Shown: one piece after another, positions 1-64,000 of the stretch
Layout: every line of letters starts with the position of its first letter
Position numbering within the stretch: position 1 is the stretch's first letter
NCBI GenBank assembly: GCA_049322675.1
Contig: JBMORM010000009.1
Coordinates: forward strand, 92,995 to 156,994
Direction: 5' to 3'
Source: Patescibacteria group bacterium
GTDB lineage: Bacteria > Patescibacteriota > JAHJAL01
Length of the DNA: 64,000 nucleotides
Position numbers and translations under genes: made by a program
Notes under the pieces: model-generated
What the model was told of the DNA's origin: nothing
Databases searched by the model: none
Seen by the model: only the letters and a program-made list of their open reading frames with translations

Positions 1-999
1 GCGAAATAAAATTGGTAAGAGTTGATAAAACCCCGGTAGTACACCAAAATAATTTAGACTGGAGGCGAATTTTAGGACCATTTCGTGCTTTCTTTTTATT
101 TTTAAAATATCTTTGATCCGAGGACAGGTATAATTTGGGTCGATAATTTTTTTGGCTACTTCCTGACCGGAAATTATCCCAAAATATATTCCTTCACCAG
201 TCAATCCGGAAGCAAAACCGGCAGCGTCACCGATCAAGAAATTTTCGCCGAAATCAAATCCGTGATAATCATAATTGATGATACTTCCCTGAAGTTCGCA
301 GCTGGTAATATCAATATTGTTTTCAGCTAACCAAATTTGGAAGTTTTTTAGTAAATTATTATTTTTGGTTAGTTCGGAAATAATTCGACCGCAACCGATC
401 GATGTATAGTTTTTATGCGGGAAAATCCAGGCGTAGCCGGAACCGAAAAGATTGGCATCAAAGTAAAGTTCCATTTTTTTGTATTTGGCGGGAAGAAGAT
501 ATTGAATCCCCGTCAGGTATTTTTTTGTATTCAATCCGAGGATTTTTCTAACCAGAGAAAGACTGCCGTCAGCGCCAATTAGATACTTAAAATAAATTTT
601 TTTCTCTTTGGTTTGTAAAAAATTTTTTTTAATTCCCAATACCGGACTATTTTTGAGAATAGCGATTTTTTTGGAGATTTTTTTTAATAATATTTGTCCC
701 AGTCGTCCTCGATCGATCGTCCCGACAAATGGCTGGGATTGAGAAATTGCAAATTGGCAATCGGGAACAGCAATATTCACTGAATTAAATAATCGATCAG
801 CTTCTTGCAAGCCATGATTTAGTTCAGAAATTTTGTGAGTCAGACCGCCGGCACAAACTTTTGGACCGATGATTTTGTTTTTTTCCAAGATGACTACTTT
901 GAGATTGCTTTTTTGTAATTCCAATGCGCAGCTCAAGCCGGCCGGCCCGGCGCCGACAATAGCCACGTCAAATCTTTCAGTTTTAGTTTTTATTGCCAA
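1..999 (-). CDS. FAD-dependent oxidoreductase, geranylgeranyl reductase family (C-terminus runs off window start)
   Basis: Minus-strand translation gives an N-terminal Rossmann motif DVAIVGAGPAGLSCALEL, then GADG and a GDAAGF-type FAD signature. No ATG is present at the start; a TTG at 999 is likely. Not listed in the ORF track because the gene is partial. Confidence 0.55.
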   Translation of the reverse strand, partial: MAIKTKTERFDVAIVGAGPAGLSCALELQKSNLKVVILEKNKIIGPKVCAGGLTHKISELNHGLQEADRLFNSVNIAVPDCQFAISQSQPFVGTIDRGRLGQILLKKISKKIAILKNSPVLGIKKNFLQTKEKKIYFKYLIGADGSLSLVRKILGLNTKKYLTGIQYLLPAKYKKMELYFDANLFGSGYAWIFPHKNYTSIGCGRIISELTKNNNLLKNFQIWLAENNIDITSCELQGSIINYDYHGFDFGENFLIGDAAGFASGLTGEGIYFGIISGQEVAKKIIDPNYTCPRIKDILKIKRKHEMVLKFASSLNYFGVLPGFYQLLPILFR

Positions 1000-1319
1000 G
1001 TTCGGTTTTTGTTTATTTCTTCTTTTTCCCGGAAAGATTTTTCCAGATCAATATCGAAAAGATTGCATATTTGCAACAAATACATTAAGACATCCGCGGC
1101 CTCGTGTCCGAGATCGTATTTGAGAGAATTTTGGTCAGTGTGAATATTGGTCGTCTTTCTGGCTGCTTTGGCTAGTTCACCACATTCTTCCAGAAAAAGC
1201 ATAAATACTTCCGGAGTAGTTTCTTTTTCAAACCCACGTTCAATTATCATATCTGAGACATACTTTTGAAAATCCTTGAGAGTTGGATTATTTTTTAATT
1301 GTAATTTACTTTCTGCCAT
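990..1319 (-). CDS. MazG-like nucleoside triphosphate pyrophosphohydrolase domain protein
   Basis: 109-aa ORF with EECGELAKA and HEAADVLMYLLQ motifs typical of the MazG/NTP-PPase all-alpha fold. It overlaps the start of the upstream oxidoreductase by a few nt. Confidence 0.5.
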   Translation of the reverse strand: MAESKLQLKNNPTLKDFQKYVSDMIIERGFEKETTPEVFMLFLEECGELAKAARKTTNIHTDQNSLKYDLGHEAADVLMYLLQICNLFDIDLEKSFREKEEINKNRTWQ

Positions 1320-1320
1320 T

Positions 1321-1380
1321 GAAAATTGATTATTGGAGATTTATTGGAAATTGAGAATTGAAAATTGGAAATTGAATGAA
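1321..1380. repeat. Copy of GGAAATTGGAAA/TTGAAAATTG short repeat family
   Basis: gaaaattgattattggagatttattggaaattgagaattgaaaattggaaattgaa. The same motif clusters recur at 1690-1760, 1905-1930, 26581-26665, 29990-30120 and 35531-35565. Confidence 0.5.
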
Positions 1381-1381
1381 G

Positions 1382-1465
1382 TGCCCTCCAGAGGATTCGA
1401 ACCTCCACAGCCTTGCGGCCACTAGCTCCTGAAGCTAGCGCGTCTACCAATTCCGCCAGGAGGGC
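1382..1465 (-). tRNA. tRNA-Leu (anticodon CAG), no encoded CCA
   Basis: Reverse complement is GCCCTCCTGGCGGAATTGGTAGACGCGCTAGCTTCAGGAGCTAG...GGTTCGAATCC...GGAGGGCA. The D-arm and anticodon arm are near-identical to E. coli tRNA-Leu(CAG). It has a long variable arm, the anticodon loop TTCAGGA and a 7-bp acceptor stem. Confidence 0.85.
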
Positions 1466-1473
1466 AGATTGTA

Positions 1474-1581
1474 GCTAAAAACTTAAAATCAAATTTTTCT
1501 CATGATAACGCTGCGAAGGACGGGATAAGAACCTTTTTAACGCTCGGATCATTCGTAAAAATTTGATTTTAAGTTTTTAGC
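1474..1581. repeat. 108-bp palindromic element: 25-bp perfect inverted repeat arms (1474-1498 / 1557-1581) around a 58-nt loop
   Basis: agctaaaaacttaaaatcaaattttt ... aaaaatttgattttaagtttttagc are exact reverse complements over 25 bp. The element lies in the spacer between tRNA-Gly and tRNA-Leu. Confidence 0.6.
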
Positions 1582-1611
1582 ATGTTTGATTGTTTATGTG
1601 AAAAGTGAAAA

Positions 1612-1682
1612 AGCGGGCGATGGGAATCGGACCCACGCTTCAACCTTGGGAAGGTCGCGTACTGCCACTATACTACGCCCGC
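1612..1682 (-). tRNA. tRNA-Gly (anticodon CCC), no encoded CCA
   Basis: Reverse complement is GCGGGCGTAGTATAGTGGCAGTACGCGACCTTCCCAAGGTTGAAGCGTGGGTCCGATTCCCATCGCCCGCT. The acceptor GCGGGCG/CGCCCGC pairs, the anticodon stem is CGACC/GGTTG, the loop is TTCCCAA and a T-arm is present. Confidence 0.85.
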
Positions 1683-1689
1683 TCGTCGA

Positions 1690-1760
1690 GACAAAATTGT
1701 AAAATGATCAATTTCCAATTTCCAGTTTCCAAAAAATTTCCAATGTTCAATTTTCAATAG
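1690..1760. repeat. Copy of GGAAATTGGAAA short repeat family, immediately upstream of tRNA-Gly on the minus strand
   Basis: The minus-strand reading tattgaaaattgaacattggaaattttttggaaactggaaattggaaattgatcatttt shares about 36 near-identical nt with the copies at 26581-26665 and 30060-30120. Confidence 0.5.
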
Positions 1761-2049
1761 CTAATGAAACGTGTCATCCTGGAACTGGAAGGTAATCCGT
1801 TCCAATATCCAGGATCCATTTCCTTATTCTAATACATTTTTTTTCTTTCTGGATCCTGGATGTCGAAGTGCGATTACGCTTTCGGCTCCAGGATGACATC
1901 TTTTTGTTTGGAAATTGGAAATTTGACGTGATTTGTCAACATCAGTTTGATCCTCGTGAGGGAAAAAATTATAAATTGCAAATTGAACTGGATATTGTTA
2001 TATTGAATTTATCACGATGAGAGGCCGCACCTAAGGTTTCGTCCGAAGG

Positions 2050-2595
2050 TCAATGCTTCTCTCGTTTTTTTTGTGCTTTTATCTTACGTTTACCTTTAAA
2101 ATGCAGGTTATTTTTGTAGCCCAATTTCTTTTTCAAACTATTTAAAAAAGAAATTTTTGTCATGTGTTTGCGGTATAAAGACGAGTATCTTTTTCGGTTG
2201 GGAATAAGTAAATGCGCCAGCTTGCCTTGTTCTTCCAGGTATTCGATCAAACAATGAAAATCACCGTCACCACTAATAATAATTGCCTGATGATAATTTT
2301 GGTATTCGATCATGGCATGAAGTACCAGTTCAGCATCGACATTACCTTTGACTGTATCGTTTGGCAGCTCGAGAGTTGGTTTGAAAATAAGAATGTATCC
2401 AAATTGTTGTAAAGAAGAATACAGGCTTTCATTTCCCGGAACATAACCGATAAATAAAAATGCTTTGACGGCGTGGTATTTGTCTGATAAATATTTTCGG
2501 AATCTTTTGAAATCGAGCACCCATCCTTGACTACGGATGGATAAATTTAAATTTTGACTATCAATGAAAGCGTAATTTTGGATTTTTTTGCGCAT
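2050..2595 (-). CDS. NYN domain (LabA-like) protein
   Basis: 181 aa. N-terminal AFIDSQNL...VLDF and ISGDGDF motifs are characteristic of the NYN/LabA PIN-like nuclease fold. The tail is basic and K-rich. Confidence 0.55.
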   Translation of the reverse strand: MRKKIQNYAFIDSQNLNLSIRSQGWVLDFKRFRKYLSDKYHAVKAFLFIGYVPGNESLYSSLQQFGYILIFKPTLELPNDTVKGNVDAELVLHAMIEYQNYHQAIIISGDGDFHCLIEYLEEQGKLAHLLIPNRKRYSSLYRKHMTKISFLNSLKKKLGYKNNLHFKGKRKIKAQKKREKH

Positions 2596-2600
2596 CGAAT

Positions 2601-2978
2601 TTATTTATTTTGCCATAAGCCATGTAAATTGCAGTAGATGCGAGCAGACAAGGTAGATGCGGTAGTTGTAAAAGCGGCTTGTGGTAGTTGCCCCGGTTTT
2701 AGAAATTGGATGAAAATCTGGCCATCGGCGATTAGTTCAATCCATTCGATAAAGTGTGCGTCTTCCATAGGATGAGGCTCTGAGCCGACTTTAACGATGA
2801 CTTGATCCTCTTTTTTTTCTATGACCGGAACATGTTTTTCCAGACTGGCATCGACAGTATTGGCTTGAAGTAACTCCATGTTTTGACCGCAACAAACCAA
2901 AGTGCCTCCCCCCGAATGCATTACAGTTACAATATTGCCGCAAACGTGACATTTGTAAATTCCTTGTAGCTGAGCCAT
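2601..2978 (-). CDS. dfx: Desulfoferrodoxin (2Fe superoxide reductase)
   Basis: 125 aa. The N-terminal desulforedoxin-like site is YKCHVCGNIV...LVCCGQ. The C-terminal SOR centre II has the EKHVP signature, HPMEDAH and CNLHG ligands. Confidence 0.8.
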   Translation of the reverse strand: MAQLQGIYKCHVCGNIVTVMHSGGGTLVCCGQNMELLQANTVDASLEKHVPVIEKKEDQVIVKVGSEPHPMEDAHFIEWIELIADGQIFIQFLKPGQLPQAAFTTTASTLSARIYCNLHGLWQNK

Positions 2979-2993
2979 AGATACTCCAAAATA

Positions 2994-3581
2994 TTAATAG
3001 TTTTCCGATAGTAATTGATAATAACCTTGCTCATGATCGCAAGAAGGACATTTGACCGGCGGAGTCTTGCCTTTGTGGATATAGCCGCATTCTCGGCAAA
3101 CCCATTGGACTTCTTGTTCTTTAACAAAAAGAGAATTGCTTCTAAGTTGAACGATCAATTTTTGATAACGTTCTTCATGGTGTTTTTCTGCTGCGGCGAT
3201 TGCGAGGAGTCTGGAAGCAACTGCAGGCAAACCATCGGCTTCGGCAGTTTGAGCAAATTCCGGATACATGGTGCTGCATTCATATTTCTCCCCGGTGGCG
3301 GCTGCTTGAAGATTATCCAATGTATCGCTTAACACATTGAAAGGCATTTCCGCTTCGACCTTGATCTCGTCAGGGGGCAGATTATTGGTTTTTTTTATTT
3401 CACCAATCATTTTTATCAATTGGGCGGCGTGTTCTCGTTCGTTGTCGGCAGTTTCCAAAAATAAGGCCGAGATTTGTTCGTATCCTTCTTTTTTAGCTAT
3501 CTTGGCATACGAGGTATAGCGGTTGCGCGCTTGACTTTCCCCGATATAAGCCTTGGCTAGGTTTTCCAATGTTTTTTGCAT
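2994..3581 (-). CDS. rbr: Rubrerythrin
   Basis: 195 aa. The ferritin-like diiron domain shows AYIGESQARNRY and EREHAAQL. The C-terminal rubredoxin-like domain has WVCRECGY...CPSCDH (CxxC...CxxC). Confidence 0.8.
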   Translation of the reverse strand: MQKTLENLAKAYIGESQARNRYTSYAKIAKKEGYEQISALFLETADNEREHAAQLIKMIGEIKKTNNLPPDEIKVEAEMPFNVLSDTLDNLQAAATGEKYECSTMYPEFAQTAEADGLPAVASRLLAIAAAEKHHEERYQKLIVQLRSNSLFVKEQEVQWVCRECGYIHKGKTPPVKCPSCDHEQGYYQLLSENY

Positions 3582-3702
3582 AAAAATTTTCCAGTTAAAG
3601 ATACTTGATTATATTTTAACTTTTTTCTGAAATAAATTAAAGCTGGCCGACGTATTAATAAGTGATACAATACAAAAAGATAACGATATCTACTCATTTT
3701 TT

Positions 3703-4296
3703 ATGATAAATAGTCTTTCAGAAAAATCTGATCAAGAATTGGTTTCTTTGACGCTGGTGGATCAAAATAATTTTGGTTATCTGATAGAGAGATATGAACA
3801 GAAACTTCTTCGTTATATCAGACGTTTGTCGAATATCAATATGGAAACAGCAGAAGATATTTTGCAGGAGACCTTTATTAAAGTATATAAAAATCTTAAT
3901 GGTTATGATCAAAGTATGAAATTTTCCAGTTGGATTTACCGAATCGCTCACAATGAGGTGATCAATTATTTTCGTAAGAATAAAAATATGGGGACAATGA
4001 TTAGTTTGGATGAAGAAAATGGCTTGATCAATATTTTGACCAGTGCGGAAAAAACGGAAAAAAATGCTATTGATGGCGAGTTGAATAAAAAAATGACTAA
4101 AGTTTTAAATATGTTGGATGACAAATACAAAGATATTTTGATCTTGAAATACTTGGAAGAGAAAGATTATCAGGAGATTAGTGATATTTTGCAAATCCCT
4201 ACCAATACCGTCGGCACTCTGATTCATCGAGGCAAGGCTGAATTGAAGAAACTGGCGATGGCAAACAAACTGGATTCTTTTTTAAATATTGAGTAA
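3703..4296 (+). CDS. ECF-family RNA polymerase sigma factor (sigma-70 regions 2 and 4)
   Basis: 197 aa. The region 2 motif is SSWIYRIAHNEVINYFRK. The region 4 helix-turn-helix is DILQIPTNTVGTLIHRGKAELKK. Confidence 0.7.
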   Translation: MINSLSEKSDQELVSLTLVDQNNFGYLIERYEQKLLRYIRRLSNINMETAEDILQETFIKVYKNLNGYDQSMKFSSWIYRIAHNEVINYFRKNKNMGTMISLDEENGLINILTSAEKTEKNAIDGELNKKMTKVLNMLDDKYKDILILKYLEEKDYQEISDILQIPTNTVGTLIHRGKAELKKLAMANKLDSFLNIE

Positions 4297-5059
4297 ATAT
4301 ATGAACACAAAAATCAGCGACAAGGTGTTGGAAAAAATAAAGGACGACAAAATAAAACCGATTCCTAGATGGTGGTATGTGTTGAAAAATACTTTGATCT
4401 GGTTGTTGTTGATTGTCCTATTGCTTTTGGGGGCGGCCATGACCAGTCTGTCTTTGGGAGATATTATCGATGGTGATTGGGATATTCGGCCAATGATGGG
4501 AGTTCATCTTTTGACATTTATTTTTATGACTTTTCCCTTTACCTGGGTAGCGTTGGGTTTAGTCATTATCTTTTTGGCTTATTATGATTTTAAATACTTA
4601 CCAAAGAGTTATAAAATCGGTGGGCAAAAATATTTGATCATAATCATTTCGATAGTTTTGGCTTCAGGATTGGGTATGTACTATATCGGCGGCCATAATC
4701 CCGTCAAAAGGTTACTGAGCAACTTTGCCCCGGTTAATGATTGGGAAAAGCAGAAAGATATGCGATGGATGAATCCCGGTCAAGGTTTATTGGCTGGTAA
4801 AATTGTCGAGGTAAACAACGAGGACTCTTTTGTGCTTCAAGATATTTTATTGAATCAGCAATGGACGATTGACATTTCGCAAGCAAAAATTGCCGAAAGC
4901 GTGAATATTGCGAAGGATGAGAAAATAAAAATGATCGGTGAAATGAAAGAGGGAAATAATTTTGTCGCTAAAGACGTACGGCCTTGGCAAAAGGGAAAAG
5001 ATAAATTTCTTCCCCCTCCCCCACCCCCGATTTTTGATGACGAAAAGCCAAAGAATTAA
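4289..5059 (+). CDS. Membrane protein, possible anti-sigma factor partner (polyproline C-terminus)
   Basis: 256 aa. It overlaps the sigma factor gene by ATGA, has several predicted TM helices and carries a PPPPPPPIFDDEK tail. Assignment as an anti-sigma factor is by position only. Confidence 0.35.
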   Translation: MSKYMNTKISDKVLEKIKDDKIKPIPRWWYVLKNTLIWLLLIVLLLLGAAMTSLSLGDIIDGDWDIRPMMGVHLLTFIFMTFPFTWVALGLVIIFLAYYDFKYLPKSYKIGGQKYLIIIISIVLASGLGMYYIGGHNPVKRLLSNFAPVNDWEKQKDMRWMNPGQGLLAGKIVEVNNEDSFVLQDILLNQQWTIDISQAKIAESVNIAKDEKIKMIGEMKEGNNFVAKDVRPWQKGKDKFLPPPPPPIFDDEKPKN

Positions 5060-5109
5060 TTGCAATAAAAATATTTGTAAAAGAGTTATCTACTAAAGTA
5101 AATAACATA

Positions 5110-5146
5110 AAAAAAACCATCGTGATTGCACGATGGTTTTTTTATT
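5110..5146. terminator. Bidirectional rho-independent terminator between convergent genes
   Basis: aaaaaaaCCATCGTGattgCACGATGGttttttttt: a 10-bp stem and 4-nt loop, flanked by an A-run and a T-run. Confidence 0.7.
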
Positions 5147-5172
5147 TAGACTGCGGGATGTCTTTGGGTATG

Positions 5173-8100
5173 TTAGTAGGTCGCGGTACAGATATATATT
5201 ATTTCGGTTTGATAAAAACCAGCCGATTGTAAATCAGTGATTTCGATTTGGTAGCCGACACGCGCTTGACCATTGATATCATTGGTGCCGGAGGTAGGAC
5301 CATGGTGATACATTACTTCTGCCGGGGCGGCGGCCAGACCAGCCCATTTGTTGGAAATAAATCTGTTTTGAACACCATTGCTTAGCATACTGTCATTGGT
5401 TGTATAACCCCAATAACCTTTTTGGCCTTCTGTGGGTTCTGTCCATTCAATCGGATTGGTATTGCTTCCGCTATAATTGTTGATCGTGTCGTTGTTACTT
5501 GATAGTGTATGTGATTGCTGAACCGTAACCACAAATCCGTCTGCTGCGTTTTGTTCGACCAAAAGATCGTGAGCGGCAACTTTTGATGAATTTGGTTCGA
5601 GTACGCCAAAATTGATTGAAGTATTAGTGGTAGGAATTGTGGTTAGAGATCCATTTACTGATTGATCTGCTTCAACACCAGAAACAGTAAATGTTAGCAA
5701 CGAAGGAATCGAGGCAGTAACCATCACGCCACCGGTGATGGCAACACGAGTTTGATGCATCATAACTGGATCGCCGCTACCATCAGTGCTTTCATAGCCA
5801 AAGAGTAAAACCAGATACGAATCAATATTGGCTGGATTTTGAACTAGATGGTCGTTGCCAATAACGATGGTAATCAAACCATTGCTTCCTCCAACCAAAG
5901 TGCCGGTAAATGGCAAGACAACGGTGTTTTGATCGGTATCAACGGTTGGCGTTCCCCAATCGACTCCACCGCCATTGACGATAATATCAGTGCTGGTCAC
6001 ACTGGAAAAATCAAATTCGGGATCAAGAGCAACTTTGAGACTGCCGTCAGTAATATCGGTATCACCGGTAATGTTGTAATGTATAGTATGTTTGCTATAT
6101 TCTTCGGCGATGGAATCCGACAAAACGTCGTTTAATGAAGCATCAATAATACTAATAGTGTCACTGGCATAATCAACGTTGTCTCCGCTACCGTCGGTTG
6201 AGGTATGAGATGTTAGATAAACCGGGTAGTCACCCAGGTCAGCTGGATTATTGATAAAATTGGTTTCACCGAGGGAAATTTCGACGGCGTCGTCACTACT
6301 ATCCAAGGATCCGCTGAAAGGAATAACGATGGTGTTTTCGATAGTATTAACGATAGCCGAGCTCCAAATAACGTCTCCTCCGGTTATCCCAATATCACTT
6401 GAGTTTAAACCAACCAAGTTGAATTGAGGAGCAAAGGTGATTTTCAAGCTGCCGTCAGTAATAATTTGTGATTGACGAATGTCATAGCGGAGAATATGAC
6501 GAGTGGGGGAAGATACTTGTGGGGAGACGATGGCATCATTGAGAGTACTATCGGTGTTGGTATCGGTCGGAGAGAAGGAGCCAAGAATTTGAACAGGGGC
6601 CTGGCCGTTGAGAGGATAGGGCCAACGATAACTACTGAAGGTAAATGGTTTGGTGGTGACACCGGAAAGGCTTCCACTGCAGTTGGAAGCATTGGAACCG
6701 CTGACGATTCTTTTGTTGTTGATTGTCGTCCCGGTGCTGCAAGTATTTAAACCGCTACTCAAAGTCTCTTGAAGATTATTGAGACTTTCATCGATAGTGA
6801 TTGTTTCTCCTAGACTACAGCGAGCCAGACTTTGATAAGCTAAAGTATCTCCGTTGTTGTTTAGCGTCATGCTGGCGGGATTGTAGGTGATTGATTGTGG
6901 AATTGAGCAAGTAAAAGTTTGAGTCAGGGTAGCCGGCGTACCATAATTGTCATCAGCATCGATACTAAAAACTCGGTAATTGATCTGATGACCATTGGCC
7001 TTGTAAACATCAATTTCAGCGTCAATATTGGTGTCGGTAGTGGTACCAATATCAATCCAGGCCGGCTCACCACCAACCGGATTGTAGTCGTAATAGTAAT
7101 AACCGTCGATTTTAAAAATGGCCGGACCAGCTCCCATGTCTAAGTCGCCTTGGATATATACCGTGTCGCCTTCGATTGGTAGGGTAAGTTTGTGATAATA
7201 AGATTGATAGGCTTCACTGCCTATGACATACTCCAAATCTCTAGCAAGGGAATCAACCACATATCCTTCTTTGTCCACAAAGATTACACCTTGGTAGTAT
7301 TGATAGTCATAAACTTCGTGTGCATTTTGAACACTAGTTAGATCCAATTCAATAGCATAAGCACCAGGGTGCGATATCTCCCAATCTATTTGAGTATCAC
7401 CGGTCGTTTCCGCGGGGAAACCTGGAGTGGCTAGATCATAATCCACCCAGTGTTTATAGCGATAATAGTATTGAGCCTTGTAGCGGCTAGCTCCGGTTAC
7501 TGTATCCCAGGACAGATGAGGAGTAATAACTCGAATACCACAGGCCGGACAGGTATCGTTGACGCTTAGATTGGTTGGCGCCGCAGGCATGGTTGAACAA
7601 TTGACGGTAATGGTTGCAGGATTGTAAGAATATATTTCTTTATAGCGACGATTTTCCAAAAAATAACTTGTAGTTGATTCATAACCACCGATTTTTGGCG
7701 CATAAGTATAGGTTTGTCCATCGATGACATTTTCGTCAATTATTGTCTGGTATTCATTGGCTTGTCGTTGGTAATAACCCATACCGGTATCAACTCTGCT
7801 TTCAAAACGATCGATAGCAAAATAAACTGGGGAACTATAATAAATCCAAGAACCTTCATATTCGCTATAGTAAGGAAAAGTGGTAGTAAAATTATAAACC
7901 ACTTTAATCGTATCTCCAGGAGCTGTCATAGAGTAACAAATATCATCCCAGGCCCCACCGATTAAATTGTCATTTTTGTCATAAAATTCCACAGAGGCGC
8001 CATAAGCCAAACGTGAAGCAGAAATGTGAGCCCTAACTTCGGCAGCACCAGGTTTGGTATATATCCAGGTTTGAGTCACGTTGGTCGGAGAGGCGGCCGG

Positions 8101-11100
8101 ATAATTGGGAGACATGACAGTAGTAGTCAGATCTTGTTCCCAGGTGCTGGTAGTGCCGGAAAATTTTTCTAACCACAAGGGAGAACTTGAACCAGTGTCG
8201 CGACCGGGTACGACAATGTTTACCTTGGGATTACTTGTATCCGAACAATCAGCAAAAGCGTAAGAAATAGTATTGTCTCCCGTGGGACAGGTGCCGGATA
8301 CGGTAACAATATTGCTAGTAGCCAATGGTCGCCATTGATCATCAACCGCCCAAACTATATATTTTCTATTAACTGAATCTAGTAGGTCAACAGAATAAGA
8401 TAATTGATCATCTACATAAGAAAAAGCATAATAACTCTCATAACTACTATCATATTGCGGAATAAGGACAACATATCCACTTGCACCTTCAATAGCATTC
8501 CAGGAAAGATTTACTTTTCCGGCTTGACGATTGTACAAAGCATCATATTCGCTACAATCCCAATTGCCACTAAGGGTCAAGTTGTCATTGAGTACATTTA
8601 CATCGGCTGTACCGGATAGAGCACCGTAACCCTCAAAGTTGTTGACAGTAGCCGTCATGGTGCCGCTGCAAGGCGGCATTCCTTCGGCACTATTGGCGTC
8701 GTCCCATTCGACTCGATTGATATGAAAACCAAAATATCCCTCGCGATCAACCGTTGCGTTAAAAGTAATATTAATGGTAGATCCATTGACTATATTACTA
8801 TAAAAAGGAGCGAAGCCGTCATGAGTGGACTGATCTACTCCATTTACTTTTACATTGTCCGGCCAAAGGACATAGTAATCAAAATATACACGCATGCGAG
8901 TTGCACCGGGTTTATTGATGGTATAACTAACCGAATCTCCGGCATTCCAGCCGGTGACCAAATCAGGATAGTTTGGTGAGGACAAGTCGATTTCCTCTGA
9001 ATTGGTGCCAAAGAAATAACCACTGTTGTCTGTGAGAACGATGCTGGAGCTGGCAGAACGAATATCGTTAGAATTGCCAACCGAAATGTTGCTGCGACAT
9101 GACAACAAATTACTGTCGAAAGTAATATTGCCTAGGCCACCACTGCCCGTAAAGAAATAATTTGGAACATTGTATTTTTTGCCGGTATTGTCCAAATAAT
9201 ATTCGTCACCACAGGTAACATAGGTAGTGACTGGAGCCGAAGAGCCGAGATTCATCATACTTACCGGATTGGGATTGATTTCTAAACCGTCCGGCCGGCC
9301 GCAAGGACCAAAAGATTGAGTAGCATAAATGTAATTTGGCGCGCAATTTTGTCCGTCACATGTTTTTGCTCTAAAATAAATTGTCTGTCCACCAAGGGTA
9401 GCTTTGGGTGGAGTCCAGGTCACAGAATTACTATTGGTCGTGTTGATGGTCTGCCATCCTGAACTATCTTGCGTCCAACGGTAATAATCTATCTTGAAAC
9501 GTCGAGCCAACGCCTCGTCAAAAAGCCGGCAATTTGCAGTATTGGCATTGTCGGGATACGAAGTTGCCTCGTGCTTGATGTAAGCTACTGATGTAAGACG
9601 AAGTTTGACTGTATCGCCATTGACGGTATAGACATTGGGACAACCATCCACATTGCAGGTATGCAAAACATTATCGCTTGCATCCATTATTTGTAGTCTA
9701 TCTTGCGGATAATTGCCGACTCCGGAAGAAAATTCATAATATCCACATTGGTCATAATCCCATTTGAATTCATCAAAATGAATTTGGATCTGCGAAGCAC
9801 CGGCTTTTTGAATAGTCCAGTCATAGGTATTATCTGAATTGGGCCAAATATATGGGTAATTTGGCGAGGAAATGTCAATTGGTTCGGAATTCCAGTTGTA
9901 GGTATTGTTGTTGTTTTCGTAAATGTCGCGAATCTCATCCTTGCTTAAAGCGCGATCATAGACTCGCAAATAATCATATTTTCCCTGAGCATATTGGTCT
10001 GTTCCCCAGCCGGTGCGACCAAGATATATCGGCATTAGACCGGTGTTGGACAAATCAATATCGGCCGGTCCGCTGCATACTGTCTGACCATCGATATAAA
10101 AGTCAATTTGGTTATTGCTGCGATCATAGCTGACGGCATATTGTTGCCAATTGTGAAGCAAAGGGGTGTAAGCGCAGGAAGTATGATCGGATTCACTACC
10201 AAAAACAAGACCTTGGTTTTCATCCAGGCCAAATTGCCAGAAATTGTCACGAGCAAAAATTGGGAAATATCCTCCAGCCATTTGATCTATTTTGGCCATA
10301 GTTTCGATGGTAACTTGATCGTTGTTTTCAATATCTTGCATAATCGCTCCACCACCGGTTTGATAGCGATAACTGTCAATTTGCCAACCAGTATCATTGT
10401 CACTATCGTTGGTTATGAATTTTAGTTTGATGGTATCGGTCAAAAAATATGGGGTATCGAAAGATCCTAAATTTCCGCTGTATTCTGCCAACAAATTATC
10501 ACTATTGTCCAAAATTTGTAGATAATCATTTTCATCAAAAGTATTGAAGACGGAAAAATGCAAAGAAATATTATTAGCTCCAGGTTGAGTAATAGTTTGA
10601 GTTTGATCGGTATTGGAATCGTAGTTGTAGGGATAGTTGGACGAATATATTCCTTGTTGGTTTAAAACATTATAACTATTTAATAGCCAACCTCTTCCTC
10701 CTCCACATTGACGCAACATGCGGATTTTGGCTGTTTCGCCTCCCACTACTACGTCAAATGAAGGCATGTTCCAGCCTCGGTACGTCCCCACTACATTATT
10801 GCTCGTGTCCAACACCTGAACATAGTCGCAGCTGGGATCATCATTGACATCAAAATCAGCGAAATGAAGATTGAGATAATCGGCCCCAACACTATTTATT
10901 GTCCATATTTTTGGAGCATAATAACGATATTTATCTATCTTGAAACCACTCTGATTAGTGTCGCCATCGGTTAACAATCTGATTTTGAGCTTGGGGATTC
11001 CACTATATAAATCTGTCCAAAATGACCCTAGTTCTCCGTTGAGACTGGTCAATAAATTGTCATCGCCATCGTATATTTCCAAAGAATCTGATCCATCCAA

Positions 11101-14100
11101 ATTGAAACGAGAGAAATGCAATTGATAACCGTCGGCATTTGCATCTTCAAATTCCCACCATTGATCAGTATTTGCCGGATAATAGCTGGGATAATTGGGG
11201 GAATTGACAGTGGTGTTTTTTTCCTGCCAGACCATACCATTATCCGTGAAATCAATTTTTTCATAGCTGTCAATCAAGAATCCCGGGCCTGTATTGCTGT
11301 CATTGCTGACAAAATGAACTTTGATTTGGTTGGTATCATAAAAATCACTCCATTCATCAGTTGTATTCCCGTTGTATGTTCTTAATAAATTATCTTCTGC
11401 GTCATACAAATCGATATAGTCAACACCTTCTTCGATGTCTATCACGGAAAAGTGAACACGAATTCTGGCGGTATTGGAGCCGGGGTTGATTTCCTGCCAG
11501 GTGTCATCATTGTCATTGTAGTTTGCCGGATAGTTGGGAGAAGCCACATTCAGGCCATCTATATAGATTGGATCATTTACCTCATAATCATCAGGATAAT
11601 TGGGAGACGACAAACCTTGTTGACTATCATAACTTGAGATACGGAAACCGCGTGCAGTATTGGAACCGTCGGCGACAAAATGAATTTTGACTAGATCTCC
11701 TGGCACCCAATCACTGGTAAAAGACCCAAGGTCGCCGCTATATGTCGTAATCACATTGTCGTTTTTGTCAAGCAGCTCGACAAAATCTTGAGTTTCTTCG
11801 GTGGCGAAATCCGAAAAATTCAAACGTATTCTGGTGGCCCCCGGATGATTTATTTCCCACCACCTATCAGTACTATCCAAATAATCTTGAGGGTAATTAT
11901 CCGATCTGATCGAACGACCATATTCGTATTTGTCGATCAGGAAACCGGCAAAGTTGGCCGAACCGTCGCTGACAAAATGAACTTTGATCCGATCTCCACC
12001 TACCCATTCGCTATAAAAGGCACCGAGGTCGCCGCTATATGTTTCTTGAACGTTGTCATTGCCATCCAATATTTCCACAAAATCATATCCTTCTTCGGTC
12101 TCAAAGTCAGCAAAATGTACTCGCATTTCGGTAGCATTGGGCTCATATATTTCATACCATTGGTCTTGGTTTTCATTGTATTGTGATGGATAACGACTAG
12201 AAGAAGGCGCCTGGCTCGCTTGATAATAATCAATCAGCCAGCCTTTGTAATTGTTGTCACTATCGGTATAAAAAGAGTAGTTGAAGACATCGCCACTAAT
12301 GGCCGGACTAAAAGATGATCCGAGGTTTCCCGATAAACTATATCCGTCGGTAGCAAAACCCGCATAGTTAAATTGATCAACGCCTTCTTCGGTTACAAAA
12401 TCATCGAAGTGAACTCGAATCATTCTGGCGTCGGGATGCCAGATCTGATAATTTTCCAATGACAAATCACTGTCATAATCACTAGGGTAATTGGGAGAAC
12501 TTTCAAGGTAATTGGTTCCACCCGAATCGCTCAAAGAAAAAGTTTGCCATTCAAACACGACTTCTTGATTACTAAGATTGTTGGTTTGCAAACCAATGCT
12601 TTGTTCAGTATTGGTATTGGTTCCATAGGAATGAGTATTGGTTGTTGCCTCTTCACCGACAACCAAATAATCATCCACACCATCGGTCTGAACGGAACTT
12701 TTGTATATAGCGTCGGATGACCAGCCTTCAGACGAAGAGCCGTCCAAGCCGGTAGTGGAGGCCACGGTCATATTACGTAAAATCGCATTACAGTCTCCGC
12801 CACAACTGCCATCGTTATTGAAAGCGGTGGTTATGTTTGTGCCAGACAAAGCATCATTGAAATTCCACTGGGCCAATAAGCCGGTCGTATTGCTGATTTT
12901 TTCCGGAATAGTGGTACTGCCGGAAGTGGACCATTCGACTTGAGTTTGTTGAGTGGGACTGTTACTATTTTGTGTCCAGGAAATATTGACTGTGCCAGTG
13001 GAGCTATTACAACTGGGACAACCGCCGGAGACAGTCAGATTGACGGGGTTTTTGGGGCGACATTGGATATTGGCAATTTGATATTCACTTTCAATAATAT
13101 CGCCATTCAACAATTTGATTTGAACTTTATAACTATAGGAATTTCCGCTATCAATATTCATATCTAGTAATTCGTTGTCATCGACCGAAACAGGACTTAA
13201 TATTTGGCGACTAACGCTGCCAAAATCATCTTTGAAAATATATGTTGATTCAATATTTTGCAGTTGAGTCCAATTCAATTTGATGGATGGAGTGGCGGAT
13301 TCACAATCGATAACGTAGCTCAATTCGATCACTGGTTGATAAGCAAACAAATCGGAGTTGCAATAAAGTGGCACAGTCACTTTGTCCACGCTGGGAACAG
13401 AATAATGCGGGAATTGATAATGTTTTTGTAATGTTTCTCCAGATGGCCAGAATAATAAATCCAGATCATAGGTGGTAGTTTGGTCGGTCTCGCTAGCCAA
13501 ATTTAAATCATAGGTATAAACCGGCATGTGAGCATAAACCCGATAAGTAGCGGCACAATCGGCGATGCCGTCATTATTGTCGTCAGGGTCTATGTCGTCG
13601 GCCCAGCTATCATTGTCGCTATCCGTGTCATCGGTATTATTGATGCCATCGCCATCCAAATCCAAATCCCAAGAATTGCTTTCGCTATCATTGTCCAAGT
13701 CAAAATCATAATCAATCTCATCCGCATCGGCGATGCCGTCATTGTCATCATCGACATCCAAATAATCAGGAATGCCATCATTGTCGTCGTTCAGATCTTT
13801 ATTGTTGTTGAATGTATCAGCGTCAATATCGTAGTCCAGATAATTTTTTCGACCATTGTCATCCAAATCATCATCAGGATCACTGGCACCTCCGCCGCTA
13901 TCTTCGTCGTCAATATTTGGCGTTCCGTCATTGTCTTGATCAACATCTTGCCAATCAGCTATGCCATCATTGTCGTCGTCCTGGTCGATTTCCAAATTGT
14001 CAGGTGTGCCGTTGGCGTTGTTGTCGGCATCAAATGTATTGGGAATACCGTCATTATCAACGTCTTGTTCTTGGTAATTGGGAACACTATCGGAGTCAAG

Positions 14101-16626
14101 ATCACCGTTGGGATCGATGAATCCGGGAAAAACCGTCCAATTGATCCCGTCGTTGTCTTTGTCAAAATCATCGCCGTTGAGAATACCGTCATTATCCAAA
14201 TCGTTGTCCGCGTCAGGAGTTGTAGTCGCACCATATGCGGGATCCTCAATATCGACAATACTATTATTGTTTAAGTCTCGGGTGCGATAGTTGGCGCGAT
14301 CGATAAAACCATCCAAATCACTATCATTGCGACATTGATCATTGTCAACACAAGTAGCTTCACAGCTAGACAATTCAATGTCGGAATAGCCGGGCGAGGT
14401 GGGATAGCGGAAGAAATCAGTTGAGATTTCTTGCAGCCTTAGGTCCCAGTCGTAGGGTTTTGCCCAGTTGTCATATACATCATCGCCAGTCAAGTCATAC
14501 CAGACAGCAGTAATATTTTCCCAAATATTTTTGGTTGGCCCCAAAGGTAGTTCATCGCGAGTAAGGTAATAGCGCTGGGCATCGGTAACTTTGTCCCAAT
14601 TTAGTTTGACTATTGGTTTTTGTCCCTGACATTTGGTAGAGGCCTGGATAGAAAATTCGGGAGCGGAAAAATCAGGATTATTGATCACTACTTTTCTTTC
14701 ATTTGGCTGATTATTGTATTCATTCTCCTCTTCCAAATTGATTGATGACGGATCAGTAGTTAAACCGCCAGTTTTGATTCGAAATGGCAAATCAAAATTG
14801 CCGGTATAACTGTAATACGGACCAAAATTTAAGGGGGTGGCGCCAGCCGGTTGATACGACATCGAGAGAGTAACTTTGGTTTGAATACGATGAAAAGGGT
14901 GAGATAGATCATTTTCCGCAAACGAAGCAGTAAAGGTAGAATTGGAAAGGTAGTCATCGAGAGTAGTTTGATTGGGATTGATAACCGTATCGCCCAAAGA
15001 AATATTTTTCAGTTGGTTGTTGCTATCGGTATAGCCGTAATCCAAATCGGTGCGAAAGGCGTCATCCAACCAAGCTTGAATATCAGTTTGAGCGGAGTGG
15101 TTGACACAGTTGAGATCCTGGACAGCGATCGAGAGATTAATAGAATCATTTTGATCGTATATGCCTTGGTCGAGGTTGAAGTTGTAGGCAAAATCACCAA
15201 TCACTTCCCCGCCGTATGTAGTTTGAACATAATATGTTTTGGCTTCCGCTGCCTGTTGATAAAAAACAAACAAGCCACCAAACCCGATAATCGCCCAAAG
15301 AGTCAATTTACTTAGTTGCGAATATCGCTTTTTGACGATTAGCCAGCCGATTAAGCAAATGACAATCAAAACCAGAAAATAAATGATGTAATCCAAGATT
15401 TTAGCTTTAGCAAATTTGTCCGGTGATTTGGCTGGTTGTTTATATTGATATTCCAAGGTGGAAAGGATTTTATTGTTGTCCAGAGTTTGGTTGGCGACAA
15501 TCTCGGACTTAATAATTGGTTCAACGCACTTGGAAGATAAGGAAACAGGGAAACTAAATATTTTATTTAGATTGTTTTCGAGTTTCTTTTGATAGTTTTC
15601 GCTACAAGCATGACCATCTTTTTGATCGATAATAATTAATGATAGAGTTGCGTCGGACAATTGACTTGGGATACCTAGACGATTATTGATTACTCGATCG
15701 GCCGAGTCAGACCAAAAAACGCGAGCAACCGTCGTCTCGTCTGCTTCAAAAATCGCTTTGTCCAAACTAACATTTTGAATAGTAGCGGATGGACCAGCGA
15801 TGACAAAATGAATCGGAACTATTCCGCCGATTACCTCCGATTGATTGGTAGATACGATCAATTTTGCTTCATAGGCTTGTGGAGAAAGATCATTGATTGG
15901 GGGTAAATTCCAACTGACTTCTCGGCTTTCGCTGGGCTTAAGAGTGACCGGTTGATCAAGTGAAGATGCATTTACTTTTTCACCGGCCAAAGAGCGATAA
16001 TAAACGGAAAAATCGGGATCAATGTTTAAGTTTTGGTTAATCGGGTTTTTGAGTTGGCAGATAATTTGCAAAGATTCTTCTCTTTTAACAACCACACCCT
16101 CACTGACTGAATATTTTTGGGAAGAATTATTGTTTTCACCTTCAATTGCGAGATGACAGGATTTTTCGCTAATATTCAAGGTTAATTTTTTTTCGGGCAA
16201 ATCGATCGTCCCAGCTTTAATATTACCCAAAGGAAGAGAATTGCTGTTGACGGCTATCACCCAAACATCGATTTTTCCCTGTACATAAGTTGGCAATTTG
16301 TAGGTGATTTTTGTCGATTTGTATTCGTCGGGATTCAACGACAGTTTTTGGCCACTCATCCATTGATCGATTATCTTTTCACTTCCTTCTTGGTTTTTCA
16401 TAATCTTGATTCCGAGCCGTATGTCACCTTGCAATTGATTTCCGTTTTGCAACCCAAAATTTATTTCCAATTGTTGATTACGGTTATTTTGTACTGATGC
16501 ATCCACAATATCCATGTCGGCTACCAAGGTGGTCTGCCAGTCGGTATTATTGGCGGCAAAGACCGGTGCAGGGACAAGAAAGAAAAGACAAATAATGATT
16601 GGTTGTATTTTTTGGAATAGAGTCAT
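5173..16626 (-). CDS. Giant (3,817 aa) secreted/membrane-anchored multidomain protein with about 10 CUB-like domains, thrombospondin-type-3-like calcium-binding repeats, Fn3-like and LamG-like modules
   Basis: The ORF is uninterrupted. It begins with a signal peptide (MTLFQKIQPIIICLFFLVPAPVFA). It contains repeated ~110-aa units matching the CUB consensus but lacking the canonical cysteines: SPNYPxxY..W.I....I.L.F..F..E...D...I.DG....GS....IKVHFVSD.S..GF.I..Y. A tract of about 250 aa carries DNDGIPD/DxDxDGxxD repeats. A LamG/ConA-like segment is present (...YLGRTGWGTDQYAQGKYDYLRVYDRALSKDEI). The C-terminal region holds two tandem ~150-aa repeats (TDGSLKITFAPQF.. / TDGSLKVALDPEF..). Confidence 0.75.
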   Translation of the reverse strand: MTLFQKIQPIIICLFFLVPAPVFAANNTDWQTTLVADMDIVDASVQNNRNQQLEINFGLQNGNQLQGDIRLGIKIMKNQEGSEKIIDQWMSGQKLSLNPDEYKSTKITYKLPTYVQGKIDVWVIAVNSNSLPLGNIKAGTIDLPEKKLTLNISEKSCHLAIEGENNNSSQKYSVSEGVVVKREESLQIICQLKNPINQNLNIDPDFSVYYRSLAGEKVNASSLDQPVTLKPSESREVSWNLPPINDLSPQAYEAKLIVSTNQSEVIGGIVPIHFVIAGPSATIQNVSLDKAIFEADETTVARVFWSDSADRVINNRLGIPSQLSDATLSLIIIDQKDGHACSENYQKKLENNLNKIFSFPVSLSSKCVEPIIKSEIVANQTLDNNKILSTLEYQYKQPAKSPDKFAKAKILDYIIYFLVLIVICLIGWLIVKKRYSQLSKLTLWAIIGFGGLFVFYQQAAEAKTYYVQTTYGGEVIGDFAYNFNLDQGIYDQNDSINLSIAVQDLNCVNHSAQTDIQAWLDDAFRTDLDYGYTDSNNQLKNISLGDTVINPNQTTLDDYLSNSTFTASFAENDLSHPFHRIQTKVTLSMSYQPAGATPLNFGPYYSYTGNFDLPFRIKTGGLTTDPSSINLEEENEYNNQPNERKVVINNPDFSAPEFSIQASTKCQGQKPIVKLNWDKVTDAQRYYLTRDELPLGPTKNIWENITAVWYDLTGDDVYDNWAKPYDWDLRLQEISTDFFRYPTSPGYSDIELSSCEATCVDNDQCRNDSDLDGFIDRANYRTRDLNNNSIVDIEDPAYGATTTPDADNDLDNDGILNGDDFDKDNDGINWTVFPGFIDPNGDLDSDSVPNYQEQDVDNDGIPNTFDADNNANGTPDNLEIDQDDDNDGIADWQDVDQDNDGTPNIDDEDSGGGASDPDDDLDDNGRKNYLDYDIDADTFNNNKDLNDDNDGIPDYLDVDDDNDGIADADEIDYDFDLDNDSESNSWDLDLDGDGINNTDDTDSDNDSWADDIDPDDNNDGIADCAATYRVYAHMPVYTYDLNLASETDQTTTYDLDLLFWPSGETLQKHYQFPHYSVPSVDKVTVPLYCNSDLFAYQPVIELSYVIDCESATPSIKLNWTQLQNIESTYIFKDDFGSVSRQILSPVSVDDNELLDMNIDSGNSYSYKVQIKLLNGDIIESEYQIANIQCRPKNPVNLTVSGGCPSCNSSTGTVNISWTQNSNSPTQQTQVEWSTSGSTTIPEKISNTTGLLAQWNFNDALSGTNITTAFNNDGSCGGDCNAILRNMTVASTTGLDGSSSEGWSSDAIYKSSVQTDGVDDYLVVGEEATTNTHSYGTNTNTEQSIGLQTNNLSNQEVVFEWQTFSLSDSGGTNYLESSPNYPSDYDSDLSLENYQIWHPDARMIRVHFDDFVTEEGVDQFNYAGFATDGYSLSGNLGSSFSPAISGDVFNYSFYTDSDNNYKGWLIDYYQASQAPSSSRYPSQYNENQDQWYEIYEPNATEMRVHFADFETEEGYDFVEILDGNDNVQETYSGDLGAFYSEWVGGDRIKVHFVSDGSANFAGFLIDKYEYGRSIRSDNYPQDYLDSTDRWWEINHPGATRIRLNFSDFATEETQDFVELLDKNDNVITTYSGDLGSFTSDWVPGDLVKIHFVADGSNTARGFRISSYDSQQGLSSPNYPDDYEVNDPIYIDGLNVASPNYPANYNDNDDTWQEINPGSNTARIRVHFSVIDIEEGVDYIDLYDAEDNLLRTYNGNTTDEWSDFYDTNQIKVHFVSNDSNTGPGFLIDSYEKIDFTDNGMVWQEKNTTVNSPNYPSYYPANTDQWWEFEDANADGYQLHFSRFNLDGSDSLEIYDGDDNLLTSLNGELGSFWTDLYSGIPKLKIRLLTDGDTNQSGFKIDKYRYYAPKIWTINSVGADYLNLHFADFDVNDDPSCDYVQVLDTSNNVVGTYRGWNMPSFDVVVGGETAKIRMLRQCGGGRGWLLNSYNVLNQQGIYSSNYPYNYDSNTDQTQTITQPGANNISLHFSVFNTFDENDYLQILDNSDNLLAEYSGNLGSFDTPYFLTDTIKLKFITNDSDNDTGWQIDSYRYQTGGGAIMQDIENNDQVTIETMAKIDQMAGGYFPIFARDNFWQFGLDENQGLVFGSESDHTSCAYTPLLHNWQQYAVSYDRSNNQIDFYIDGQTVCSGPADIDLSNTGLMPIYLGRTGWGTDQYAQGKYDYLRVYDRALSKDEIRDIYENNNNTYNWNSEPIDISSPNYPYIWPNSDNTYDWTIQKAGASQIQIHFDEFKWDYDQCGYYEFSSGVGNYPQDRLQIMDASDNVLHTCNVDGCPNVYTVNGDTVKLRLTSVAYIKHEATSYPDNANTANCRLFDEALARRFKIDYYRWTQDSSGWQTINTTNSNSVTWTPPKATLGGQTIYFRAKTCDGQNCAPNYIYATQSFGPCGRPDGLEINPNPVSMMNLGSSAPVTTYVTCGDEYYLDNTGKKYNVPNYFFTGSGGLGNITFDSNLLSCRSNISVGNSNDIRSASSSIVLTDNSGYFFGTNSEEIDLSSPNYPDLVTGWNAGDSVSYTINKPGATRMRVYFDYYVLWPDNVKVNGVDQSTHDGFAPFYSNIVNGSTINITFNATVDREGYFGFHINRVEWDDANSAEGMPPCSGTMTATVNNFEGYGALSGTADVNVLNDNLTLSGNWDCSEYDALYNRQAGKVNLSWNAIEGASGYVVLIPQYDSSYESYYAFSYVDDQLSYSVDLLDSVNRKYIVWAVDDQWRPLATSNIVTVSGTCPTGDNTISYAFADCSDTSNPKVNIVVPGRDTGSSSPLWLEKFSGTTSTWEQDLTTTVMSPNYPAASPTNVTQTWIYTKPGAAEVRAHISASRLAYGASVEFYDKNDNLIGGAWDDICYSMTAPGDTIKVVYNFTTTFPYYSEYEGSWIYYSSPVYFAIDRFESRVDTGMGYYQRQANEYQTIIDENVIDGQTYTYAPKIGGYESTTSYFLENRRYKEIYSYNPATITVNCSTMPAAPTNLSVNDTCPACGIRVITPHLSWDTVTGASRYKAQYYYRYKHWVDYDLATPGFPAETTGDTQIDWEISHPGAYAIELDLTSVQNAHEVYDYQYYQGVIFVDKEGYVVDSLARDLEYVIGSEAYQSYYHKLTLPIEGDTVYIQGDLDMGAGPAIFKIDGYYYYDYNPVGGEPAWIDIGTTTDTNIDAEIDVYKANGHQINYRVFSIDADDNYGTPATLTQTFTCSIPQSITYNPASMTLNNNGDTLAYQSLARCSLGETITIDESLNNLQETLSSGLNTCSTGTTINNKRIVSGSNASNCSGSLSGVTTKPFTFSSYRWPYPLNGQAPVQILGSFSPTDTNTDSTLNDAIVSPQVSSPTRHILRYDIRQSQIITDGSLKITFAPQFNLVGLNSSDIGITGGDVIWSSAIVNTIENTIVIPFSGSLDSSDDAVEISLGETNFINNPADLGDYPVYLTSHTSTDGSGDNVDYASDTISIIDASLNDVLSDSIAEEYSKHTIHYNITGDTDITDGSLKVALDPEFDFSSVTSTDIIVNGGGVDWGTPTVDTDQNTVVLPFTGTLVGGSNGLITIVIGNDHLVQNPANIDSYLVLLFGYESTDGSGDPVMMHQTRVAITGGVMVTASIPSLLTFTVSGVEADQSVNGSLTTIPTTNTSINFGVLEPNSSKVAAHDLLVEQNAADGFVVTVQQSHTLSSNNDTINNYSGSNTNPIEWTEPTEGQKGYWGYTTNDSMLSNGVQNRFISNKWAGLAAAPAEVMYHHGPTSGTNDINGQARVGYQIEITDLQSAGFYQTEIIYICTATY

Positions 16627-16670
16627 AGTAGTTGTTGGATGGATATTAATTGAATAATTAAATCATACTT

Positions 16671-18458
16671 TTATTCGCTGGCCGGTCGGACGCAGATAGC
16701 TAATCTTTCTTCGGTTTTGTATACACTTTTTATTTTTATTTTATACACAATATTTAGAGTATCTTCTTGGTTTTGAGCAGTATTGCGTGGCCAGAAATAG
16801 TAAGCCGTGGCCCGTTCATCACTAAAATTATATATATTGTATTCGAGACAGGAACCTCCCGTACAAATTGGACAACCATAAGCATCCCAAACTGGATTAC
16901 ATGTGTACACTGGATATCCTTGGTTAGCTCCAATTGGACCATCTTCGTTGGAGGACCAAGCATACATTACGTCCCAATTTGAGCTTCCCGTTTCATAGTC
17001 ATAAGGAGGATTATCTGGAAAACCAAAACTTTTTTGGATGTAATTGGAAAGATGACGATCAGTTTCATTGCTATTCCATAGTTGCGCTAAAACTGCTCTA
17101 ATTTGACTCAATTGATAGAGGGAAGGTAAATACCAATCTATGTAATCATAATCGGTTTTATTCCAACAATACGAAGCTGCCGGATTGTTGGGGAGACCAT
17201 TTTCAACCAAAGTTTTGGTGTTGTCATAACCGTTGACCCAGTCTTGAGTTGTTAATTCATTGAAACCTTCGGTTGTGGACCATTTTTGATAAGGGTTATT
17301 TACGGAAACAATCAATGGGCCAATTTTTATTCCACCGCCGCACTTGGTACCATTGGGATAATCTTCTTTGCATGGTCGTTGATAATCGTTGTCTGATGGC
17401 GGATCGGGATTTTCGTAATCACAATTTGGGTTTTCGGCCGGGTCGCAAGGTCCGGGGTTGGTAATATTTTCCGGATCGGCCGGGTCGGGTTCGGGGTCAC
17501 CTCCACCGCCGCCGGGAGTTTTCGGATCCCCGCAATTGACATAAACGGTAACATCGTTGGAATACAAACAACGATAACTGAAACGATAATGATAGAGACG
17601 ATGATTGAGAACATCCAAATCTGTAGTCGACACTTTGCCGACAGAGCCATTGATAATCTTGTAATCGTTTGCAGTGATGCGATCGTCATACAATGGCGCA
17701 GCACAGATATAGTCATCGATCATCACCTGACAATATTGGCTGGTATATTTTTGACCGGCACCCTTGATAAAACCACCGGTAACATAAAGACTATTTCCAA
17801 GACCGATACGACCCGGGCAATATAATTCAGCCAATTCGCTATTGTTGGATGTATTAATGTCATTGGTATAGGCGGAAAATAAATGAACTTTGGCTCGACC
17901 ACTGGAACAATCGACAGTCGCTTCCAGAGGGGAATTGGAATAAAAGTTGGCTTCAAAATATTCTTCGCGACAAATTGTGCTGGTGTCGCCGCTGGAATTA
18001 ATGGATTCAACCAGGTTGGTCATCTCTTTCCCTGCTTGAGTATTGAGCAAACTACAACCCAGATAATAACTCGTATCGCTATCGGGCGGACAAATCGGGT
18101 TTTGACGAACATTGGTTTGAGGGGTGGAAAAACAAGCTTTGTAACGTAATTTGTCTCCGGGTTTCAAAGTGGGCAAAGCTGTGCCGGTATCAATATTGAA
18201 TAGTGTTTTCTTTTCCAAACTTTGGTCAGCATATTTGTAGTAGGTGTATTCAACTTTGGTATCGGTTTTGCTTTCGCATTGAGCGCCGACGAAATTCATG
18301 CTAATATTCCAAGATTCATCAGCGGTGCCTTTATTATCAATTTGCAGCCTGGGCCAAATATCACAGGCATAAGCTTGACTACTGATGCCACGGACGGCTA
18401 AAACAAAAAGGAAGAGATAAAAAAACGATTTGATAAAGTTAAAAAATTTTTTGTCCAT
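16671..18458 (-). CDS. Secreted Cys-rich protein with Pro/Asp-rich linker and C-terminal DUF1566 (Lcl C-terminal)-like domain
   Basis: 595 aa. It has a signal peptide (..FLFVLAVRGISSQAYA), a PGGGGGDPEPDPADPENITNPGP linker and a C-terminal DWYLPSLYQLSQI motif that resembles the DUF1566 W-LPT..EL core. Confidence 0.45.
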   Translation of the reverse strand: MDKKFFNFIKSFFYLFLFVLAVRGISSQAYACDIWPRLQIDNKGTADESWNISMNFVGAQCESKTDTKVEYTYYKYADQSLEKKTLFNIDTGTALPTLKPGDKLRYKACFSTPQTNVRQNPICPPDSDTSYYLGCSLLNTQAGKEMTNLVESINSSGDTSTICREEYFEANFYSNSPLEATVDCSSGRAKVHLFSAYTNDINTSNNSELAELYCPGRIGLGNSLYVTGGFIKGAGQKYTSQYCQVMIDDYICAAPLYDDRITANDYKIINGSVGKVSTTDLDVLNHRLYHYRFSYRCLYSNDVTVYVNCGDPKTPGGGGGDPEPDPADPENITNPGPCDPAENPNCDYENPDPPSDNDYQRPCKEDYPNGTKCGGGIKIGPLIVSVNNPYQKWSTTEGFNELTTQDWVNGYDNTKTLVENGLPNNPAASYCWNKTDYDYIDWYLPSLYQLSQIRAVLAQLWNSNETDRHLSNYIQKSFGFPDNPPYDYETGSSNWDVMYAWSSNEDGPIGANQGYPVYTCNPVWDAYGCPICTGGSCLEYNIYNFSDERATAYYFWPRNTAQNQEDTLNIVYKIKIKSVYKTEERLAICVRPASE

Positions 18459-18464
18459 TGTAAA

Positions 18465-19094
18465 TTATTGATTGATCATTATTTGTTTCAATAAAAGATT
18501 TTTATTGTTCCAATCCCAGGTCCACCATACAGTGGCGGGTTGATTTTGAATATTTGACCATTGATCAGTCGAGATAGAGTTCATATCCTGGTTGATAATC
18601 AACTGAGGATTGACTAGAGAGTATATATAGTTTTGACCCTGCCAATTTAACGAGATTTGATTGTTGGTAGGATCAATATTGTTAATAATTAATTCGATTC
18701 CGGAGTGAAGTTTAATTTTAATAAGAGTAATAGTCGGTTTATCAGTTATCATTTGGTAGGTAACTTCAATCTGGTGGGGATTGGATATCAAATTTTTAAA
18801 ACTTACCTGATCGGTCTGAATCAAAGTACCATCGCTTTCCAAAACGAAAATATCAGCTGCGGATAGACCGGCCAATTTATATCGCAAATCCTGATCTTGA
18901 ATGATCAAGTCATCATCAGGCATGGAAACGACATGTCCCACTACTGATTGATAACTGCTATTTGTCTGATTATTATTAACCGATGATTGTTGGGTAAAAT
19001 ATTTTTGACTCAGCCACCAACCGCCGATAGATAATAATAAGACAAAAATTAGATAATAATATTTTTTTAAAGGCCAACGAGTGGTCATAATCAA
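18465..19094 (-). CDS. N-terminally membrane-anchored hypothetical protein
   Basis: 209 aa with a single N-terminal TM (YYYLIFVLLLSIGGWWL). Its ATGA overlap with the upstream gene implies co-translation in an operon. Confidence 0.45.
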   Translation of the reverse strand: MIMTTRWPLKKYYYLIFVLLLSIGGWWLSQKYFTQQSSVNNNQTNSSYQSVVGHVVSMPDDDLIIQDQDLRYKLAGLSAADIFVLESDGTLIQTDQVSFKNLISNPHQIEVTYQMITDKPTITLIKIKLHSGIELIINNIDPTNNQISLNWQGQNYIYSLVNPQLIINQDMNSISTDQWSNIQNQPATVWWTWDWNNKNLLLKQIMINQ

Positions 19095-19765
19095 TTTTTG
19101 ATTTCCTGGGTGTTATTGGGAATAATTTCGATTTTGGTAGCGGTGATAGTTTGTTCAGATATTTTTTTGCCGGTGATAGCTAGTTGGTTACCAACTTTCA
19201 ATTGTGAAAACGGAAGTTTTTCCGCACGCAGGTTGTGTTCGTCTTGGCCAATAATGTTGGTAGTATCGTCTGTTTGTATTTTCCAGGTGACATTACCGGC
19301 AGCAAGGGTAAAATTTTTACCGTCAACTGCGGTTACGGTACCGACGGTGGAGAACTCCGGCATTAGAATCGCTGACAAAACTTTGGTCTGTTCGTTTTCT
19401 CGCCGATAAATCAGATTGAGTTTGGCACCAACGACAATTGATTTTAAATCTGTGTTTTCAAAATCTTGATTATAGCTGCTTAGTCGCGTGACAGGAATTT
19501 TATCATTGAAAACAAATTGATAAACTTGTCCATCTTGGTCATTTTTGAGGGTAAGTTGATTGTTTTGCCACTTAGTAATTTCTCCGGTCATAGCGGAAAT
19601 TGGTTGATCAATACTCGCCGGCGGCTGACTACTAGTGAGTTGATTTTGGGTTTGACGATACCACCAAATACCGATGACAAGCAGCAAAACAAAAAGAAAA
19701 ACCAACAAAATTTTGGTTTTCGGTTGACTAAAAATTTCTTTGATTGGAGAGCGATTTTCTTCCAT
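19091..19765 (-). CDS. N-terminally membrane-anchored hypothetical protein (first gene of giant-protein operon)
   Basis: 224 aa with a single N-terminal TM (ILLVFLFVLLLVIGIWWY) and an extracytoplasmic domain. An AT-rich putative promoter region lies at 19766-19958. Confidence 0.45.
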   Translation of the reverse strand: MEENRSPIKEIFSQPKTKILLVFLFVLLLVIGIWWYRQTQNQLTSSQPPASIDQPISAMTGEITKWQNNQLTLKNDQDGQVYQFVFNDKIPVTRLSSYNQDFENTDLKSIVVGAKLNLIYRRENEQTKVLSAILMPEFSTVGTVTAVDGKNFTLAAGNVTWKIQTDDTTNIIGQDEHNLRAEKLPFSQLKVGNQLAITGKKISEQTITATKIEIIPNNTQEIKN

Positions 19766-19958
19766 AAAAAATGCTTCGATTATCTTAAACTTATTTTAGT
19801 TTAAACTCTTTTTTTTGATAGCACAACCCTGAAAAAAATCTCAATTATATATTTTATTTACTTTGATTTTTTTGACTTTGATTTATGTGATCAAGATATA
19901 TTTTTTGCTTATTTTTTTGTTACAATAAAAATATCAAGAAATTAATATATAAAAAAAT

Positions 19959-20426
19959 ATGTTCAAGAAATTTGCAATCATGTCTGGATTTTTATTATTG
20001 ATCGTTTTGGTTGGTTGTGGAAAATCGGACGGGAAAAATGACGGAAAGAAAACTAATCAAATCGCTAATCCGGCATCAACCAATTGCTTCCAAAAAGATG
20101 GTAATTTGGTTATGGAGAAGAAACCAGATGGTTCGGAATATGGGGTGTGCAAATTCAAAAATGGAAAAGAGTGCGAAGAATGGGCGTTGTTCAATGATTC
20201 TTGTCCGGTGGGCGGAGTAGATACTGCAAATTACGATAAGGCTGGCAGGTATTGTTTAATCACCGGCAACAAATATTTGGCCGATGTTGAACCGCCACAA
20301 TGTTCTTTGACCAGTGGAAAGGTTTGCGATGCCGAAAAATATTACCAAAATAACTGTCTTGGTGAGAGCAACAGCGAGTTTTGGAAAGATATTCCGGCAC
20401 AAGTGGATTCGAGCGAGAAAAAATAG
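19959..20426 (+). CDS. Lipoprotein with two DUF333-like (putative hemolysin-like, Cys-rich) repeats
   Basis: 155 aa. The lipobox is LLIVLVGC. The first repeat reads ANPASTNCFQKDGN...GVCKF.NGKECEEWALFNDSCP, matching the ANPAS..C...GG...C..DGS.C.EW signature. A second degenerate copy follows. Confidence 0.5.
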   Translation: MFKKFAIMSGFLLLIVLVGCGKSDGKNDGKKTNQIANPASTNCFQKDGNLVMEKKPDGSEYGVCKFKNGKECEEWALFNDSCPVGGVDTANYDKAGRYCLITGNKYLADVEPPQCSLTSGKVCDAEKYYQNNCLGESNSEFWKDIPAQVDSSEKK

Positions 20427-20441
20427 TTTTGGAGAAAAAAA

Positions 20442-20900
20442 TTACCAGGGGCCGCAGATTGGATCCTGGTGGTTTTGGTGTTCGACAATACGGCGAAGAT
20501 GCCCCGGAGATATATTTTCGGGTAGATTCGTTAGAGAGAAAAAGCGATATTCGATTATTTCTTTCGGATCAATTTTCACAAGGGACTGATCCACTTGGTC
20601 TTCGGATCGAAAAAAGATAATATGATCGCGCTTGCCTTCGATTTGCGATTTGTACAAACCAAACAATCAAACGTTTTTAAGAGATATATTTAGTTCCTCG
20701 CGTAATTCACGTTTGATAGCCGTGGAAAAATCCTCCTGATATTCTACCGCGCCGCCGGGCAACATCCAATCTGGTAAATAGGTATGTCGCACAAGCAATA
20801 TTTTTCCGTCGTTTATCAAAATGATTCGCACACCAAAAGTAACCGGCCTAAAGATGAGCCAGTAGAGACGCGCTATTGGATAGAGAAAGCGATATAACAT
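20442..20900 (-). pseudogene. NUDIX hydrolase interrupted by an in-frame TGA (stop at 20667-20669)
   Basis: The 77-aa ORF carries a full Nudix box (GGAVEYQEDFSTAIKRELREELNI). The 74-aa ORF continues in the same frame directly after the TGA. Combined length is about 152 aa, typical for a NUDIX protein. Confidence 0.55.
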
Positions 20901-20915
20901 TAGTTTGAAAATAAT

Positions 20916-20998
20916 GCGGTCGGGGAGACTTGAACTCCCACGGGTTGCCCCACATGCACCTCAAGCATGCGCGTATACCAAATTCCGCCACGACCGCT
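20916..20998 (-). tRNA. tRNA-Leu (anticodon GAG), no encoded CCA
   Basis: Reverse complement is GCGGTCGTGGCGGAATTTGGTATACGCGCATGCTTGAGGTGCATGTGGGGCAACCCGTGGGAGTTCAAGTCTCCCCGACCGCA. It has a long variable arm, the anticodon loop TTGAGGT and a T-loop GTTCAAGTC. Confidence 0.85.
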
Positions 20999-21235
20999 CG
21001 TCGGAGTCGTTCTTAACGTTTCGTGCGAGCCAGACATACTGTCTCCCACTTCACTTCCAGAACGCCTCCTCCTCTACAAAAAAATTTCTGCGACAATTTT
21101 TTTGTTAAGATACATTCGGGAATACGATCCTATCGTTTCGTGCGAGCCAAAACGTTTTGGATGGGTGAGCGCGAGACCTGCCCGTACAGTAAAGGATCGG
21201 TTCTTTTTCCCGAAAATTTCTTTGATAATTTTTAC
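20999..21235 (-). repeat. Two tandem units (about 105 and 130 nt) of a conserved tRNA 5'-leader element
   Basis: Minus-strand unit B (20999-21104) reads aaaaaattgtcgcagaaatttttttgtagaggaggaggcgttctggaagtgaag...ggctcgcacgaaacgttaagaacgactccgacgagcg and joins directly to the tRNA. Unit A (21105-21235) repeats the aaaattatcaaagaaattttcggg...ggctcgcacgaaacgataggatcgtattcc architecture. Homologous copies lie at 26716-26818 and 23420-23563. Confidence 0.6.
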
Positions 21236-21308
21236 GAAAAGCTAAATGTTAAATTTTCAGTAGTTACTTTTAAATATAATTTCTGTTCCCAGGAGTATGC
21301 AAGATTTT

Positions 21309-23030
21309 TTATTTTTGCTTCCATTCTCGTTTGGTGTTGATATACCAATCACTTATTCCCAAAAATCTTTCGGCGGGATTGGAAGCTTGTTGAACATTAA
21401 CGCCCATAACCGCTTTGTTGACAGCATAAATGTAGTAAGGCCGGTACAAAAAAACGGCCGGTTTTTCGTCATAGATGGCAACTTGCATGGGTAGATAGCT
21501 ATGAATACGACTGTCCGGATCATTGGTCCGACGAGCAGTTTCAATGTAACGATCAACTTCAACGTTGGAATAGTTGGAGAGGTTCAAACCGGGATCTGCA
21601 GTCTGGCTGGAATGCCAATATACGTACGGATCGGGATCACTGCCCAAATTTTCGCCGAAGAGAAGAGCATCGTAGTTTCGAGGTTTGATAAATTGATTCT
21701 CCAGATCACCGATATTATACACTCCTATTTCTAGATCTATACCAATATTTTTCCAATTGGTTTGAACCATTTTGGCAGCGCGGATAAAATCAGGCGAGTC
21801 AGAAGTAACCAAGGTAAATTTCAAGCGAGTATTATCTTTTTCCCTGATACCGTCGCCATCAATATCGCTCCATTTACCTTTTTCAAGAATACTTTTGGCT
21901 TTTTCAACATCATAAGGCAAATTTGGTATCTCGGGATTGTTTCCAAGAAAACCTTCCAAGATTGGCGTGTTGATAATTTTGCCTTTATCGAAAAGAACTT
22001 CTTTAAGAATCAGCTCTCGATCAAGTCCATAGTACAGGGCTTCTTTGACGTAGGGATCTCGAAGCAACGGCTTGGAATTTTGGTTGATGAAAATCGCGGT
22101 ATATTGAGGTAGGGAAATATCATAAAAATTGGCGGTCGTAGCTTGGCTTGAAACATATTGCCAGTCCATCGTCAAAACATGCCCGATACTGATTATTTCT
22201 TTTTTTTGATAGGCAGTATAAACATCCTGATAATTTTCGTAAAATTTAAAAATCAGCGTATCAAGATAAGGTTCGCGACCATGATATTTGGAAAATTTTT
22301 CCAATTCAATTGAGTTATACACTCCTTTTTTGTCCACCAAAATTTTTTTTACTTTAAAGGGACCACTACCAATCGGCTCATAGTTGTAATCAGTGTCCGG
22401 TAATTGGGAGGGGTCGATTTTGGCAAAAATATGTTCGGGAATAACTCCAGTTGTCAAATTGGTAAGAAAAGGCGAAAAGACTTCGGGCAAAGTGAATTTT
22501 ATTGTTTTGTCATCAATTTTTTCTATAGTTACGTCCCGCCAATTGTCCTTGAGTGTACCGGGGTACTTTTCATTTTGAATAAGTTGATAGGTAAAAACAA
22601 CATCTGCAGCTGTTAAAGGTTGTTCGTCGTGCCAAAAGAGATTATCTTTCAGATGGACAGTGTAGGACTTACCGTCTTCAGAAATTTCCCATTTATCTGC
22701 CAAGTCTCCGATCAATTGATGATTATTGTCGTAGGTCAACAAGCCGGAGAAGATGATCTGGACCAGATCCCGATCGATATCGTTGGTTTGAGATAAAATC
22801 GGGTTGATCATGGCCGGTTGGCCGGCCAATCCTTCGATCAATGTTCCACCCTTGGCTGCAATCACCGTGGTTTGGCCGGTATAGTATCTGCTGCCAAAAT
22901 ATCCTCCCAACAATAATATCAGGATAACTCCCAGAATTATTTTATTTGCATATATCCAATCAAAAACTTCTCGAAGATTTTTGGGCAAGACAAACCAGGA
23001 TGGCTTAAAACGTCGCCATGATTGATTCAT
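21309..23030 (-). CDS. ABC transporter substrate-binding protein, peptide/oligopeptide family 5, N-terminally anchored
   Basis: About 573 aa from the Met that begins MNQSWRRFKPSW. It has a TM anchor and SBP_bac_5-like motifs throughout (e.g., NYEPIGSGPFKVKK). Confidence 0.75.
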   Translation of the reverse strand: MNQSWRRFKPSWFVLPKNLREVFDWIYANKIILGVILILLLGGYFGSRYYTGQTTVIAAKGGTLIEGLAGQPAMINPILSQTNDIDRDLVQIIFSGLLTYDNNHQLIGDLADKWEISEDGKSYTVHLKDNLFWHDEQPLTAADVVFTYQLIQNEKYPGTLKDNWRDVTIEKIDDKTIKFTLPEVFSPFLTNLTTGVIPEHIFAKIDPSQLPDTDYNYEPIGSGPFKVKKILVDKKGVYNSIELEKFSKYHGREPYLDTLIFKFYENYQDVYTAYQKKEIISIGHVLTMDWQYVSSQATTANFYDISLPQYTAIFINQNSKPLLRDPYVKEALYYGLDRELILKEVLFDKGKIINTPILEGFLGNNPEIPNLPYDVEKAKSILEKGKWSDIDGDGIREKDNTRLKFTLVTSDSPDFIRAAKMVQTNWKNIGIDLEIGVYNIGDLENQFIKPRNYDALLFGENLGSDPDPYVYWHSSQTADPGLNLSNYSNVEVDRYIETARRTNDPDSRIHSYLPMQVAIYDEKPAVFLYRPYYIYAVNKAVMGVNVQQASNPAERFLGISDWYINTKREWKQK

Positions 23031-23038
23031 AGAAAAAG

Positions 23039-23254
23039 TTAGATAATAATATTGGCAATCGAAGCGGTAATAAAGAATACCGTCAGGACAATAGTTCCCC
23101 AATGTAGGAATTTTTCTAAACCTCTTTTGCTTTGGTAGATGTTACTTTCCCCGCCAAATACACCCCCCAAGGCTGAACCTTTGTGCTGCAGCAAAATAAA
23201 AACCACAATCAGGACGGAGATGACAATTTGCCCGTACATTATGTATTGTTGCAT
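23039..23254 (-). CDS. secG: Preprotein translocase subunit SecG
   Basis: 71 aa with two TM helices and the central LLQHKGSALGGVFGG motif. Confidence 0.7.
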   Translation of the reverse strand: MQQYIMYGQIVISVLIVVFILLQHKGSALGGVFGGESNIYQSKRGLEKFLHWGTIVLTVFFITASIANIII

Positions 23255-23348
23255 ATTTGTTTATTTAATAATGAATAATGAAGAGTGAATAATAACCTAT
23301 AATAAATATTTTATTATTAACTATTCATTTTTAATTATTAATTCAAAA

Positions 23349-23419
23349 AGGCGTGGACGGGATTCGCACCCGTGTACACGGTTTTGCAGACCGTTACCTA
23401 ACTCCTCGGTCACCACGCC
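23349..23419 (-). tRNA. tRNA-Cys (anticodon GCA), no encoded CCA
   Basis: Reverse complement is GGCGTGGTGACCGAGGAGTTAGGTAACGGTCTGCAAAACCGTGTACACGGGTGCGAATCCCGTCCACGCCT. The anticodon stem is ACGGT/ACCGT, the loop is CTGCAAA and the discriminator is U73 as expected for Cys. The D-arm is atypical. Confidence 0.7.
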
Positions 23420-23563
23420 TCGTCGGAACACGATCCTACCGCTACACGCAAGTCAAAAGTATTTGCCTTTCGTTTCGCTACCGGATCGGTTCCTCCTCTA
23501 CAAAAAAATTTCTACGACAATTTTTTTGTTAACATACATTCAGGAACACGATCCTATCGTTTA
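23420..23563 (-). repeat. tRNA 5'-leader element copy upstream of tRNA-Cys, plus the tail of a preceding unit
   Basis: The minus-strand reading is ...aaacgataggatcgtgttcc|tgaatgtatgttaacaaaaaaattgtcgtagaaatttttttgtagaggagga...gcgtgtagcggtaggatcgtgttccgacgag, then the tRNA. It shares the AAAAATTGTCG.AGAAATTTTT..GGAGGA core and the ggatcgt.ttcc unit end. Confidence 0.55.
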
Positions 23564-23681
23564 GAGATAGAAAATAAATTCTAGTTTATATGATTGGACT
23601 AATAATAATCATATCTATTATTGATCGATTTTGCAACTTTGATAAAAAAGGCTAATATTTATTTAAGGTAAAAATATTTTT

Positions 23682-24290
23682 ATGCAAATTTTTTTGACGT
23701 ATCACTGGCAGTTGATTTTGCAAGTGATTGGTATTTTGATTCTTTTGTTGATTATATATATAAACTTTTTCAGTCGGAAAACTCCGGCTTGGTTGGCAGA
23801 TCTGGTCAATTACCTAAACTTTCGCAATGAAGACAATATTGAACGATGGCTAATCTACTCAAAATATTTCAAGAATCACCGCGTAAAATGGTTGGAGGGA
23901 TACTGTGGAAAACGTGAAAACAAGGAGATATTTTTTGGTCTATTTGAGATGGATAATCAACTATTTTTTTGTTCAATTGTGAAAGCGGAAGTCAAGCCAA
24001 TGATTTTAACAAACAAATTGGACGAAAAATATGATTGGGATTTTTCCGAAAATATTATTATCAATAATACTTCCTACAACTTGTTTGCTAGCGAAAAATA
24101 TTTATCTACTAATATTAAAAAGTCGGGGAATTTTCAATTGATGCTGGGAGAAATATTCAAGGGGAAAATTAGTGTTTTGGAATTTACAGAACTAAATCAG
24201 GTTATTTTAATTTCAGATCGGCTATTTGAGACCAGCAAGGAAGGGATTGAATTTTTTTCAACATTTATTCATCTAAAAGACGAGTTATAA
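23682..24290 (+). CDS. Hypothetical membrane-anchored protein
   Basis: 202 aa with an N-terminal TM (LILQVIGILILLLIIYINFF). It ends 8 nt before pcrA. Confidence 0.4.
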   Translation: MQIFLTYHWQLILQVIGILILLLIIYINFFSRKTPAWLADLVNYLNFRNEDNIERWLIYSKYFKNHRVKWLEGYCGKRENKEIFFGLFEMDNQLFFCSIVKAEVKPMILTNKLDEKYDWDFSENIIINNTSYNLFASEKYLSTNIKKSGNFQLMLGEIFKGKISVLEFTELNQVILISDRLFETSKEGIEFFSTFIHLKDEL

Positions 24291-24297
24291 TTTTGCC

Positions 24298-26526
24298 ATG
24301 AAAAATGACATTGTTTCTGGTTTAAACGACAAACAAAAAGAAGCGGTTTTGTGCGCTGACGGCCCACTTTTAATTTTGGCGGGCGCCGGGAGCGGAAAAA
24401 CCAAGACTTTGACGCATCGCATTGCTCATATTGTCAAAGAAAAAAAGATAAGCCCTTATAATATTTTGGCGGTAACTTTTACCAATAAAGCTGCCAAGGA
24501 AATGAAGTCTAGGATTTCTAAGTTATTGAAATTGTCAGACAATTTTGGTTCTTTTGAGACAAACCTACCTTGGATGGGGACATTTCATTCAATTTGCGTG
24601 CGGATTTTGAGAGAACATGCCGGTAAACTTGGTTACAAAAATTCTTTTGCCATCTACGATAGCGACGACCAATTGACGGCGGTAAAAAAGGTAATGAAGG
24701 AACATCATATCGATCCAAAACAATATCATCCTCAGGCTATCAGATCGCATATTTCCGGCGCAAAAAATGAATTGATTGACGCCAAACATTATCAGGAAAT
24801 GGCCCATATCAATGATTTTAGTTCCATGGTTTCTTTGGTGTATCTCGATTATCAAAAATTACTAAAGGACAACAATGCGATGGATTTTGATGATTTGATT
24901 ATGAACACAGTGATGTTATTGGAAAAATATCCGGAAATCCGGCGGGATTATCAGGAGAAGTTTCAGTATATTTTAATTGATGAATATCAAGACACCAATC
25001 AGGCTCAATATACTCTGGTAATGCTTTTAACCAATCAAAAAAATAATATTTGCGTCGTCGGAGACGACGCACAATCTATTTACTCATGGCGAGGAGCGAC
25101 GATACGAAATATCCTGGAATTTGAAAAAGATTTCAAAAATACCAAAGTCATAAAATTGGAGCAGAACTATCGATCGACTAAAAATATTTTGGCTGCGGCC
25201 GATCAGGTAATCGCCAAAAATTCCGGGCAAAAAAAGAAGAAATTGTGGACGGAAAATCCCCAAGGAGAAAAGCTGACTATTTACCAAGCGCAAAATGAAT
25301 TGGACGAAGCCCGATTTGTGGCGGAAGAGATTTTGAAGAATAAGGATAACAATGAATTGGATTTGAAAGACTTTGCGATTTTGTATCGCACCAATGCTCA
25401 ATCACGCACAATTGAAGAAATGCTACTTAAATACAATATTCATTACCGAATCGTCGGTGGTCTGAAATTTTACGAAAGAAAAGAAATAAAAGATGTGCTG
25501 GCGTATTTGAAAGTTATCGTAAATCCAACCGACATCTTGAGTCTGAGCAGAATTATCAACACGCCTCCGCGCGGGATTACCAAAAACACTATCAACAGTT
25601 TGGAAGTAATTGCCAGAGAGTATTCGATGAACATCTGGGAAGTGATTTCAAAAATAGCCAATGACAATAATGGCATCAGAGAATTGGCGGAAAATCATAT
25701 TAATGCTCGGGCGATAAAGAACCTGATCGGCTTTTTTAATTTTATTTCCGAATGGCAAGGGAAAATGACAAAAAATAATCCTTCGGAATTTTTGGTTGAG
25801 ATAATAAACAAAAGTGGTTATCGGGACTGGCTCAATGACAAATCGATCGAGGGTGAAACCAGATTAGAAAACTTGCAAGAGTTGCTGACAGTTTTGGAAA
25901 AATACAACAATTTTGAAGCCGAGGAAGGTATTCGTTTATTTTTGGAAGAAGTCGCTTTGATTACAGATATTGACAATTTTGACGAAAACGAAAATGTGGT
26001 TACTTTGATGACTTTGCATAGTGCCAAGGGTTTGGAATTTCCGGTGGTGTTTATGGTAGGTATGGAAGAAAATTTATTTCCTCATGCTCGTTCGATCATG
26101 GAGGCGGCAGAAATGGAAGAGGAAAGACGTTTGTGTTATGTAGGCATCACTAGAGCGAAAAAGTTTTTATACTTAACCTATGCTCAGCTACGCAATATTT
26201 TTGGTAACACCCAAATCAATCCTCCTTCCAGATTTTTGGCGGACATTCCGGGAGAATTAATCAAGGAAGTGGGGCAAAGGAAAAAATCAGGTATTTTGAA
26301 AAATCCGGCACTTGGAGTCAGACCAAATAAAATGGGGCAAAAAATAATTCTTGACGAGGACTGGGGTATTTTTAAGTCCGGGGATGTAGTGACACATCCC
26401 AAATTCGGTCGAGGCAGAATCGTTCAAATTCAGGGAGGTATTATCAAAGTCGGATTTGAAAGTGGTGGTATTAAGAGTCTGGCAGCCGCTATCGCCCCAT
26501 TGAAAAAAATCGACAACGACGAATAA
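24298..26526 (+). CDS. pcrA: ATP-dependent DNA helicase PcrA/UvrD
   Basis: 742 aa. Walker A is AGAGSGKTKTLTHRIAHIV, with helicase motifs DEYQDTNQAQY and VGDDAQSIYSWRGA. The C-terminal region is UvrD-like. Confidence 0.85.
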   Translation: MKNDIVSGLNDKQKEAVLCADGPLLILAGAGSGKTKTLTHRIAHIVKEKKISPYNILAVTFTNKAAKEMKSRISKLLKLSDNFGSFETNLPWMGTFHSICVRILREHAGKLGYKNSFAIYDSDDQLTAVKKVMKEHHIDPKQYHPQAIRSHISGAKNELIDAKHYQEMAHINDFSSMVSLVYLDYQKLLKDNNAMDFDDLIMNTVMLLEKYPEIRRDYQEKFQYILIDEYQDTNQAQYTLVMLLTNQKNNICVVGDDAQSIYSWRGATIRNILEFEKDFKNTKVIKLEQNYRSTKNILAAADQVIAKNSGQKKKKLWTENPQGEKLTIYQAQNELDEARFVAEEILKNKDNNELDLKDFAILYRTNAQSRTIEEMLLKYNIHYRIVGGLKFYERKEIKDVLAYLKVIVNPTDILSLSRIINTPPRGITKNTINSLEVIAREYSMNIWEVISKIANDNNGIRELAENHINARAIKNLIGFFNFISEWQGKMTKNNPSEFLVEIINKSGYRDWLNDKSIEGETRLENLQELLTVLEKYNNFEAEEGIRLFLEEVALITDIDNFDENENVVTLMTLHSAKGLEFPVVFMVGMEENLFPHARSIMEAAEMEEERRLCYVGITRAKKFLYLTYAQLRNIFGNTQINPPSRFLADIPGELIKEVGQRKKSGILKNPALGVRPNKMGQKIILDEDWGIFKSGDVVTHPKFGRGRIVQIQGGIIKVGFESGGIKSLAAAIAPLKKIDNDE

Positions 26527-26580
26527 TAATTTGATTGAAATATTCTTTGATGATAAGATTAAAAATGTATTTTGTTCGCG

Positions 26581-26665
26581 AATTTCCAATTTCCAGTTCT
26601 TCCCTCACGGGACCGAACTACTGCTGGCAATTTCCAAAAAATTTCCAATGATCAATTTTCAATGA
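26581..26665. repeat. Copy of GGAAATTGGAAA/TTTCCAATTTCC short repeat family
   Basis: aatttccaatttccag...gcaatttccaaaaaatttccaatgatcaattttcaatg. The reverse complement shares about 36 nt with the copy at 1690-1760. Confidence 0.5.
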
Positions 26666-26715
26666 AAAGTTCGTTTTTGAAATTTTAAATTATGAATCTG
26701 GTATTTAAGTCTCCC

Positions 26716-26818
26716 AAAAATTGTCGAAGAAATTTTTGGGAAAAGGAGGAGGCGTTCTGGTAGTGAAGCATGAGACGGTATTCCGGCTCATGTGAAACGA
26801 TAAGAACGACTCCGACGC
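26716..26818 (+). repeat. Conserved tRNA 5'-leader element (clearest copy), immediately upstream of tRNA-Val
   Basis: caaaaattgtcgaagaaatttttgggaaaaggaggaggcgttctggtagtgaagcatgagacggtattccggctcatgtgaaacgataagaacgactccgacgcgg. The 24-nt block GGAGGAGGCGTTCTGG.AGTGAAG and the GAAACG.TAAGAACGACTCCGACG block are identical or near-identical to the tRNA-Leu(GAG) copy. Confidence 0.6.
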
Positions 26819-26892
26819 GGGCGGTTAGCTCAGCTGGTTAGAGCGCTTGCCTTACACGCAGGAGGCCAAAGGTTCGATCCCTTTACCGCCCA
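26819..26892 (+). tRNA. tRNA-Val (anticodon TAC), no encoded CCA
   Basis: GGGCGGTTAGCTCAGCTGGTTAGAGCGCTTGCCTTACACGCAGGAGGCCAAAGGTTCGATCCCTTTACCGCCCA: a canonical cloverleaf with the anticodon loop CTTACAC. Confidence 0.85.
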
Positions 26893-26912
26893 TTGAAAAA
26901 AGGAGAGTAAAT

Positions 26913-27542
26913 TTGATAATTAAAAAAAGAGACAACTTTTTTGTCATTGCCGTTTTTTTGTTGTTGTTTTTTGCAGTGTGGTTTTTTATTAGGACCATGA
27001 TTGGTTCTGCTGTTGATACAAAAATTTCGACGGCGATTTTTGATTTTGGTCATAGTGATTTTCTGACCATATTTTTCTTGTTTATCACAAATTATACTTT
27101 GGGAGAAATAGCTGGGGTTTTTGCGGTAATGATTTATGGCGCTTTTTGCAAGGATAAATTTTTCTTGATTATTTCGAGCCTTGTTTCTTTATTAATTTTG
27201 GCAGCCGATTGGTTTCTAAAAAATATTTTTGTTCGTCCCAGACCATTTGTTACCTTGCCTGAAGTAGAAAATATTTCTGATTATATTTTACGTGATTATT
27301 CATTTCCTAGCGGACATACGGTATTCGCTTTTTTTATCGCTTACATCCTAACCCATCGTTTTCAATTTGTCGGGATAAAAAAGTATTCAATATATTTCTT
27401 GGCGATTTTGGTTGGTTTTTCCAGGATATATCTGGGAGTTCACTACTTTGGAGATGTTCTTGCCGGAGCTATACTGGGATCATTGTTTGGAATTATAACA
27501 ATGTTGATTATGAATAAATACCCTCGAACTATTTTGAAATAA
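26913..27542 (+). CDS. PAP2-family (phosphatidic acid phosphatase type 2 / undecaprenyl-PP phosphatase-like) membrane protein
   Basis: PAP2 motifs are FVRPRPF, SFPSGHT and SRIYLGVHYFGDVLAG. I chose the TTG start at 26913, which has an AGGAGA Shine-Dalgarno 6 nt upstream, because the upstream ATG at 26847 overlaps tRNA-Val. Confidence 0.65.
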   Translation: MIIKKRDNFFVIAVFLLLFFAVWFFIRTMIGSAVDTKISTAIFDFGHSDFLTIFFLFITNYTLGEIAGVFAVMIYGAFCKDKFFLIISSLVSLLILAADWFLKNIFVRPRPFVTLPEVENISDYILRDYSFPSGHTVFAFFIAYILTHRFQFVGIKKYSIYFLAILVGFSRIYLGVHYFGDVLAGAILGSLFGIITMLIMNKYPRTILK

Positions 27543-27562
27543 TAAAAAATTTAACAAAAATA

Positions 27563-27596
27563 ACCCCCCTATTTATCTTAAGGGGGTTTTGGTTTT
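27563..27596. terminator. Hairpin plus T-run between convergent genes
   Basis: aaCCCCCCtatttatcttaaGGGGGttttggtttt. Confidence 0.5.
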
Positions 27597-27608
27597 ATTT
27601 ATAATTTT

Positions 27609-29231
27609 CTAGACCGGTCGATTTTTTAGGATATTTCTTTGGGAGCGACGATAAAAACCATACAAGATAAACAGGATGGGAACACCGAGAGTAAGACCCC
27701 AACGCAAACCGGTTTTCTGTCCCTCGGACAAAGGTCCGATTGGTCGATCGGTGACACCTTTTGATCTGATTTGAATTAGTGTGTCACCCAGAGTGAGAGA
27801 ATCAAGACAGTTGTAGAAAAACAAGTCATTGCCAGCAAATGACTGACTGAGAAAATCGGAATCGCTGACCAAAATTATTTTTCCTTCGTTTTGAGCTTGT
27901 GCCATGACAACTAGAGGTAAAGGGTCTTTGCTCTGTCTGGTAATACCAAAATCTTGTTCGGGGCCGAGATTGATTGGTTGCAAGGTCTTTTGGGCAGGTG
28001 CATCAGCGTTGCCTTCGGTATTTGTATTAGCTGGTGCGGTTACTTCTTGTTCGGAAATGAGATTATAATACTGAGAAGTCGAAGCAAGTACTTCGGTATT
28101 AACTCCATCTTTTTTGTCTATCTTAATTGGGTTAGCCCAAGGTATAGTAAAAGACTCGAGGTTACTGGTGATCGCGTTATTTTGGTTAATATTGGTAACT
28201 TTGGTAAAAAATGGATATGGCACAGAGTATGTTACATAACCCTGATTGAAACTGGCCATATCATTGCTTGAATCGGCAACCAGTTTGGGTTCGATCGAAA
28301 GTCCCCATTTGGATAATAGATTCTGGTAGTCATTTTCTAATCGAGAAGAAGAAAAAGAGTAGCTCAATTCTTGCTTCATCCGATCAATCAAGAGAATGGC
28401 GTTTTTGCCTTTGGCGACAAAGTCATGTATTTGTTTTGCTTCTTCATCGCTAATCGGTTCGGTAGGACCGGGAATAATCAAGGTATCGATTTCATCAAGC
28501 GGATTGGTTTTATCTTCACCTTCTTTGGTGGACAAATCTATTGTTTTAATATCATAATTGCGAGCCAGTTCTTTCTCAAATTTGTAGTCGGCCCGAGGAT
28601 CGTTGCCGGCAAATTGGGAAGAGGAAGCAAAAGTATGTTCGCCATGTCCGGTTAAAAACCCGATCTTTTTTTGACTTACTGAGCCTACTTTCAAAAGCAT
28701 CGAACCCAAATCATATTCAAGGTTTTCCAGATTTTCTATTACTGGTAATGTTTCTTTATTACTATATCCGGAAAGAACACCGGCTGTTTGGCCAGTTGGA
28801 GTATTTTGAGTTTCGCCTTTTTTGAGAACAGCCAAACCAAAATATGCTTTGATTACCTGCATTTGATCTTTGTCAACCACTTGCAGATCCAAGGCGGGAA
28901 TATTGAGACTTGTCGCCATTTCTTCGGAAGTTTTGTCTTTTGCCGGATCGACAATAGTCAAAGAAATTTTTCCTTTGGCCATATTTTCGTACTCATGAAG
29001 CTTGTCAACGACTTGAGTTTTGGTTGATACAAATTGCGGAGGCAGAGTATCGGAAATAAACGCCTTGATTTCAACACCTTCCGGAAGATCATTGACTATT
29101 TGTTTACTGGCAGATGACAAGGTATAAATTTTTCCTTGCGTAAAGTCAAGTCGGAAAAAAAACAAATTTGACAATAGGTTAACGATGATGAAAATCGAGA
29201 CAAACAAAAATATTTTACTTGAATGAAACAT
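27609..29231 (-). CDS. GldG-like ABC-2 transporter auxiliary component (COG3225-like)
   Basis: 540 aa. An N-terminal TM is followed by LDFTQGKIYTLSSASKQIVNDLPEGVEIKAF, typical of the Gldg family. A C-terminal TM is present. It is the last gene of a three-gene ABC operon. Confidence 0.55.
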   Translation of the reverse strand: MFHSSKIFLFVSIFIIVNLLSNLFFFRLDFTQGKIYTLSSASKQIVNDLPEGVEIKAFISDTLPPQFVSTKTQVVDKLHEYENMAKGKISLTIVDPAKDKTSEEMATSLNIPALDLQVVDKDQMQVIKAYFGLAVLKKGETQNTPTGQTAGVLSGYSNKETLPVIENLENLEYDLGSMLLKVGSVSQKKIGFLTGHGEHTFASSSQFAGNDPRADYKFEKELARNYDIKTIDLSTKEGEDKTNPLDEIDTLIIPGPTEPISDEEAKQIHDFVAKGKNAILLIDRMKQELSYSFSSSRLENDYQNLLSKWGLSIEPKLVADSSNDMASFNQGYVTYSVPYPFFTKVTNINQNNAITSNLESFTIPWANPIKIDKKDGVNTEVLASTSQYYNLISEQEVTAPANTNTEGNADAPAQKTLQPINLGPEQDFGITRQSKDPLPLVVMAQAQNEGKIILVSDSDFLSQSFAGNDLFFYNCLDSLTLGDTLIQIRSKGVTDRPIGPLSEGQKTGLRWGLTLGVPILFILYGFYRRSQRNILKNRPV

Positions 29232-29240
29232 AAAAAATAA

Positions 29241-29966
29241 TTAGCGTTTGTTATAAAGGAAATAGGTATTGAAATAAAGTGCCAAAGCAATAAATGACAG
29301 GTAATATAAGACGTCGCGACTGTCTATAACACCTCTGGTAATTGATTCATAATGAGCACCAAAGCTTATGAAATTTATTATTTCAACTAAGAAATTTGGC
29401 AAGGAATAGGTGACAACCGGCTGCGCCAGGATAAATAAAAAGAAGGAGATCAAGACGGAAATAATAAAAGCGACGATTTGATTTTTTGTCAGAGAACTGA
29501 CGAGCAGCCCCAAAGAAATATAACCGGCGCCGATCAGGAGCGATCCCAAGTAGGAAACTATAGTTGCGCCCCAATCAAGTTTTCCCAGAAAAGATAGGGC
29601 GATTGGTAGTGGCAGAGTACAAGCCAAGGCAATAAAAAGGAAGAGTAAACTGGCACAAAATTTTGATGCTACGATCAAAGGAAGAGGAACGGATGATGTT
29701 AATAAATTTTCAATCGTGCCCTGTCGAGATTCTTCCGCCCATAATCTCATAGTCAAAGCCGGAATCAGAAACAAAAATGTCCATGGTAGAAAATTAAAGA
29801 ACGATCGCATATCTACTTGGCCAACCAGAAAAAAGTTACGGAAAAATAACCAAAAAGTTAGCCCCAATAGCACCATTACAAAAATGTAAGCAATAGGAGT
29901 ATTAAAATAAATACGGAGTTCTTTTTTGACAATTGAGCTAAATTGGATAAAAAATTTAGATGACAT
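29241..29966 (-). CDS. ABC-2 family transporter permease (GldF-like)
   Basis: 241 aa polytopic membrane protein with about 6 TM helices, sitting between the ATPase and the GldG-like gene. Confidence 0.55.
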   Translation of the reverse strand: MSSKFFIQFSSIVKKELRIYFNTPIAYIFVMVLLGLTFWLFFRNFFLVGQVDMRSFFNFLPWTFLFLIPALTMRLWAEESRQGTIENLLTSSVPLPLIVASKFCASLLFLFIALACTLPLPIALSFLGKLDWGATIVSYLGSLLIGAGYISLGLLVSSLTKNQIVAFIISVLISFFLFILAQPVVTYSLPNFLVEIINFISFGAHYESITRGVIDSRDVLYYLSFIALALYFNTYFLYNKR

Positions 29967-29989
29967 AAAAAATTTATAATTTTCAATTT

Positions 29990-30120
29990 AAAATTTACAT
30001 TAAATTTCCAATTTCCAATGATCAATTTCCAAAGAAGGCTCAATTTCCAAACAGATTGTATTCATTGAAAATTGAAAATTAGACATTTTTTGGAAATTGG
30101 AAACTGGAAATTGGAAATCT
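29990..30120. repeat. Inverted pair of GGAAATTGGAAA-family repeats in the spacer between the ABC ATPase and permease genes
   Basis: aatttccaatttccaatgatcaatttccaaag ... cattgaaaattgaaaattagacattttttggaaattggaaactggaaattggaaatc. The two halves are in opposite orientation and can form a long imperfect hairpin. Confidence 0.5.
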
Positions 30121-31042
30121 ATTTCGTGAGTTCGTGGAATATGTCTTCCATGCTGTTTTCTTTGAAAGTTATTTCGAGCAAATCAAAGCCGCGGCCGATA
30201 ACTGCTTTATTGATTTCTGAACGCAAATCGGTGTCGGATTCAATGATAAAAAGATGGATGCCGTGTTGTTTACTTGCTTCTTTTTTGATATTACCGGCAC
30301 CGGGAATTTTTTTGATAGTAGAAATAATATCGTCTGCATCGCCTTTAATTGTGACCAGAATCTGATACGCTGATGCTTGGCCTCTTTTTATATCAGCAAG
30401 GCTACCGTCAGCGACCAAATGACCGTCTTTTATTAGTATGACTCGATCGCAGATGGCCTCAACTTCTTGCATGATGTGCGTGGATAAAATAATGGTCTTT
30501 TCTTTACTGAGAGAGGCGATCAATTCGCGGATTTCAATAATTTGGTTAGGATCAAGACCGGTGGTCGGTTCGTCCAGAATCAAAACTTGGGGATCATGAA
30601 TCAAGGCACAGGCCAAAGCCACTCGTTGTTTGTATCCCTTGGAAAGTTCAGATATATCTTGAAAAGTTTTTTCTTTTAAACCACAGGATTTGATTACTTT
30701 TTGGATGGCGCGTTTTTTGTCATTGCCGGTCAACCCATGAATTTCGGCAGCAAATTCCAATTGTTCATAAACTGACAGCTCAAAGTATAAAGAAGCAGAC
30801 TCCGGAAGGTAACCAATCATATTTTGGGCTGGTATCAGATCGGTAGTCACGTCGAAATCACCCACTTTGACTTGACCGGCGGTTGGCTTCAAAAATCCGG
30901 TAATAATACGCATGGCTGTCGTTTTGCCCGCGCCATTTGGTCCCAACAGTCCGACAATTTCTCCTTTGTTGATAGAAAAATTTACTTCTTTCAGAGCGGT
31001 ATGTGATCCGTATTTTTTGACAAGGTTATTTACTTCAATCAT
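30119..31042 (-). CDS. ABC transporter ATP-binding protein (GldA-like, ABC-2 type)
   Basis: Walker A is LLGPNGAGKTT, with signature LSKGYKQRVALA and Walker B ILILDEPTTGLD. The likely start is MIEVNNL at 31042. Confidence 0.8.
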   Translation of the reverse strand: MIEVNNLVKKYGSHTALKEVNFSINKGEIVGLLGPNGAGKTTAMRIITGFLKPTAGQVKVGDFDVTTDLIPAQNMIGYLPESASLYFELSVYEQLEFAAEIHGLTGNDKKRAIQKVIKSCGLKEKTFQDISELSKGYKQRVALACALIHDPQVLILDEPTTGLDPNQIIEIRELIASLSKEKTIILSTHIMQEVEAICDRVILIKDGHLVADGSLADIKRGQASAYQILVTIKGDADDIISTIKKIPGAGNIKKEASKQHGIHLFIIESDTDLRSEINKAVIGRGFDLLEITFKENSMEDIFHELTK

Positions 31043-31157
31043 ATTTGTTGTGAGGTAATTATTTTTTTCATACTTGTATATTTTAAATAATTTTTTTAAT
31101 TTGAGCAAATATAAAGTTGAGATATAATTTATCTAGTTTTAATAAATAATTATTGTT

Positions 31158-31604
31158 ATGAAAATCTTAAAATACAAAAATTTTCTTTGTCAGATCAATA
31201 ATTCAGTTGGCACAACCATGTTTCAAAATCTTTGGGTTTCAGACGATAATAACGAGATTGATGTAACTCGAGGAGGAGAATTGTCATGTGCGGTTTATGT
31301 TACATCAGTTTTAAAATTGTTTGATTTGTTGCCAACGCAAAAAGCCACTGTGGAAAACACAATTATCGAAATGAAAAAAAATCGCTGGCAGGAGGTTGAG
31401 TTAGGTGATTTGAAAGCGGGAGATGTAATCGTCTGGAATAAGAGAACCGATAAAAACAGTGAAGAACACGGCCATATTGGTTTTTATATTGGCGATAAAA
31501 AAGCGGTGAGCAATAGTACCAAGCTAAAAAAAATCGTCCGCCATGGTTACGATTTTGGCGGACGAAGAGAGATTGTCAAGGTATTGAGATGGAAAAATTG
31601 GTAA
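31158..31604 (+). CDS. Hypothetical protein with Cys...His pattern resembling CHAP/NlpC-P60-type amidase (weak)
   Basis: 148 aa. Motifs are GGELSCAVYVTSVL ... GDVIVW ... HGHIGFYIGD. Confidence 0.3.
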   Translation: MKILKYKNFLCQINNSVGTTMFQNLWVSDDNNEIDVTRGGELSCAVYVTSVLKLFDLLPTQKATVENTIIEMKKNRWQEVELGDLKAGDVIVWNKRTDKNSEEHGHIGFYIGDKKAVSNSTKLKKIVRHGYDFGGRREIVKVLRWKNW

Positions 31605-31607
31605 AAA

Positions 31608-32516
31608 TTATTTGACGATTTCAAAATACAATTTCCCTTTATTGGTTGCTTTGTCCAGAGAGTCGATTTTCATCTGGATTTTTTCTATGCGTAAGTTTTT
31701 TTGAGCTGGTAAAAGTTCTTGCAGATAATATTTTTCCATATCATTAAGATCTTTTTGCTGTTGCAACACTTGTAGCCAACCGTGCAATTTGGTTATTTCT
31801 CGATAGCCGCCGCAAGCTTCGTGGTTAATAAAAAATAGTTGTTCGACATTGTGGCCTTCGACTATTTCTTTAATATATCGATTTAGATAATGGCTTTTGT
31901 CTTTCAAGCCGCACAAAATGCTTCCAGGATATGTTAGAAGAACGGAATTTGATATATAGTTTTTTCGTTTTATTTCCTCGATATAATCTATTGTTTGCAT
32001 AATAAATCTGGGATCAATACAACAGACAAAAATCGCTTGTGGCTTTATTTCATCAATATTTTGATTGAGTGAAACAATATCACAATTTGTTCCTAAACAA
32101 TCATAATAATGGATTTCATTTTTTTGAATTTTCTGAATAACGGTTTGAATTGTTATTTCTCGATTTTGTTCGAGCAAATATTTTTTTGACAAATCAGTAA
32201 ATCTGTTTAGTATTTCCTTATATTCGCCTTGTCCATCACCGATTAATATTATTTTGTTACTATGATGCAGACCGATTGAGGCCAGATCTACCTTTTCGAC
32301 CAATTCTATCTGGTCTTCGGTTTTAGATTGTTTGATAAAATTGTAGTGATCAATACGCGGTTCGGACAAGCTACTCTTGGCATATCTAATGTTGTGCGAC
32401 CATAGTTCTGGGTTACCAATACAAATTACTGCCGCATCCACTTTATGAAAATCTTCGAAGTCAATCAATTTTCTTGGTAAAGTTTCAATTTTCGATTCTG
32501 ATTCTGCGAGTTTCAT
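31608..32516 (-). CDS. Tandem-domain beta-carbonic-anhydrase-like protein (N-terminal copy degenerate)
   Basis: 302 aa. The C-terminal half has CCIDPRF ... INHEACGGY, matching the CxDxR...HxxCG zinc-site signature. The N-terminal half is a degenerate copy (ICIGNPELW ... GDGQGEY). It is a paralogue of the next gene. Confidence 0.4.
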   Translation of the reverse strand: MKLAESESKIETLPRKLIDFEDFHKVDAAVICIGNPELWSHNIRYAKSSLSEPRIDHYNFIKQSKTEDQIELVEKVDLASIGLHHSNKIILIGDGQGEYKEILNRFTDLSKKYLLEQNREITIQTVIQKIQKNEIHYYDCLGTNCDIVSLNQNIDEIKPQAIFVCCIDPRFIMQTIDYIEEIKRKNYISNSVLLTYPGSILCGLKDKSHYLNRYIKEIVEGHNVEQLFFINHEACGGYREITKLHGWLQVLQQQKDLNDMEKYYLQELLPAQKNLRIEKIQMKIDSLDKATNKGKLYFEIVK

Positions 32517-32587
32517 TTTTTTGGGTTAATGATTAAACAAACCAGCATAACAAAATGCTGGTCTGGATTTGACTTTTTGAGGATATA

Positions 32588-33019
32588 TTATAATTTTTCG
32601 AATGTCAATTCGCTGTCGCCCAGGGTTTTCAATATGTATTCCTCGACGACGACATCGGGAAAGCGACTATTTATTCGTTCTTTAATGGAGTGAAGATGCT
32701 CGGTTTGCCTTTTCATGGCTTCTTCTCCTTCAACTCCTTCGATTAATTTATAACCGCCACAACCCTGGTGGCTGATTAAGATAATTTTTTTGGCATGATG
32801 AAGTTTTAGTGAGGCGGCTTCAATGTTATTGAGATAAATATCCACAGTTTCGCTTCTGGCCAAGCACAATGGACCACCGGGATAGGTGTAGGGATCAAAC
32901 TTTTTTATGTCCAGTTCATTTTGGACAAAATCAATAGTTTGTTGCCAAAAACGCGGATCAATACAAAACACAACAGCAGCTTCGACTTCGTGAAAGTTTT
33001 CGTAGTTGTAAGTTTTCAT
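32588..33019 (-). CDS. Single-domain beta-carbonic-anhydrase-like protein
   Basis: 143 aa with VFCIDPRF and ISHQGCGGY about 65 aa apart. The segment FWQQTIDFVQNELDIKKFDPYTYPGGPLCLA closely parallels FIMQTIDYIEEIKRKNYISNSVLLTYPGSILCGL in the neighbouring gene. Confidence 0.4.
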   Translation of the reverse strand: MKTYNYENFHEVEAAVVFCIDPRFWQQTIDFVQNELDIKKFDPYTYPGGPLCLARSETVDIYLNNIEAASLKLHHAKKIILISHQGCGGYKLIEGVEGEEAMKRQTEHLHSIKERINSRFPDVVVEEYILKTLGDSELTFEKL

Positions 33020-33034
33020 ATGAAAAAAATATTA

Positions 33035-33450
33035 TTAATGATTTCTTTTACGATATTTTTCGGCGATTTTGAGGCGGGCCAGTTCGCGTTCGATTTGAGC
33101 GGTCAAGGCGGCAAATTCTTCTCTGTCTGTTACTTTTTGCTGGCGGAGCTCTTCGGCTTGTTTTTTGGCTGTCATGACTCTTTCTTCGACGATTTCTTCT
33201 ATCTTTTCCGCCGCGTCGGCCAAAACGATTACAGTCTTGTCAGTAATTTCGGCAAAACCGCCCAAGATGGCAATAGGAGTTTCTTCTTTGCCTTGTAAAA
33301 AACGTAATTCGCCCGGTTTTAATGTCGTGACAATCGAAATATGCCCGGGCAAAACAGTAATTTCGCCTTGGTTGGTGGTCAAAGAAACTTGATTGACTTG
33401 TTCGTCAAACAAAGTTCTTTCTGGTGAGATTATTTTTAGTTGTAGAGTCA

Positions 33451-33451
<1 letters not shown>
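33035..33451 (-). CDS. atpC: F0F1 ATP synthase subunit epsilon
   Basis: 138 aa. It lies immediately downstream of atpD, with ATGA-type coupling at 33451. Confidence 0.8.
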
Positions 33452-34824
<1,373 letters not shown>

Positions 34825-34891
34825 TTAATAAAAATTTAAGGAGTATTTTGTTAAATTAACAATTAACAATGAAAAATTAACAATAAAAATT

Positions 34892-35257
34892 ATGAAAGAT
34901 AAACAAAATAATGTTATTCAAATAAAATCATTTAATTTTTCAATAAGGATAATAAAATTATCTTTGTATTTATCAAAGCAAAAATGGGAATATATAATTT
35001 CAAAACAGATAATAAGGAGCGGAACTTCAATAGGGGCAAATATAGAAGAAGCAATTGGCGGCTATTCTAAAAAAGATTTTATGAATAAAATTTCTATTGC
35101 GTACAAAGAAGCAAGGGAAACATTATATTGGATTAAATTATTATATGCCACAAATTTTTTATCAGAAAAAGAATATCATTCCATATCAATTGATTGCCGA
35201 GAGCTACTGAAAATTTTAACTAAAATATTGATTACTTGCAAAAAAAGTAAAAGTTAA
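34892..35257 (+). CDS. Four-helix-bundle protein (23S rRNA intervening-sequence protein family, PF05635-like), antisense insertion inside the atp operon
   Basis: 121 aa. The motifs RSGTSIGANIEEAIGGYSKKDF and KEARETLYWIKLL are diagnostic for this family. Imperfect inverted repeats flank the gene (ttaaattaacaattaacaatgaaaaattaacaat / ttaattgttcattgttaattttt). Confidence 0.7.
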   Translation: MKDKQNNVIQIKSFNFSIRIIKLSLYLSKQKWEYIISKQIIRSGTSIGANIEEAIGGYSKKDFMNKISIAYKEARETLYWIKLLYATNFLSEKEYHSISIDCRELLKILTKILITCKKSKS

Positions 35258-35281
35258 TTATTAATTGTTCATTGTTAATTT

Positions 35282-36193
35282 TTAAATGGCATTCGCACCA
35301 GCAACTATTTCTGCTAGTTCTTGAGTTATTGCTGCTTGTCTGGCTTGGTTGTAAGCCAGATTAAGACTATCGATCATGTCGGTAGCCGATTTGTGAGCAT
35401 TTTTCATAGCCAGCATGCGGGCGGAATGTTCGGAAGCGTCGGACTCTAGTACGGCTTGATAGATTTGGAGTTCTAATATTCGAGGCAGGATTTGGTCTAA
35501 GACCAATTTCGGGGAGGGCTCATACCGGTAGTCAATTTTCAATTTCCAATTTTCAATTTTCAAAATATCAGATTTATCATTAGAGACGACTCCGATTTCT
35601 GAATCCGGGCGGGTTTTTAGGGGTAATAATTTTTTAATGATTGGTTGCTGTTTTAGAGTTGAAACAAAGTCGGTATAGACTAGATAAACGGCTTGATATT
35701 GTTTTTGAACAAAACCGTCTAATAATAATTTGGAGATTGGTGAAATAGTTGAGATTTCGTTCAATAAATCAGGTTTGTCAAAATCGGCAGCAATATCGTA
35801 CTTTAGGCGACGAAGTTGGTCACGAACTTTGCGTCCGAAAGTAAGAAAAGTATGATTGATATTTTTCTGTGAAAGTTCTTTACTGCAGGATATACACTTT
35901 TTTAATACATTGCCATTGAAAGCACCGCACAATCCCCTATTTGATGAAACAACTAGGATAGCGGCGTGTTTTATTTTTTTCGGATTTTTAAGCAAGGGAT
36001 GAATATATTTTGGATTGGAAAGAGATATTTTTTCGATTATATTCCAGGCCAAGTTTGAATAATTTCTGGACAAGACAACTTGACTTACCGCTTTGCGCAT
36101 CTTGGAAGCTGCCACTAGCTCCATGGCTTTGGTAATTTTTTTAGTATTTTGGATTGATTTAATCCGATGTTTTATTTCTTTACTTTGGGACAT
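35282..36193 (-). CDS. atpG: F0F1 ATP synthase subunit gamma
   Basis: 303 aa with conserved N- and C-terminal helices (..LAMKNAHKSATDMIDSLNLAYNQARQAAITQELAEIV). Confidence 0.85.
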   Translation of the reverse strand: MSQSKEIKHRIKSIQNTKKITKAMELVAASKMRKAVSQVVLSRNYSNLAWNIIEKISLSNPKYIHPLLKNPKKIKHAAILVVSSNRGLCGAFNGNVLKKCISCSKELSQKNINHTFLTFGRKVRDQLRRLKYDIAADFDKPDLLNEISTISPISKLLLDGFVQKQYQAVYLVYTDFVSTLKQQPIIKKLLPLKTRPDSEIGVVSNDKSDILKIENWKLKIDYRYEPSPKLVLDQILPRILELQIYQAVLESDASEHSARMLAMKNAHKSATDMIDSLNLAYNQARQAAITQELAEIVAGANAI

Positions 36194-36202
36194 AGTACGA
36201 GT

Positions 36203-37726
36203 TTATTTTTGAACGTAATCAATAGTCGTTTTGAATGTTTCGATTGTTTTAATCAATTTCTTTTCGGTTTTTTCATCCAGTTCTTTTTTTTCTTCGATTT
36301 CGGACAATATTTTGCTAGAGTCTGTTTTTAGATAATCATTCAATTCGTTTTGGAAGCGCTTGATGTTTTCGACAGCGATATCATTGAGATAACCATTGTT
36401 GGCGGCATACAATATCACTACTTGATTCGCCACCGGCAAAGGAGAATATTGAGTTTGTTTCAATAGTTCGGTTAAACGTTTGCCGAGTTCGATCTGTTTT
36501 TTGGTTTCTTCATCGAGATCGGAGCCAAATTGGGCAAAGGCTTCCAATTCGCGGAATTGAGCCAGACTCAATTTCAATTTACCGGCGACTTTTTTCATGG
36601 CTTTGATCTGGGCAGTCGAGCCGACGCGCGATACTGACAAACCGATATTCAATGCCGGACGAATACCTTTATAGAAAAGGTCCGCTTCCAGGAAAATTTG
36701 ACCGTCGGTAATAGAAATGACATTGGTTGGAATATAGGCCGAGATATCGCCGGCTTGAGTTTCAATAATCGGCAAAGCGGTTAAAGAACCACCGCCAAAA
36801 TCCTGACTAAGTTTGGCGGCGCGTTCCAACAATCGGGAGTGAAGATAAAAAACGTCACCGGGATAAGCTTCGCGTCCAGGTGGTCGACGCAACAGCAATG
36901 AAATTTGACGATAGGCCACAGCATGTTTGGATAGATCATCATATACCACCAAGACATCTTTGCCTTGATCCATAAAATATTCGCCAATAGCGCAGCCCGA
37001 GTATGGTGCGATGTAATTTAGTGAAGCGGAATCAGAAGCGCCAGCCACAACTACAACAGTGTAATCCATAGCGCCATGTTCTTTCAGTTTATCAATAATA
37101 CGAGCTACTTTGGATTTTTTTTGACCAATTGCGACATAGATACAAATCATGTCTTGGCCCTTCTGATTAATAATGGCATCAATAGCCAAGGCGGTTTTGC
37201 CAGTTTGCCGATCGCCGATAATCAACTCGCGTTGACCCCGACCAATTGGAATAATACTATCAATTGCCAGAATACCGGTTTGTACCGGCTGATTGACTTT
37301 TTTACGCGTAATGACGCCGGGAGCGATTTTTTCCACCGGATAATATTTTTTTGATTTAATCGCACCTTCATTATCTTGTGGCTCACCAAGCGGGTTGACA
37401 ACACGTCCAATCAGGTTATCACCAACAGGAATAGACAAGATTCGGCCAGTGGTTTTTACTTCGTCACCCTCAGACACATTGGAATATTCTCCCAAAATAA
37501 TCGCGCCAATAGTGTCTTCATTGAGGTTTAGAGCCACGCCCAGTTGACCGGAGGAAAATTCGATAATTTCTTGGGACATGACTTGAGATAGTCCGTCGAT
37601 AATAGCTATTCCGTCACCAACTTCCAATACCCGACCAATTTGTTCTACTACCGGTTTTTTTTCTATTTTGGCAAATTCTTTTTTTAGTTCGGAAAGAATG
37701 TCATTTTTGTCTAAAATTTTAGGCAT
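36203..37726 (-). CDS. atpA: F0F1 ATP synthase subunit alpha
   Basis: 507 aa with Walker [10 protein letters not shown] and strong global identity. Confidence 0.95.
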
Positions 37727-37843
37727 ACAAAAGATTTAATTTTTAATTTCTAATTTAAAATTTTCAATCATTTAAGAAAATTGCCGATTGCAATATTTAA
37801 GAGTTGATTGAAAATCATAAATCATAAATTGAAAACAAAAAAA

Positions 37844-38284
37844 TTAGATAGATTTTTGCAGCTCTTCAAGAGCAGTTATCAGATTTTTCGGTAATTTTTG
37901 ATCTCGCTCGACCGGTCTTTTTTGTAGGATTGATTTTACGGAAAAATCAATTTTCCAATCTGAGGAATACACAATCTGGCCACCAATCAATTTTTCGTCG
38001 ATAATATTGGATACCTCCACTGGTTGATCAATTTTTTTTGATATGGTTTCGGATAAATGATGAAGGTTATTCAGTGGCGAAGAAGATACGATATCGATAA
38101 AAAGTGTTTGGTTTTTGCGATCAATCAAATCAGATATTTCTTCAATAATTTTTGGCAACTTGTCTTGATCTTTTTTTGATACAACAAAAGTTACAAAATC
38201 GAGGATGATTTTTTTACGAAGGGGTCGGTTGCCCGACAGTGAATCATACAATAGATTGGCATATTGTTGAGGACTGATTGACAT
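37844..38284 (-). CDS. atpH: F0F1 ATP synthase subunit delta (OSCP), short form
   Basis: 146 aa. Assignment is by position between atpF and atpA plus OSCP-like helical composition. Confidence 0.6.
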   Translation of the reverse strand: MSISPQQYANLLYDSLSGNRPLRKKIILDFVTFVVSKKDQDKLPKIIEEISDLIDRKNQTLFIDIVSSSPLNNLHHLSETISKKIDQPVEVSNIIDEKLIGGQIVYSSDWKIDFSVKSILQKRPVERDQKLPKNLITALEELQKSI

Positions 38285-38829
38285 TATTTATTGATTAATG
38301 ATTCCAGAGATTGCTTGATCATTTCTCGATCGGAATCTTTGGTTATTTTTTTCGCTAAAACTTGTTCGGTAATCGAAATAACCAAGTCAGACAGATCCGA
38401 CAAGATATCGTTTCTAATTTTTGAGGCCATGGAAATGTTTTGTTTTTGCGCTTTGGCAAGTATAGCTTCTGCTTCGAGTTTGGCGACTGACAAAATTTCC
38501 TCTTTTTGGGCCGAGGCAGAAACCGTGGCAATCTGTATGATTTCTTTTGCTTCAATCCTGGCTTTTTTTAGGCTCTCTTCTCTTTCTTTGGCAATTTTCA
38601 ACAACTCTTCTTCAATTCTTCCGCTATCTTCCAGGCTTTTTTTTATCTTTTCTTCTCGACTGCGTAACAGATTCAAAATAGGTTGATATAAAAAATGATT
38701 TAGTACCAACAACAAGATAATAAAATTAATTACTTGAGCGAGAAAAAGTCTCCAGTCAATACCCAATTTTGAAATTAGATCCATAGATTTTGTTATTTTT
38801 ATACAAAAGTTCCAAGTTTCAAGCCCCAA
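38284..38829 (-). CDS. atpF: F0F1 ATP synthase subunit b
   Basis: 181 aa with an N-terminal TM followed by a long charged coiled coil. Confidence 0.7.
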   Translation of the reverse strand: MGLETWNFCIKITKSMDLISKLGIDWRLFLAQVINFIILLLVLNHFLYQPILNLLRSREEKIKKSLEDSGRIEEELLKIAKEREESLKKARIEAKEIIQIATVSASAQKEEILSVAKLEAEAILAKAQKQNISMASKIRNDILSDLSDLVISITEQVLAKKITKDSDREMIKQSLESLINK

Positions 38830-38877
38830 GCTTCAAAAATAGTAATCTTTGCGACTTGCGACTTGTGCTTGTAACCT

Positions 38878-39123
38878 TTAGGCAAATTTAATAATCAAAG
38901 CGATGACCAATGCATAAATCGCAATAGCTTCCGCGAAAGCAACTGCCAAAATCATAGCTGTTTGAATTTTTGGGGCTGCTTCTGGATTACGACCAATCGC
39001 TTCTACCGCCTTGGCTGCCATTTTTCCGATTGAAAAGGCTGGAACCATGCCGCCAATTGCGATAGTTGCTGCAGCGGCGATAATTTTGTACATCTCCAAA
39101 TTACTGCTAACTTCTCCTTCCAT
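38878..39123 (-). CDS. atpE: F0F1 ATP synthase subunit c
   Basis: 81 aa hairpin proteolipid with GRNPEA and AFAEAIAIYALVIAL motifs. The conserved acidic residue is in helix 2. Confidence 0.8.
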   Translation of the reverse strand: MEGEVSSNLEMYKIIAAAATIAIGGMVPAFSIGKMAAKAVEAIGRNPEAAPKIQTAMILAVAFAEAIAIYALVIALIIKFA

Positions 39124-39175
39124 AGTGACTCCTTGACTTAATTATTTAATTATTAATAATCTCAAAATAGCTATG

Positions 39176-39943
39176 CTAATGCTCGGCATGATGTGACGTA
39201 GAGGCATTTTTGATAAAAACCAACGTCAACATGGAAAAAACTAAGGCCTGGATAAATCCCACGAATATCTCGAGAAACAAAAAAGGCAATGGAACGAGAT
39301 ACGGGACCAAAAAGCCAACAACCAACAACAATACTTCGCCGGCGAAAATATTACCAAACAAGCGAAAAGAAAAAGAAATTACTTTTGCAAATTCGGAAAT
39401 AATTTCCAAGGCGCCGACAAAAGTGCCGATAATATATGGTTTCTGCCAGGGGCTAACAAAGAATTTTTGCGCGTACTCACTGATTCCAAGAGAAATAATA
39501 CCATATACCTGCACCGAAAGCATAGCTATCAGGGCGATAGCTAGAGTAATATTCATGTCGGCAGACGCGGAACGAATAAATGGAATAAGGATTGTTTCTC
39601 CATGATGTTCTTCCCAGATACCGATGCTGCCCAAACCGGGCACCAGTTCAATCCAGTTGGATAAAATAACAAACAAAAAGATGGTAAAAACAACAGGGAA
39701 AAAAGCATAAGCTTGTTTGCGATTTTGAATAATCGATTCCATAAAATCAATTGCACCCGATATAACTATTTCAATCATATTTTGCAGGCCGGAAGGAATT
39801 TTTTTTATAAACCGATTGAATATTAGGGAAAAAATAATCAGAGATAAAGAAATTACCAATGAGACCACCAGAGTATTGGTGATCGGAAAATCTCCGAGAT
39901 GAGCGATAGGTTCGGCCGCCAATGATATTGCAGGAGCGCTCAT
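39176..39943 (-). CDS. atpB: F0F1 ATP synthase subunit a
   Basis: 255 aa polytopic protein with the FRLFGNIFAGEVLL motif containing the essential Arg. Confidence 0.8.
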   Translation of the reverse strand: MSAPAISLAAEPIAHLGDFPITNTLVVSLVISLSLIIFSLIFNRFIKKIPSGLQNMIEIVISGAIDFMESIIQNRKQAYAFFPVVFTIFLFVILSNWIELVPGLGSIGIWEEHHGETILIPFIRSASADMNITLAIALIAMLSVQVYGIISLGISEYAQKFFVSPWQKPYIIGTFVGALEIISEFAKVISFSFRLFGNIFAGEVLLLVVGFLVPYLVPLPFLFLEIFVGFIQALVFSMLTLVFIKNASTSHHAEH

Positions 39944-40005
39944 AGTGATTTAAAAAATGATTTTACACATAAATGGTTTTTGATGTTTGAAAGATAAAAA
40001 TATTC

Positions 40006-40251
40006 TTATTTTTTGTCATCAAATTCGGCAGTCATTTTGATAGTTTTTTGATAAACAAAAATACTGGTAATCAATAAAGAAAAAAATAATCCAATCAAAA
40101 GAAAAATAGGGGAAGTATTGAAATGCTTATCCAGCCAACGTCCGGATAAAGCAAAAACGATTAGAGGAATAGCAATCAAATATCCCAATTCCCAAGCCAA
40201 AGACAAAGCGGAAAAAGACGAAGTATTTTTGATAGGTTTTTTTCCAGGCAT
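40006..40251 (-). CDS. AtpZ/AtpI-like small membrane protein (first gene of atp operon)
   Basis: 81 aa. The motif LGYLIAIPLIVFALSGRWLDKHF matches the AtpZ signature G....P...G...G.WLD. Confidence 0.55.
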   Translation of the reverse strand: MPGKKPIKNTSSFSALSLAWELGYLIAIPLIVFALSGRWLDKHFNTSPIFLLIGLFFSLLITSIFVYQKTIKMTAEFDDKK

Positions 40252-40408
40252 AAAAATATTTGCCTTTTTACAAAGAATTCTGTGTTGAGATTTTATGTTA
40301 TCAAAATTTTTATAAACAATTCAAGATATTTTTAATATATTTTTAATGTTCGATAAATACTTATAGTTTTTAAAATTCTATTTCCAATATATTTTGAGAA
40401 TATTTATC

Positions 40409-40437
40409 TTGTTATTTTTCTCCCTACATGTTATAAT
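40409..40437 (+). promoter_or_regulatory. Sigma-70-like promoter for the 40483 gene cluster
   Basis: TTGTTA (40409-40414), a 17-nt spacer, then TATAAT (40432-40437). A GAGGA ribosome-binding site lies 6 nt before the ATG at 40483. Confidence 0.45.
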
Positions 40438-40482
40438 GTAGAGATTTCTTTTAAAAATAATAGCTAATATGTGAGGAAAAAT

Positions 40483-40800
40483 ATGCAAAAAATTATCAAT
40501 CCAGAGAATTTTGTCGATAACAGTATTTTTGATTTGTTGGAAATAAGAGAAATGTCCGACGAAAAAAAGAACGAGATCATGAAAGACATGATGACCACGA
40601 TCAACAATCGTGTTTTGGCCCGTACTTTAGATTTGGTGGATGAACGAAATTTGCGAAAGTCATTTGAGTCATTGCTTGATAAAAATGACCAGGCCAAAAT
40701 TGAATCGTTTTTATCAGAAAATAATATTGATTTAAAAATAATTGCCGTAGAAGAAGCAATGCTCTACAAGATGGAATTGGTTAATACTTTAGGAAAATAG
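40483..40800 (+). CDS. Small helical hypothetical protein (cassette 1 small partner)
   Basis: 105 aa from ATG 40483 (the ORF track begins at GTG 40471). It is a paralogue of the 99-aa ORF at 43821 (S.E.K..I...........A.....L......K....L...D....I..FL pattern). Confidence 0.45.
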   Translation: MQKIINPENFVDNSIFDLLEIREMSDEKKNEIMKDMMTTINNRVLARTLDLVDERNLRKSFESLLDKNDQAKIESFLSENNIDLKIIAVEEAMLYKMELVNTLGK

Positions 40801-40802
40801 CC

Positions 40803-43046
40803 ATGCAAAAAATAATAGAACACAATAAATTTCCGGAGTTGAAACCCCCATCTACCCTTTTCTTGGACAAGGCAAAAGAAGGGAAGAAAAATGGCGAGAA
40901 ACAACAAAAACCAGAGGAAAATCCAGAAAAAGAAAATACCGTAAAAGATTCCGAAAAAAATAAAGTTGAAAATTCGGAAAAGATAAAAGAGCTGGAAGAG
41001 TTAGTCAAAAAAATAAACCAGGATGAAAAAGCCAGGTTTGAAAAAAGATTTGGTAAAGGACTCTGGGGAAAAGTCAATCATTGGTTAAATAACACCGATA
41101 AGGGCAAGATGGTCAAGATGTCGGCCAAGATAATTTTGGGCGGAACAGCATTGGTTTCGGTAACCGCAATGAGCGGTGGCTCAGCGATTTGGTTGGCTCC
41201 TTTGGTCTATGGCGCCGGTTCAAAAAATGTTATCGATGGGGCGATAGAAGCGGTTCAATACTTTGCCAAGGGAGGAGGAAGAAATAGATTAAAAATGGAG
41301 GCTGAAAAACAAAACACTTTATTATCATTAAAATCAAAAGCGAAAAAGTTATTTAGCGGCGAGAAAAAAGACCAAGACAACAAAGAAATGTTTATGTCGC
41401 CTGAAGAATATTTGATAAATACGATAAAGGTTTGTGAACAAAATGTCAGCAATGTAATCACAGAAAATATGAAAGCGGAAGCCAGGGCGAAATTGTGGAG
41501 AACTATTTTATCCTCTACCGCCACCATCGGTTTCGGGTTGGTAAATGGAATTCCATTGGGAATCCAAAATTTTGACGGCAAAGAGATGTCGCATCATGTT
41601 TTTTGGTCGTTACGCAAAGGACTGGAATTTGTATATAATACGGGTGAAAAATTGGCCCAGACTCATTCATCCAATCTTTTTGGCCTTGCCACTCATACCA
41701 TGGGCGAGGTTGGAACAAAATTCGTCCCAAGCAAACTACTCGTCGGTCCGGCCACCGCAATCATTGGTACCTTTATAAAGGAGGGGGCAAAAGTCGGAAA
41801 AACTGGATGGCAAAAAATCCATGGCGGGGGCAAAAAAATATTGGATCAGATTTCCCAAAAAAAACAAAATATAATAATTGAGGTGGTTTCCGACGAGACG
41901 AATAGTGATTTATTGAAAGTGGACGAGATATCTGATTCCATTCCCAAATCTATTGATGAACTCAAAAAAAATAAAAAAGAAACTGTTTTCAAAAATAATG
42001 AAAATGGCGATATTACTAAGGTTTGGTTAGACGAAAATATCGAATCCATAAAAAATCAAGAGTACCTTTTGTTTGCAAAAAAAATCCATGAATGTGCAGA
42101 TATTTGTTTTTCACTAGCAAAAAATGATATTCCACTGGAAAATATTAAAGAGAAATATATTGCGTTTAAAAAAATATTAATAAAGGAATTAAAAAGAAAT
42201 GATTGGAATCCTCAAGTATTTTTTTCGTCATTGAAACGTAATCAACCTGATACCCAATTAATCGATTGCTTTGTTGATGGTTGGGGTAGCCTAGAAAAAT
42301 ATCTTCAAGCAAGTATCATTTCTGCACAAAAAAACAATAAGAATGAAAAAGAAGATATTAGTCCCTTTTACGATCTTCCAGTTGAGTCCAATCGAACGGT
42401 TATGGCGGTGGAAAACTTGGAAAAAAACGGATTATTTGAAAAAGGTGACGAGGAATCTCCATATGGATATTTTGTTTCCACAAACGGTCAGAAATATCCG
42501 GTTCTTGGTCGCAATAGCGAAAAAATTAACGGAGGAGTATATCCAGGTGGAAGCGATAGAGAAATATTGGTCGTGGACGATCAAGACGAAACAATAAGAG
42601 AGTCTTACAACGAGTTAAAAAGTCAGCTCGACCAATTTTTCAAAAACAAAAAAAACAGACACGAAAAAGATATTTTGCAAAAAGTTTATGCATATGTAGA
42701 AGAAAAAATGCCTTTCGATGAAAATAGAGTGAATATGATAATTGCCTTCAAAGAAAATCAATTGAATAGTCTGGGAGTGTTTATCCGAATGAAAGCCGGT
42801 GTGTGCCGACATCAAGCTTTGTTCGTAGCCTATTTACTGGAAAAATTGAAAGAAGAAAATTATCTAAAAGGTAATTTTAGTATGGAACGAAATAGTATCA
42901 AACAGGTCGGCGCTCATGTTTGGATTAGATATACCAGGAGAGATGGACTGGAATATATCCTGGACACCGCCTTAAGGTTTTTTGGTACAAAAAAGGAAGC
43001 CAAGAAAAAAGGGGCCTGGAAGTACGAATTGGAAAATCGCAAATAA
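40803..43046 (+). CDS. Large lineage-specific protein with Gly-rich membrane segment and C-terminal transglutaminase-like cysteine-peptidase domain
   Basis: 747 aa. The N-terminus is K/E-rich. A hydrophobic Gly-zipper-like segment reads ILGGTALVSVTAMSGGSAIWLAPLVYGAGS. The C-terminal triad is in the canonical order: AGVCRHQALFVAYLL (Cys), GAHVWIRY (His), ILDTA (Asp). Confidence 0.5.
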   Translation: MQKIIEHNKFPELKPPSTLFLDKAKEGKKNGEKQQKPEENPEKENTVKDSEKNKVENSEKIKELEELVKKINQDEKARFEKRFGKGLWGKVNHWLNNTDKGKMVKMSAKIILGGTALVSVTAMSGGSAIWLAPLVYGAGSKNVIDGAIEAVQYFAKGGGRNRLKMEAEKQNTLLSLKSKAKKLFSGEKKDQDNKEMFMSPEEYLINTIKVCEQNVSNVITENMKAEARAKLWRTILSSTATIGFGLVNGIPLGIQNFDGKEMSHHVFWSLRKGLEFVYNTGEKLAQTHSSNLFGLATHTMGEVGTKFVPSKLLVGPATAIIGTFIKEGAKVGKTGWQKIHGGGKKILDQISQKKQNIIIEVVSDETNSDLLKVDEISDSIPKSIDELKKNKKETVFKNNENGDITKVWLDENIESIKNQEYLLFAKKIHECADICFSLAKNDIPLENIKEKYIAFKKILIKELKRNDWNPQVFFSSLKRNQPDTQLIDCFVDGWGSLEKYLQASIISAQKNNKNEKEDISPFYDLPVESNRTVMAVENLEKNGLFEKGDEESPYGYFVSTNGQKYPVLGRNSEKINGGVYPGGSDREILVVDDQDETIRESYNELKSQLDQFFKNKKNRHEKDILQKVYAYVEEKMPFDENRVNMIIAFKENQLNSLGVFIRMKAGVCRHQALFVAYLLEKLKEENYLKGNFSMERNSIKQVGAHVWIRYTRRDGLEYILDTALRFFGTKKEAKKKGAWKYELENRK

Positions 43047-43063
43047 TTCTATTTTTCTCAAGG

Positions 43064-43090
43064 AAAAAACCCGCTGACCAAGCGGGTTTA
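43064..43090 (-). terminator. Rho-independent terminator for the minus-strand gene 43185-43550
   Basis: The minus-strand reading is aaaCCCGCTtggtcAGCGGGttttttcc. Confidence 0.45.
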
Positions 43091-43116
43091 AGTTTGTTTA
43101 AAAAGAAGAAGGAGAG

Positions 43117-43144
43117 GATCCCGTGGCAAGCGGGATTTTTTTTG
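43117..43144 (+). terminator. Rho-independent terminator for the plus-strand gene ending at 43046
   Basis: gATCCCGtggcaagCGGGATtttttttg. Confidence 0.55.
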
Positions 43145-43184
43145 AATGGAGGGAGGGGAGGAATTTTGGGGGCGGCTCAAGTTT

Positions 43185-43550
43185 TTATCTGTACAGCTTG
43201 AGCCATTTCAAAATTTGTTTAAATACTTTTCCGGCTACGATGAACCAGAAAAATATTCCAAATTTGAAATACCCCCAAATTCCTACAATAGTGAATATCA
43301 TCCCTCCGATGATAATCACTATCCCTCCGATAATCAGGCCGAATGGCCCGATAAATCGAAGAAAATCGTCTGGATGGTGATTGGCCATCCAGGCCAACCC
43401 GGTTGTCCCGACGATCAAGAGACAACCTGTGAAAAATGTGAGGGCCACCGCTATAAATATTATTAAAGCGCAGCCGGTGGCCCCCATATATAATTTTATC
43501 CAGAAATTTAAGCCCTGCCACCAGGCGAGGGCTTTTTGCCACATATTCAT
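43185..43550 (-). CDS. Small polytopic membrane protein
   Basis: 121 aa with 3-4 TM helices. A strong AGGAGG Shine-Dalgarno lies upstream of the ATG at 43550. I preferred it over the overlapping low-complexity plus-strand ORF 43146-43466. Confidence 0.5.
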   Translation of the reverse strand: MNMWQKALAWWQGLNFWIKLYMGATGCALIIFIAVALTFFTGCLLIVGTTGLAWMANHHPDDFLRFIGPFGLIIGGIVIIIGGMIFTIVGIWGYFKFGIFFWFIVAGKVFKQILKWLKLYR

Positions 43551-43820
43551 CCTTTCTTTACCTCCTTTCTATATTAAGGTGAAAGGATTTTTTCCTTCTT
43601 CTTTTTAAAGAGCATTTGCTCTTTGTTTTTATTTTGGCGTTTATTATATCATAATTTCATATTATTATCAAGACTTTGAGTCATTCTTATGATACAAATC
43701 GCAGAAATAATGTATGATATTAATTTTCAACATCTAATTTTGTCTTTATCCATTGACAAAATTATAATAATTTAACATTATGTAGTCTGATAATTAATCT
43801 AATAACAAAACTTATAAAAA

Positions 43821-44120
43821 ATGAAAAAAGATTATTGGGACAAATATATAGATGACTTATTGATTGATTTGGGAGCGGACGATTGGTCTAAAGAAGAAAG
43901 AGACAAGATACGAGATCAAGTGGCGGAAGCCTGGCAAACTCAGTTGATGGCCGATATCACCGGTAAATTAAATAGTTCTCAAAAAGTAACCTTAAAAACT
44001 ATGTTAAGTGAGGACAAAACAACGCTCCAGATCATCAATTTTCTCTATTCTATCCGTCCGGATATTATGAAAATAGTAGAATCCAGTATGATTGAGTTCA
44101 AAAAACAGTTGTTATCTTGA
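43821..44120 (+). CDS. Small helical hypothetical protein (cassette 2 small partner)
   Basis: 99 aa, paralogous to the 40483-40800 product. Confidence 0.45.
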   Translation: MKKDYWDKYIDDLLIDLGADDWSKEERDKIRDQVAEAWQTQLMADITGKLNSSQKVTLKTMLSEDKTTLQIINFLYSIRPDIMKIVESSMIEFKKQLLS

Positions 44121-44241
44121 TATTTTTTCTTTAGCAATAATCAGTCTGCCACTATCTTTTTGTCTTGACTGAATTGACAATTCCCCCTACAATTATTTCT
44201 TAATATATCTTTATTTTAGAAAATAATAATTTGTTACAAAT

Positions 44242-46494
44242 ATGAAAACTATAGAAAAAGAAAATTTGGTTTTTTCGCCACAAGAAGTTCGTGAATCAAA
44301 GCCAAATGTTAATTTGGAAAAATATCTGGAGAAACACTCTGATTTTAATCAGTTATTAAAAAAACCAAAGAAATCAGATGTTAAAGAAATTACTGATAAA
44401 CATACTTTGGGTTTAGAGAAATCAACCAAGCAATTGGCCGAGACACAAGGATTGGACAAAGAGAGTCAAAAATCATTGGTGGAAAAAACTTCATCTACCT
44501 TTAAAACTATCTGGTCTTTACCGGTAGTCAGAGACGTGATCGCCCAAGGGAAAAATTCTCTTGAAAACATTAAACAACTTGGGACGAACATCAAAAATAC
44601 TCTATATGATTCACTGGGAAATTTATTGAAGTTTGGTCAGGGTGAGACAGATAAATTGGTTTTTCCAAATCAGAAGAAAAATATCGAACAAGTAAAAGCC
44701 AAATTGGCTGAAATCAGAGAAAAAAACGAAAGGATTTTGCGCCAAAACGGATTTTTTGAAAACGAAACCATGAAAAAAGTCGCCAATTTTTTTGGTGAAG
44801 TAAAATCAGCAACTATCGATTTTACTATCGGTGCCGGCACTTTTGTTGCAACGACCGGTATTTTGGCTCCGGTCAATCCTGTAGTAGCAGTTGTGTCCGG
44901 TGTGGCCACAACGGCTGCAGTAATTGGCGGAAAATCGGAATATGACAGGCAAAATAAGGAAAATCAAGCAAGGGTAAAAAATCTAACGGATCGGAAATTG
45001 GAAAATCTCGCGGCTAAAATTAATCAAGAAGAAGACATTTTGACTTTAGTCGCCTATCAAAAGTCTCTACCATTTTTGGCGATAAGCAAAAAAGAAACAG
45101 CCAAGTTGGAAAATGCGTTACTGAATAACATTGACAAAAAGATACAAGAAAACAAGTCAAAGTCAGTCAAATATTCAATCGAAGGCAAAGAGTTGAAGTT
45201 GATTGTGTCAAAAAATGATGAAAAAACAATCGATGACTTGAGCAAAAATTTTATTGAAAATTTTACCAATGACCTAAAGAAAGAAAAATTGGTATTGGAT
45301 CGTAAAAAAATCGCCCAGGAAAGTCTAAGGACAGCTATGGCCGCGCCAAAAAATATCGCCAAAACTGCCTACAACATGTTTTTATCCAATCTCAAGACTC
45401 GCGGACCAGTCTATGCCGCATTACTTACCTTTGCTGTAGCATACAAGTGGAGTACAGGACAAGCTGACGCCCAAGATTTGCACGCTACCATTGATTGGGA
45501 TCAGGTTTGGCACAATGCTCCAGCGGAGATAAAAAAAGCAGTTGGTTTGGACGATGCAAAATTTGGAGAGAATCATCATTACGTTGATAAAGATTTTTCT
45601 GACCCGCACGAAAAACAACAATTTGAAACTTTTTACACAAACAATACCGATAAATTTCAGGTCAATCTGATGGTCAACGGAAAAGAACAAGTTGGCAATT
45701 TTCATCATTATTCTCAAACCGATGCCCAGCATTTTGCCAATATTTTGGACGCGGATGAAAAAAAAGACTTTGGAGTTTCTGAATATGCCAAGATTATTGA
45801 AAAAAATCATGGTATGAGTCCTGCGAATTTGAATGGATTGAGCGACGAGATTCATCTTTTGCCCAAGTTTTTTAAAGAAGCTTCTCCCGAACAAATAAAA
45901 GAATATTTTAGAAATCACAATATCGACATCGATAGTCCCAAAAATTTGGCGGTTGAAAATAATAAGTTTGTCATTGAGCTAATTAACAAAGCTAAAGGCT
46001 TGCCTGACTCGGTCCTAAATAATAAAGACTGGCAAGATAGTTTTAGTGAAATGACTAGAAAAGCCTTGAATATGGCTGACAAATATCCAAAAATATCGGA
46101 GTTGGATTCGGTAAAAAATTTATCTGACAAAGATCTAGAACATCCCGAGATACTACAATGTTTACAGGATTATTTTGCGACTACGAATAAAAGTAATGGA
46201 CCGATTGCTCTAGGTAATCTTGATGGTAATATTGCGGATTATCAAAAATTGTTTCAAAAACACGTACAAGATAATTTAGAAAAGAAGCCGGAAGCCAATT
46301 ATCTTGGTGCAGTTTTGGCTGATACTTATGCCTGGGGGAGAAATAATATAAAGACTATCGTCATCTCAACGGTTGTTGTCGCCTCCTCTCTCGTATTTAA
46401 AAATAGGATCACTAGCGGCGTTTCGTATGTCTGGAGTAAATTGACCAAGAAGAAAAAAGCCAAAGCAACCGGCCTACCAACACTACGATTTTAA
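44242..46494 (+). CDS. Large lineage-specific protein with Gly-rich membrane segment (cassette 2 large partner)
   Basis: 750 aa. An N-terminal K/E-rich region is followed by IDFTIGAGTFVATTGILAPVNPVVAVVSGVATTAAVIGG, analogous to the segment in the 747-aa protein. A C-terminal TM (IVISTVVVASSLVF) is present. No recognizable catalytic domain was found. Confidence 0.5.
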   Translation: MKTIEKENLVFSPQEVRESKPNVNLEKYLEKHSDFNQLLKKPKKSDVKEITDKHTLGLEKSTKQLAETQGLDKESQKSLVEKTSSTFKTIWSLPVVRDVIAQGKNSLENIKQLGTNIKNTLYDSLGNLLKFGQGETDKLVFPNQKKNIEQVKAKLAEIREKNERILRQNGFFENETMKKVANFFGEVKSATIDFTIGAGTFVATTGILAPVNPVVAVVSGVATTAAVIGGKSEYDRQNKENQARVKNLTDRKLENLAAKINQEEDILTLVAYQKSLPFLAISKKETAKLENALLNNIDKKIQENKSKSVKYSIEGKELKLIVSKNDEKTIDDLSKNFIENFTNDLKKEKLVLDRKKIAQESLRTAMAAPKNIAKTAYNMFLSNLKTRGPVYAALLTFAVAYKWSTGQADAQDLHATIDWDQVWHNAPAEIKKAVGLDDAKFGENHHYVDKDFSDPHEKQQFETFYTNNTDKFQVNLMVNGKEQVGNFHHYSQTDAQHFANILDADEKKDFGVSEYAKIIEKNHGMSPANLNGLSDEIHLLPKFFKEASPEQIKEYFRNHNIDIDSPKNLAVENNKFVIELINKAKGLPDSVLNNKDWQDSFSEMTRKALNMADKYPKISELDSVKNLSDKDLEHPEILQCLQDYFATTNKSNGPIALGNLDGNIADYQKLFQKHVQDNLEKKPEANYLGAVLADTYAWGRNNIKTIVISTVVVASSLVFKNRITSGVSYVWSKLTKKKKAKATGLPTLRF

Positions 46495-46517
46495 ATTTTA
46501 AAAAATATATTAATCAT

Positions 46518-48986
46518 ATGAAAAAGAACAATGATAATTTAGTTTTCGCAAGTGTCAAGAAATCAACTTCTTCCGATTTTGGTATTGATGAAAAAGAAAT
46601 ATCCATTTCCGATCAACAAAAAATACTTATCACTGTAATATATGCAGACAAAAAGCGTAAATATAGCGATGTTTTTTCCGCTAAAGACAAAGTGGATTAC
46701 GAATCTATTTCAGATGAATATTTAAAAAAATTCTCCCAACAAACAGGGGCGGATAATATTGATTATTTATTGGCTAATCAATACAAGATTTTTGAGAATA
46801 TCGAGATACAAAAGAAAATCAATCTGGCATTTAATGATTTTTTTACGGAAAAAAAAGAAAAATCAGGTCTTAATCGGGTCTTGAAAGAGATCATCAGCCA
46901 ACCGAAAAAGGATCAAATGGAAAAGGTCAGAAAAGAAATTCAGGCTGTAAAACAAAAAAATGCAGACAAACAAAATATCAAAAACATAACTAGACCCATT
47001 TCCGACAAATCGAATAATGAAATAAAAAAAGATGTTCAAGAAACAAGTGGTTTCTTTTCTAAAATAACAAGAAGAATAACAGGGTTTTTTAGTATAAAGC
47101 CCGCCATTACTCGCAAGATTAATGAAAAACAATTGGCAGAAGATTTAAATACGGAAAGTACTCCTACTGAAGAAATCTCTAAAGATATAGCAAGCCAGCC
47201 GAATAATGAAGATGTTAACAAAGATAACCCGAAAAAAGAAGCAAAGAAAGAGGAACCTTGTTTAAAGTGCTTGGAATTTAGTTTGAGAAGAAGCGGTTCA
47301 CGTTGCGGTAATTGCGGAAAAATACTTGAGAGCGTTGACTTGAACCAAATTGGTAACCTTGAAAAGATATTAAGCTATCACAAGACCATCAACAAAATTG
47401 ATGATGAGGGCGGTATTGGTTCGTGCTATAGAGAACATTTACACAACACTTTGCAAGATCTTATCGAAGACCACTTGATAGATATCAAGACAAGATATTA
47501 CGGCAACGAAGCATTTGAACCTTACGATTTGTATCGAGAATTAGGAGAAATATATACAATAAAATACGAACTCCTGAAAAAAGACTATCTACATAAAAAC
47601 ACAAATGATTCGGAGAAAGATTTTGAAACAAAGATGCAACGAAATACCGATGTCTATAACAAAAAATGCTACGAACATATGGATGAAAAAATCCGAGTTC
47701 TTTCTTCCGTTCTTGGAAAATTTCTTTGTCAGCCAAATGGAGTAGTGCCTGCTATTACCTCATCTCAGATATATTTATTAAAAGCGCATTGCTCGCAATT
47801 GGCATTATCTTTCTATATTGATGAAAATATTTCAATCGAGGAATTTGATTTTTATTCAAAAAAACAAACTCTTTATATTATTGATTCCAATTTAGATTTA
47901 TTTAAACAGATACATCAAACAGTCGATGGATTGAATCCAAATGCTGAACAAAAAAAATTGGTTTCATTTATGGTAGAAGAAAATTTATTAAAGCTGCTAG
48001 AGGAAGACAATGAAATTATAGCTATCGAAGAACTAATAAAATCATTGAGCGAAAAGTCACGCGATATTATCAATCAAGACGGACAAGAAAATTGTGAACA
48101 AAATTCGGAAAACAATTTGATCGCTGCCGATAGCGAGATAGAAATTCCTCATAAAAAAGATCGTAGTATTTTTTTGTCTGACTTGTTCAATAGAGAAGAG
48201 ATAAAGAGATTAGAAAAATTCATTATTTTTGTTACCAAGAAGATAAATAAGCTGATCGATGGAGATTTGGACAAAAAGTATTCTTTGAAACAACAAAGAG
48301 AAATTTTGATTGAAGGCGAAGGGAAAAAATCTTCAATTAAAGAAAAGTTTATTTCCGATGAAATTGAAAAACATATTATTTCGGCAAGCAAGACATTTGA
48401 AAAAGAAAACTTACATAAAAAAAGTAAGAAAAAGGATGAACGAATTGAAATAAATAATATTTTCGTAAGGAACATCAGTTCAATTACCGAAGAATTGATA
48501 GAAAAAATTTACCATGATCAAAAACAATGGATAAACGAGATAGATTTCAACATCCTTAGTCCATATCTAGCAAATGCTTCTATGAATAATCCAAATCTGC
48601 CAAATTCTTCATTGAAAAAATTATATGAGGAAGCTATGGACTATTTGTTTTTATCCACTCGCAACAAGACACATTTGTACCAAAATAATGCAGTTGACAA
48701 GAATCAGTTTACAAACGAATTCTGCATCTGGCTTGACAAAAAACTATCATATTTGGTGTCCGTCGAATTAAACCGGGTAAGCTACGCAGAATTCAAGAGT
48801 TTTCTTGGAACACTTCCAAAAAATAAACGAGGCGATACACGGAAATACAGAAGGAAGAATCCCCTTCTAGTTAATTTCCAACAAGATGAAAAAGATATTT
48901 GGTTGGAAAATTTAGTTAAAAATAGAGATAATAATTTTGTTACCAAAATTTTAAATATAACAGAAAATGATTTGCCGAAATCATAA
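46518..48986 (+). CDS. Large lineage-specific K/E-rich protein with a CxxC...CxxC zinc ribbon
   Basis: 822 aa. The N-terminus NDNLVFASVKK resembles ENLVFSPQEV of the preceding protein. A zinc ribbon reads PCLKCLEFSLRRSGSRCGNCGK. Confidence 0.5.
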   Translation: MKKNNDNLVFASVKKSTSSDFGIDEKEISISDQQKILITVIYADKKRKYSDVFSAKDKVDYESISDEYLKKFSQQTGADNIDYLLANQYKIFENIEIQKKINLAFNDFFTEKKEKSGLNRVLKEIISQPKKDQMEKVRKEIQAVKQKNADKQNIKNITRPISDKSNNEIKKDVQETSGFFSKITRRITGFFSIKPAITRKINEKQLAEDLNTESTPTEEISKDIASQPNNEDVNKDNPKKEAKKEEPCLKCLEFSLRRSGSRCGNCGKILESVDLNQIGNLEKILSYHKTINKIDDEGGIGSCYREHLHNTLQDLIEDHLIDIKTRYYGNEAFEPYDLYRELGEIYTIKYELLKKDYLHKNTNDSEKDFETKMQRNTDVYNKKCYEHMDEKIRVLSSVLGKFLCQPNGVVPAITSSQIYLLKAHCSQLALSFYIDENISIEEFDFYSKKQTLYIIDSNLDLFKQIHQTVDGLNPNAEQKKLVSFMVEENLLKLLEEDNEIIAIEELIKSLSEKSRDIINQDGQENCEQNSENNLIAADSEIEIPHKKDRSIFLSDLFNREEIKRLEKFIIFVTKKINKLIDGDLDKKYSLKQQREILIEGEGKKSSIKEKFISDEIEKHIISASKTFEKENLHKKSKKKDERIEINNIFVRNISSITEELIEKIYHDQKQWINEIDFNILSPYLANASMNNPNLPNSSLKKLYEEAMDYLFLSTRNKTHLYQNNAVDKNQFTNEFCIWLDKKLSYLVSVELNRVSYAEFKSFLGTLPKNKRGDTRKYRRKNPLLVNFQQDEKDIWLENLVKNRDNNFVTKILNITENDLPKS

Positions 48987-49041
48987 ATTTTTCGGTATAA
49001 TTGATCTAGTTTAAAATAATATCAATATTGAAAGGAAATTT

Positions 49042-49602
49042 TTGGGTAAGAATTTTTTTCGTATCAATCACAATATTCGTGCCAGAGAAGTTTTTTTGGT
49101 TGATGAGACCGGTCAGGTATTGGGAAATGTTTTGTTGCAAGATGCATTACAAAAAGCTCAAATCGCCGAATTGGATTTGGTAGAGGTTTCGCCCAATGCC
49201 AAACCACCGGTATGCAAGATATTGGATTTCGGTAAGTTTAAATATGAGGTAGAAAAACAGGAAAGAAAGCAGAAAGCCAAAAATAAGTCCGCAGATCTGA
49301 AGGAAATACGTCTGTCATTAAATATCGACGACAACGACCTCAATGTTAAAATCAGAAAGGCTAAGGAATTTTTACAAAAAAAACATAAGGTTAAAGTATC
49401 ATTGATGCTTAAAGGGCGTGAAGCGATGTTTTCCGACAAAGCGAGAGAGGTTATCAATTCTTTTTATGTAAAAATGGATGGGATGGCAAAGATTGAGGTG
49501 CCAATGAAGAGATTGGGGAAAAACTGGCAGATTACTATGGCACCCGAGACCAAGCCCAAGTTGAAAGAAGAACATATAGAAGATAATCAGCTCTCCAAGT
49601 AA
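49042..49602 (+). CDS. infC: Translation initiation factor IF-3
   Basis: INHNIRAREVFLVDETGQVLG...LDLVEVSPNAKPPVCKILDFGKFKYE matches IF3 N- and C-domains. A non-ATG start (TTG at 49042 or nearby) is consistent with infC autoregulation. Confidence 0.85.
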   Translation: MGKNFFRINHNIRAREVFLVDETGQVLGNVLLQDALQKAQIAELDLVEVSPNAKPPVCKILDFGKFKYEVEKQERKQKAKNKSADLKEIRLSLNIDDNDLNVKIRKAKEFLQKKHKVKVSLMLKGREAMFSDKAREVINSFYVKMDGMAKIEVPMKRLGKNWQITMAPETKPKLKEEHIEDNQLSK

Positions 49603-49700
49603 TTGACAATGTATTGTATTTTTGTTTTTACGTACTTGCTACTTAATTAAGATTAAGATATAATTTTATTTGTTTGTATTTATCGGTTGAATATTTATAT

Positions 49701-49898
49701 ATGCCTAAATTAAAGACACATCGTGGTTACAAAAAGCGATTGACGCGAACTGGCACAGGCAAGTTAACCAGAAAACATGCCGGCGAATGTCATTTTTTGG
49801 AGAAAAGAAGTGCCAAGAGAAAGAGAAAGTTGGCTGTAGCAAATACTATCCATCCGACCGCACTAAAAAGAATCAAAAAGACGGTTGTTTATTTGTAG
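49701..49898 (+). CDS. rpmI: 50S ribosomal protein L35
   Basis: MPKLKTHRGYKKRLTRTGTGKLTRKHAG... I chose the internal Met of the longer ORF. Confidence 0.85.
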   Translation: MPKLKTHRGYKKRLTRTGTGKLTRKHAGECHFLEKRSAKRKRKLAVANTIHPTALKRIKKTVVYL

Positions 49899-49957
49899 TT
49901 TCTGCGTAAGGTTTGTTTTATAAGCCTAGATTTATGTTTTGATATTAATTTTTTTAT

Positions 49958-50326
49958 ATGACTAGAATAAAACGTGGTATTCTTACCAAAAAGAAACACA
50001 AGAAGTTGATGAAACTCACCAAGGGTTATCAAGGTCCAGAACGTGTAAAAACCAGAAAAGAAGGGTACTTGAAGGCGGGTCAACATGCGTTTGCCGGACG
50101 CAAAATAAAAAAGAGAGACTATCGGTCATTGTGGATTTTGCGTATTGGCGCCAAATCGCGCGAATTTGGACTTTCTTATAATCGTTTTATAAACGGCTTA
50201 AAGAAAGCCAATATAGAGCTGGATAGAAAGATATTGGCTCATTTGGCAGTGGCCGAACCGAAAGCATTTGAGGAGTTGGTAAAAAAAGCACAAACTGGCT
50301 TGGGAAAAGTGAAGGTTGGTGAATAA
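49958..50326 (+). CDS. rplT: 50S ribosomal protein L20
   Basis: [26 protein letters not shown]...[13 protein letters not shown]... Confidence 0.9.
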
Positions 50327-50345
50327 AAATAATGTAATTTTGGAA

Positions 50346-50370
50346 AGCCCCAGTATCCTGGGGTTTTTTT
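50346..50370 (+). terminator. Rho-independent terminator after rplT
   Basis: aaaGCCCCAGtatcCTGGGGttttttt. Confidence 0.7.
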
Positions 50371-50394
50371 GTGAGTACAAAAGTTAATTTTATT

Positions 50395-50772
50395 TTATTT
50401 TTTTTCCAGATTGAATCCAATCGGGGTCTTCTGATTATGTTCTTCCATGGCGGCAGTCAGATTTATGTTGCCAAAATTTTTTTCATATTGCTTTATTTGG
50501 GCTCCCAAAGCATTGAATAATGCTTTAGCGTGTTGAGGACTAATCGACAATCGATTGATTACTTTCATCATGTTCATTTGTGGCAAATGTTGGGCAAAAT
50601 CGAAGGTAAAGCCAAATGGGTTGTGATTAATAAAAACGGCGTCAGAGTATTTGGCTTCGAGTTTGTCAGGATCGATATTTATTTGTAGGCCTTTTTTTGA
50701 TTGTTCGTTGTTTTCGTTCATTGATTTTTTTAATAAATATTGTAATTGTATTTCAGTTGAATTATACGACAA
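50395..50772 (-). CDS. DUF3467-like hypothetical protein
   Basis: 125 aa. The motif DAVFINHNPFGFTFDF resembles the DUF3467 core. Confidence 0.45.
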   Translation of the reverse strand: MSYNSTEIQLQYLLKKSMNENNEQSKKGLQINIDPDKLEAKYSDAVFINHNPFGFTFDFAQHLPQMNMMKVINRLSISPQHAKALFNALGAQIKQYEKNFGNINLTAAMEEHNQKTPIGFNLEKK

Positions 50773-50932
50773 ATTAAAGATTGATTAAATGACAATTAGA
50801 AGTATTTTTACCCTTGACTTGGGAGGCAAAAATACGGTAAGCTGTTTATTAGTCACATTTGTGTAAAGTATCCTTTCTTTATCATATGAAAGGGTGTTTT
50901 TGGGTCTATTTAATCAATAACTTACAAAAAAA

Positions 50933-51400
50933 ATGAATGACAAAAACAAATTTATTTTGACCAAGCAGGGACTGGAAGAAATCAGAGACGAATTGGAAAA
51001 ATTGTACGAGGAAAGAAAACAGGTCGCGGCAATGATAAAAGAGGCTCGCAGCTATGGAGACATCTCAGAAAATTCAGAATATTCTCAAGCAAAAGAAAGA
51101 CAAGGCATGCTTGAAGGCAGAATTGCCGAGTTGGAGAATATTTTGAGAAATGCCATAATGGCCGAAGATAGCAGTTGTCGTCCCCATGTTGTTTGCGTTG
51201 GTTCAAAAGTAAAGGTAAGAAATTTGAATCAAGAAATTGATTATATTTTGGTGGGAGCAACACAGTCAAATCCCAAGGAAGGAAAAATATCGGTTGACTC
51301 TCCGGTTGGGAAGGCATTGTTGGGTAAATCTGTAGGCGAAGAGGTAACCGTGCAAGCTCCGGGTGGACAGATAAAGCTAATGGTAAAACAAATTGCCTAG
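50933..51400 (+). CDS. greA: Transcription elongation factor GreA
   Basis: 155 aa. The N-terminal coiled coil carries ...ARSYGDISENSEYSQAKERQGMLEGRIAELE. A C-terminal FKBP-like domain is present. Confidence 0.85.
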   Translation: MNDKNKFILTKQGLEEIRDELEKLYEERKQVAAMIKEARSYGDISENSEYSQAKERQGMLEGRIAELENILRNAIMAEDSSCRPHVVCVGSKVKVRNLNQEIDYILVGATQSNPKEGKISVDSPVGKALLGKSVGEEVTVQAPGGQIKLMVKQIA

Positions 51401-51425
51401 GTTATCAAAGGAAGCAATTTGTAGA

Positions 51426-51456
51426 AAATCCCAATTTTAATCTAATTGGGATTTTT
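51426..51456 (+). terminator. Rho-independent terminator after greA
   Basis: AAATCCCAATTttaatctAATTGGGATTTttat. Confidence 0.6.
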
Positions 51457-51505
51457 ATATAATGAAAAGGACGAAAAGATCATCAAATAATTAATAGGCA
51501 AAAAT

Positions 51506-53701
51506 ATGAACCAAGAAATTGAAGGGCATCAAAGTGTCGAGGAAGTACGGCGGGAGAAATTAAACAAAATTATTCAAATGGGGATAATCCCATATGCTGA
51601 TCGAGGAGAAAAAACTGCCGATATCGCGGCTATACTATCCAATTTTGAAAAATGGATGGAAAAGGATATTTTCGTTTGCGGGCGGATTATGGCTATCAGA
51701 AAACATGGAAAAGCTATTTTTGCGGATTTAAAAGATGATTCGGCGGAGATACAGCTCCATATTAAGGCGGATAATTTTTCCAACAATGAATTTGAATTTT
51801 TTGATGAACTGATTGATATTGGAGATTTTTTGCAAATTTATGGAAAATGTTTCAAAACTAAGCGTGGCGAGAAATCAGTTGAGGTTTCGATGTTCAAACT
51901 TTTATCCAAATCCTTGTTACCTTTACCGGAAAAATGGAAAGGATTACAAGATGCAGAAAAGAGATATCGATGGCGTTATCTGGACTTGTTGACCAATGAC
52001 CAGATCCGTGATCGTTTTCGTTTACGAGCGCGTATGATCAGCGCTATGCGAAAGTTTATGGACGAAAGAGGTTTTTTAGAGGTTGAAACCCCTGTTTTAC
52101 AGTCAAGCGCCGGCGGCGCGATCGCAAAACCATTTTTGTCCTATTATGATGCCATGGATTGTCCGGTCAAATTGAGGATTGCTCCGGAATTATATTTGAA
52201 AAGACTGTTGGTGGCAGGATACGAAAAAGTTTATGAAATTGGCAAGGTATATCGCAATGAGGGACGAGATCCATCTCATCTTCCGGAGTTTACCATGTTT
52301 GAATTTTATCAAGCATATTCAAATTACGAAGATTTGATGACAATGACAGAGGAAATGATCGCCAAGGTTTTGAAAGATACAGTTGGACGAATGTCTGTCA
52401 AAATAGGAGAACATAACATAGATTTAATTCCCCCCTACCCCAGGAAAAATATTTTTGAAATTATTAAAGAATACGGCGGACAGGATTTGTCTCAATACAA
52501 GACAGCACAAGATTTATTGACATATATCAGGCAAGCCGGTATCAAAATTGAAGGGAATTTGGAAAAATTTGGGTATGGTAAATTATTGGATGAAATTTAT
52601 AAAAAAATTGCTCGACCAAAGGTGATTGATCCTGTTTTTTTGATTGATCATCCGATTGAATTGTCTCCTTTAGCTCGAAAAAAAGATGCCGACCCGACCA
52701 GAGTTGATCGTTTCCAATTGATAGTCAATGGTTGGGAAATTTGCAATTCATTTTCCGAGTTGATAGATCCGGTAGACCAAGAGGAAAGGTTCAAAATACA
52801 ATCATCTTTGCGCTCAGGAGGAGATGAAGAAGCGCATGAATTTGACGAAGACTATGTTGAAGCAATGAAATATGGCATGCCGCCGATTGCCGGTTGGGGA
52901 ATGGGATTGGATCGAATGATGTCATTATTGACAGGAGTTGACAATTTGCGTGAGTTGATTTTGTTCCCTTTTGTGAAGAAGAAAGAGAAAGAAGAAAAGG
53001 ACAATATAATCGTTGATAAAAAAGAAATTATTGATAACCCGCCGATAAAACCAAGCAAGGAATTGTTGGATGATTTGGATTCCAAATTGCTTGCCAGTGA
53101 TTTATTTGATGATAATGAGCTGGACAAGTTAAATATTGAGACGATGGGAATTAGTCATGCTGATGCCTTGGAGTTGATGAAAAATAATCTTGAGTCGAAG
53201 AATCTGCAAAAACATAGTCTTGCGGTGGAAGCAATCTTAAAAAAAGTTGCGCAAAAAATCGGGGCTGACGAAGACGTCTGGTCAATTGCTGGTCTATTAC
53301 ACGATATAGACTATGAGAAGACAATGAAAGAACCAACACGACATTGTTTGCTGACTGAAGGTATTTTAAAAGCCAAGAAAGTAAGTCCGTTGATTATTCA
53401 GGCCATCAAAGCTCATAATCCTGAGTGTGGCGGCAAAAGAAAAACCAGATTAGACTACGCTTTGTATGCGATTGATCCCTTGAGTGGCTTTATTATTGCC
53501 TGCGCCTTGGTAACACCGGACAAAAAATTGACAAATTTGACAGTAGAATCAATTTTAAGAAAGTACAAAGAAAAATCATTTGCCAAAAGTGCAAATCGAG
53601 AAGCAATGCTTTCTATTGTCCAATTGGGAATTGAATTGGAAGATTTTGTCGAGTTGGGATTGGAAGCCCTAAAAGAAATTAGTCAGGAACTAGAATTATA
53701 G
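51506..53701 (+). CDS. lysS: Lysyl-tRNA synthetase (class II) fused to a C-terminal HD/HDIG (YqeK-like) phosphohydrolase domain
   Basis: The N-terminal ~500 aa carry the OB-fold anticodon-binding domain and class II motifs (..FLEVETPVLQ.., ..GMPPIAGWGMGLDRMMSLLTG..). A K/E linker follows. Residues ~560-731 contain KHSLAVEAILKKVAQKIG...AGLLHDIDYEK, the H...HD signature of HD-domain hydrolases. Confidence 0.85.
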   Translation: MNQEIEGHQSVEEVRREKLNKIIQMGIIPYADRGEKTADIAAILSNFEKWMEKDIFVCGRIMAIRKHGKAIFADLKDDSAEIQLHIKADNFSNNEFEFFDELIDIGDFLQIYGKCFKTKRGEKSVEVSMFKLLSKSLLPLPEKWKGLQDAEKRYRWRYLDLLTNDQIRDRFRLRARMISAMRKFMDERGFLEVETPVLQSSAGGAIAKPFLSYYDAMDCPVKLRIAPELYLKRLLVAGYEKVYEIGKVYRNEGRDPSHLPEFTMFEFYQAYSNYEDLMTMTEEMIAKVLKDTVGRMSVKIGEHNIDLIPPYPRKNIFEIIKEYGGQDLSQYKTAQDLLTYIRQAGIKIEGNLEKFGYGKLLDEIYKKIARPKVIDPVFLIDHPIELSPLARKKDADPTRVDRFQLIVNGWEICNSFSELIDPVDQEERFKIQSSLRSGGDEEAHEFDEDYVEAMKYGMPPIAGWGMGLDRMMSLLTGVDNLRELILFPFVKKKEKEEKDNIIVDKKEIIDNPPIKPSKELLDDLDSKLLASDLFDDNELDKLNIETMGISHADALELMKNNLESKNLQKHSLAVEAILKKVAQKIGADEDVWSIAGLLHDIDYEKTMKEPTRHCLLTEGILKAKKVSPLIIQAIKAHNPECGGKRKTRLDYALYAIDPLSGFIIACALVTPDKKLTNLTVESILRKYKEKSFAKSANREAMLSIVQLGIELEDFVELGLEALKEISQELEL

Positions 53702-53710
53702 GTATAAAAA

Positions 53711-53941
53711 ATGAAAGAATTTAATGATCATTTTGGCAATAGTAGTGACATTCATGAAGTCAATATTGAGTTTATGTCAAAATATACAAAAATGGGAAAT
53801 GTGTTGGGAGTTGACAATATTCGTACCAAGAAAGAATATTTTGATCCAGAAAAAGTTCGAGAAGATCTTATTAAAAAAGCCCAGGAATTGGCTAAAAAAG
53901 ATTGTGTTAGGTCTTTGTACAAGGAAATATTTGGCTATTGA
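53711..53941 (+). CDS. Hypothetical small protein
   Basis: 76-aa ORF with no recognizable motif. Part of a run of four small unknown plus-strand ORFs. Confidence 0.3.
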   Translation: MKEFNDHFGNSSDIHEVNIEFMSKYTKMGNVLGVDNIRTKKEYFDPEKVREDLIKKAQELAKKDCVRSLYKEIFGY

Positions 53942-53978
53942 TCGTCAATTTTAATACTGATTCTATTTTTTAAACATA

Positions 53979-54245
53979 ATGATTGAGAATTTTACAGATT
54001 CAAAAAAAGAAAATAGTATGAAAGGAACCGTTTTTTATGGTTCTCATGGTTTTTTAAAACGATTTGGAGACAATATTATTGATATAAAAGATAAAGGTAA
54101 AAGTTGTAATAATTCTGAAGGTTTGATTTTTGAAGAAAAACCGGGAGAAAACCAAAAAAAATATAAGGATATCATGATAAAAAATATAAGGGATTTTGTT
54201 TATAGTGTTAAAGAATATTTCTTGGAGAAGAATGAAACAGAATAA
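53979..54245 (+). CDS. Hypothetical small protein
   Basis: 88-aa ORF, K/E-rich. Confidence 0.3.
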   Translation: MIENFTDSKKENSMKGTVFYGSHGFLKRFGDNIIDIKDKGKSCNNSEGLIFEEKPGENQKKYKDIMIKNIRDFVYSVKEYFLEKNETE

Positions 54246-54250
54246 TTTTT

Positions 54251-54946
54251 TTGGAGAATAACATGTTGGAAAATTTGCAAAAAGAAGAGATTGTTCCTGA
54301 GCGTAATCATGTCTGTTGTGGAAGATGTGCCAAAGAAGCCAGTAGTAGATTGAGTCAATTGAGAAGCATCTTGTTGGATAATCCAGGCGAATATTTGCAT
54401 TACGATAATATTTTTATCGAATTTTCTAATCCGATCGTAGCTTATGACGATTGTGACAAAAAAAGATATTTTTTTACCGCTAAAGGAGAATTGTTTAACA
54501 GCAAGAATGATTCTCTGAAAGCCAAGGTACTTTTTTCCAATTTATTGGACAATCCAATATTGTTTGAAAAATCATCTCAGAAGAGATCAATGATTTTACG
54601 CAACCCGTATAGAGACGATTCTCCAAAGTGGACTGAAGAGATAGAACGCAATTACGGTACAAAAAACTTATTTTTGGTCTCATTGGCCGACGACAATATA
54701 TCCGAAAATAAAGATTTCGGTTTGGTTTTTAGCATGTACTCTTCGATTCTGGATGTATTAAAGGAAAGAGAGAAAAGAGAAAAGATTGTGTCTCTAAAAA
54801 GAAAAATATTGGGTTTAATCAGAACTTCGACTGCTGAAGAAATTGAAGATAAAACAGGCGTTGATTTTCTTCAGGGAATTATTGAAGAAGGAATATATTC
54901 TTCTCATTTTTTTGAGAAATTAAAATTTTATTATAATAATCGTTGA
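54251..54946 (+). CDS. Hypothetical protein
   Basis: 231-aa ORF. An N-terminal CCGRC cysteine cluster is the only notable feature. Confidence 0.4.
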   Translation: MENNMLENLQKEEIVPERNHVCCGRCAKEASSRLSQLRSILLDNPGEYLHYDNIFIEFSNPIVAYDDCDKKRYFFTAKGELFNSKNDSLKAKVLFSNLLDNPILFEKSSQKRSMILRNPYRDDSPKWTEEIERNYGTKNLFLVSLADDNISENKDFGLVFSMYSSILDVLKEREKREKIVSLKRKILGLIRTSTAEEIEDKTGVDFLQGIIEEGIYSSHFFEKLKFYYNNR

Positions 54947-54947
54947 A

Positions 54948-55328
54948 ATGGAAAGATTTTTTCCAAAATCATATCCCGAAGATAGACCGGTACCCAGTAA
55001 GAAAATGTCGGTAAAAACCCTGACAGCCAGTGTGTTTGTGATTGACGCCATGCCTTTTGGCACGGTTTATGACGAAAAAACCGTTAAGATGGATCCTTTG
55101 GACCTGGGAGACAATAGGAAAATTTTGCTTGAAAGAGCAAGAATAGTTTTGGATACAACTAGAAAAGGATTGAAACTGGAGGAAGATCCAAGAGAATTGA
55201 AGGTGGAAGATATGTTAAAAGACCATGAGCTATTAAAGAATATAAATGACGCTGGATTTGATTCTAAAATAATTAAAATCCTGACGGAAATAAAAAGATA
55301 TCTTTTGAAATGGTTTAACGGATCATAG
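54948..55328 (+). CDS. Hypothetical protein
   Basis: 126-aa ORF starting 2 nt after the previous stop. Confidence 0.4.
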   Translation: MERFFPKSYPEDRPVPSKKMSVKTLTASVFVIDAMPFGTVYDEKTVKMDPLDLGDNRKILLERARIVLDTTRKGLKLEEDPRELKVEDMLKDHELLKNINDAGFDSKIIKILTEIKRYLLKWFNGS

Positions 55329-57767
55329 AATCGAATACGGATCGACATCGATTGTCCAGCCATCTGGTATCATAGTTAAAAACTGCTGTAAATTTTGACC
55401 TTTGAGAATGATATGCCAGCGGTATTTATTTTTTATTTTGTGTAAAAATGTTGGTGAGGGACCCAGGATAGCCTGTAGGTCTTTATTTTTTTGTGTGGAA
55501 AATGCTTGGTTTAATACCTTGAAAACTTTAATTACTTCACTTCGGCATTTTGCCTGGTCAGGAGATTCATATAATAAACGAACAAGATTAACAAAAGGTG
55601 GAAATAGACTTTTTTGACGTTCGATCAATTCCGAATATGCAAAAAGCTGATAATCTTCTTTGGTCAAGGTTTCTAACAAGGGATTTTCCGGATCGAATGA
55701 CTGGATAAATACTTTGCCGGGGGTTTGACCTCGCCCAACACGACCAATTAATTGCAGCAAGAGCGAAAAATTTCTTTCTGTAGAACGAAAATCCGGCAAA
55801 TTGAATCCGGCATCGGCATTGATAATGCCGATCAAGTCGACATTGGGCAAATCCCATCCCTTGGCGATCATTTGGGTACCGATCAAAATATCCGCCTGAT
55901 GCGATTTGAAACTGGCAAAGATCTTATGATGGGCATTTTTGGTCTGAGTGGTATCGTGATCCATTCTCAAAATTCTAGCTTCAGGGAATAATTGACTGGT
56001 GTCTTGATGGACTTTCTGAGTACCGGCGCCATAAAATTTGATAGCGTGGCCGGAGCATTGAGGACAGGTGCGAGGGTTTTTTCCCTGTTGTCCGCAGTGA
56101 TGACATACAAGCGATTCCTGATTGAGATTAATATGATATGTAAGTGGAATATGACAATTGGAACAAAGGGCTACATAGCCACATTCTCGACAGAATACAT
56201 AGGTAGCCAAACCGCGGCGATTGAGAAATAGAAGTATCTGTTTTTTTTCCGTCAAAGCTTGCCTGATGGCCAATTGCAAAGAATAACTTAGCAAACTTTT
56301 GTTTTTGGCTGCAAATTCATCACGCAAATCGATCATAAAAAATTCTGGGCGTCGGTATTTTTGTGGAGATGACAATTCAGATATTGTCTGATTTAGGCGC
56401 AACAATTGATAGTGTCCTTTTTTAGCTTGCCAAAATGTTTCCAAACGAGGAGTGGCACTTCCTAGAATCAATTGAGAATTGGTCAATTCGCAGTATTTTT
56501 TGGCTACTGTTACAGCATGATAACGGGGAGTCATGTCCTGTTTGTAGCTGAATTCATGTTCTTCATCAATAATAATCAAACCTAGATTTGGAATCGGGGT
56601 AAAAAGAGCTGAACGGGAACCGATAACAATCCTGGCCTGACCATCGAAGATTTTCATCCACTGGTCGTATCTCTCACCAAGACTCATGTGGGAATGATAA
56701 ATTGCCAATTTTCCCTGAAATCTTTCTAAAAAACGAAGGATAGTTTGGGGTAATAAGGCTATTTCTGGAACTAAAACAATAACATTTTGTCCTTTTTGAA
56801 GAGCCGCCGCCGCCGCTTGCAGATAAATCTCAGTCTTGCCACTGCCGGTACGGCCAAAAAGTAGGATTGGTTTTGGGTTTTCTTGTTGACTTTGGTATTG
56901 AATTGCTTGCAACGCCTTGCTTTGATCGGTTGTGAGTGAAAGATTGGGGATATTGTTGTTTTTTTCAAATACCTCCGGGGTTCGAATCGTTTTTTCCTGA
57001 CGTGAAGTGAGCAAATTATTTCTTATCATTAGATTCAAGGTAGCTCGAGATACTTTTAGCTCTTGGCGAATAGTTGTCCAAGGAGCGGAGCGTCTGTATT
57101 TGAGAAAATCAATGATTGATTTTTGTTTGCCGGTTTTTGGTTGAATTGTGGTGCTATTTTTTACTGAATTAAGCGAAATTATCTCGCTAAACTTTGGCTT
57201 TATGACAGGTGGAAGAAGGCAATATTTTTTAATAATCAAACCTTTTTTGACTAGAATCGATAGCTCTTTTTGACTGTTTGGACCAAATTTTTCAGAGATA
57301 ATTTTTTCCGGTGTTGGTTTTTTTGTATGAAATAAAAAATTGATAATTTTGTTTTCTTTTGATTGTTTGTCGATTTTTTTTGTTCCCAATTTATAGATAG
57401 GAATTATCGATTGAGTAACAAATGAGGGTATCATGGCGAAAATTGCTTGTCCCGGGGAACAAAAATAATAATCAGCGATAAAATTGGCGAGGGCGATTTG
57501 ATATTTATTTAGAATAGGTTTATTATCGATAATTTGTTGGACGGATTTTAATTTGTATCCCTGCGGGCCTCGGTTGTGAATGGCAACGACAATACCATGA
57601 ACCAAACGACGACCAAATGGGACCAAGACCAATTGACCAATTTGAATCGATTCGACTAGTTCTTGTTTGATCAGATAAGTGTATCCTTCTTTTTGCGTGT
57701 GGCCAGTTTTACTATCAACAATAATCTGACAATATTTGTTATTCATGTTTTTATTATAACTTGGCAA
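55323..57767 (-). CDS. priA: Primosomal protein N' (PriA helicase)
   Basis: 814 aa. Walker A is LLFGRTGSGKTEIYLQ, with DEEHE (DExH) and a Cys-rich zinc-binding insert (CRECGYVALCSNCHIPLTYH...CHHCGQ...CPQCSGH). Confidence 0.85.
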   Translation of the reverse strand: MPSYNKNMNNKYCQIIVDSKTGHTQKEGYTYLIKQELVESIQIGQLVLVPFGRRLVHGIVVAIHNRGPQGYKLKSVQQIIDNKPILNKYQIALANFIADYYFCSPGQAIFAMIPSFVTQSIIPIYKLGTKKIDKQSKENKIINFLFHTKKPTPEKIISEKFGPNSQKELSILVKKGLIIKKYCLLPPVIKPKFSEIISLNSVKNSTTIQPKTGKQKSIIDFLKYRRSAPWTTIRQELKVSRATLNLMIRNNLLTSRQEKTIRTPEVFEKNNNIPNLSLTTDQSKALQAIQYQSQQENPKPILLFGRTGSGKTEIYLQAAAAALQKGQNVIVLVPEIALLPQTILRFLERFQGKLAIYHSHMSLGERYDQWMKIFDGQARIVIGSRSALFTPIPNLGLIIIDEEHEFSYKQDMTPRYHAVTVAKKYCELTNSQLILGSATPRLETFWQAKKGHYQLLRLNQTISELSSPQKYRRPEFFMIDLRDEFAAKNKSLLSYSLQLAIRQALTEKKQILLFLNRRGLATYVFCRECGYVALCSNCHIPLTYHINLNQESLVCHHCGQQGKNPRTCPQCSGHAIKFYGAGTQKVHQDTSQLFPEARILRMDHDTTQTKNAHHKIFASFKSHQADILIGTQMIAKGWDLPNVDLIGIINADAGFNLPDFRSTERNFSLLLQLIGRVGRGQTPGKVFIQSFDPENPLLETLTKEDYQLFAYSELIERQKSLFPPFVNLVRLLYESPDQAKCRSEVIKVFKVLNQAFSTQKNKDLQAILGPSPTFLHKIKNKYRWHIILKGQNLQQFLTMIPDGWTIDVDPYSIL

Positions 57768-57817
57768 GAATTAAAAAAGCAGATAAATATTTTATCTGCT
57801 TTTTTAATTCTAAGTTA

Positions 57818-58081
57818 TTAATTTTTTAGCGTGATTTGATCATTTTTGTTGTCAAAGTCGTCGTAATTAATAAATTTGTAGTATTCGCGCAGTTTTTTTA
57901 GTTTTTCCCGGGCACCATCTTCTTTGATAGAATCAAAGACAATTTTGCTTTCTTCGGGAGTTAATTTGGCTTTTTGACAAATTTCTTTGTGGACTACTCG
58001 GACTACATCCAAGTTCAAGTCTTCTGCCGGCATTTCCAGCTTTCGAAAATTGTTTTCTAACATGTCGCCTCCTTTAGGCAA
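57818..58081 (-). CDS. Hypothetical small protein
   Basis: 87-aa charged ORF between tatD and priA. Confidence 0.35.
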   Translation of the reverse strand: MPKGGDMLENNFRKLEMPAEDLNLDVVRVVHKEICQKAKLTPEESKIVFDSIKEDGAREKLKKLREYYKFINYDDFDNKNDQITLKN

Positions 58082-58146
58082 ATTAAAAAAGTCACAATAT
58101 TTATTTTATGACTTTTTATACTTTTTTGACAGGTTTTTTTGGAAAA

Positions 58147-58908
58147 TTAGAGATTAAATAATTTGATTGCGTTTTCCGAGGTGTTTTTCCCTACTTCTTC
58201 AATAGTCATATCTTTTAATTCGGATATTTTTCTGGCAACTTCAACGACAAATGACGGTTCGTTTATCTGCCCCCGATATGGCACGGGAGTAAGATAGGGA
58301 GTGTCAGTTTCCAATAGAATACGATCAATAGGGGTTTGTCTGATGGTTTCCAAAATATTCTCGTCGCTAGTATAGGTAATACTGCCGGTAAAACCGAGAT
58401 GAAATCCCAAATCCAGAATTCTCTGCGCCAAAGACCAATCTCCTTCAAAACAATGCCAAACTCCTCTAATACCTTCGGACTTGTAAAGAGACAGGATTTC
58501 CATGACATCGTCGGCAGCGCCTCTGGCATGCACGATTATAGGCTTGGCTTCTTGAGCAGCGATAGAAATAAATTGTTGAAATATTTTGCGTTGATTTTCG
58601 ATAGTATTGGAATTGCGATGATAATCCAAACCAATCTCACCCACGGCGACGATTTCCGGATTGGCGATCAGTTCAGCTAGGGCTTGCATGTTTTCTATGT
58701 TGGCAGAATCAACGTGATTGGGATGAACTCCGGCAGCGGCAAAGACCAAATCGTTGCTTTTAGCCATTTCAAAAGCGGAAACAGAACTAGCCAAATCTAT
58801 CCCGGGATTAATTACGTGAGTAACATTGGCTTCTTTGGACCTTTTTATAACATCTTTGATATCGGGGTATTGGGCGAGATTAATGTGACAATGAGAATCG
58901 ATAAACAT
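58147..58908 (-). CDS. tatD: TatD-family metal-dependent DNase/hydrolase
   Basis: 253 aa beginning MFIDSHCHINL, with conserved His/Asp/Glu ligands (..VHARGAADD.., ..LLETDTPYL..). Confidence 0.85.
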   Translation of the reverse strand: MFIDSHCHINLAQYPDIKDVIKRSKEANVTHVINPGIDLASSVSAFEMAKSNDLVFAAAGVHPNHVDSANIENMQALAELIANPEIVAVGEIGLDYHRNSNTIENQRKIFQQFISIAAQEAKPIIVHARGAADDVMEILSLYKSEGIRGVWHCFEGDWSLAQRILDLGFHLGFTGSITYTSDENILETIRQTPIDRILLETDTPYLTPVPYRGQINEPSFVVEVARKISELKDMTIEEVGKNTSENAIKLFNL

Positions 58909-58966
58909 AAAAACAAAAATTAATAATTAACAATGAAAAATGAATAATAAAATATTTTATAAATAA

Positions 58967-59803
58967 TTACAAAAAAACATAGGCTAAACAGCAGATGATA
59001 ACGACGAAAGCAAATAATTTTCTTTTTTTGATTCTTTCTTTTAGTAAATAAACGGAAATGATTGTAGTTAAAATCGGATATAGAAGTCCGATTAGACTGG
59101 TTTTGGCAACTCCGATATATTTGAAACTATAGTAGGACAAAACCATAGTTAATACTGCAAATACGGCGATTAACCATGTTTGCCAGAGATTTTTTTTGGT
59201 AGCTAGTTTGAATTTGTTGCGAAAACTAAAATAAAAAATCAGGGCGACAAAACCGGTGCGAATAAAATACAGAGAGGCAGGACTAAACACGTTGAGCAGT
59301 TGGTTAATAAATAGGCTTTCAATCGAGGCAAGAATAATGGAGAGTAGCAATGGTACGGTTATAGAAAAATTGTCGATTCGCCAGCGATGAATATGGCTAA
59401 TAAATAATGTGGGTGCTGCTACCAAGGCAGCAATAATTATCTTGTCATTGCGTTCATCCGGGATTAAAAGTAAGGACAGAAAGATGGTAAAAAGGGGTTG
59501 GGTAATGGATATCAACTGAAAATCAGTTAATGATTCCTTTTGCAGACAGGCATAATAAAAATAGTTCCAGATAGCCGCAAGTGAGATCATACACACAAAG
59601 GCCAGGATCGATTCCCAATTCCAAAACAATTCCCAATTGATACCTCCCAGCCAGGGCAAGGCAAAAGAAGTGGTTAAACAAAGGAATATAAATAGCCAGA
59701 TCATGAATGACAGAACATGCATTTTTTCACGAGAAAGAAGATGTTTGTTGACGGTAGTGGCAATTACATTGGCTAGCGCCGAACCAAAAGCGTAGAACAT
59801 CAA
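58967..59803 (-). CDS. EamA/DMT-family membrane transporter
   Basis: 278 aa with about 10 TM helices. It shows a duplicated EamA-like architecture. Confidence 0.55.
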   Translation of the reverse strand: MMFYAFGSALANVIATTVNKHLLSREKMHVLSFMIWLFIFLCLTTSFALPWLGGINWELFWNWESILAFVCMISLAAIWNYFYYACLQKESLTDFQLISITQPLFTIFLSLLLIPDERNDKIIIAALVAAPTLFISHIHRWRIDNFSITVPLLLSIILASIESLFINQLLNVFSPASLYFIRTGFVALIFYFSFRNKFKLATKKNLWQTWLIAVFAVLTMVLSYYSFKYIGVAKTSLIGLLYPILTTIISVYLLKERIKKRKLFAFVVIICCLAYVFL

Positions 59804-59874
59804 TACAATTTTTAATTTTTAATTTTTAATTTTTAAACACATATTGTTTAGAAACTAAAAATTAGAAATCGATG

Positions 59875-61434
59875 TTATTGAATTCTGGGAAATAATGGAT
59901 TGATAGGTTGAATTTCGATGTCTGATTTAAGTTGTCCCCAGGTTAATAATTGTTGATACTTTTCGGTGTTGTCTGTCTGATTTTTCGAACTATCAAAATA
60001 ATCTTGGCCGAGAGCAACCAAAATTTTTTGGGAAATTTTTGGAGTAATTGGCTCAAGCAATAAGGCAATTAGTCTAATCGTTTCAATTAAATTTAAAATA
60101 ACCGTTTTTAGTTTGGCGGCGTTACCGTTTTTTGCCAATTCCCATGGTTTCTGATCATCCACATATTTATTGGCAACTTCGATCATAAGCCAAATTTCTT
60201 GCAACAACAAATCTGTCCGACCAAATTTTCCCTGATTAAAATCATACGAGGAAATATCCGGAATGTTAATAGGGATATCTTTTTCTAACATGGCATTAGA
60301 TAATATTTTGCCGGCAAAATATTTTTGGTTCATGGCAATAACGCGTGAAACTAGATTACCGAGCTTGTTGGCCAATTCGGAGTTGTATATTTCCTGAAAA
60401 CGCTCAACTGTCATATCGCTATCTTGAAAAGCACTGATTTCTTTTAATAAAATTAGACGCAAGGCATTTGGTCCGTATTTGGCGGAAAGTTCTTGAGGAT
60501 CAATCACATTTCCCAGACTTTTGCTCATCTTTTGCCCGCCACTAAGAATATGGCCATGGGTATAAATAATTTTTGGCAAAGGCAAATCTGCAGCCAACAA
60601 GATGGCCGGCCAAATGGCGGCGTGAAAACGCAAGATATCGTGACCGATCAAATGAGTGTTGGCTGGCCAATATTCGCGAAGCTTATTGTTTTGATCAAAA
60701 TAGTTTATACCGGACAAATAGTTGGTTAAAGCATCACACCAGACATACATTACTTGACTCTGATCACCGGGGACTGGTACTCCCCAAGGCATTTTTTCTT
60801 GGGAACGGGAAAAACTGACGTCCAAAAGTCCGTCTTTTAGAAGCGATACTATTTGATTCTCGCGTTCTAAAGGTAATATTTTTAATTCACCGGAAGTTAT
60901 TTTTTGCAAAATAATTTCGGAAAACTGGGATAATTTAAAAAAATAATTTTCTTCTGAGATTAATTCTGGTTTTTTGAGGTGGTCAGGACATTCTCCGTGT
61001 TCGTTGAGTTCATTTTCTTTTTTATAGGCTTCACAACCGGAACAGTAAAGACCGCTGAATTGTTTTTTTTCCAGAAGTCCTTTGGCTTGCAGTCTATTCC
61101 ATATTTCAAAAACTGTCGGCCAGTGTTTTTTCTGGTCGGTAGTACGAATGAAATCGTTATAAGAAACCTGATGGTCGTCGATCATTTTTTTGACTAAAGA
61201 ACTAATATGATCAACGTATTCTTGCGGCGTTTGACTATTTTTCAAAGCTGTATGATAAATCTTGGAACCATTTTCGTCCGTACCGGTCAGAAAAAATACA
61301 TCTTTTCCTAATAATCTTTGCAGACGGGCAATGGCGTCCGCTTGGAATGTTTCCAAGGCAAAACCAATGTGGGGTTTACTATTGGCGTAAACAATAGATG
61401 TGGTTATGTAAAATTTTTGGGACACTTTATTCAA
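59875..61434 (-). CDS. metG: Methionyl-tRNA synthetase
   Basis: 519 aa. The HIGH-region equivalent is ITTSIVYANSKPHIGFALE, with KMSKS. The Zn knuckle reads CSGCEAY...CPDH. Confidence 0.9.
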   Translation of the reverse strand: MNKVSQKFYITTSIVYANSKPHIGFALETFQADAIARLQRLLGKDVFFLTGTDENGSKIYHTALKNSQTPQEYVDHISSLVKKMIDDHQVSYNDFIRTTDQKKHWPTVFEIWNRLQAKGLLEKKQFSGLYCSGCEAYKKENELNEHGECPDHLKKPELISEENYFFKLSQFSEIILQKITSGELKILPLERENQIVSLLKDGLLDVSFSRSQEKMPWGVPVPGDQSQVMYVWCDALTNYLSGINYFDQNNKLREYWPANTHLIGHDILRFHAAIWPAILLAADLPLPKIIYTHGHILSGGQKMSKSLGNVIDPQELSAKYGPNALRLILLKEISAFQDSDMTVERFQEIYNSELANKLGNLVSRVIAMNQKYFAGKILSNAMLEKDIPINIPDISSYDFNQGKFGRTDLLLQEIWLMIEVANKYVDDQKPWELAKNGNAAKLKTVILNLIETIRLIALLLEPITPKISQKILVALGQDYFDSSKNQTDNTEKYQQLLTWGQLKSDIEIQPINPLFPRIQ

Positions 61435-61486
61435 TTAATAATGGATAATGAATAGTGAATAATATGTATTATTATTTTGATTCTTG

Positions 61487-62281
61487 CTACTTGCTACTTG
61501 ATACTTTTTTCAAGTTTTCTAATATATAGTATAACTTTTTCCACTCAGTTTGCGCCAGGGTTTGGGCTCGCCGAGTGGGATCAATTTGTGCTTCGGTTAG
61601 AATATTTTTAATCTGATCTTTGGGGATTTTATAACCGGATGATAAATTATTGAGAATAGTTTTACGGCGAGAAGAAAAACCAATTTTGATCAAGCGAAAA
61701 AAGTCCTCAAAATTATCTGCATCCGGGGTTTTGATATTATCCACAGCTAAAACAGCGGAATCAACTTTGGGGATTGGCCTGAAAGCTGATTTGTCAACTT
61801 TGCAGATTAGTTTGGGCTGGCCATAAGCATTGATCAGATTTGATAGTTTGGTTTGATTATCGGGCGCGGCTATGATTTTTTTGGCGACTTCGTATTGAAT
61901 CATCAAGACGACAGATTGCGGCAACGATAAACCATGCTGAAAAATATTTCGAAAAATCAATCCGGTAACATGATAAGGAATATTGGCGACAATTTTATAT
62001 TTTTTGCTCTTGATGTATTGTCGCCAATCAATCTGGTTGAAATCGGCGTTAATAATTTTTAAGTTGGAATATTTTTGCTGAAGTTTTTCCAAATCAGGAA
62101 TCAAAGAGTCGTCGATTTCAAAAGCAATTACTTTCTGGACTTTTTGACATAATTGTTCAGTCAGTATTCCCCTACCCGGCCCGATTTCGACGACAATATC
62201 TTCAGATGACAAATCAGCTGCCTCGATAATTTTTGGCAGCAAAGATTTGTTGACTAAAAAATTTTGACTGAAACGGACCAA
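61487..62281 (-). CDS. rsmA: 16S rRNA (adenine1518/1519-N6)-dimethyltransferase RsmA/KsgA
   Basis: FSQNFLVNKSLLPKIIEAADLSSEDIVVEIGPGRGILTEQL is the SAM-binding motif. Total length is 264 aa. Confidence 0.85.
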   Translation of the reverse strand: MVRFSQNFLVNKSLLPKIIEAADLSSEDIVVEIGPGRGILTEQLCQKVQKVIAFEIDDSLIPDLEKLQQKYSNLKIINADFNQIDWRQYIKSKKYKIVANIPYHVTGLIFRNIFQHGLSLPQSVVLMIQYEVAKKIIAAPDNQTKLSNLINAYGQPKLICKVDKSAFRPIPKVDSAVLAVDNIKTPDADNFEDFFRLIKIGFSSRRKTILNNLSSGYKIPKDQIKNILTEAQIDPTRRAQTLAQTEWKKLYYILENLKKVSSSK

Positions 62282-62314
62282 TTATTATGATTAATTATTT
62301 TTGATGGATTATAA

Positions 62315-63529
62315 TCATATCGGTGAGACAGTCACTTCGGCTAAACCTTGTCCCAATGGAGCAATGGCAGCAAAGGCAACTGAATTGAGGTCAATAATAC
62401 GACCAGTCCATTCGGCCGGACCATAGTCATTGACGACTACCACGACTGAGGCGCCTGTGGAATTGTTGGTGACCAAAAGATTGGTACCTTTTGGGTAGGT
62501 TCGGTGTGCGCAAGCTGGGGTACTGCCGTAATAATACCAACTAGCCGTACCAACTTGTCCGACACCGGTTGGGGCCGGATAATATATTGGTTCTGGCTCC
62601 GGCGTCTTTTGACCGCGAGCAATACGTGTAGGTTTTGGCTCAGAAATTGTTTGTTCGTTGATTATTTCGCGGTTTATCTCTGTATTATTCTCATATGTTA
62701 AGCGATAAGTGACTGTTTTTGTTCCATTTTGGCCTGGTTCTAAAACCGTTTCTTCACCAATAAACATGTCAGAGTTGTCAACGTAGATAGTCTCAAAAGG
62801 AATAATCTGATCTTCAGATACTTCTTTGGAGTAAGTACTGGCCAATGATATTTCTTCTCCTGAACGTATTTCTTCATCCGGATTATTGTTGACCAGTTCT
62901 TCGTTAATATTTAATTCTTCTTTGGCTTGAGCCAGCAATTCGGCTTTGGTTTTGGCTTGGGTTTGCATTTCATATTTTTTTTCGCCGAAAGTGACGGTGA
63001 CTGGCAACGCTCGATCAATGACAATAGTACCTCCGGAAGCGATCTTTTTTTCCAGGTTGGGATATACTCTATCTTTGGAATTTAAACGAATGTTACAAGA
63101 AGCGAGTATGTCGCCGACGGTAGCGGCGCGGGTTTGGATTGAATAGGAACGATTTTGATCAACAATTTGTATTGGGATTATTGAATCCAAAATGGAAATA
63201 CGCGTTGGAGTTCCATCAAGTTGAGTATTTCGGTCAGGGAAGGAGATAGTTCCGCTTGGTAAAGTAATATCTATTTCCGCCAGTGCTTCGGCAACCGTTG
63301 TCGCACGACTAATATGGGCGATTTTTTGGCCATTATTGTCGATTGTCAATTTTGTGGCCTTGTGAAGTAGAAATTGTTTGGAAGATAGATCGACAGGTGT
63401 ATCGGATTTGGCAGACGAGTGGTTGACCGGTTGAGACAAAACCACTAGCAAACAAGCAAGCATCAAAATGCCGCCGTAAATCAGAGTTCCTTGATTTATT
63501 TCTTTTTTCACCTCCATAATCGTAACCAA
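62315..63529 (-). CDS. YabE-like cell-wall protein (DUF348 / G5 / C-terminal 3D or RlpA-like double-psi beta-barrel domain)
   Basis: 404 aa. An N-terminal TM is followed by a G5-like segment. The C-terminus GTASWYYYGSTPACAHRTYPKGTNLLVTNNSTGASVVVVVNDYGP matches the 3D/RlpA-like core. Confidence 0.55.
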   Translation of the reverse strand: MVTIMEVKKEINQGTLIYGGILMLACLLVVLSQPVNHSSAKSDTPVDLSSKQFLLHKATKLTIDNNGQKIAHISRATTVAEALAEIDITLPSGTISFPDRNTQLDGTPTRISILDSIIPIQIVDQNRSYSIQTRAATVGDILASCNIRLNSKDRVYPNLEKKIASGGTIVIDRALPVTVTFGEKKYEMQTQAKTKAELLAQAKEELNINEELVNNNPDEEIRSGEEISLASTYSKEVSEDQIIPFETIYVDNSDMFIGEETVLEPGQNGTKTVTYRLTYENNTEINREIINEQTISEPKPTRIARGQKTPEPEPIYYPAPTGVGQVGTASWYYYGSTPACAHRTYPKGTNLLVTNNSTGASVVVVVNDYGPAEWTGRIIDLNSVAFAAIAPLGQGLAEVTVSPI

Positions 63530-63603
63530 ACTAGGTTACAATAAGATATTATACATAATCGCTCCGCTTTTTTCAAAGTTTAAAAAAGCATATAATGCTT
63601 GTA

Positions 63604-64000
63604 TGGAAAAAAAATACTTATCCAAATATTTACTGCCCGTAAAGAATTTCGTCCAAAAAGTCGGCAAATTGCAAAGGGACAAGTTTTATCTTGACCGCGA
63701 GATCAATTTATCAACCAGTAAGGACGTACATTTGAAAATTGATTTGGAGTCTGAAGAAAAAATAAAAAAATATTTGACCGACGCTTTCCCGGAAATTGGT
63801 TTTTTGGGAGAAGAGTCGGGCCGAAATGATGCCAAGAAATCCTATTGGGTGGTAGATCCCTTGGATGGAACAGTAAACTATTATTTTTATAATCCCCTGT
63901 TTGCAATTTCTATTGCCTTGGTTGAGAACCAAGATATTGTTTTTGCGATAATTTACGCCCCAATGACTGGAGAATTTTTTTGGGCGGGGAAGAACGAAGG
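63604..64000 (+). CDS. suhB: Inositol monophosphatase family protein (partial, runs off window end)
   Basis: IGFLGEESG and WVVDPLDGTVNY are the IMPase family motifs. Confidence 0.7.

What the first reader, a model, noticed from the sequence alone, without database searches (positions are those of the whole stretch)
29990..30120. Dispersed GGAAATTGGAAA / TTTCCAATTTCC intergenic repeat family
At least five intergenic sites carry clusters of the motif: 1321-1380, 1690-1760, 1905-1930, 26581-26665 and 29990-30120. Three sites share a near-identical ~36-nt core ATTGAAAATTGA.CATTGGAAATTTTTTGGAAA.TG. Two copies sit just upstream of tRNA transcription units, and one is an inverted pair between ABC transporter genes. 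Candidate roles are an upstream activating or nucleoid-protein binding site array (by analogy to Fis/UP elements at stable-RNA promoters), or a miniature repeat element.
Basis: seen in the sequence. Interest (0 to 1): 0.5.

Follow-up and report, generated by a model that had tools for sequence, protein, structure and literature searches.

The report
Seven-base repeat hairpins between genes
The GGAAATT clusters are the arms of a small palindromic repeat element built from 7-base units, found in an uncultured Patescibacteria genome. The same repeat-and-hairpin design flanks a small gene known from ribosomal-RNA intervening sequences in 15 loci from at least seven bacterial phyla, which suggests where these long-unexplained 7-base repeats come from.

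Summary
GGAAATTGGAAA (≤1 mismatch) occurs 13 times against 2.0 expected, and 9 hits lie in the 7% of the window that is non-coding. A 28-nt degenerate core occurs 4 times against 0 expected.

The clusters are not a promoter array. They are about 56-nt arms, each made of eight 7-nt units in a fixed order, and they occur as inverted partners. One pair forms a roughly 45-bp hairpin between the ABC ATPase and permease genes. Another pair brackets tRNA-Gly plus tRNA-Leu. A third brackets a conserved 135-nt palindrome.

The same element occurs in other Patescibacteria assemblies. Period-7 arrays with other unit sequences make up 8% of the non-coding DNA here. At the orthologous ABC gap, relatives carry no element or hairpins with unrelated 7-mers.

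The same design brackets the PF05635 "23S rRNA intervening-sequence protein" gene in this window. Flanking 7-nt arrays were present in all 14 other PF05635 loci examined, from at least seven phyla.

In the Coxiella IVS, RNase III is reported to cut at such heptamers. I therefore read these elements as IVS-like or REP-like selfish stem-loops that are processed in transcripts. The architecture and turnover are shown; the processing is inferred.

The parts
1316..1375 (+). Arm A of the GGAAATT element. It fills the gap between the start codon of a MazG-like ORF (990-1319, minus strand) and the 3' end of tRNA-Leu(CAG).
   Evidence: Profile hit E=1.4e-13. It matches the core pattern. It pairs with arm B in the minimum-free-energy fold.
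1381..1683 (-). Cargo bracketed by arms A and B: tRNA-Leu(CAG) at 1381-1465, a 110-nt near-perfect hairpin at 1472-1583, and tRNA-Gly(CCC) at 1611-1683.
   Evidence: ARAGORN and Rfam. The fold of 1300-1960 on the minus strand gives dG -232 kcal/mol, z -13. The inter-tRNA hairpin gives only sub-threshold hits to microRNA-precursor (long-hairpin) models, and no Rfam family reaches its gathering score.
1701..1758 (-). Arm B, 17 nt upstream of tRNA-Gly.
   Evidence: Profile hit E=2e-14. A promoter-like TGGAAA-17-TACAAT at 1724-1696 overlaps its end.
1770..1903 (.). A 135-nt GC-richer palindromic core nested between arm B and short arm C, with termini GTCATCC...GGATGAC.
   Evidence: About 90% identical in L002 (794-926) and L007 (11688-11809), in unrelated gene contexts, and flanked there by the same arms. 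No Rfam family matches it.
1905..1925 (+). Short arm C (TTGGAAATTGGAAATTTGAC), the inverted partner of arm B across the 135-nt core.
26581..26664 (-). Arm D, split by a 31-nt insert (26598-26627) that carries a CCC-GTGA-GGG hairpin. It lies between the UvrD stop codon and the tRNA-Val leader, and no partner arm is nearby.
   Evidence: Profile hit at 26621-26664, E=1.1e-9. The same split arm, with the same insert, is in L001.
30001..30121 (.). Complete element E. The left arm is 30001-30050 (consensus on the minus strand), the loop is 30051-30062, and the right arm is 30063-30121 (plus strand). It starts at the stop codon of the ABC ATPase gene (30119-31108, minus strand) and ends 35 nt before the permease start codon (29966).
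   Evidence: The fold of the mRNA-sense strand gives dG -44.9 kcal/mol, z -5.75, with a 19-bp perfect outer stem. Profile hits are E=6e-15 and 9e-12.
35532..35565 (-). A GAAAATT/GGAAATT array in frame inside atpG, encoding ..LKIENWKLKID...
   Evidence: It replaces a variable loop with no length change relative to the L012 ortholog. A weak profile hit (E=5e-4) also falls inside atpG of L015, at 2138-2169.
34807..35281 (+). IVS-like cassette: AATTAAC-type array (34852-34887), a PF05635 four-helix-bundle ORF (34892-35257), and the complementary GTTAATT-type array (35248-35288). It sits between atpG and atpD.
   Evidence: Pfam PF05635 at 1.2e-25 and TIGR02436. The flanks form a duplex with z -5.0. 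The syntenic L012 has only a 43-nt gap and no ORF here.
23261..23343 (.). A hairpin of AATAATG / CATTATT-type 7-mers directly 3' of tRNA-Cys. It has the same architecture with a different unit family.
59801..59874 (.). An AATTTTT x4 array with a partial inverted partner, abutting the start codon of an EamA transporter gene.
37729..37843 (.). TTTAATT-type and AAATCAT-type 7-mer arrays that form a hairpin in the atpH|atpA spacer.

Best explanation
The GGAAATT/TTTCCAA clusters are the two arms of a dispersed, imperfectly palindromic repeat element in a Patescibacteria (CPR) genome.

Each arm is about 56 nt, made of eight 7-nt units in a fixed order: TTGAAAA TTGATCA TTGGAAA TTTTTTG GAAATTG RRAAYTG GAAATTG GAAATTT. 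Two arms in inverted orientation enclose either a short loop or a cargo. The cargoes seen here are two tRNAs and a 135-nt palindrome.

The element is the most abundant local family of a much broader class, the heptanucleotide tandem arrays (STRR-like). These arrays fill intergenic spacers in this lineage. Across bacteria they also form the complementary flanks of PF05635 '23S rRNA intervening-sequence protein' genes.

Proposed mechanism. The element lies inside transcription units: after stop codons, before start codons, and next to tRNAs. Its arms would therefore pair in the RNA into a 20-55-bp AU-rich double-stranded stem. Such a stem is the kind of substrate that RNase III cuts in true IVSs. 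Cutting would separate the flanking RNAs or excise the cargo without harming them. Uncut stems would act as 3' stability barriers, like REP elements. An insert of this kind would be tolerated almost anywhere in an operon.

At the DNA level the element behaves as selfish, fast-turnover DNA. It is gained, lost and replaced by other 7-mer families at the same site.

Shown: the periodicity, the arm consensus, the inverted architecture, the intergenic bias, the turnover, and the PF05635 association. Inferred: transcription through the arms, RNase III processing, and the way the element spreads.
For: Enrichment and intergenic bias.

Periodicity: period 7 gives 14 arrays (12 of them non-coding, 8.3% of non-coding bases), while periods 4-12 otherwise give 0-2. 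The same excess appears in 96 kb of related loci, with 35 arrays against 0-10 for other periods.

Arm consensus: sixteen arms from the window and six other loci (L001-L004 and L007 as aligned) align essentially without gaps. A profile built from them finds 6 strong arms in the window.

Hairpins and brackets: site E folds at dG -44.9, z -5.75. Arms A and B form a long stem around tRNA-Gly and tRNA-Leu, z -13. Copies in L001, L002, L004 and L007 are complete hairpins.

Turnover at the orthologous ABC ATPase|permease gap: the 83%-identical relative has a 17-nt gap with no element, while others have hairpins of AATCAAT/ATTGATT or GTGAACA/CTCACTG units. Other gaps in the syntenic L012 gain or lose arrays. 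A 100%-identical short-read contig ends inside the repeat at both ends.

PF05635 link: the window ORF and 14 other loci all have 7-nt arrays next to the ORF. The loci come from Patescibacteria, Kapabacteria, Bacteroidota, Planctomycetota, Cyanobacteriota, Spirochaetota and Bacillota. Of the 14 loci scored (the window ORF plus 13 others), the downstream period-7 score is ≥15/21 in all 14, and the upstream/downstream duplex z is ≤-2.7 in 13. The remaining locus, L034, has an array downstream only, at a contig end. In controls, 4 of the 8 arrays on an 82-kb plasmid lie within 30 nt of its two PF05635 genes. In a 50-kb region, the larger of only two arrays lies 49 nt from the PF05635 gene.

Literature: the Coxiella 23S IVS carries tandem GACAGAT heptamers, variable in number between strains, just upstream of its PF05635 (S23p) ORF. 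RNase III is reported to cut its 28-bp terminal stem at the first repeat (PMC4990558). CPR rRNA genes carry 23S_rRNA_IVP ORFs and many short ORF-less inserts at known IVS sites (PMC11270868).
Against: - There is no RNA data.
- A test for G·U strand asymmetry on 10 hairpins showed no preference for the sense strand (more stable in 4, less stable in 5, tied in 1). The pairing could equally be a DNA-level palindrome with no RNA role.
- If the weak promoter-like site at 1724-1696 is the tRNA-Gly promoter, arm B would not be in that transcript.
- No target-site duplication, transposase or RAYT-like gene was found (and inspection of element ends). How the element spreads is therefore unknown.
- The PF05635 gene in this window is flanked by AATTAAC-type units, not GGAAATT-type units. 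The link between the ORF-less element and the cassette is one of shared class, not shared sequence.
- Arm D has no partner nearby.
- Only 64 kb plus fragments were examined. Gene calls are crude longest-ORF calls.
Confidence: 0.55

Rival explanations
1. The elements are neutral, slippage-prone simple-sequence DNA. On this view, heptamer arrays arise and expand because replication slippage favours 7-nt units, and the inverted pairs are palindromic duplications. They would have no role in RNA and no link to a mobile cassette.
For: Heptameric SSRs are reported as over-represented in many bacterial genomes. A polymerase-footprint explanation has been proposed for this (Rehm 2015, PMC4692102). There is no sense-strand preference in folding energy. 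Unit number varies between Coxiella strains. Arrays appear and disappear between syntenic relatives.
Against: The GGAAATT arms are not simple arrays. Eight different units occur in a fixed order, conserved without gaps across 16 copies from the window and six other loci, which indicates copying of a master sequence. Both arms of each hairpin match the same consensus. The orthologous ABC gap holds a hairpin of the same design with unrelated units in three lineages. The tight association with PF05635 ORFs is not expected from slippage alone.
Confidence: 0.22
2. The arrays are upstream activating or nucleoid-protein binding sites (UP-element or Fis-like) for stable-RNA promoters.
For: Arm B ends 17 nt upstream of tRNA-Gly, and a TGGAAA-17-TACAAT match uses its last unit as a -35 hexamer. 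The arms are A/T-rich. Several arrays lie next to tRNA genes, here and in L002 and L012.
Against: - Arm A is downstream of tRNA-Leu.
- Arm D is in the opposite orientation, 154 nt from tRNA-Val, and lies beyond a separate conserved leader.
- Element E lies between two cistrons.
- One array is inside atpG.
- In L002 the hairpin is 3' of tRNA-Lys.
- Three other tRNAs in the window have a different conserved leader and no GGAAATT array.
- Relatives carry unrelated 7-mers at the same positions.
Confidence: 0.07
3. The arrays are a binding platform for a single-strand RNA-binding regulator such as a cold-shock protein, an S1-domain protein, or CsrA at the GGA motifs. Binding would control translation of the downstream gene. 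This was proposed for the TAACTGA repeats in Beggiatoaceae.
For: Many arrays end 0-45 nt before a start codon (site A, 59801-59841, the PF05635 ORF, L001, L007). B. subtilis CspB is reported to bind one heptamer per protein (PMC4679880). GGAAATT presents a GGA every 7 nt.
Against: Most arrays have a complementary partner and would be double-stranded. Other unit families (AATTAAC, AATAATG, AATTTTT) lack GGA. The unit sequence is not conserved at orthologous sites, so a sequence-specific binder is unlikely.
Confidence: 0.08
4. The arrays are the recognised ends of a mobile cassette. The pentameric, Avd-like PF05635 protein would bind the heptamer arrays, as DNA or RNA, and mediate spread or maintenance. 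ORF-less hairpins such as the GGAAATT element would be non-autonomous passengers.
For: The association holds in 15 of 15 PF05635 loci across at least seven phyla. The cassettes are inserted between cistrons of unrelated operons: cas2|cas1, hsdS|hsdR, trpD|trpC, MFP|RND, T2SS E|F and atpG|atpD. Homologs at about 60% identity are spread over distant phyla. The family includes Avd of diversity-generating retroelements. Avd works in a complex with the DGR reverse transcriptase and its RNA (the first sentence is from PMC10053308; the second is from my own knowledge).
Against: Proteins that are 58-68% identical are flanked by completely different units. No enzymatic domain is known in PF05635. The Coxiella protein appears not to be made in vivo. 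The GGAAATT element and the local PF05635 cassette use different units.
Confidence: 0.08

Closest known systems
Heptanucleotide intergenic tandem repeats: cyanobacterial STRR, GGGAATC in Xanthomonas, GGGGAYT in Nostoc, and TAACTGA in Beggiatoaceae, Bacteroidetes and cyanobacteria
   Same: The unit is 7 nt. There is a strong intergenic bias. Several unit families occur per genome. Length and sequence vary between close relatives at the same gene pair. Pairs in convergent orientation with stem-loop potential are frequent (70-75 pairs in Xanthomonas). Arrays often lie just upstream of start codons. Function is unknown. (PMC4692102; PMC4679880.)
   Different: Here the arm is a fixed succession of eight different units, conserved across 16 copies from the window and six other loci, rather than a homogeneous array. 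It brackets cargo (tRNAs, a 135-nt palindrome). It is AT-rich, with no G-quadruplex potential. The lineage is Patescibacteria. Neither paper, as searched, mentions a link to PF05635 genes.
23S rRNA intervening sequences (IVS), with or without a PF05635/S23p ORF (Leptospira, Coxiella, Salmonella)
   Same: Terminal inverted repeats form a stem of at least 20 bp around a loop or an ORF. The Coxiella IVS has tandem heptamers upstream of the ORF, and RNase III cuts there (PMC4990558). ORF-less versions of 100-200 nt exist, including in CPR rRNA genes (PMC11270868). The window holds one such cassette with a PF05635 ORF.
   Different: None of the elements here is in an rRNA gene. They sit in mRNA spacers, next to tRNAs, and once inside a coding region. 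Excision has not been shown for any of them.
REP/BIME elements and REPINs of Proteobacteria
   Same: Both are dispersed imperfect palindromes in intercistronic and 3'-of-gene positions. Both are transcribed as stem-loops that can stabilise upstream mRNA. Both behave as selfish DNA.
   Different: REPs are 20-40 nt, GC-rich, not 7-periodic, and are linked to RAYT transposases. No RAYT-like gene was seen here.
MITE-like palindromic elements: Neisseria Correia, enterobacterial ERIC, pneumococcal RUP, Rickettsia RPE
   Same: The size is 100-200 bp. The inverted arms fold in transcripts. Sites are polymorphic for presence or absence. Occasional in-frame occupation of coding sequence resembles RPE. 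From my own knowledge, RNase III processing has been reported for Correia hairpins.
   Different: No target-site duplication and no parental IS were found. The arms are tandem 7-mers along their whole length.

Membership tests
Heptameric intergenic tandem repeats (STRR-type SSRs) | Tandem repetition with a 7-nt unit | tested here: met
   TRF finds period-7 arrays at all sites. An autocorrelation scan gives 14 regions at period 7 against 0-2 at periods 4-12.
Heptameric intergenic tandem repeats (STRR-type SSRs) | Strong intergenic bias, with several unit families in one genome | tested here: met
   12 of 14 arrays lie in the 7.4% of the window that is non-coding. Units include GGAAATT, AATTAAC, AATAATG, AATTTTT and TTTAATT.
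Heptameric intergenic tandem repeats (STRR-type SSRs) | Homogeneous arrays whose unit number varies by slippage | tested here: inconclusive
   The GGAAATT arms have a fixed order of eight different units and align without 7-nt indels. Other arrays in the window (AATTTTT x4) and in relatives (CTGGTCA x13, TTAGTGA x17) are homogeneous.
23S rRNA intervening sequence (IVS) | Inserted in a 23S rRNA helix (helix 25 or 45) | tested here: not met
   Rfam finds no rRNA gene in the window. The elements lie in mRNA spacers and tRNA flanks.
23S rRNA intervening sequence (IVS) | Complementary termini forming a stem of at least 20 bp around the insert | tested here: met
   Site E has a 19-bp perfect stem followed by two 11-bp stems. 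The A/B stem is about 55 nt per arm. PF05635 flanks form a duplex with z ≤-2.7 in 13 of 14 loci.
23S rRNA intervening sequence (IVS) | Excision by RNase III without re-ligation | not testable with these tools
   This needs RNA end mapping or an in-vitro cleavage assay. It is shown only for Coxiella and other true IVSs in the literature.
23S rRNA intervening sequence (IVS) | Optional PF05635 (S23p) ORF in the loop | tested here: met
   The feature is met for the cassette at 34807-35281. The GGAAATT elements themselves carry no ORF, as many IVSs do not.
MITE | Terminal inverted repeats and small size (under 300 bp) | tested here: met
   Element E is 121 bp and consists entirely of inverted arms plus a loop.
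MITE | Target-site duplication | tested here: inconclusive
   No duplication was evident at the ends of element E or of the L002, L004 and L007 copies. The AT-rich flanks make short duplications undetectable.
MITE | Empty and filled orthologous sites | tested here: met
   L008 (permease 83% identical) has a 17-nt gap where the window has the 152-nt gap that holds element E.
MITE | A related autonomous element encoding a transposase | tested here: not met
   No transposase domain was found in the ORFs scanned. Only 64 kb was examined.
REP/BIME | A 20-40-nt GC-rich imperfect palindrome associated with a RAYT transposase | tested here: not met
   The arms are 56 nt and AT-rich, and no RAYT-like ORF is in the window.
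UP element / Fis site array | Fixed position and orientation upstream of a promoter (about -40 to -150) | tested here: not met
   Only arm B fits. Arms A, D and E and the atpG copy lie downstream of genes, between cistrons or inside a gene, in either orientation.
CRISPR array | Direct repeats of at least 23 nt separated by unique spacers of similar length | tested here: not met
   The units are 7 nt and contiguous. No CRISPR-repeat family reaches its gathering score; the only such match (CRISPR-DR37, 17.6 bits against a 40-bit threshold, E=4.3) lies outside the arrays.

The most novel reading that the evidence does not exclude
Heptanucleotide tandem arrays in bacteria may be the hallmark termini of one unrecognised class of IVS-like insertion cassettes. 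This would cover the STRRs of cyanobacteria, GGGAATC in Xanthomonas, TAACTGA in Beggiatoa and Bacteroidetes, and the GGAAATT element here.

The full form of such a cassette would encode the Avd-like PF05635 four-helix-bundle protein. It would insert between cistrons and into rRNA helices, and it would be made harmless by RNase III cleavage of its heptamer stem. ORF-less heptamer hairpins would be its non-autonomous derivatives. Some of them have captured tRNAs or small structured RNAs.
Probability: 0.3. Interest if true: 0.8.

Novelty: new variant of a known kind. Interest (0 to 1): 0.62.

Why it matters
Heptameric intergenic repeats have been known since 1990 (the STRRs, used for strain fingerprinting). 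They are strongly over-represented in several phyla, yet the 2015 studies read here still call their function unknown.

This work places such repeats in the reduced genomes of Patescibacteria, where 8% of the scarce non-coding DNA in this window is 7-periodic. In this lineage they form a defined palindromic element that brackets tRNAs and a conserved small palindrome.

[quoted passage not shown] For that gene's Coxiella IVS, RNase III cleavage at the heptamers has been shown experimentally.

Together these give a concrete, testable hypothesis for what heptamer arrays are: stems of IVS-like selfish inserts. They also raise the question of why a protein related to the DGR accessory factor Avd travels with them. 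As a practical point, these arrays break short-read assemblies. They might also be picked up as CRISPR-like arrays.

Tried and rejected
- **Rfam.** At gathering thresholds only the 5 tRNAs are found. A permissive scan of 1250-2100 gives nothing meaningful for the arms or the 135-nt core; the only hits are to microRNA-precursor (long-hairpin) models.
- **Strand-asymmetry (G·U) test for an RNA-level hairpin.** No consistent sense-strand advantage in 10 hairpins. The result for the 135-nt core is ambiguous.
- **Intrinsic terminator reading.** No terminator-like sites lie in the arrays. Canonical GC-rich terminators with T-runs exist elsewhere in the window, for example at 27562-27588.
- **Promoter reading.** Only one weak match, at tRNA-Gly.
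- **Small-ORF reading of the 135-nt core.** Start codons and reading frames are not conserved among the three copies (by inspection).
- **Phage origin.** No exact matches in viral contigs for the arm core or for the 135-nt core.
- **Synteny of the pattern-derived loci with the window.** tblastn found none. Orthologous loci had to be reached through permease homologs instead.
- **Exact look-up of the UvrD product.** It failed. The source genome was later identified through the PF05635 product, which sits on a 373,927-bp NCBI Patescibacteria MAG contig.
- **atpG array as an insertion.** Rejected, because there is no length change relative to the ortholog.
- **Elhai 2008 paper on small dispersed repeats in heptamer hairpins.** It could not be retrieved. 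That parallel rests on memory only.
- **Literature searches.** No paper was found linking PF05635 or four-helix-bundle genes to heptamer arrays in general. The single-case description in Coxiella was the only one.
Full report
**Observation.**
- GGAAATTGGAAA with up to one mismatch occurs 13 times, against 1.99±1.47 in dinucleotide-preserving shuffles.
- TTGGAAAWTG occurs 11 times against 2.0.
- A degenerate 28-nt version of the shared core, AAATTGANNATTNGANATTTNTTGGAAA, occurs four times (1323+, 1726-, 26631-, 30069+) and never in shuffles.
- Nine of the 13 motif hits lie in non-coding DNA, which is only 7.4% of the window on my crude longest-ORF map.

**Organism and context.** The window has 37.8% G+C. 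The core pattern hits only a "Patescibacteria group bacterium" MAG among 185,579 species-representative genomes. One ORF of the window is 100% identical to an NCBI protein from a Patescibacteria MAG with a 373,927-bp contig. The genes beside the sites are as follows.
- Sites A-C: a MazG-like ORF, tRNA-Leu(CAG), tRNA-Gly(CCC) and an NYN-domain ORF.
- Site D: UvrD/PcrA, tRNA-Val and a PAP2 protein.
- Site E: an ABC ATPase and an ABC-2 permease, both on the minus strand.

**Anatomy.**
- *Periodicity.* The clusters are 7-nt periodic.
- *Arm consensus.* Aligning 16 arms from the window and six other loci gives an essentially ungapped consensus of about 56 nt. It has eight units in a fixed order: TTGAAAA TTGATCA TTGGAAA TTTTTTG GAAATTG RRAAYTG GAAATTG GAAATTT. 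A profile built from that alignment finds six strong arms in the window, at 1316-1375(+), 1701-1758(-), 26621-26664(-), 30001-30050(-) and 30063-30121(+), plus a weaker one inside atpG.
- *Site E.* The arms occur as inverted partners. Site E is a complete element. On the mRNA-sense strand it folds into a 19-bp perfect stem followed by two 11-bp stems (dG -44.9 kcal/mol, z -5.75). It begins at the stop codon of the ATPase gene.
- *Arms A and B.* These pair over their whole length and enclose tRNA-Gly, a 110-nt near-perfect hairpin and tRNA-Leu (dG -232, z -13).
- *Arm B and short arm C.* These enclose a 135-nt GC-richer palindrome (1770-1903). About 90% identical copies, flanked by the same arms, lie in unrelated gene contexts in two other assemblies. 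One example is downstream of a gene whose sequence looks like RNase Y by inspection, in L002. No Rfam family matches the palindrome.
- *Arm D.* This arm is solo and is split by a 31-nt insert. The same split arm occurs in L001, where a partner arm is present.

**A wider phenomenon.** Period-7 arrays are not limited to GGAAATT.
- An autocorrelation scan finds 14 period-7 regions in the window, 12 of them non-coding, covering 8.3% of non-coding bases. Periods 4-6 and 8-12 give 0-2 regions each.
- Other units include AATTAAC, AATAATG, AATTTTT and TTTAATT. Several form hairpins, for example directly 3' of tRNA-Cys.
- In 96 kb of related Patescibacteria loci, period 7 gives 35 regions against 0-10 for other periods.

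**Turnover.** I reached orthologous loci through homologs of the permease. At the ATPase|permease gap the relatives differ as follows.

| Relative (permease identity) | What the gap holds |
|---|---|
| 83% | 17-nt gap, no element |
| 70% | TTTAAAC-type 7-mers |
| 67% | 109-nt hairpin of AATCAAT/ATTGATT units |
| 64% | 109-nt hairpin of GTGAACA x4 / CTCACTG x3 |

The design is the same in each filled gap: stop codon, array, loop, complementary array, start codon. The sequence is not. L012 is syntenic with about 19 kb of the window. Comparing all its gaps shows arrays gained or lost at many positions. A 100%-identical short-read contig ends inside the repeat at both ends, as expected for a multi-copy repeat.

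[quoted passage not shown] The closest solved structure is 2RLD. AATTAAC-type arrays flank the ORF on one side and their complement on the other. L012 has only 43 nt at this position. I then examined homologs elsewhere.
- Six metagenomic or MAG loci cover a second Patescibacteria MAG, Kapabacteria, Bacteroidia, Polaribacter and Planctomycetes.
- Eight finished plasmid records cover Euhalothece, Anabaena, Nostoc, Planktothrix, Bernardetia, Chondrinema, Treponema and Monoglobus.

In every one of these 14 loci the ORF is flanked by 7-nt arrays. Examples are GAATTRR x19, CTGGTCA x13, TTAGTGA x17, GGTCGGA, GATTTAC/AATCCCC and CAGTGAA. The scoring covers 14 loci: the window ORF plus 13 of these, excluding L034. 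Downstream period-7 scores are ≥15/21 in all 14. The upstream and downstream flanks are complementary, with duplex z ≤-2.7, in 13 of them. L034 has the array only downstream, at a contig end.

The genes sit between cistrons of unrelated operons: cas2|cas1, hsdS|hsdR, MFP|RND pump (three times), trpD|trpC, T2SS E|F and atpG|atpD.

On a whole 82-kb plasmid, 4 of 8 period-7 arrays lie within 30 nt of the two PF05635 genes. In a 50-kb Bernardetia region there are only two arrays, and the 120-bp one lies 49 nt from the PF05635 gene.

**Literature.**
- Heptameric SSRs are reported as over-represented in the intergenic DNA of Xanthomonas and Nostoc. There are 70-75 convergent pairs per Xanthomonas genome, and the function is unknown (PMC4692102).
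- TAACTGA repeats are described in Beggiatoaceae, cyanobacteria and Bacteroidetes (PMC4679880). In the term searches I ran on these two papers, neither mentions four-helix-bundle or IVS genes.
- The Coxiella 23S IVS has tandem GACAGAT heptamers, variable in number between strains, directly upstream of its PF05635 (S23p) ORF. It also has a 28-bp terminal stem, and RNase III cuts at the first repeat (PMC4990558).
- CPR rRNA genes carry 23S_rRNA_IVP ORFs and many short ORF-less inserts at known IVS sites (PMC11270868).
- "23S rRNA IVP" appears among proteins associated with CRISPR arrays in a large screen (figure legend of PMC10910872). I suspect this reflects the flanking arrays. In one locus here the gene also sits between cas2 and cas1.

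**Interpretation.** The GGAAATT clusters are arms of a REP/MITE-like palindromic element that belongs to the heptamer-array class. Its architecture is that of an ORF-less IVS placed in mRNA spacers and tRNA flanks.

The most likely mode of action is at the RNA level. A long AU-rich double-stranded stem would be an RNase III substrate. Cleavage would release the flanking RNAs or excise the cargo, and uncut stems would protect 3' ends. This makes the insert tolerable inside operons.

That step is inferred from the architecture and from the Coxiella experiment. It is not supported by a strand-asymmetry test, which was neutral.

The spread mechanism is unknown. I found no target-site duplication and no transposase.

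The Fis/UP reading fails for four of the five sites. At tRNA-Gly a weak promoter-like match overlaps the arm end.

**Limits.**
- Only 64 kb plus fragments were analysed.
- Gene calls are mechanical longest-ORF calls.
- The PF05635 survey covers 15 loci, chosen by sequence similarity rather than at random.
- The GGAAATT element and the local PF05635 cassette use different unit families.

Noticed in passing
window 23421-23545 (-), 20998-21125 (-), 26695-26818 (+); L002 5414-5545 (-); L004 5199-5330 (-): A conserved, structured leader of about 100 nt directly abuts the 5' end of tRNA-Cys, tRNA-Leu(GAG), tRNA-Val and, in two other assemblies, tRNA-Lys. It has an AU hairpin (ACAAAAAAATT-GTCGNAG-AAATTTTTTTGT), then GAGGAGGA, then a long variable hairpin ending in ..GACTCCGACG. 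In 14 of 31 predicted pairs at least one sequence keeps the pair through changes on both sides. tRNA-Gly and tRNA-Leu(CAG) lack the leader.
   Followed up: partly
window 1770-1903; L002 794-926; L007 11688-11809: A 135-nt imperfect palindrome is about 90% conserved in three assemblies, in unrelated gene contexts, and is always nested between GGAAATT-type arms. It has no Rfam match and no conserved ORF. It could be a small stable RNA or a second, nested mobile palindrome.
   Followed up: partly
L012 10724-10923 compared with window 1773-1897: A 200-nt insert lies between the permease and auxiliary genes in the syntenic relative. It is a GC-rich double hairpin with the same GTCATCC...GGATGAC termini as the window's 135-nt core, and is again flanked by AT-rich inverted arms (AATTAATGAGT / ACTCATTAATT). 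The window has only 9 nt at this position.
   Followed up: partly
window 1472-1583: A near-perfect hairpin with about 25-bp arms fills the spacer between tRNA-Gly and tRNA-Leu. It gives only sub-threshold hits to microRNA-precursor (long-hairpin) models in Rfam.
   Followed up: partly
window 35532-35565 (atpG); L015 2138-2169: A GAAAATT/GGAAATT array lies in frame inside the ATP synthase gamma gene and encodes LKIENWKLKID. It replaces a variable loop with no length change relative to the L012 ortholog. A weak arm-profile hit (E=5e-4) also falls inside atpG of a related MAG.
   Followed up: partly
window 26598-26627 and 1945-1957; L001 6020-6050: A 31-nt insert splitting arm D carries a CCC-GTGA-GGG (GNRA-type) hairpin. 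The insert is conserved in L001. A similar CCTCGTGAGGG lies at 1945-1957.
   Followed up: no
L026 (Anabaena cylindrica pANACY.01), L029 (Monoglobus plasmid), L021 (Polaribacter), L022 (Planctomycetes): PF05635 four-helix-bundle genes sit between the cistrons of unrelated operons: cas2|cas1, hsdS|hsdR, trpD|trpC and T2SS E|F. This placement, or the flanking arrays, may explain why '23S rRNA IVP' appears as CRISPR-array-associated in a large screen (PMC10910872, figure legend).
   Followed up: partly
L014 (= window 26629-30032): A 100%-identical short-read contig from another sample ends inside the GGAAATT arms at both ends. These repeats fragment assemblies of this organism.
   Followed up: yes
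window 5173-16626 (-): A single 3,817-aa ORF occupies 11.5 kb. It was not analysed.
   Followed up: no
window 51506-53701 (+): A class II lysyl/aspartyl-type tRNA synthetase ORF carries a C-terminal HD domain (731 aa).
   Followed up: no
window 23103-23246 (-): A short ORF missed by the 70-aa cut-off reads like SecG by inspection and lies where the syntenic L012 has a SecG gene (PF03840). It sits between the tRNA-Cys hairpin and the SBP_bac_5 gene. The Pfam call that would have checked it failed, so this is not confirmed.
   Followed up: partly

Follow-up and report, generated by a model that had tools for sequence, protein, structure and literature searches.

Gene content of the locus

The window, meaning the whole stretch of 64,000 nucleotides that was analyzed, comes from a Patescibacteria MAG and carries a block of five genes flanked by the ATP synthase operon on one side and by infC-rpmI-rplT on the other. 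The five ORFs of this block, already described in an earlier note on this DNA, were confirmed at their coordinates, and the NCBI annotation gives them as hypothetical proteins. We also found a gene absent from that note, convergent and located between the two cassettes, each made of a small and a large gene. The features of the locus are as follows.

40409..40437, + strand: promoter-like site, TTGTTA-17-TATAAT with TG, 5' of the first cassette (consensus scan only)
40483..40800, + strand: small partner 1, 105 aa, DUF5663-type helical protein (profile searches, Pfam listing)
40803..43046, + strand: large protein 1, 747 aa, with a charged leader, a conserved N-terminal domain, a middle region and a transglutaminase-like end
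40971..41819, + strand: conserved N-terminal domain, residues 57-339 of the 747-aa protein (HMM family, AlphaFold)
41758..43040, + strand: exchangeable C-terminal region of the 747-aa protein (blastn, amino-acid identity windows, protein alignment)
42651..42977, + strand: predicted transglutaminase-like cysteine protease core, about residues 617-725 (Pfam DUF553, Transglut_core, motif positions)
43067..43089, no strand assigned: bidirectional hairpin terminator 3' of large gene 1
~43117-43145: second hairpin with a T-run, after the terminator at 43067..43089
43185..43550, - strand: convergent small membrane protein, 121 aa
43821..44120, + strand: small partner 2, 99 aa, diverged paralogue of small partner 1 (hhalign, HMM scores)
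44242..46494, + strand: large protein 2, 750 aa (hydropathy, partial N-domain HMM match)
46518..48986, + strand: third large protein of the block, 822 aa, helical and rich in Lys, Glu and Asn (motif, comparison with relatives)

The promoter-like site lies inside a divergent intergenic region in common with the ATP synthase operon, and the stop of the 105-aa gene is 2 nt ahead of the start of the first large gene. Terminator segments after large gene 1 are about 80% identical in a distant relative (L008), and the conserved intergenic segments of the locus correspond to terminators and to the promoter/RBS of the small minus-strand gene. The 121-aa minus-strand ORF has a GGAGG Shine-Dalgarno sequence upstream and is kept in three relatives (L004, L005 and L008); one gene caller put a 106-aa ORF on the + strand of this region instead. 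Scanning the locus for Rfam families and tRNAs gave no match, and searches of NCBIfam, PADLOC and PHROGs with all six products gave no meaningful match.

Three genomes have the same block of five genes, with the ATP synthase operon on one side and infC on the other, and, on the basis of this shared synteny, the module is apparently vertically inherited. A scan of the viral_contigs collection returned no relatives, while scans of genome_contigs and metagenome_contigs each gave only contigs that were already known.

The small DUF5663-type proteins

The earlier note had claimed that the 105-aa and the 99-aa products align along their length. BLASTP between the two proteins gave no significant match. 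hhalign of the 10-sequence family of the 105-aa protein against three orthologues of the 99-aa protein gave a probability of 89% and an E-value of 2.2e-6 over 91 collinear columns. In addition, the DUF5663-type HMM scored 17-23 bits on all three 99-aa orthologues, for a best score of 10.6 bits among 2000 shuffles, and the match of the 99-aa protein strengthened from 18 to 21-23 bits with a broader profile. Judged by these profile comparisons, the two small proteins are homologous and their paralogy holds, as had been claimed.

A local scan of the 105-aa protein against the Pfam family DUF5663 (PF18908) gave 17.3 bits, the gathering cutoff being 23.7, and the precomputed Pfam listing shows PF18908 for the 105-aa protein and for 8/9 of its relatives. 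A profile search with this protein returned 10 close relatives, and the HMM of the 105-aa family scored 115 bits on an annotated DUF5663 protein (L009, 2399-2755). For the 99-aa protein, a Pfam scan at E <= 1 found no DUF5663 match and no match at all; profile comparison points to a remote relative of this family. The likeness to DUF5663 also includes a length of about 100-140 aa and an all-helical nature. On the other hand, the scores of the window proteins are under or close to the Pfam cutoff, and no description that we found ties the family obligatorily to a large membrane protein with the N-domain. The literature searched contained no mention of DUF5663.

The conserved N-terminal domain of the 747-aa protein

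The N-terminal domain of about 280 aa of the 747-aa protein belongs to a family of 92 cluster representatives, as revealed by exhaustive HMM search, whereas a word-indexed homologue search with the 747-aa protein returned 4 proteins. The statement that no member of the locus has a recognizable homologue is therefore not correct, considering that the small protein is listed under Pfam DUF5663 and that the N-domain has these 92 representatives. Organism names accompany 3 of the 92, all of them Patescibacteria or unclassified MAGs, and the gene module is apparently restricted to Patescibacteria. No Pfam model for the N-terminal domain was found among the window proteins and 90 family members scanned.

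AlphaFold predicted the domain with a pLDDT of 83 and a pTM of 0.74, and a fold search with this model gave no specific PDB or viral match. Its layout comprises helices, a Gly-rich hydrophobic hairpin (about residues 105-146) and a coiled-coil hairpin, followed by two further hydrophobic segments (233-253 and 305-325); a small beta-sheet carries a conserved His264. The hydrophobic segments of the 747-aa protein peak at KD 1.55, just below the usual 1.6. Hydropathy also agreed with the description of both large proteins of the window as having a charged N-terminus and then a Gly/Ala/Thr-rich hydrophobic stretch, and across the family the N-termini are charged, not hydrophobic. Hydrophobic segments are found only within the N-domain: none of 94 C-terminal regions, which are about 34% charged, reached KD 1.6.

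Gene pairing and tandem copies

A DUF5663-type gene is located immediately upstream of the N-domain gene in 8 of the 9 lineages examined, with gaps of 0-20 nt in most of them, and one member of the N-domain family lacks an adjacent small gene. The architecture that the earlier note had drawn from the window, a small gene with a large protein having a hydrophobic N-region and a variable C-terminus, is thus a general one. Clear tandem cassettes were found in L009/L010 and L015, in which both N-domains (E 1e-68, 6e-84) have DUF5663-type partners. We also searched for a fused DUF5663 and N-domain protein and found none. These results give the orphan Pfam family DUF5663 a defined partner, a predicted membrane-anchor domain of about 280 aa with a confident predicted structure and with neither a Pfam model nor a fold relative, in a pair that is often tandem-duplicated.

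The second large protein and the third protein

The 750-aa protein has a helical N-terminus, a hydrophobic hairpin (190-230), a coiled coil and a hydrophobic segment at about 388-403, after which come a region of about 300 aa, a C-terminal hydrophobic segment (701-723) and a Lys-rich tail. Its family has three members, two relatives being known (a word-indexed search returned 2). BLASTP gave no match between the 747-aa and 750-aa proteins, and no significant one among the three large proteins. The 92-member N-domain HMM scored 16.3 bits on residues 146-302 of the 750-aa protein, a match confined to the first half of the domain; this score was reached by 0-1 of 1000 local-block shuffles, and the match takes in the NxT and LAP motifs of the family around the hairpin. 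hhalign of the 750-aa protein against the N-domain family gave an E-value of 0.026, the N-domain HMM had no match on the more distant orthologue of the 750-aa protein (L008), and the reciprocal HMM comparison between the 750-aa family and the N-domain family was empty. The claim of two paralogous cassettes is in this way sustained for the small proteins, while the paralogy of the 747-aa and 750-aa proteins is only suggestive.

We considered the possibility that the first pair alone is a genuine module, with a second pair made of chance lineage-specific orphans with a small protein similar to the first by common helical composition. The empty BLASTP results for both pairs, the three-member family of the 750-aa protein, the hhalign and reciprocal results just described and the absence of a Pfam DUF5663 call on the 99-aa protein all fit this possibility. 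However, the small-protein match is full-length and collinear in three orthologues, its 21-23 bits with the broader profile compare with shuffles of at most 10.6, true tandem duplicates exist in other lineages, and the partial match of the large protein takes in the two motifs around the hairpin. We regard this possibility as unlikely, although it is the most serious of the alternatives.

The third protein of the block had been described as a zinc-ribbon protein. Its CxxC-x11-CxxC motif (CLKC-x11-CGNC, residues 248-266, 47259-47315) is indeed present and kept in L005, but it is deleted in L008, and searches of Pfam, NCBIfam, PADLOC and PHROGs gave no match for the 822-aa protein; the zinc ribbon is thus a putative one. 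The protein is hypervariable past residue ~256, and comparison of the third gene across lineages (window versus L009) showed no similarity.

Exchange of the C-terminal region and its transglutaminase-like end

The window protein and that of a close relative (L007) are 88-100% identical over N-domain residues 51-300 and unrelated past about residue 320. At the DNA level, similarity to the ~89%-identical relative is lost at 41758 and returns at 43040, with sharp breakpoints (blastn, L007 and L005). The C-terminal region is replaced outright between ~89%-identical strains. Across 90 family members, the domains found were GT9, GT2 (weak), DnaJ (weak), Metallophos, SHOCT, Vinculin, or none. The GT9 domain (58 bits) is C-terminal to the N-domain in P0073, which is one metagenomic gene model, and the DnaJ matches are weak (E ~1e-4) and in two proteins. 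The tails are probably cytoplasmic, because no further hydrophobic segment is present and because the GT9 and weak DnaJ fusions point there.

The 747-aa protein had been said to end in a transglutaminase-like Cys-His-Asp domain, and this was upheld at the level of motifs and profiles. The isolated domain reached 23.3 bits with DUF553 (cutoff 20.5, E 4.7e-5) and the whole 747-aa protein 20.2 bits, just below the cutoff; Transglut_core matched the same residues with an E-value of 0.07. The triad is formed by GVC668, AH705VW and LD721, with 37 residues from C to H and 16 from H to D, in canonical order and spacing, and the motifs are identical in an 87% relative. The C-terminal ~110 residues are similar to the transglutaminase-like superfamily, above cutoff for DUF553 (PF04473) and weakly for Transglut_core (PF01841). 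Structure prediction of this end, suggested in the earlier note, was run on the single sequence and gave a pLDDT of 41, too low for a usable fold model; two near-identical sequences are available for an alignment. A phmmer search of the domain against PDB sequences at E <= 10 found no relevant match.

CPR bacteria have active proteases of the transglutaminase-like superfamily, in the CPR-C4/vasohibin branch, and CPR-C4 itself forms a stand-alone homodimer whose triad is Cys-His-Leu(carbonyl) (PMC9108980). In contrast, the domain found here ends a 747-aa protein predicted to be anchored in the membrane, and just two of the close relatives have it. CPR-C4 was weighed as a possible relative of this domain, and no sequence link was found in the PDB search, which included 7OB6, 7OB7 and 7PJO.

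A tentative model of the module and its alternatives

The explanation that we favor, with a probability of about 0.45, is that the locus encodes a tandem module, made of a DUF5663-type partner and a membrane-anchored large protein with an exchangeable cytoplasmic payload. Each unit would consist of a soluble helical DUF5663-type protein of about 100 aa and of a large integral membrane protein, usually translationally coupled. The N-domain of about 280 aa would be the anchor, with a cytoplasmic coiled-coil hairpin predicted between two hairpins of hydrophobic helices, about four of which would cross the membrane, and both ends of the large protein would lie in the cytoplasm. A fast-evolving C-terminal payload, exchangeable by recombination, may thus be tethered to the inner membrane face. 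The payload of unit 1 would end with the transglutaminase-fold Cys-His-Asp domain, probably a protease or a cross-linking enzyme acting on membrane-proximal cytoplasmic substrates. Judging by gene adjacency, the likeliest role of the small protein would be to bind the anchor domain at its cytoplasmic helices, either as a stoichiometric partner or as an assembly chaperone. Unit 2 (99 aa + 750 aa) would be a strongly diverged copy, presuming homology of the large proteins, followed by the third rapidly evolving protein.

Patescibacteria represent a large share of bacterial diversity, and their lineage-specific proteins are mostly uncharacterised. A pair whose tails are swapped between near-identical strains would provide a concrete, testable two-protein unit for how reduced cells organise and diversify membrane functions. 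Surface or conflict proteins more typically have whole tails replaced between close strains than cytoplasmic scaffolds do, which counts against the tandem module with a cytoplasmic payload.

Surface-exposed host-interaction proteins, with extracellular adhesin-like tails under diversifying selection and anchored by the N-domain, would account for the tail replacement and for the hypervariable third protein. The region of about 300 aa of the 750-aa protein is bracketed by hydrophobic segments and could be extracellular, and a giant CUB-domain protein is also encoded in the window, suggesting investment in surface proteins. However, for the tails to be extracellular the protein would have to cross the membrane an odd number of times, and the layout of the N-domain points to an even number; the tails are ~34% charged, coiled-coil-like and without secreted-protein domains, and GT9 and DnaJ are cytoplasmic domain types. 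An extracellular location of the tails is for these reasons distinctly unlikely.

The earlier note compared the locus with polymorphic effector or toxin systems. On such a reading the N-domain would mediate export or insertion, a host or competitor cell would receive the variable C-terminus, and the small protein would be a chaperone or immunity factor. Patescibacteria are commonly episymbionts, and transglutaminase/papain-fold domains serve as toxins elsewhere in the polymorphic toxin literature. As in the T7SS LXG-Lap and T6SS Rhs/PAAR-Eag systems, a small (here helical) partner gene is adjacent, the conserved N-region has hydrophobic helices, and the C-terminus is exchanged between close strains, here ~89% identical. 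Unlike those systems, no LXG, WXG, PAAR, Rhs or DUF1795 domain is present here and the tails are probably cytoplasmic. No signal peptide was found, and Pfam/NCBIfam detected no known trafficking domain in the window proteins and 90 family members. There is no co-varying downstream immunity gene, because the downstream convergent membrane-protein gene is the same whichever tail is present, and the small partner is upstream and tracks the conserved N-domain rather than the tail. No orphan or alternative tail cassettes were found in the 64-kb window, PADLOC was negative, and the position of the module is fixed between housekeeping operons. The tails of the family carry GT9, DnaJ, GT2, Metallophos or none, with no typical toxin domain, the transglutaminase-like domain being the only candidate toxin-type fold. 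The architecture and the tail variation of the comparison stand, but the analogy is only architectural, given the lack of secretion signal, immunity gene, orphan cassette and typical toxin domain and the cytoplasmic indication of the fusions. Toxin delivery is accordingly improbable, tempered as it is by a module that lies among housekeeping operons and has variable parts that are probably intracellular.

We give little credence to the idea that the DUF5663 partner and the anchor domain form an undescribed, Patescibacteria-specific membrane apparatus presenting or delivering exchangeable tails to a host cell. If true, this would be a new kind of polymorphic host-interaction system, without known secretion routes and with a transglutaminase-fold protease tail in the present case. 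Least probable of all is a membrane-anchored abortive-infection or defense module, whose variable cytoplasmic tail would sense infection and whose N-domain, once triggered, would disrupt the membrane: both the tails and the third gene are fast-evolving and exchanged, and the Gly-rich hydrophobic helices bear a general likeness to membrane-disrupting effectors, but no PADLOC/PHROGs match and no relatives on viral contigs were found, no nuclease, NTPase or sensor domains were detected by Pfam in the window and family, and the locus is syntenic and vertically inherited beside the ATP synthase and infC operons, not a variable island.

Returning to the tandem module with a cytoplasmic payload, the large proteins look like membrane-tethered modular proteins and not like secreted toxins. 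Helical membrane-associated scaffolds (BAR/F-BAR, ESCRT-III/PspA-like) and 4-TM bundles were counted among the closest known systems.

Organization of the locus

The reading that we favor, at a probability of about 0.45, is that the locus carries a Patescibacteria-specific module composed of a DUF5663 partner and a membrane-anchored protein with an exchangeable, probably cytoplasmic tail, and that this module occurs twice in tandem with a highly diverged second copy. The source is a Patescibacteria (CPR) MAG, and the genes lie between an ATP synthase operon (minus strand, 35282-40251) and infC-rpmI-rplT, greA and lysS (plus strand), a position between housekeeping operons that is constant in three genomes:

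40483-40800, plus strand, small protein 1, 105 aa
40803-43046, plus strand, large protein 1, 747 aa
43185-43550, minus strand, small convergent membrane protein between the two cassettes, 121 aa
43821-44120, plus strand, small protein 2, 99 aa
44242-46494, plus strand, large protein 2, 750 aa
46518-48986, plus strand, third large protein, 822 aa

The 747-aa and 750-aa products are the hypothetical proteins ACOZAR_01385 and ACOZAR_01400 of "Patescibacteria group bacterium" at NCBI. Promoter-like sites were found upstream of both small genes and a bidirectional hairpin terminator 3' of large gene 1. The 121-aa product is of the multi-pass membrane type, and its gene, which has a strong GGAGG Shine-Dalgarno, is kept in contigs of relatives (L005, 351-743; L004; L008, 12633-12947); one public gene call at this spot is instead a 106-aa plus-strand ORF (43146-43466). 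The intergenic segments 43061-43167 and 43546-43673, with about 80% identity to the distant relative L008 versus about 65% for adjoining coding DNA, contain a pair of hairpin terminators together with the promoter/RBS for the 121-aa ORF, and gave no match in Rfam and tRNA scans.

The small proteins are related by profile

BLASTP revealed no similarity between the 105-aa and 99-aa proteins, and relatives were therefore gathered for a profile comparison: 10 close relatives of the former, nearly all under Pfam DUF5663, and orthologues of the latter from L005 and L008, two genomes related to this one. The two families aligned over 91 collinear columns, about the full length (Prob 89%, E 2.2e-6, reproduced). 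The three 99-aa orthologues scored 16.9-18.6 bits against the HMM of the 105-aa family, while 2000 shuffled versions of the 99-aa protein all stayed at or below 10.6 bits and the reversed sequence reached 1.7. Widening the profile with more distant DUF5663-type partners raised the orthologue scores to 17.0-22.7 bits, as expected under true remote homology. Judged by sequence, the two small proteins are paralogues, as the earlier note had claimed.

A conserved N-terminal domain in the family of large protein 1

A word-indexed search with the 747-aa protein returned only four close homologues, and their alignment with it showed conservation at residues ~55-340 and not elsewhere. An exhaustive HMM search with this region, hereafter the N-domain, retrieved 92 cluster representatives, with E values as low as 1e-50 and lengths of 256-1348 aa; their N-domain is close to the N-terminus, and the 150-950 residues after it are unrelated between members. 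The assertion that these proteins have no recognizable homologue was therefore wrong, both for the N-domain and for the DUF5663-type small protein. Organism names are attached to three members, which belong to Patescibacteria or unclassified MAGs and are all "hypothetical"; no Pfam model covers the N-domain in the window protein or 90 family members, and our literature searches found no description of an N-domain/DUF5663 module family.

AlphaFold gave a confident model of the N-domain from a 78-sequence alignment (pLDDT 83, pTM 0.74), with long helices and a small beta-sheet, for which Foldseek found no specific match (best E 0.33 in PDB, 0.15 in BFVD). Conserved positions are mainly Gly and Pro within three hydrophobic stretches (residues ~108-140, a 33-residue hairpin; 233-253; 305-325), with K109 and R233 at N-terminal edges of these stretches and a conserved His264 in a short beta region. 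Family-wide, hydrophobic segments are confined to the N-domain (median maximum Kyte-Doolittle 1.65), and none of 94 C-terminal regions, about 34% charged, attained 1.6. We infer a membrane-anchoring role for the N-domain: it would cross the membrane an even number of times, with both termini and a coiled-coil hairpin on the cytoplasmic side. Occasional fusions to known domains agree with a cytoplasmic location of the tails: the member P0073 has a GT9 glycosyltransferase domain (58 bits) C-terminal to the N-domain, and there are weaker DnaJ, GT2 and Metallophos matches, among which this position was confirmed for GT2 and one Metallophos only.

Pairing, tandem copies and tail exchange

The gene immediately 5' of the N-domain gene is of the DUF5663 type in the window, in the group L002, L003 and L008, in L004, in L007, on the contig of the family member P0014, in L012 and L013, and in L011, whose contig covers no more of the small gene than its end; one family member, P0068, lacks such a neighbor. 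In L009, L010 and L015, the pair is present twice, in tandem. As the two large proteins of L009 each have a clear N-domain (E 1e-68 and 6e-84) and the two small ones match the DUF5663-type HMM (115 and 63 bits), duplicated cassettes are a real feature of the module. Among the relatives examined, the pairing is general.

In L015 (5041-11699) and L009 (2399-8879), which are from other Patescibacteria, the tandem cassettes lie between a phosphoribosyltransferase gene and argS/tyrS, with a third large gene next, whose L009 copy has a TM segment and a repeat-rich C-terminus. L002 and L003 encode an intact, 683-aa orthologue of the 747-aa protein; in L008 (10426-12478) the orthologue is broken into ORFs of 541 and 151 aa, which may reflect a frameshift or assembly error.

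Contigs L007 and L005 belong to one genome, whose flanking DNA is about 89% identical to the window. Similarity to it ends at 41758 (residue ~318 of large protein 1) and restarts at 43040, six bases 5' of the stop codon; its counterpart is 535 aa long with another tail, similar to that in L008, a more distant lineage. Along all of large protein 2 the identity is 76-98%; in the 822-aa protein it is 94% at the start and only 16-40% after residue ~250. Across 47286-48900 (past residue ~256) no DNA-level alignment to the orthologue was found, though the flanking genes are about 90% identical. A CxxC-x11-CxxC motif stands at the border of this variable part, and the L008 orthologue lacks it.

The tail of the 747-aa protein is, in sequence, transglutaminase-like, as had been proposed: it has the usual pattern of a helix 'ILQKVYAYVEEKMPFDE' followed by G-V-C668, A-H705-V-W and L-D721. 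The whole protein scored 20.2 bits against Pfam DUF553, just below the cutoff of 20.5, the isolated domain 23.3 bits (E 4.7e-5), and Transglut_core matched the same residues (E 0.07); PDB sequences gave no match to the domain.

A variable tail and a small partner also recall polymorphic toxin systems, to which the earlier note had likened the locus. However, we found no secretion signal or trafficking domain, no orphan cassettes in the 64-kb window, no typical toxin domains across the N-domain family, no match of the locus proteins in defence and phage libraries, and no relatives on viral contigs. Nor is there an immunity-type neighbor: the small partner is upstream and tracks the conserved N-domain rather than the tail, and the gene downstream of large protein 1 is the conserved convergent membrane protein with either tail type. 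With these signals missing and the locus fixed, the likeness is architectural only, and a toxin system is unlikely.

The second large protein

The 750-aa protein has just two relatives and a weak link to the N-domain family. The 92-member HMM matched its residues 146-302 at 16.3 bits, a score attained 0-1 times per 1000 shuffles keeping local composition; the match runs from the helices that precede the hairpin, through the hairpin, into the start of the coiled coil and includes the N-x-T and L-A-P family motifs. hhalign recovered the same register (E 0.026, probability 2%), but the distant orthologue was not matched by the HMM and the reciprocal search was empty. The layout (helical N-terminus, hydrophobic hairpin, coiled coil, third hydrophobic segment, ~300-aa region, last hydrophobic segment and Lys-rich tail) might represent an N-domain whose loop has expanded. 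We give homology to the N-domain family slightly better than even odds; of the paralogy claimed for the large proteins, the shared architecture stands, while common descent is unproven.

Residues 542-585 of this protein (window 45865-45996, 'EQIKEYFRNHNIDID...') bear a weak likeness to the C-terminal half of DUF5663 (7.3 bits), matched at the same place in both 750-aa orthologues; it could be coincidental or a vestige of the partner fold.

Other genes of the window

The lysyl-tRNA synthetase (51506-53701, plus strand; 731 aa in total) has a C-terminal HD-domain extension, kept in the relative L005. In a 3817-aa ORF (5173-16626, minus strand), Pfam identifies five CUB domains (E 2.6e-59) and a Laminin_G_3 domain (E 2e-16); since CUB domains are unusual in bacteria, the product looks like a giant surface protein.

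What the first reader, a model, noticed from the sequence alone, without database searches (positions are those of the whole stretch)
51506..53701. LysRS fused to a YqeK-like HD domain: possible Ap4A synthesis/hydrolysis in one polypeptide
A complete class II lysyl-tRNA synthetase is extended by a K/E linker and a ~170-aa HD/HDIG domain (KHSLAVEAIL ... AGLLHDIDYEK). LysRS is the main source of diadenosine tetraphosphate. YqeK-type HD proteins are Ap4A hydrolases in other bacteria, so the fusion could couple alarmone production and removal. The fusion is seen in sequence. The function is inference.
Basis: partly seen in the sequence, partly recalled or inferred. Interest (0 to 1): 0.5.

Follow-up and report, generated by a model that had tools for sequence, protein, structure and literature searches.

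The report
LysRS fused to uncharacterised HD hydrolase
A candidate-phyla (Patescibacteria) bacterium makes its lysine tRNA-charging enzyme as one protein with an intact metal-dependent HD hydrolase from a large unstudied family. The fusion is real and conserved, but the idea that it destroys the enzyme's Ap4A by-product remains plausible and untested.

Summary
Window 51506-53701 (+) is one uninterrupted 731-aa ORF: a complete class II LysRS (aa 1-492), a 56-aa low-complexity linker, and a 183-aa HD domain (aa 549-731). It is not a frameshift artefact: 55 fused homologues were collected, down to 38% identity. Two Patescibacteria genomes carry the split form, lysS directly followed by the HD gene.

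The HD domain keeps all six ligands of a dinuclear metal site (H570, H599, D600, H613, H637, D657), intact in 54 of 55 fusions, so it is probably catalytic. It is not a YqeK orthologue: TIGR00488 scores 16 bits against a cutoff of 70, and YqeK's phosphate- and adenine-binding residues are not conserved.

It belongs to a large unnamed family of standalone ~183-aa HDIG proteins (at least 598 species). That family resembles YqeK in its N-terminal core and RNase Y in its C-terminal subdomain (shared EKSFA..RE motif). Standalone members sit mostly next to RNase R and SmpB, sometimes next to aaRS genes or Ham1.

Ap4A/Np4N hydrolysis is the best single guess (about 0.4). An RNA- or tRNA-directed role is a serious rival (about 0.3).

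The parts
51506..53701 (+). Complete lysS-HD fusion gene (731 codons plus stop)
   Evidence: Single ORF. 100% match to P0001, named 'lysine--tRNA ligase [Patescibacteria group bacterium]'. 55 fused homologues collected.
51674..51901 (+). OB-fold anticodon-binding domain of LysRS (aa 57-132)
   Evidence: PF01336, E 2e-13.
51953..52981 (+). Class II aminoacyl-tRNA synthetase catalytic core (aa 150-492)
   Evidence: PF00152, E 9.6e-82. NF001756 at 589 bits and TIGR00499 at 524 bits, both above their curated cutoffs and aligned end to end.
52982..53149 (+). Low-complexity D/K/L/E-rich linker (aa 493-548)
   Evidence: Composition. Length and sequence vary between fusion homologues. The first residues of the model have low pLDDT.
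53150..53698 (+). HD domain (aa 549-731), member of an unnamed family of ~183-aa HDIG proteins
53213..53476 (+). Span holding the six dinuclear-site ligands H570, H599, D600, H613, H637, D657 (plus near-invariant D602)
   Evidence: Positions. Intact in 54 of 55 fused proteins and in at least 95% of 220 standalone proteins at each ligand position. Aligned one-to-one with YqeK H29, H58, D59, H91, H117, D135 (ligand identities from PMC13627108).
53573..53602 (+). Family-specific C-terminal motif KSFAKSANRE (K690-E699), shared with RNase Y 'EKSFAIQAGRE'
   Evidence: F692, A693 and R698 are invariant in 55 of 55 fusions. hhalign places the motif on the RNase Y motif.
50933..51400 (+). greA, the conserved upstream neighbour of lysS in Patescibacteria (context, not part of the fusion)
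   Evidence: Pfam GreA_GreB_N and GreA_GreB. greA-lysS synteny is also seen for unfused and split lysS.

Best explanation
Shown: the gene encodes a genuine, conserved bifunctional protein of Patescibacteria. It consists of the housekeeping class II lysyl-tRNA synthetase, a flexible ~55-aa linker, and a ~183-aa HD-superfamily domain. The HD domain keeps the complete H-HD-H-H-D ligand set of a two-metal phosphohydrolase site and is under strong purifying selection. It is not a YqeK orthologue. It belongs to a large uncharacterised family of standalone HDIG proteins found across many bacterial phyla. In some Patescibacteria the same two functions are adjacent genes (greA-lysS-HD-Ham1), so the fusion came from an operon, or reverts to one. 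Inferred: the HD domain hydrolyses a nucleotide-type side product of LysRS adenylate chemistry. The most likely substrates are dinucleoside polyphosphates (Ap4A, Ap4N, Ap3A), and possibly Np4 caps that such compounds or LysRS itself put on RNA. Synthesis and removal would then sit on one polypeptide. The closest precedent is the NadD-YqeK fusion, in which an HD hydrolase was proposed to clear the dinucleotide by-products of an adenylyltransferase.
For: The fusion is real and conserved. Split lysS|HD pairs occur in L033 and L038, separated by 3 and 0 nt, with a Ham1/ITPase gene next. The six metal ligands are intact in 54 of 55 fusions, and basic residues K673, K690 and R698 are conserved. YqeK Ap4A hydrolases are the only solved structures that the family profile finds by sequence, and hhalign gives 97.4% probability, E 1e-11, with all six ligands in register. 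In the top 150 family representatives, every aaRS fusion partner is LysRS, the classic Ap4A producer (PMC10148737). Other partners point to nucleotide substrates: HD-Ham1 (P0389), PAS-GGDEF-HD (P0285) and LysRS-HAD-HD (P0319). The NadD-YqeK fusion, proposed as proofreading of dinucleotide by-products, is a precedent (10.1101/2021.12.01.470718). YqeK also decaps Np4-RNA (PMC13010140), which could reconcile the RNA-decay neighbours of the standalone genes.
Against: No activity has been measured for any family member. The YqeK HMM fails (16 bits against 70). YqeK's phosphate-binding residues R18, K54 and R133 and its adenine pocket are not conserved or not aligned. NCBIfam scores and hhalign show an equally credible relationship to the RNase Y catalytic module, including a shared C-terminal motif. 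The dominant neighbours of standalone members are RNase R and SmpB, not nucleotide-metabolism genes. From general knowledge, not tested here, most Bacillota already carry yqeK, so a second Ap4A hydrolase would be redundant. Three unfused CPR lysS loci have no HD gene nearby, so the activity is dispensable for LysRS.
Confidence: 0.4

Rival explanations
1. RNA- or tRNA-directed enzyme. The HD domain is an RNase Y-like phosphodiesterase module that acts on RNA. It might cleave RNA, heal 2',3'-cyclic-phosphate or 3'-phosphate ends of tRNA(Lys), tmRNA or decay intermediates, or hydrolyse the short oligonucleotides left by RNase R. Tethering it to LysRS would deliver it to tRNA.
For: All 30 family members tested hit the RNase Y model (best E 1.5e-10), and 29 hit the HD part of a Trm56 tRNA methyltransferase-HD fusion model. 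Both are stronger than YqeK. hhalign to RNase Y gives 95.2% probability, E 2.8e-8, over 156 columns including the shared EKSFA..(N/G)RE motif. RNase R is the immediate downstream gene for 17 of the 97 close neighbours, and SmpB for 6 (25 and 20 of 85 loci overall). Other aaRS neighbours occur: argS/tyrS, ileS, and glyQ-glyS-aspS. A LysRS-B3/4-HD triple fusion carries a tRNA-editing-type domain.
Against: The family lacks the KH domain, the membrane anchor and the HDIGK lysine of RNase Y. The rnr-smpB linkage is concentrated in Bacillota and may be inherited synteny rather than independent evidence. The exclusive choice of LysRS among aaRS fusion partners is not explained by a general RNA role. 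The Ham1 and GGDEF partners point to small nucleotides.
Confidence: 0.3
2. Other small-molecule clean-up. The HD domain hydrolyses lysyl-adenylate, misactivated aminoacyl-adenylates or non-canonical nucleotides (general house-cleaning). Fusion to LysRS would reflect co-expression in a reduced genome rather than Ap4A chemistry.
For: The greA-lysS-HD-Ham1 operon and the HD-Ham1 fusion link the family to nucleotide-pool sanitation. A LysRS-HAD-HD fusion exists. YqeK itself is promiscuous, acting on NaAD analogues and 8-oxo-GTP (10.1101/2021.12.01.470718).
Against: There is no direct evidence. It does not explain the RNase R/SmpB linkage. Repeated and exclusive fusion to LysRS suggests a LysRS-specific link.
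Confidence: 0.15
3. Non-catalytic accessory domain. As in the beta-subunit of bacterial GlyRS, the HD fold serves only as a tRNA acceptor-arm-binding or allosteric, nucleotide-sensing module.
Against: GlyRS-beta has lost the HD doublet (Ser393-Lys394 in E. coli). Here all six ligands are conserved in 54 of 55 fusions and in at least 95% of standalone proteins at each ligand position. The domain also exists mainly as a standalone protein.
Confidence: 0.07
4. Artefact. Two adjacent genes (lysS and an HD gene) were merged by a sequencing or assembly error that removed a stop codon.
For: Split lysS|HD pairs, separated only by a stop codon, exist in L033 and L038.
Against: 55 independent fused sequences come from many samples and assemblers, at 38-100% identity, with 50-70-aa linkers that the split forms lack. 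The identical protein occurs in an NCBI MAG and in Logan assemblies.
Confidence: 0.01

Closest known systems
YqeK (COG1713, TIGR00488), symmetrical Ap4A/Np4N hydrolase and Np4-RNA decapping enzyme of Firmicutes
   Same: HD fold. Same six-residue dinuclear ligand pattern H..HD..H..H..D in register, plus the preceding N-terminal helix (hhalign 97.4%, E 1e-11). YqeK proteins are the only PDB sequences that the family profile detects. YqeK also occurs fused to an adenylate-forming enzyme (NadD-YqeK).
   Different: Fails the curated HMM (16 bits against 70.15). YqeK has a ~20-aa insertion between the HD doublet and the third His. R18 and K54 map to N566 and Y603; R133 and the C-terminal adenine pocket are not aligned. 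No nadD appears among the neighbours.
RNase Y catalytic module (HD domain plus C-terminal region; TIGR03319)
   Same: The alignment covers the HD core and the C-terminal subdomain, including the shared EKSFA..(N/G)RE motif (hhalign 95.2%, E 2.8e-8, 156 columns). All 30 family members tested hit the model. Standalone members have RNA-decay gene neighbours (rnr, smpB).
   Different: No transmembrane or coiled-coil region and no KH domain. HDIGK is replaced by HDxD[YWF]. The score is far below the cutoff (34 bits against 454). The N-terminal helix is not shared.
NadD-YqeK fusion of mycoplasmas (JCVI-Syn3A 0380)
   Same: Same architectural logic: an ATP-dependent adenylyl-transfer enzyme carries a C-terminal dinuclear HD hydrolase in organisms with reduced genomes. 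That hydrolase was proposed to remove erroneous dinucleotide products.
   Different: The partner enzyme is different (NadD, not an aaRS), and so is the HD family.
HD domain of the bacterial/plastid GlyRS beta-subunit
   Different: The GlyRS-beta HD has lost the catalytic doublet and acts in tRNA acceptor-arm binding. The domain here keeps all its ligands.
LysX (LysRS-MprF fusion, NF002821)
   Same: A class II LysRS fused to a second catalytic domain. The LysRS part of the window protein aligns to the LysX model at 487 bits.
   Different: The LysX partner is an N-terminal membrane lysyl-phosphatidylglycerol synthase that consumes Lys-tRNA. The score here is below the LysX cutoff of 742, and the partner is a C-terminal soluble HD hydrolase.

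Membership tests
Class II lysyl-tRNA synthetase (NF001756 / TIGR00499) | Full-length match above the curated cutoffs | tested here: met
   589 bits against 468, and 524 bits against 428, aligned end to end at aa 11-493.
Class II lysyl-tRNA synthetase (NF001756 / TIGR00499) | N-terminal OB anticodon-binding domain plus class II catalytic core | tested here: met
   PF01336 at aa 57-132 and PF00152 at aa 150-489.
HD superfamily / HDIG (PF01966, TIGR00277) | Match above the gathering or curated cutoff | tested here: met
   PF01966 at 33.8-38.3 bits against 22. TIGR00277 at 40.5-43.4 bits against 27.6.
HD superfamily / HDIG (PF01966, TIGR00277) | Metal-binding H...HD...D residues | tested here: met
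   H570, H599, D600 and D657, plus H613 and H637. Conserved in 54 of 55 fusions.
Unnamed ~183-aa standalone HDIG family (e.g. Dictyoglomus P0175, Caloranaerobacter P0155) | Full-length alignment with the family-invariant residues, including D602, G661, K673, F692-A693 and R698 | tested here: met
   44-52% identity over 183 aa. The fused representative P0004 scores E 2.3e-71 against the family profile. Invariant residues are present.
YqeK (TIGR00488, COG1713) | Score at or above the curated equivalog cutoff | tested here: not met
   15.7-16.2 bits against 70.15. Only 18 of 30 family members reach E<=0.01.
YqeK (TIGR00488, COG1713) | Dinuclear site with six ligands (Gt numbering H21, H50, D51, H83, H109, D127) | tested here: met
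   hhalign places H570, H599, D600, H613, H637 and D657 on YqeK H29, H58, D59, H91, H117 and D135. Ligand list from PMC13627108.
YqeK (TIGR00488, COG1713) | Tetraphosphate-binding residues R18, K54, R133 | tested here: not met
   The equivalents are N566 and Y603. R133 lies beyond the end of the alignment.
YqeK (TIGR00488, COG1713) | C-terminal adenine pocket (L164, Y172, T175; F135/F163 stacking) | tested here: not met
   The C-terminal third of the domain does not align with YqeK. It aligns with RNase Y instead.
YqeK (TIGR00488, COG1713) | Genomic linkage or fusion with nadD | tested here: not met
   No NadD family appears among the 25 commonest Pfam families of the 97 close neighbours from 76 loci.
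YqeK (TIGR00488, COG1713) | Symmetrical Ap4A hydrolase activity | not testable with these tools
   Requires an enzyme assay.
RNase Y (TIGR03319) | Score at or above the curated cutoff | tested here: not met
   32.9-33.8 bits against 454.
RNase Y (TIGR03319) | N-terminal membrane anchor, coiled coil and KH domain | tested here: not met
   No KH domain is detected. The domain is standalone or preceded by LysRS.
RNase Y (TIGR03319) | HD core plus conserved C-terminal EKSFAIQAGRE segment | tested here: met
   hhalign 95.2%, 156 columns. K690-S-F-A...N-R-E aligns with EKSFAIQAGRE.
RNase Y (TIGR03319) | Endoribonuclease activity | not testable with these tools
   Requires an enzyme assay.
GlyRS beta-subunit HD domain | Degenerate HD fold lacking the catalytic His-Asp doublet, embedded between the B3 domain and the anticodon-binding domain | tested here: not met
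   The doublet H599-D600 is retained here. GlyRS-beta has Ser-Lys (PMC8464048). The resemblance is in fold only.

The most novel reading that the evidence does not exclude
The ~183-aa HDIG family is a minimal RNase Y-like RNA phosphodiesterase. In Patescibacteria it has been repeatedly welded to LysRS to act on tRNA(Lys) or on Np4-capped or damaged RNA ends. That would be a previously unrecognised, synthetase-tethered RNA repair or quality-control activity. The same family would work alongside RNase R and SmpB in Bacillota.
Probability: 0.25. Interest if true: 0.75.

Novelty: new variant of a known kind. Interest (0 to 1): 0.5.

Why it matters
If the HD domain degrades Ap4A/Np4N, this would be the first natural fusion of the main Ap4A-producing enzyme with its hydrolase. 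That would be direct evolutionary evidence that, at least in reduced genomes, Ap4A is treated as a by-product to be cleared rather than a signal to be accumulated. Whether Ap4A is a signal or a by-product is a long-running question. Independently of that, the fusion and the lysS-HD operon give a first functional handle on a large uncharacterised HD family: at least 598 species and 433 clusters at 50% identity. In Bacillota that family sits in the secG-rnr-smpB block and shares a motif with the RNase Y catalytic module. A short substrate screen on one small soluble domain could assign a function to the whole family.

Tried and rejected
- **Frameshift or assembly artefact:** rejected.
- **YqeK orthology:** rejected by TIGR00488 and by the residue mapping.
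- **Degenerate GlyRS-beta-like HD:** rejected because all ligands are conserved.
- **Literature:** searches for a LysRS-HD fusion, COG2316, and Patescibacteria plus LysRS found nothing relevant.
- **HD gene next to unfused CPR lysS:** absent in all 3 loci checked.
- **Ham1 or a second HD copy in the window:** none found.
- **YqeK sequences:** the viral-contig scan found none. The metagenome scan gave only two complete YqeK genes, so that profile is shallow.
- **Single origin of the fusion:** not supported by crude NJ trees of either half, though these trees are weak.
Full report

Window 51506-53701 (+) is a single 731-codon ORF. Pfam finds the OB anticodon-binding domain (aa 57-132), the class II catalytic core (aa 150-489, E 9.6e-82) and an HD domain (aa 569-654; 33.8 bits in the whole protein, 38.3 bits for the C-terminal part alone, cutoff 22). 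NCBIfam places the N-terminal 493 residues above the curated LysRS cutoffs (NF001756 589 bits against 468; TIGR00499 524 against 428). It places the C-terminus above the HDIG domain cutoff (40-43 bits against 27.6). The linker (aa 493-548) is D/K/L/E-rich.

The identical protein (P0001) is annotated only as 'lysine--tRNA ligase' on a 374-kb Patescibacteria MAG contig. About 40 full-length fused relatives (690-739 aa), down to 38% identity, appeared in the first search, including one from Candidatus Doudnabacteria. Adding the exhaustive representative search gives 55 LysRS+HD proteins, counting fragments and two triple fusions. GC and GC3 are the same in both halves. A frameshift or assembly artefact is excluded.

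**2. What is the C-terminal domain?**

It is 44-52% identical, over its full length, to a very large set of standalone ~183-aa proteins. These are named only 'HDIG domain-containing (metallo)protein' and come from Dictyoglomus, Caloranaerobacter, Atrimonas, Desulfallas, Peptococcaceae and many MAGs. A profile of the family finds 433 clusters (50% identity) at E<=1e-30 among 1.84 billion representatives.

Fused and standalone members share H570, H599-D600, D602, H613, H637, D/E657, G661, K673, K690, F692-A693 and R698 (window protein numbering). The six metal ligands are intact in 54 of 55 fused proteins; only P0024 has Gln at position 613. Each ligand position is conserved in at least 95% of 220 standalone proteins. 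The AlphaFold2 model is confident (pLDDT 91.3, pTM 0.89) and all-helical.

**3. Is it YqeK-like?**

TIGR00488 scores 15.7-16.2 bits against a cutoff of 70.15. Even so, YqeK proteins (8jja, 8wmy, 2ogi, 3ccg, 2o08) are the only PDB sequences the family profile detects (best E 3.1e-7). hhalign against two YqeK sequences recovered from metagenomes gives 97.4% probability, E 1e-11.

That alignment covers only family columns 13-126: the N-terminal helix plus the metal core. It puts the six ligands in register with YqeK H29, H58, D59, H91, H117 and D135. These are the dinuclear-site ligands described for GtYqeK as H21, H50, D127 and H83, H109, D51 (PMC13627108). YqeK carries a ~20-aa insertion after the HD doublet. 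Its tetraphosphate-binding residues R18 and K54 correspond to N566 and Y603. R133 and the C-terminal adenine pocket fall outside the alignment.

By NCBIfam scores the family is closer to the HD region of RNase Y (30 of 30 members, best E 1.5e-10, alignment spanning the whole domain). It is also closer to the HD part of a Trm56-HD fusion model (29 of 30) than to YqeK (18 of 30, best E 1.1e-5). With these, hhalign gives 95.2% probability, E 2.8e-8, over 156 columns. That covers the core and the C-terminal subdomain and superposes the window's K690-S-F-A...N-R-E on RNase Y's EKSFAIQAGRE. The two hhalign E-values are not strictly comparable, because the YqeK profile has only two sequences.

Conclusion: this is a distinct, uncharacterised HDIG family with mosaic resemblance to YqeK (N-terminus and core) and to the RNase Y catalytic module (core and C-terminus).

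**4. Catalytic or not?**

The one precedent for an HD fold inside an aaRS is GlyRS-beta. It has lost the HD doublet (Ser393-Lys394 in E. coli) and serves acceptor-arm binding (PMC8464048). Here every ligand is conserved, so a catalytic role is far more likely.

**5. Genomic associations**

*(a) Patescibacteria.* Two genomes carry the split form. In L038 the lysS stop codon abuts the HD start (GAA TAA ATG). In L033 three bases lie between them (TAA TTT ATG). greA is upstream in L038, as in the window, and a Ham1/ITPase gene is downstream in both. Three unfused CPR lysS loci keep greA-lysS but have no HD gene. Crude NJ trees of the LysRS half and of the HD half both scatter fused forms among unfused or standalone ones. 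That suggests several fusion or fission events, but these trees are weak.

*(b) Other fusion partners in the top 150 representatives.* LysRS is the only aaRS partner. There are also:
- LysRS-HAD-HD (P0319)
- LysRS-B3/4-HD (P0387)
- HD-Ham1 (P0389)
- PAS-PAS-GGDEF-HD (P0285)
- AMMECR1-HD (P0257)
- PQQ-propeller-HD (P0247)

*(c) Standalone genes.* Of 85 loci, RNase R is nearby in 25, SmpB in 20, enolase in 20 and SecG in 13. Among the 97 close co-directional neighbours from 76 loci:

| Neighbour family | Count |
|---|---|
| RNase R | 17 |
| alpha/beta-hydrolase | 7 |
| SmpB | 6 |
| SecG | 5 |
| 4HBT | 4 |
| GlyRS-alpha | 2 |
| LysRS | 2 |
| Ham1 | 2 |

. This is the Bacillota secG-(esterase)-[HD]-rnr-smpB block. 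Individual cases put the gene next to argS and tyrS (Dictyoglomus), next to ileS (Atrimonas), or overlapping glyQ ahead of glyS and an aspS-like gene (L019).

**6. Mechanism**

Shown: the protein is a bona fide LysRS tethered to an HD domain that looks intact and has a two-metal site.

Inferred: the exclusive choice of LysRS among the aaRS points to a nucleotide or dinucleotide substrate. LysRS is the classic producer of Ap4A and other dinucleoside polyphosphates, and it can cap RNA with Np4 in vitro (PMC10148737). The lysS-HD-Ham1 operon, the HD-Ham1, GGDEF-HD and HAD fusions, and the homology of the metal core with YqeK point the same way.

The NadD-YqeK fusion of mycoplasmas is a close architectural precedent. 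There an HD hydrolase was proposed to clear wrong dinucleotide products of an adenylyltransferase (10.1101/2021.12.01.470718). YqeK also removes Np4 caps from mRNA and speeds its decay (PMC13010140). An Np4N/Np4-cap hydrolase could therefore fit both the LysRS partners and the RNA-decay neighbours.

I rate this reading at about 0.4. Against it stand the RNase Y-like C-terminal subdomain, the RNase R/SmpB neighbourhood, the loss of YqeK's substrate-binding residues, and the likely co-occurrence with yqeK in Bacillota (general knowledge, untested here). Together these give an RNA- or tRNA-directed role about 0.3. Other nucleotide or adenylate clean-up gets about 0.15, and a non-catalytic role about 0.07.

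**7. Novelty**

No paper in the searchable library describes a LysRS-HD fusion or this HD family. Public annotation calls the protein simply lysine--tRNA ligase. aaRS with appended domains and HD hydrolases fused to adenylyltransferases are both known kinds, so this is a new variant of a known kind, not a new category.

Its value is as a Rosetta-stone lead. It gives an assayable hypothesis for a widespread uncharacterised family. If Ap4A hydrolysis is confirmed, it is also a natural argument that Ap4A is a by-product to be cleared in minimal cells.

**Verdict:** observation confirmed; interpretation partly supported; interest 0.5.

Noticed in passing
window 53711-55328 (+): Four consecutive small ORFs (76, 88, 231 and 126 aa) lie directly downstream of lysS-HD and converge on priA (55323-57767, - strand). 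None has a Pfam match at E<=1e-3.
   Followed up: partly
window 40803-48986 (+): Three large consecutive ORFs (747, 750 and 822 aa) have essentially no Pfam match. The only hit is a marginal transglutaminase-like DUF553 match below its cutoff. They may be lineage-specific CPR surface or unknown proteins.
   Followed up: partly
window ~51425-51465: The greA-lysS intergenic region contains an inverted repeat (AAATCCCAATT...AATTGGGATTT) followed by a T-run, then a TATAAT-like hexamer. This suggests a greA terminator and a separate lysS-HD promoter (sequence printed). It was not scanned formally.
   Followed up: no
window 50395-50772 (-): A DUF3467 protein is encoded on the opposite strand between rplT and greA.
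   Followed up: no
L033 4477-7249; L038 3955-7139: Patescibacteria operon (greA)-lysS-HD-Ham1/RdgB, with lysS and the HD gene separated by 0-3 nt. This is the split counterpart of the fusion, and it links the HD family to an ITPase.
   Followed up: partly
L019 5983-11213: The end of the HD gene overlaps the start of glyQ by 4 nt. glyS and an AspRS-like gene follow, giving an HD-glyQ-glyS-aspS cluster in an unclassified bacterial MAG.
   Followed up: partly
L003, L005 and about 23 other Bacillota loci: The standalone HD gene is inserted in the conserved secG-(esterase/4HBT)-[HD]-rnr-smpB block, immediately upstream of RNase R or SmpB.
   Followed up: partly
P0319 (918 aa), P0387 (973 aa): Triple fusions: LysRS-HAD phosphatase-HD, and LysRS-B3/4 (PheRS-beta editing-type domain)-HD.
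   Followed up: partly
P0285 (656 aa), P0389 (395 aa), P0257 (370 aa): Other architectures of the same HD family: PAS-PAS-GGDEF-HD, HD-Ham1 and AMMECR1-HD.
   Followed up: partly
L061 143-2128: In another Patescibacteria contig the family member is preceded by a different 220-aa HD protein. It is followed by a TsaC/Sua5-like gene; that identification is by eye from the YrdC-type motif, not tested.
   Followed up: no
L092, L093, L095, L097-L099: The YqeK bait picked up soil-metagenome members of the same HD family as by-catch (motif GLAALLHDFDYERW...DKAFARGVSRE). This shows a distinct soil subgroup.
   Followed up: no
window 1381-26892: The window carries five tRNA genes (Leu-CAG, Gly-CCC, Leu-GAG, Cys-GCA, Val-TAC). 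None is tRNA-Lys and none lies near lysS-HD.
   Followed up: no
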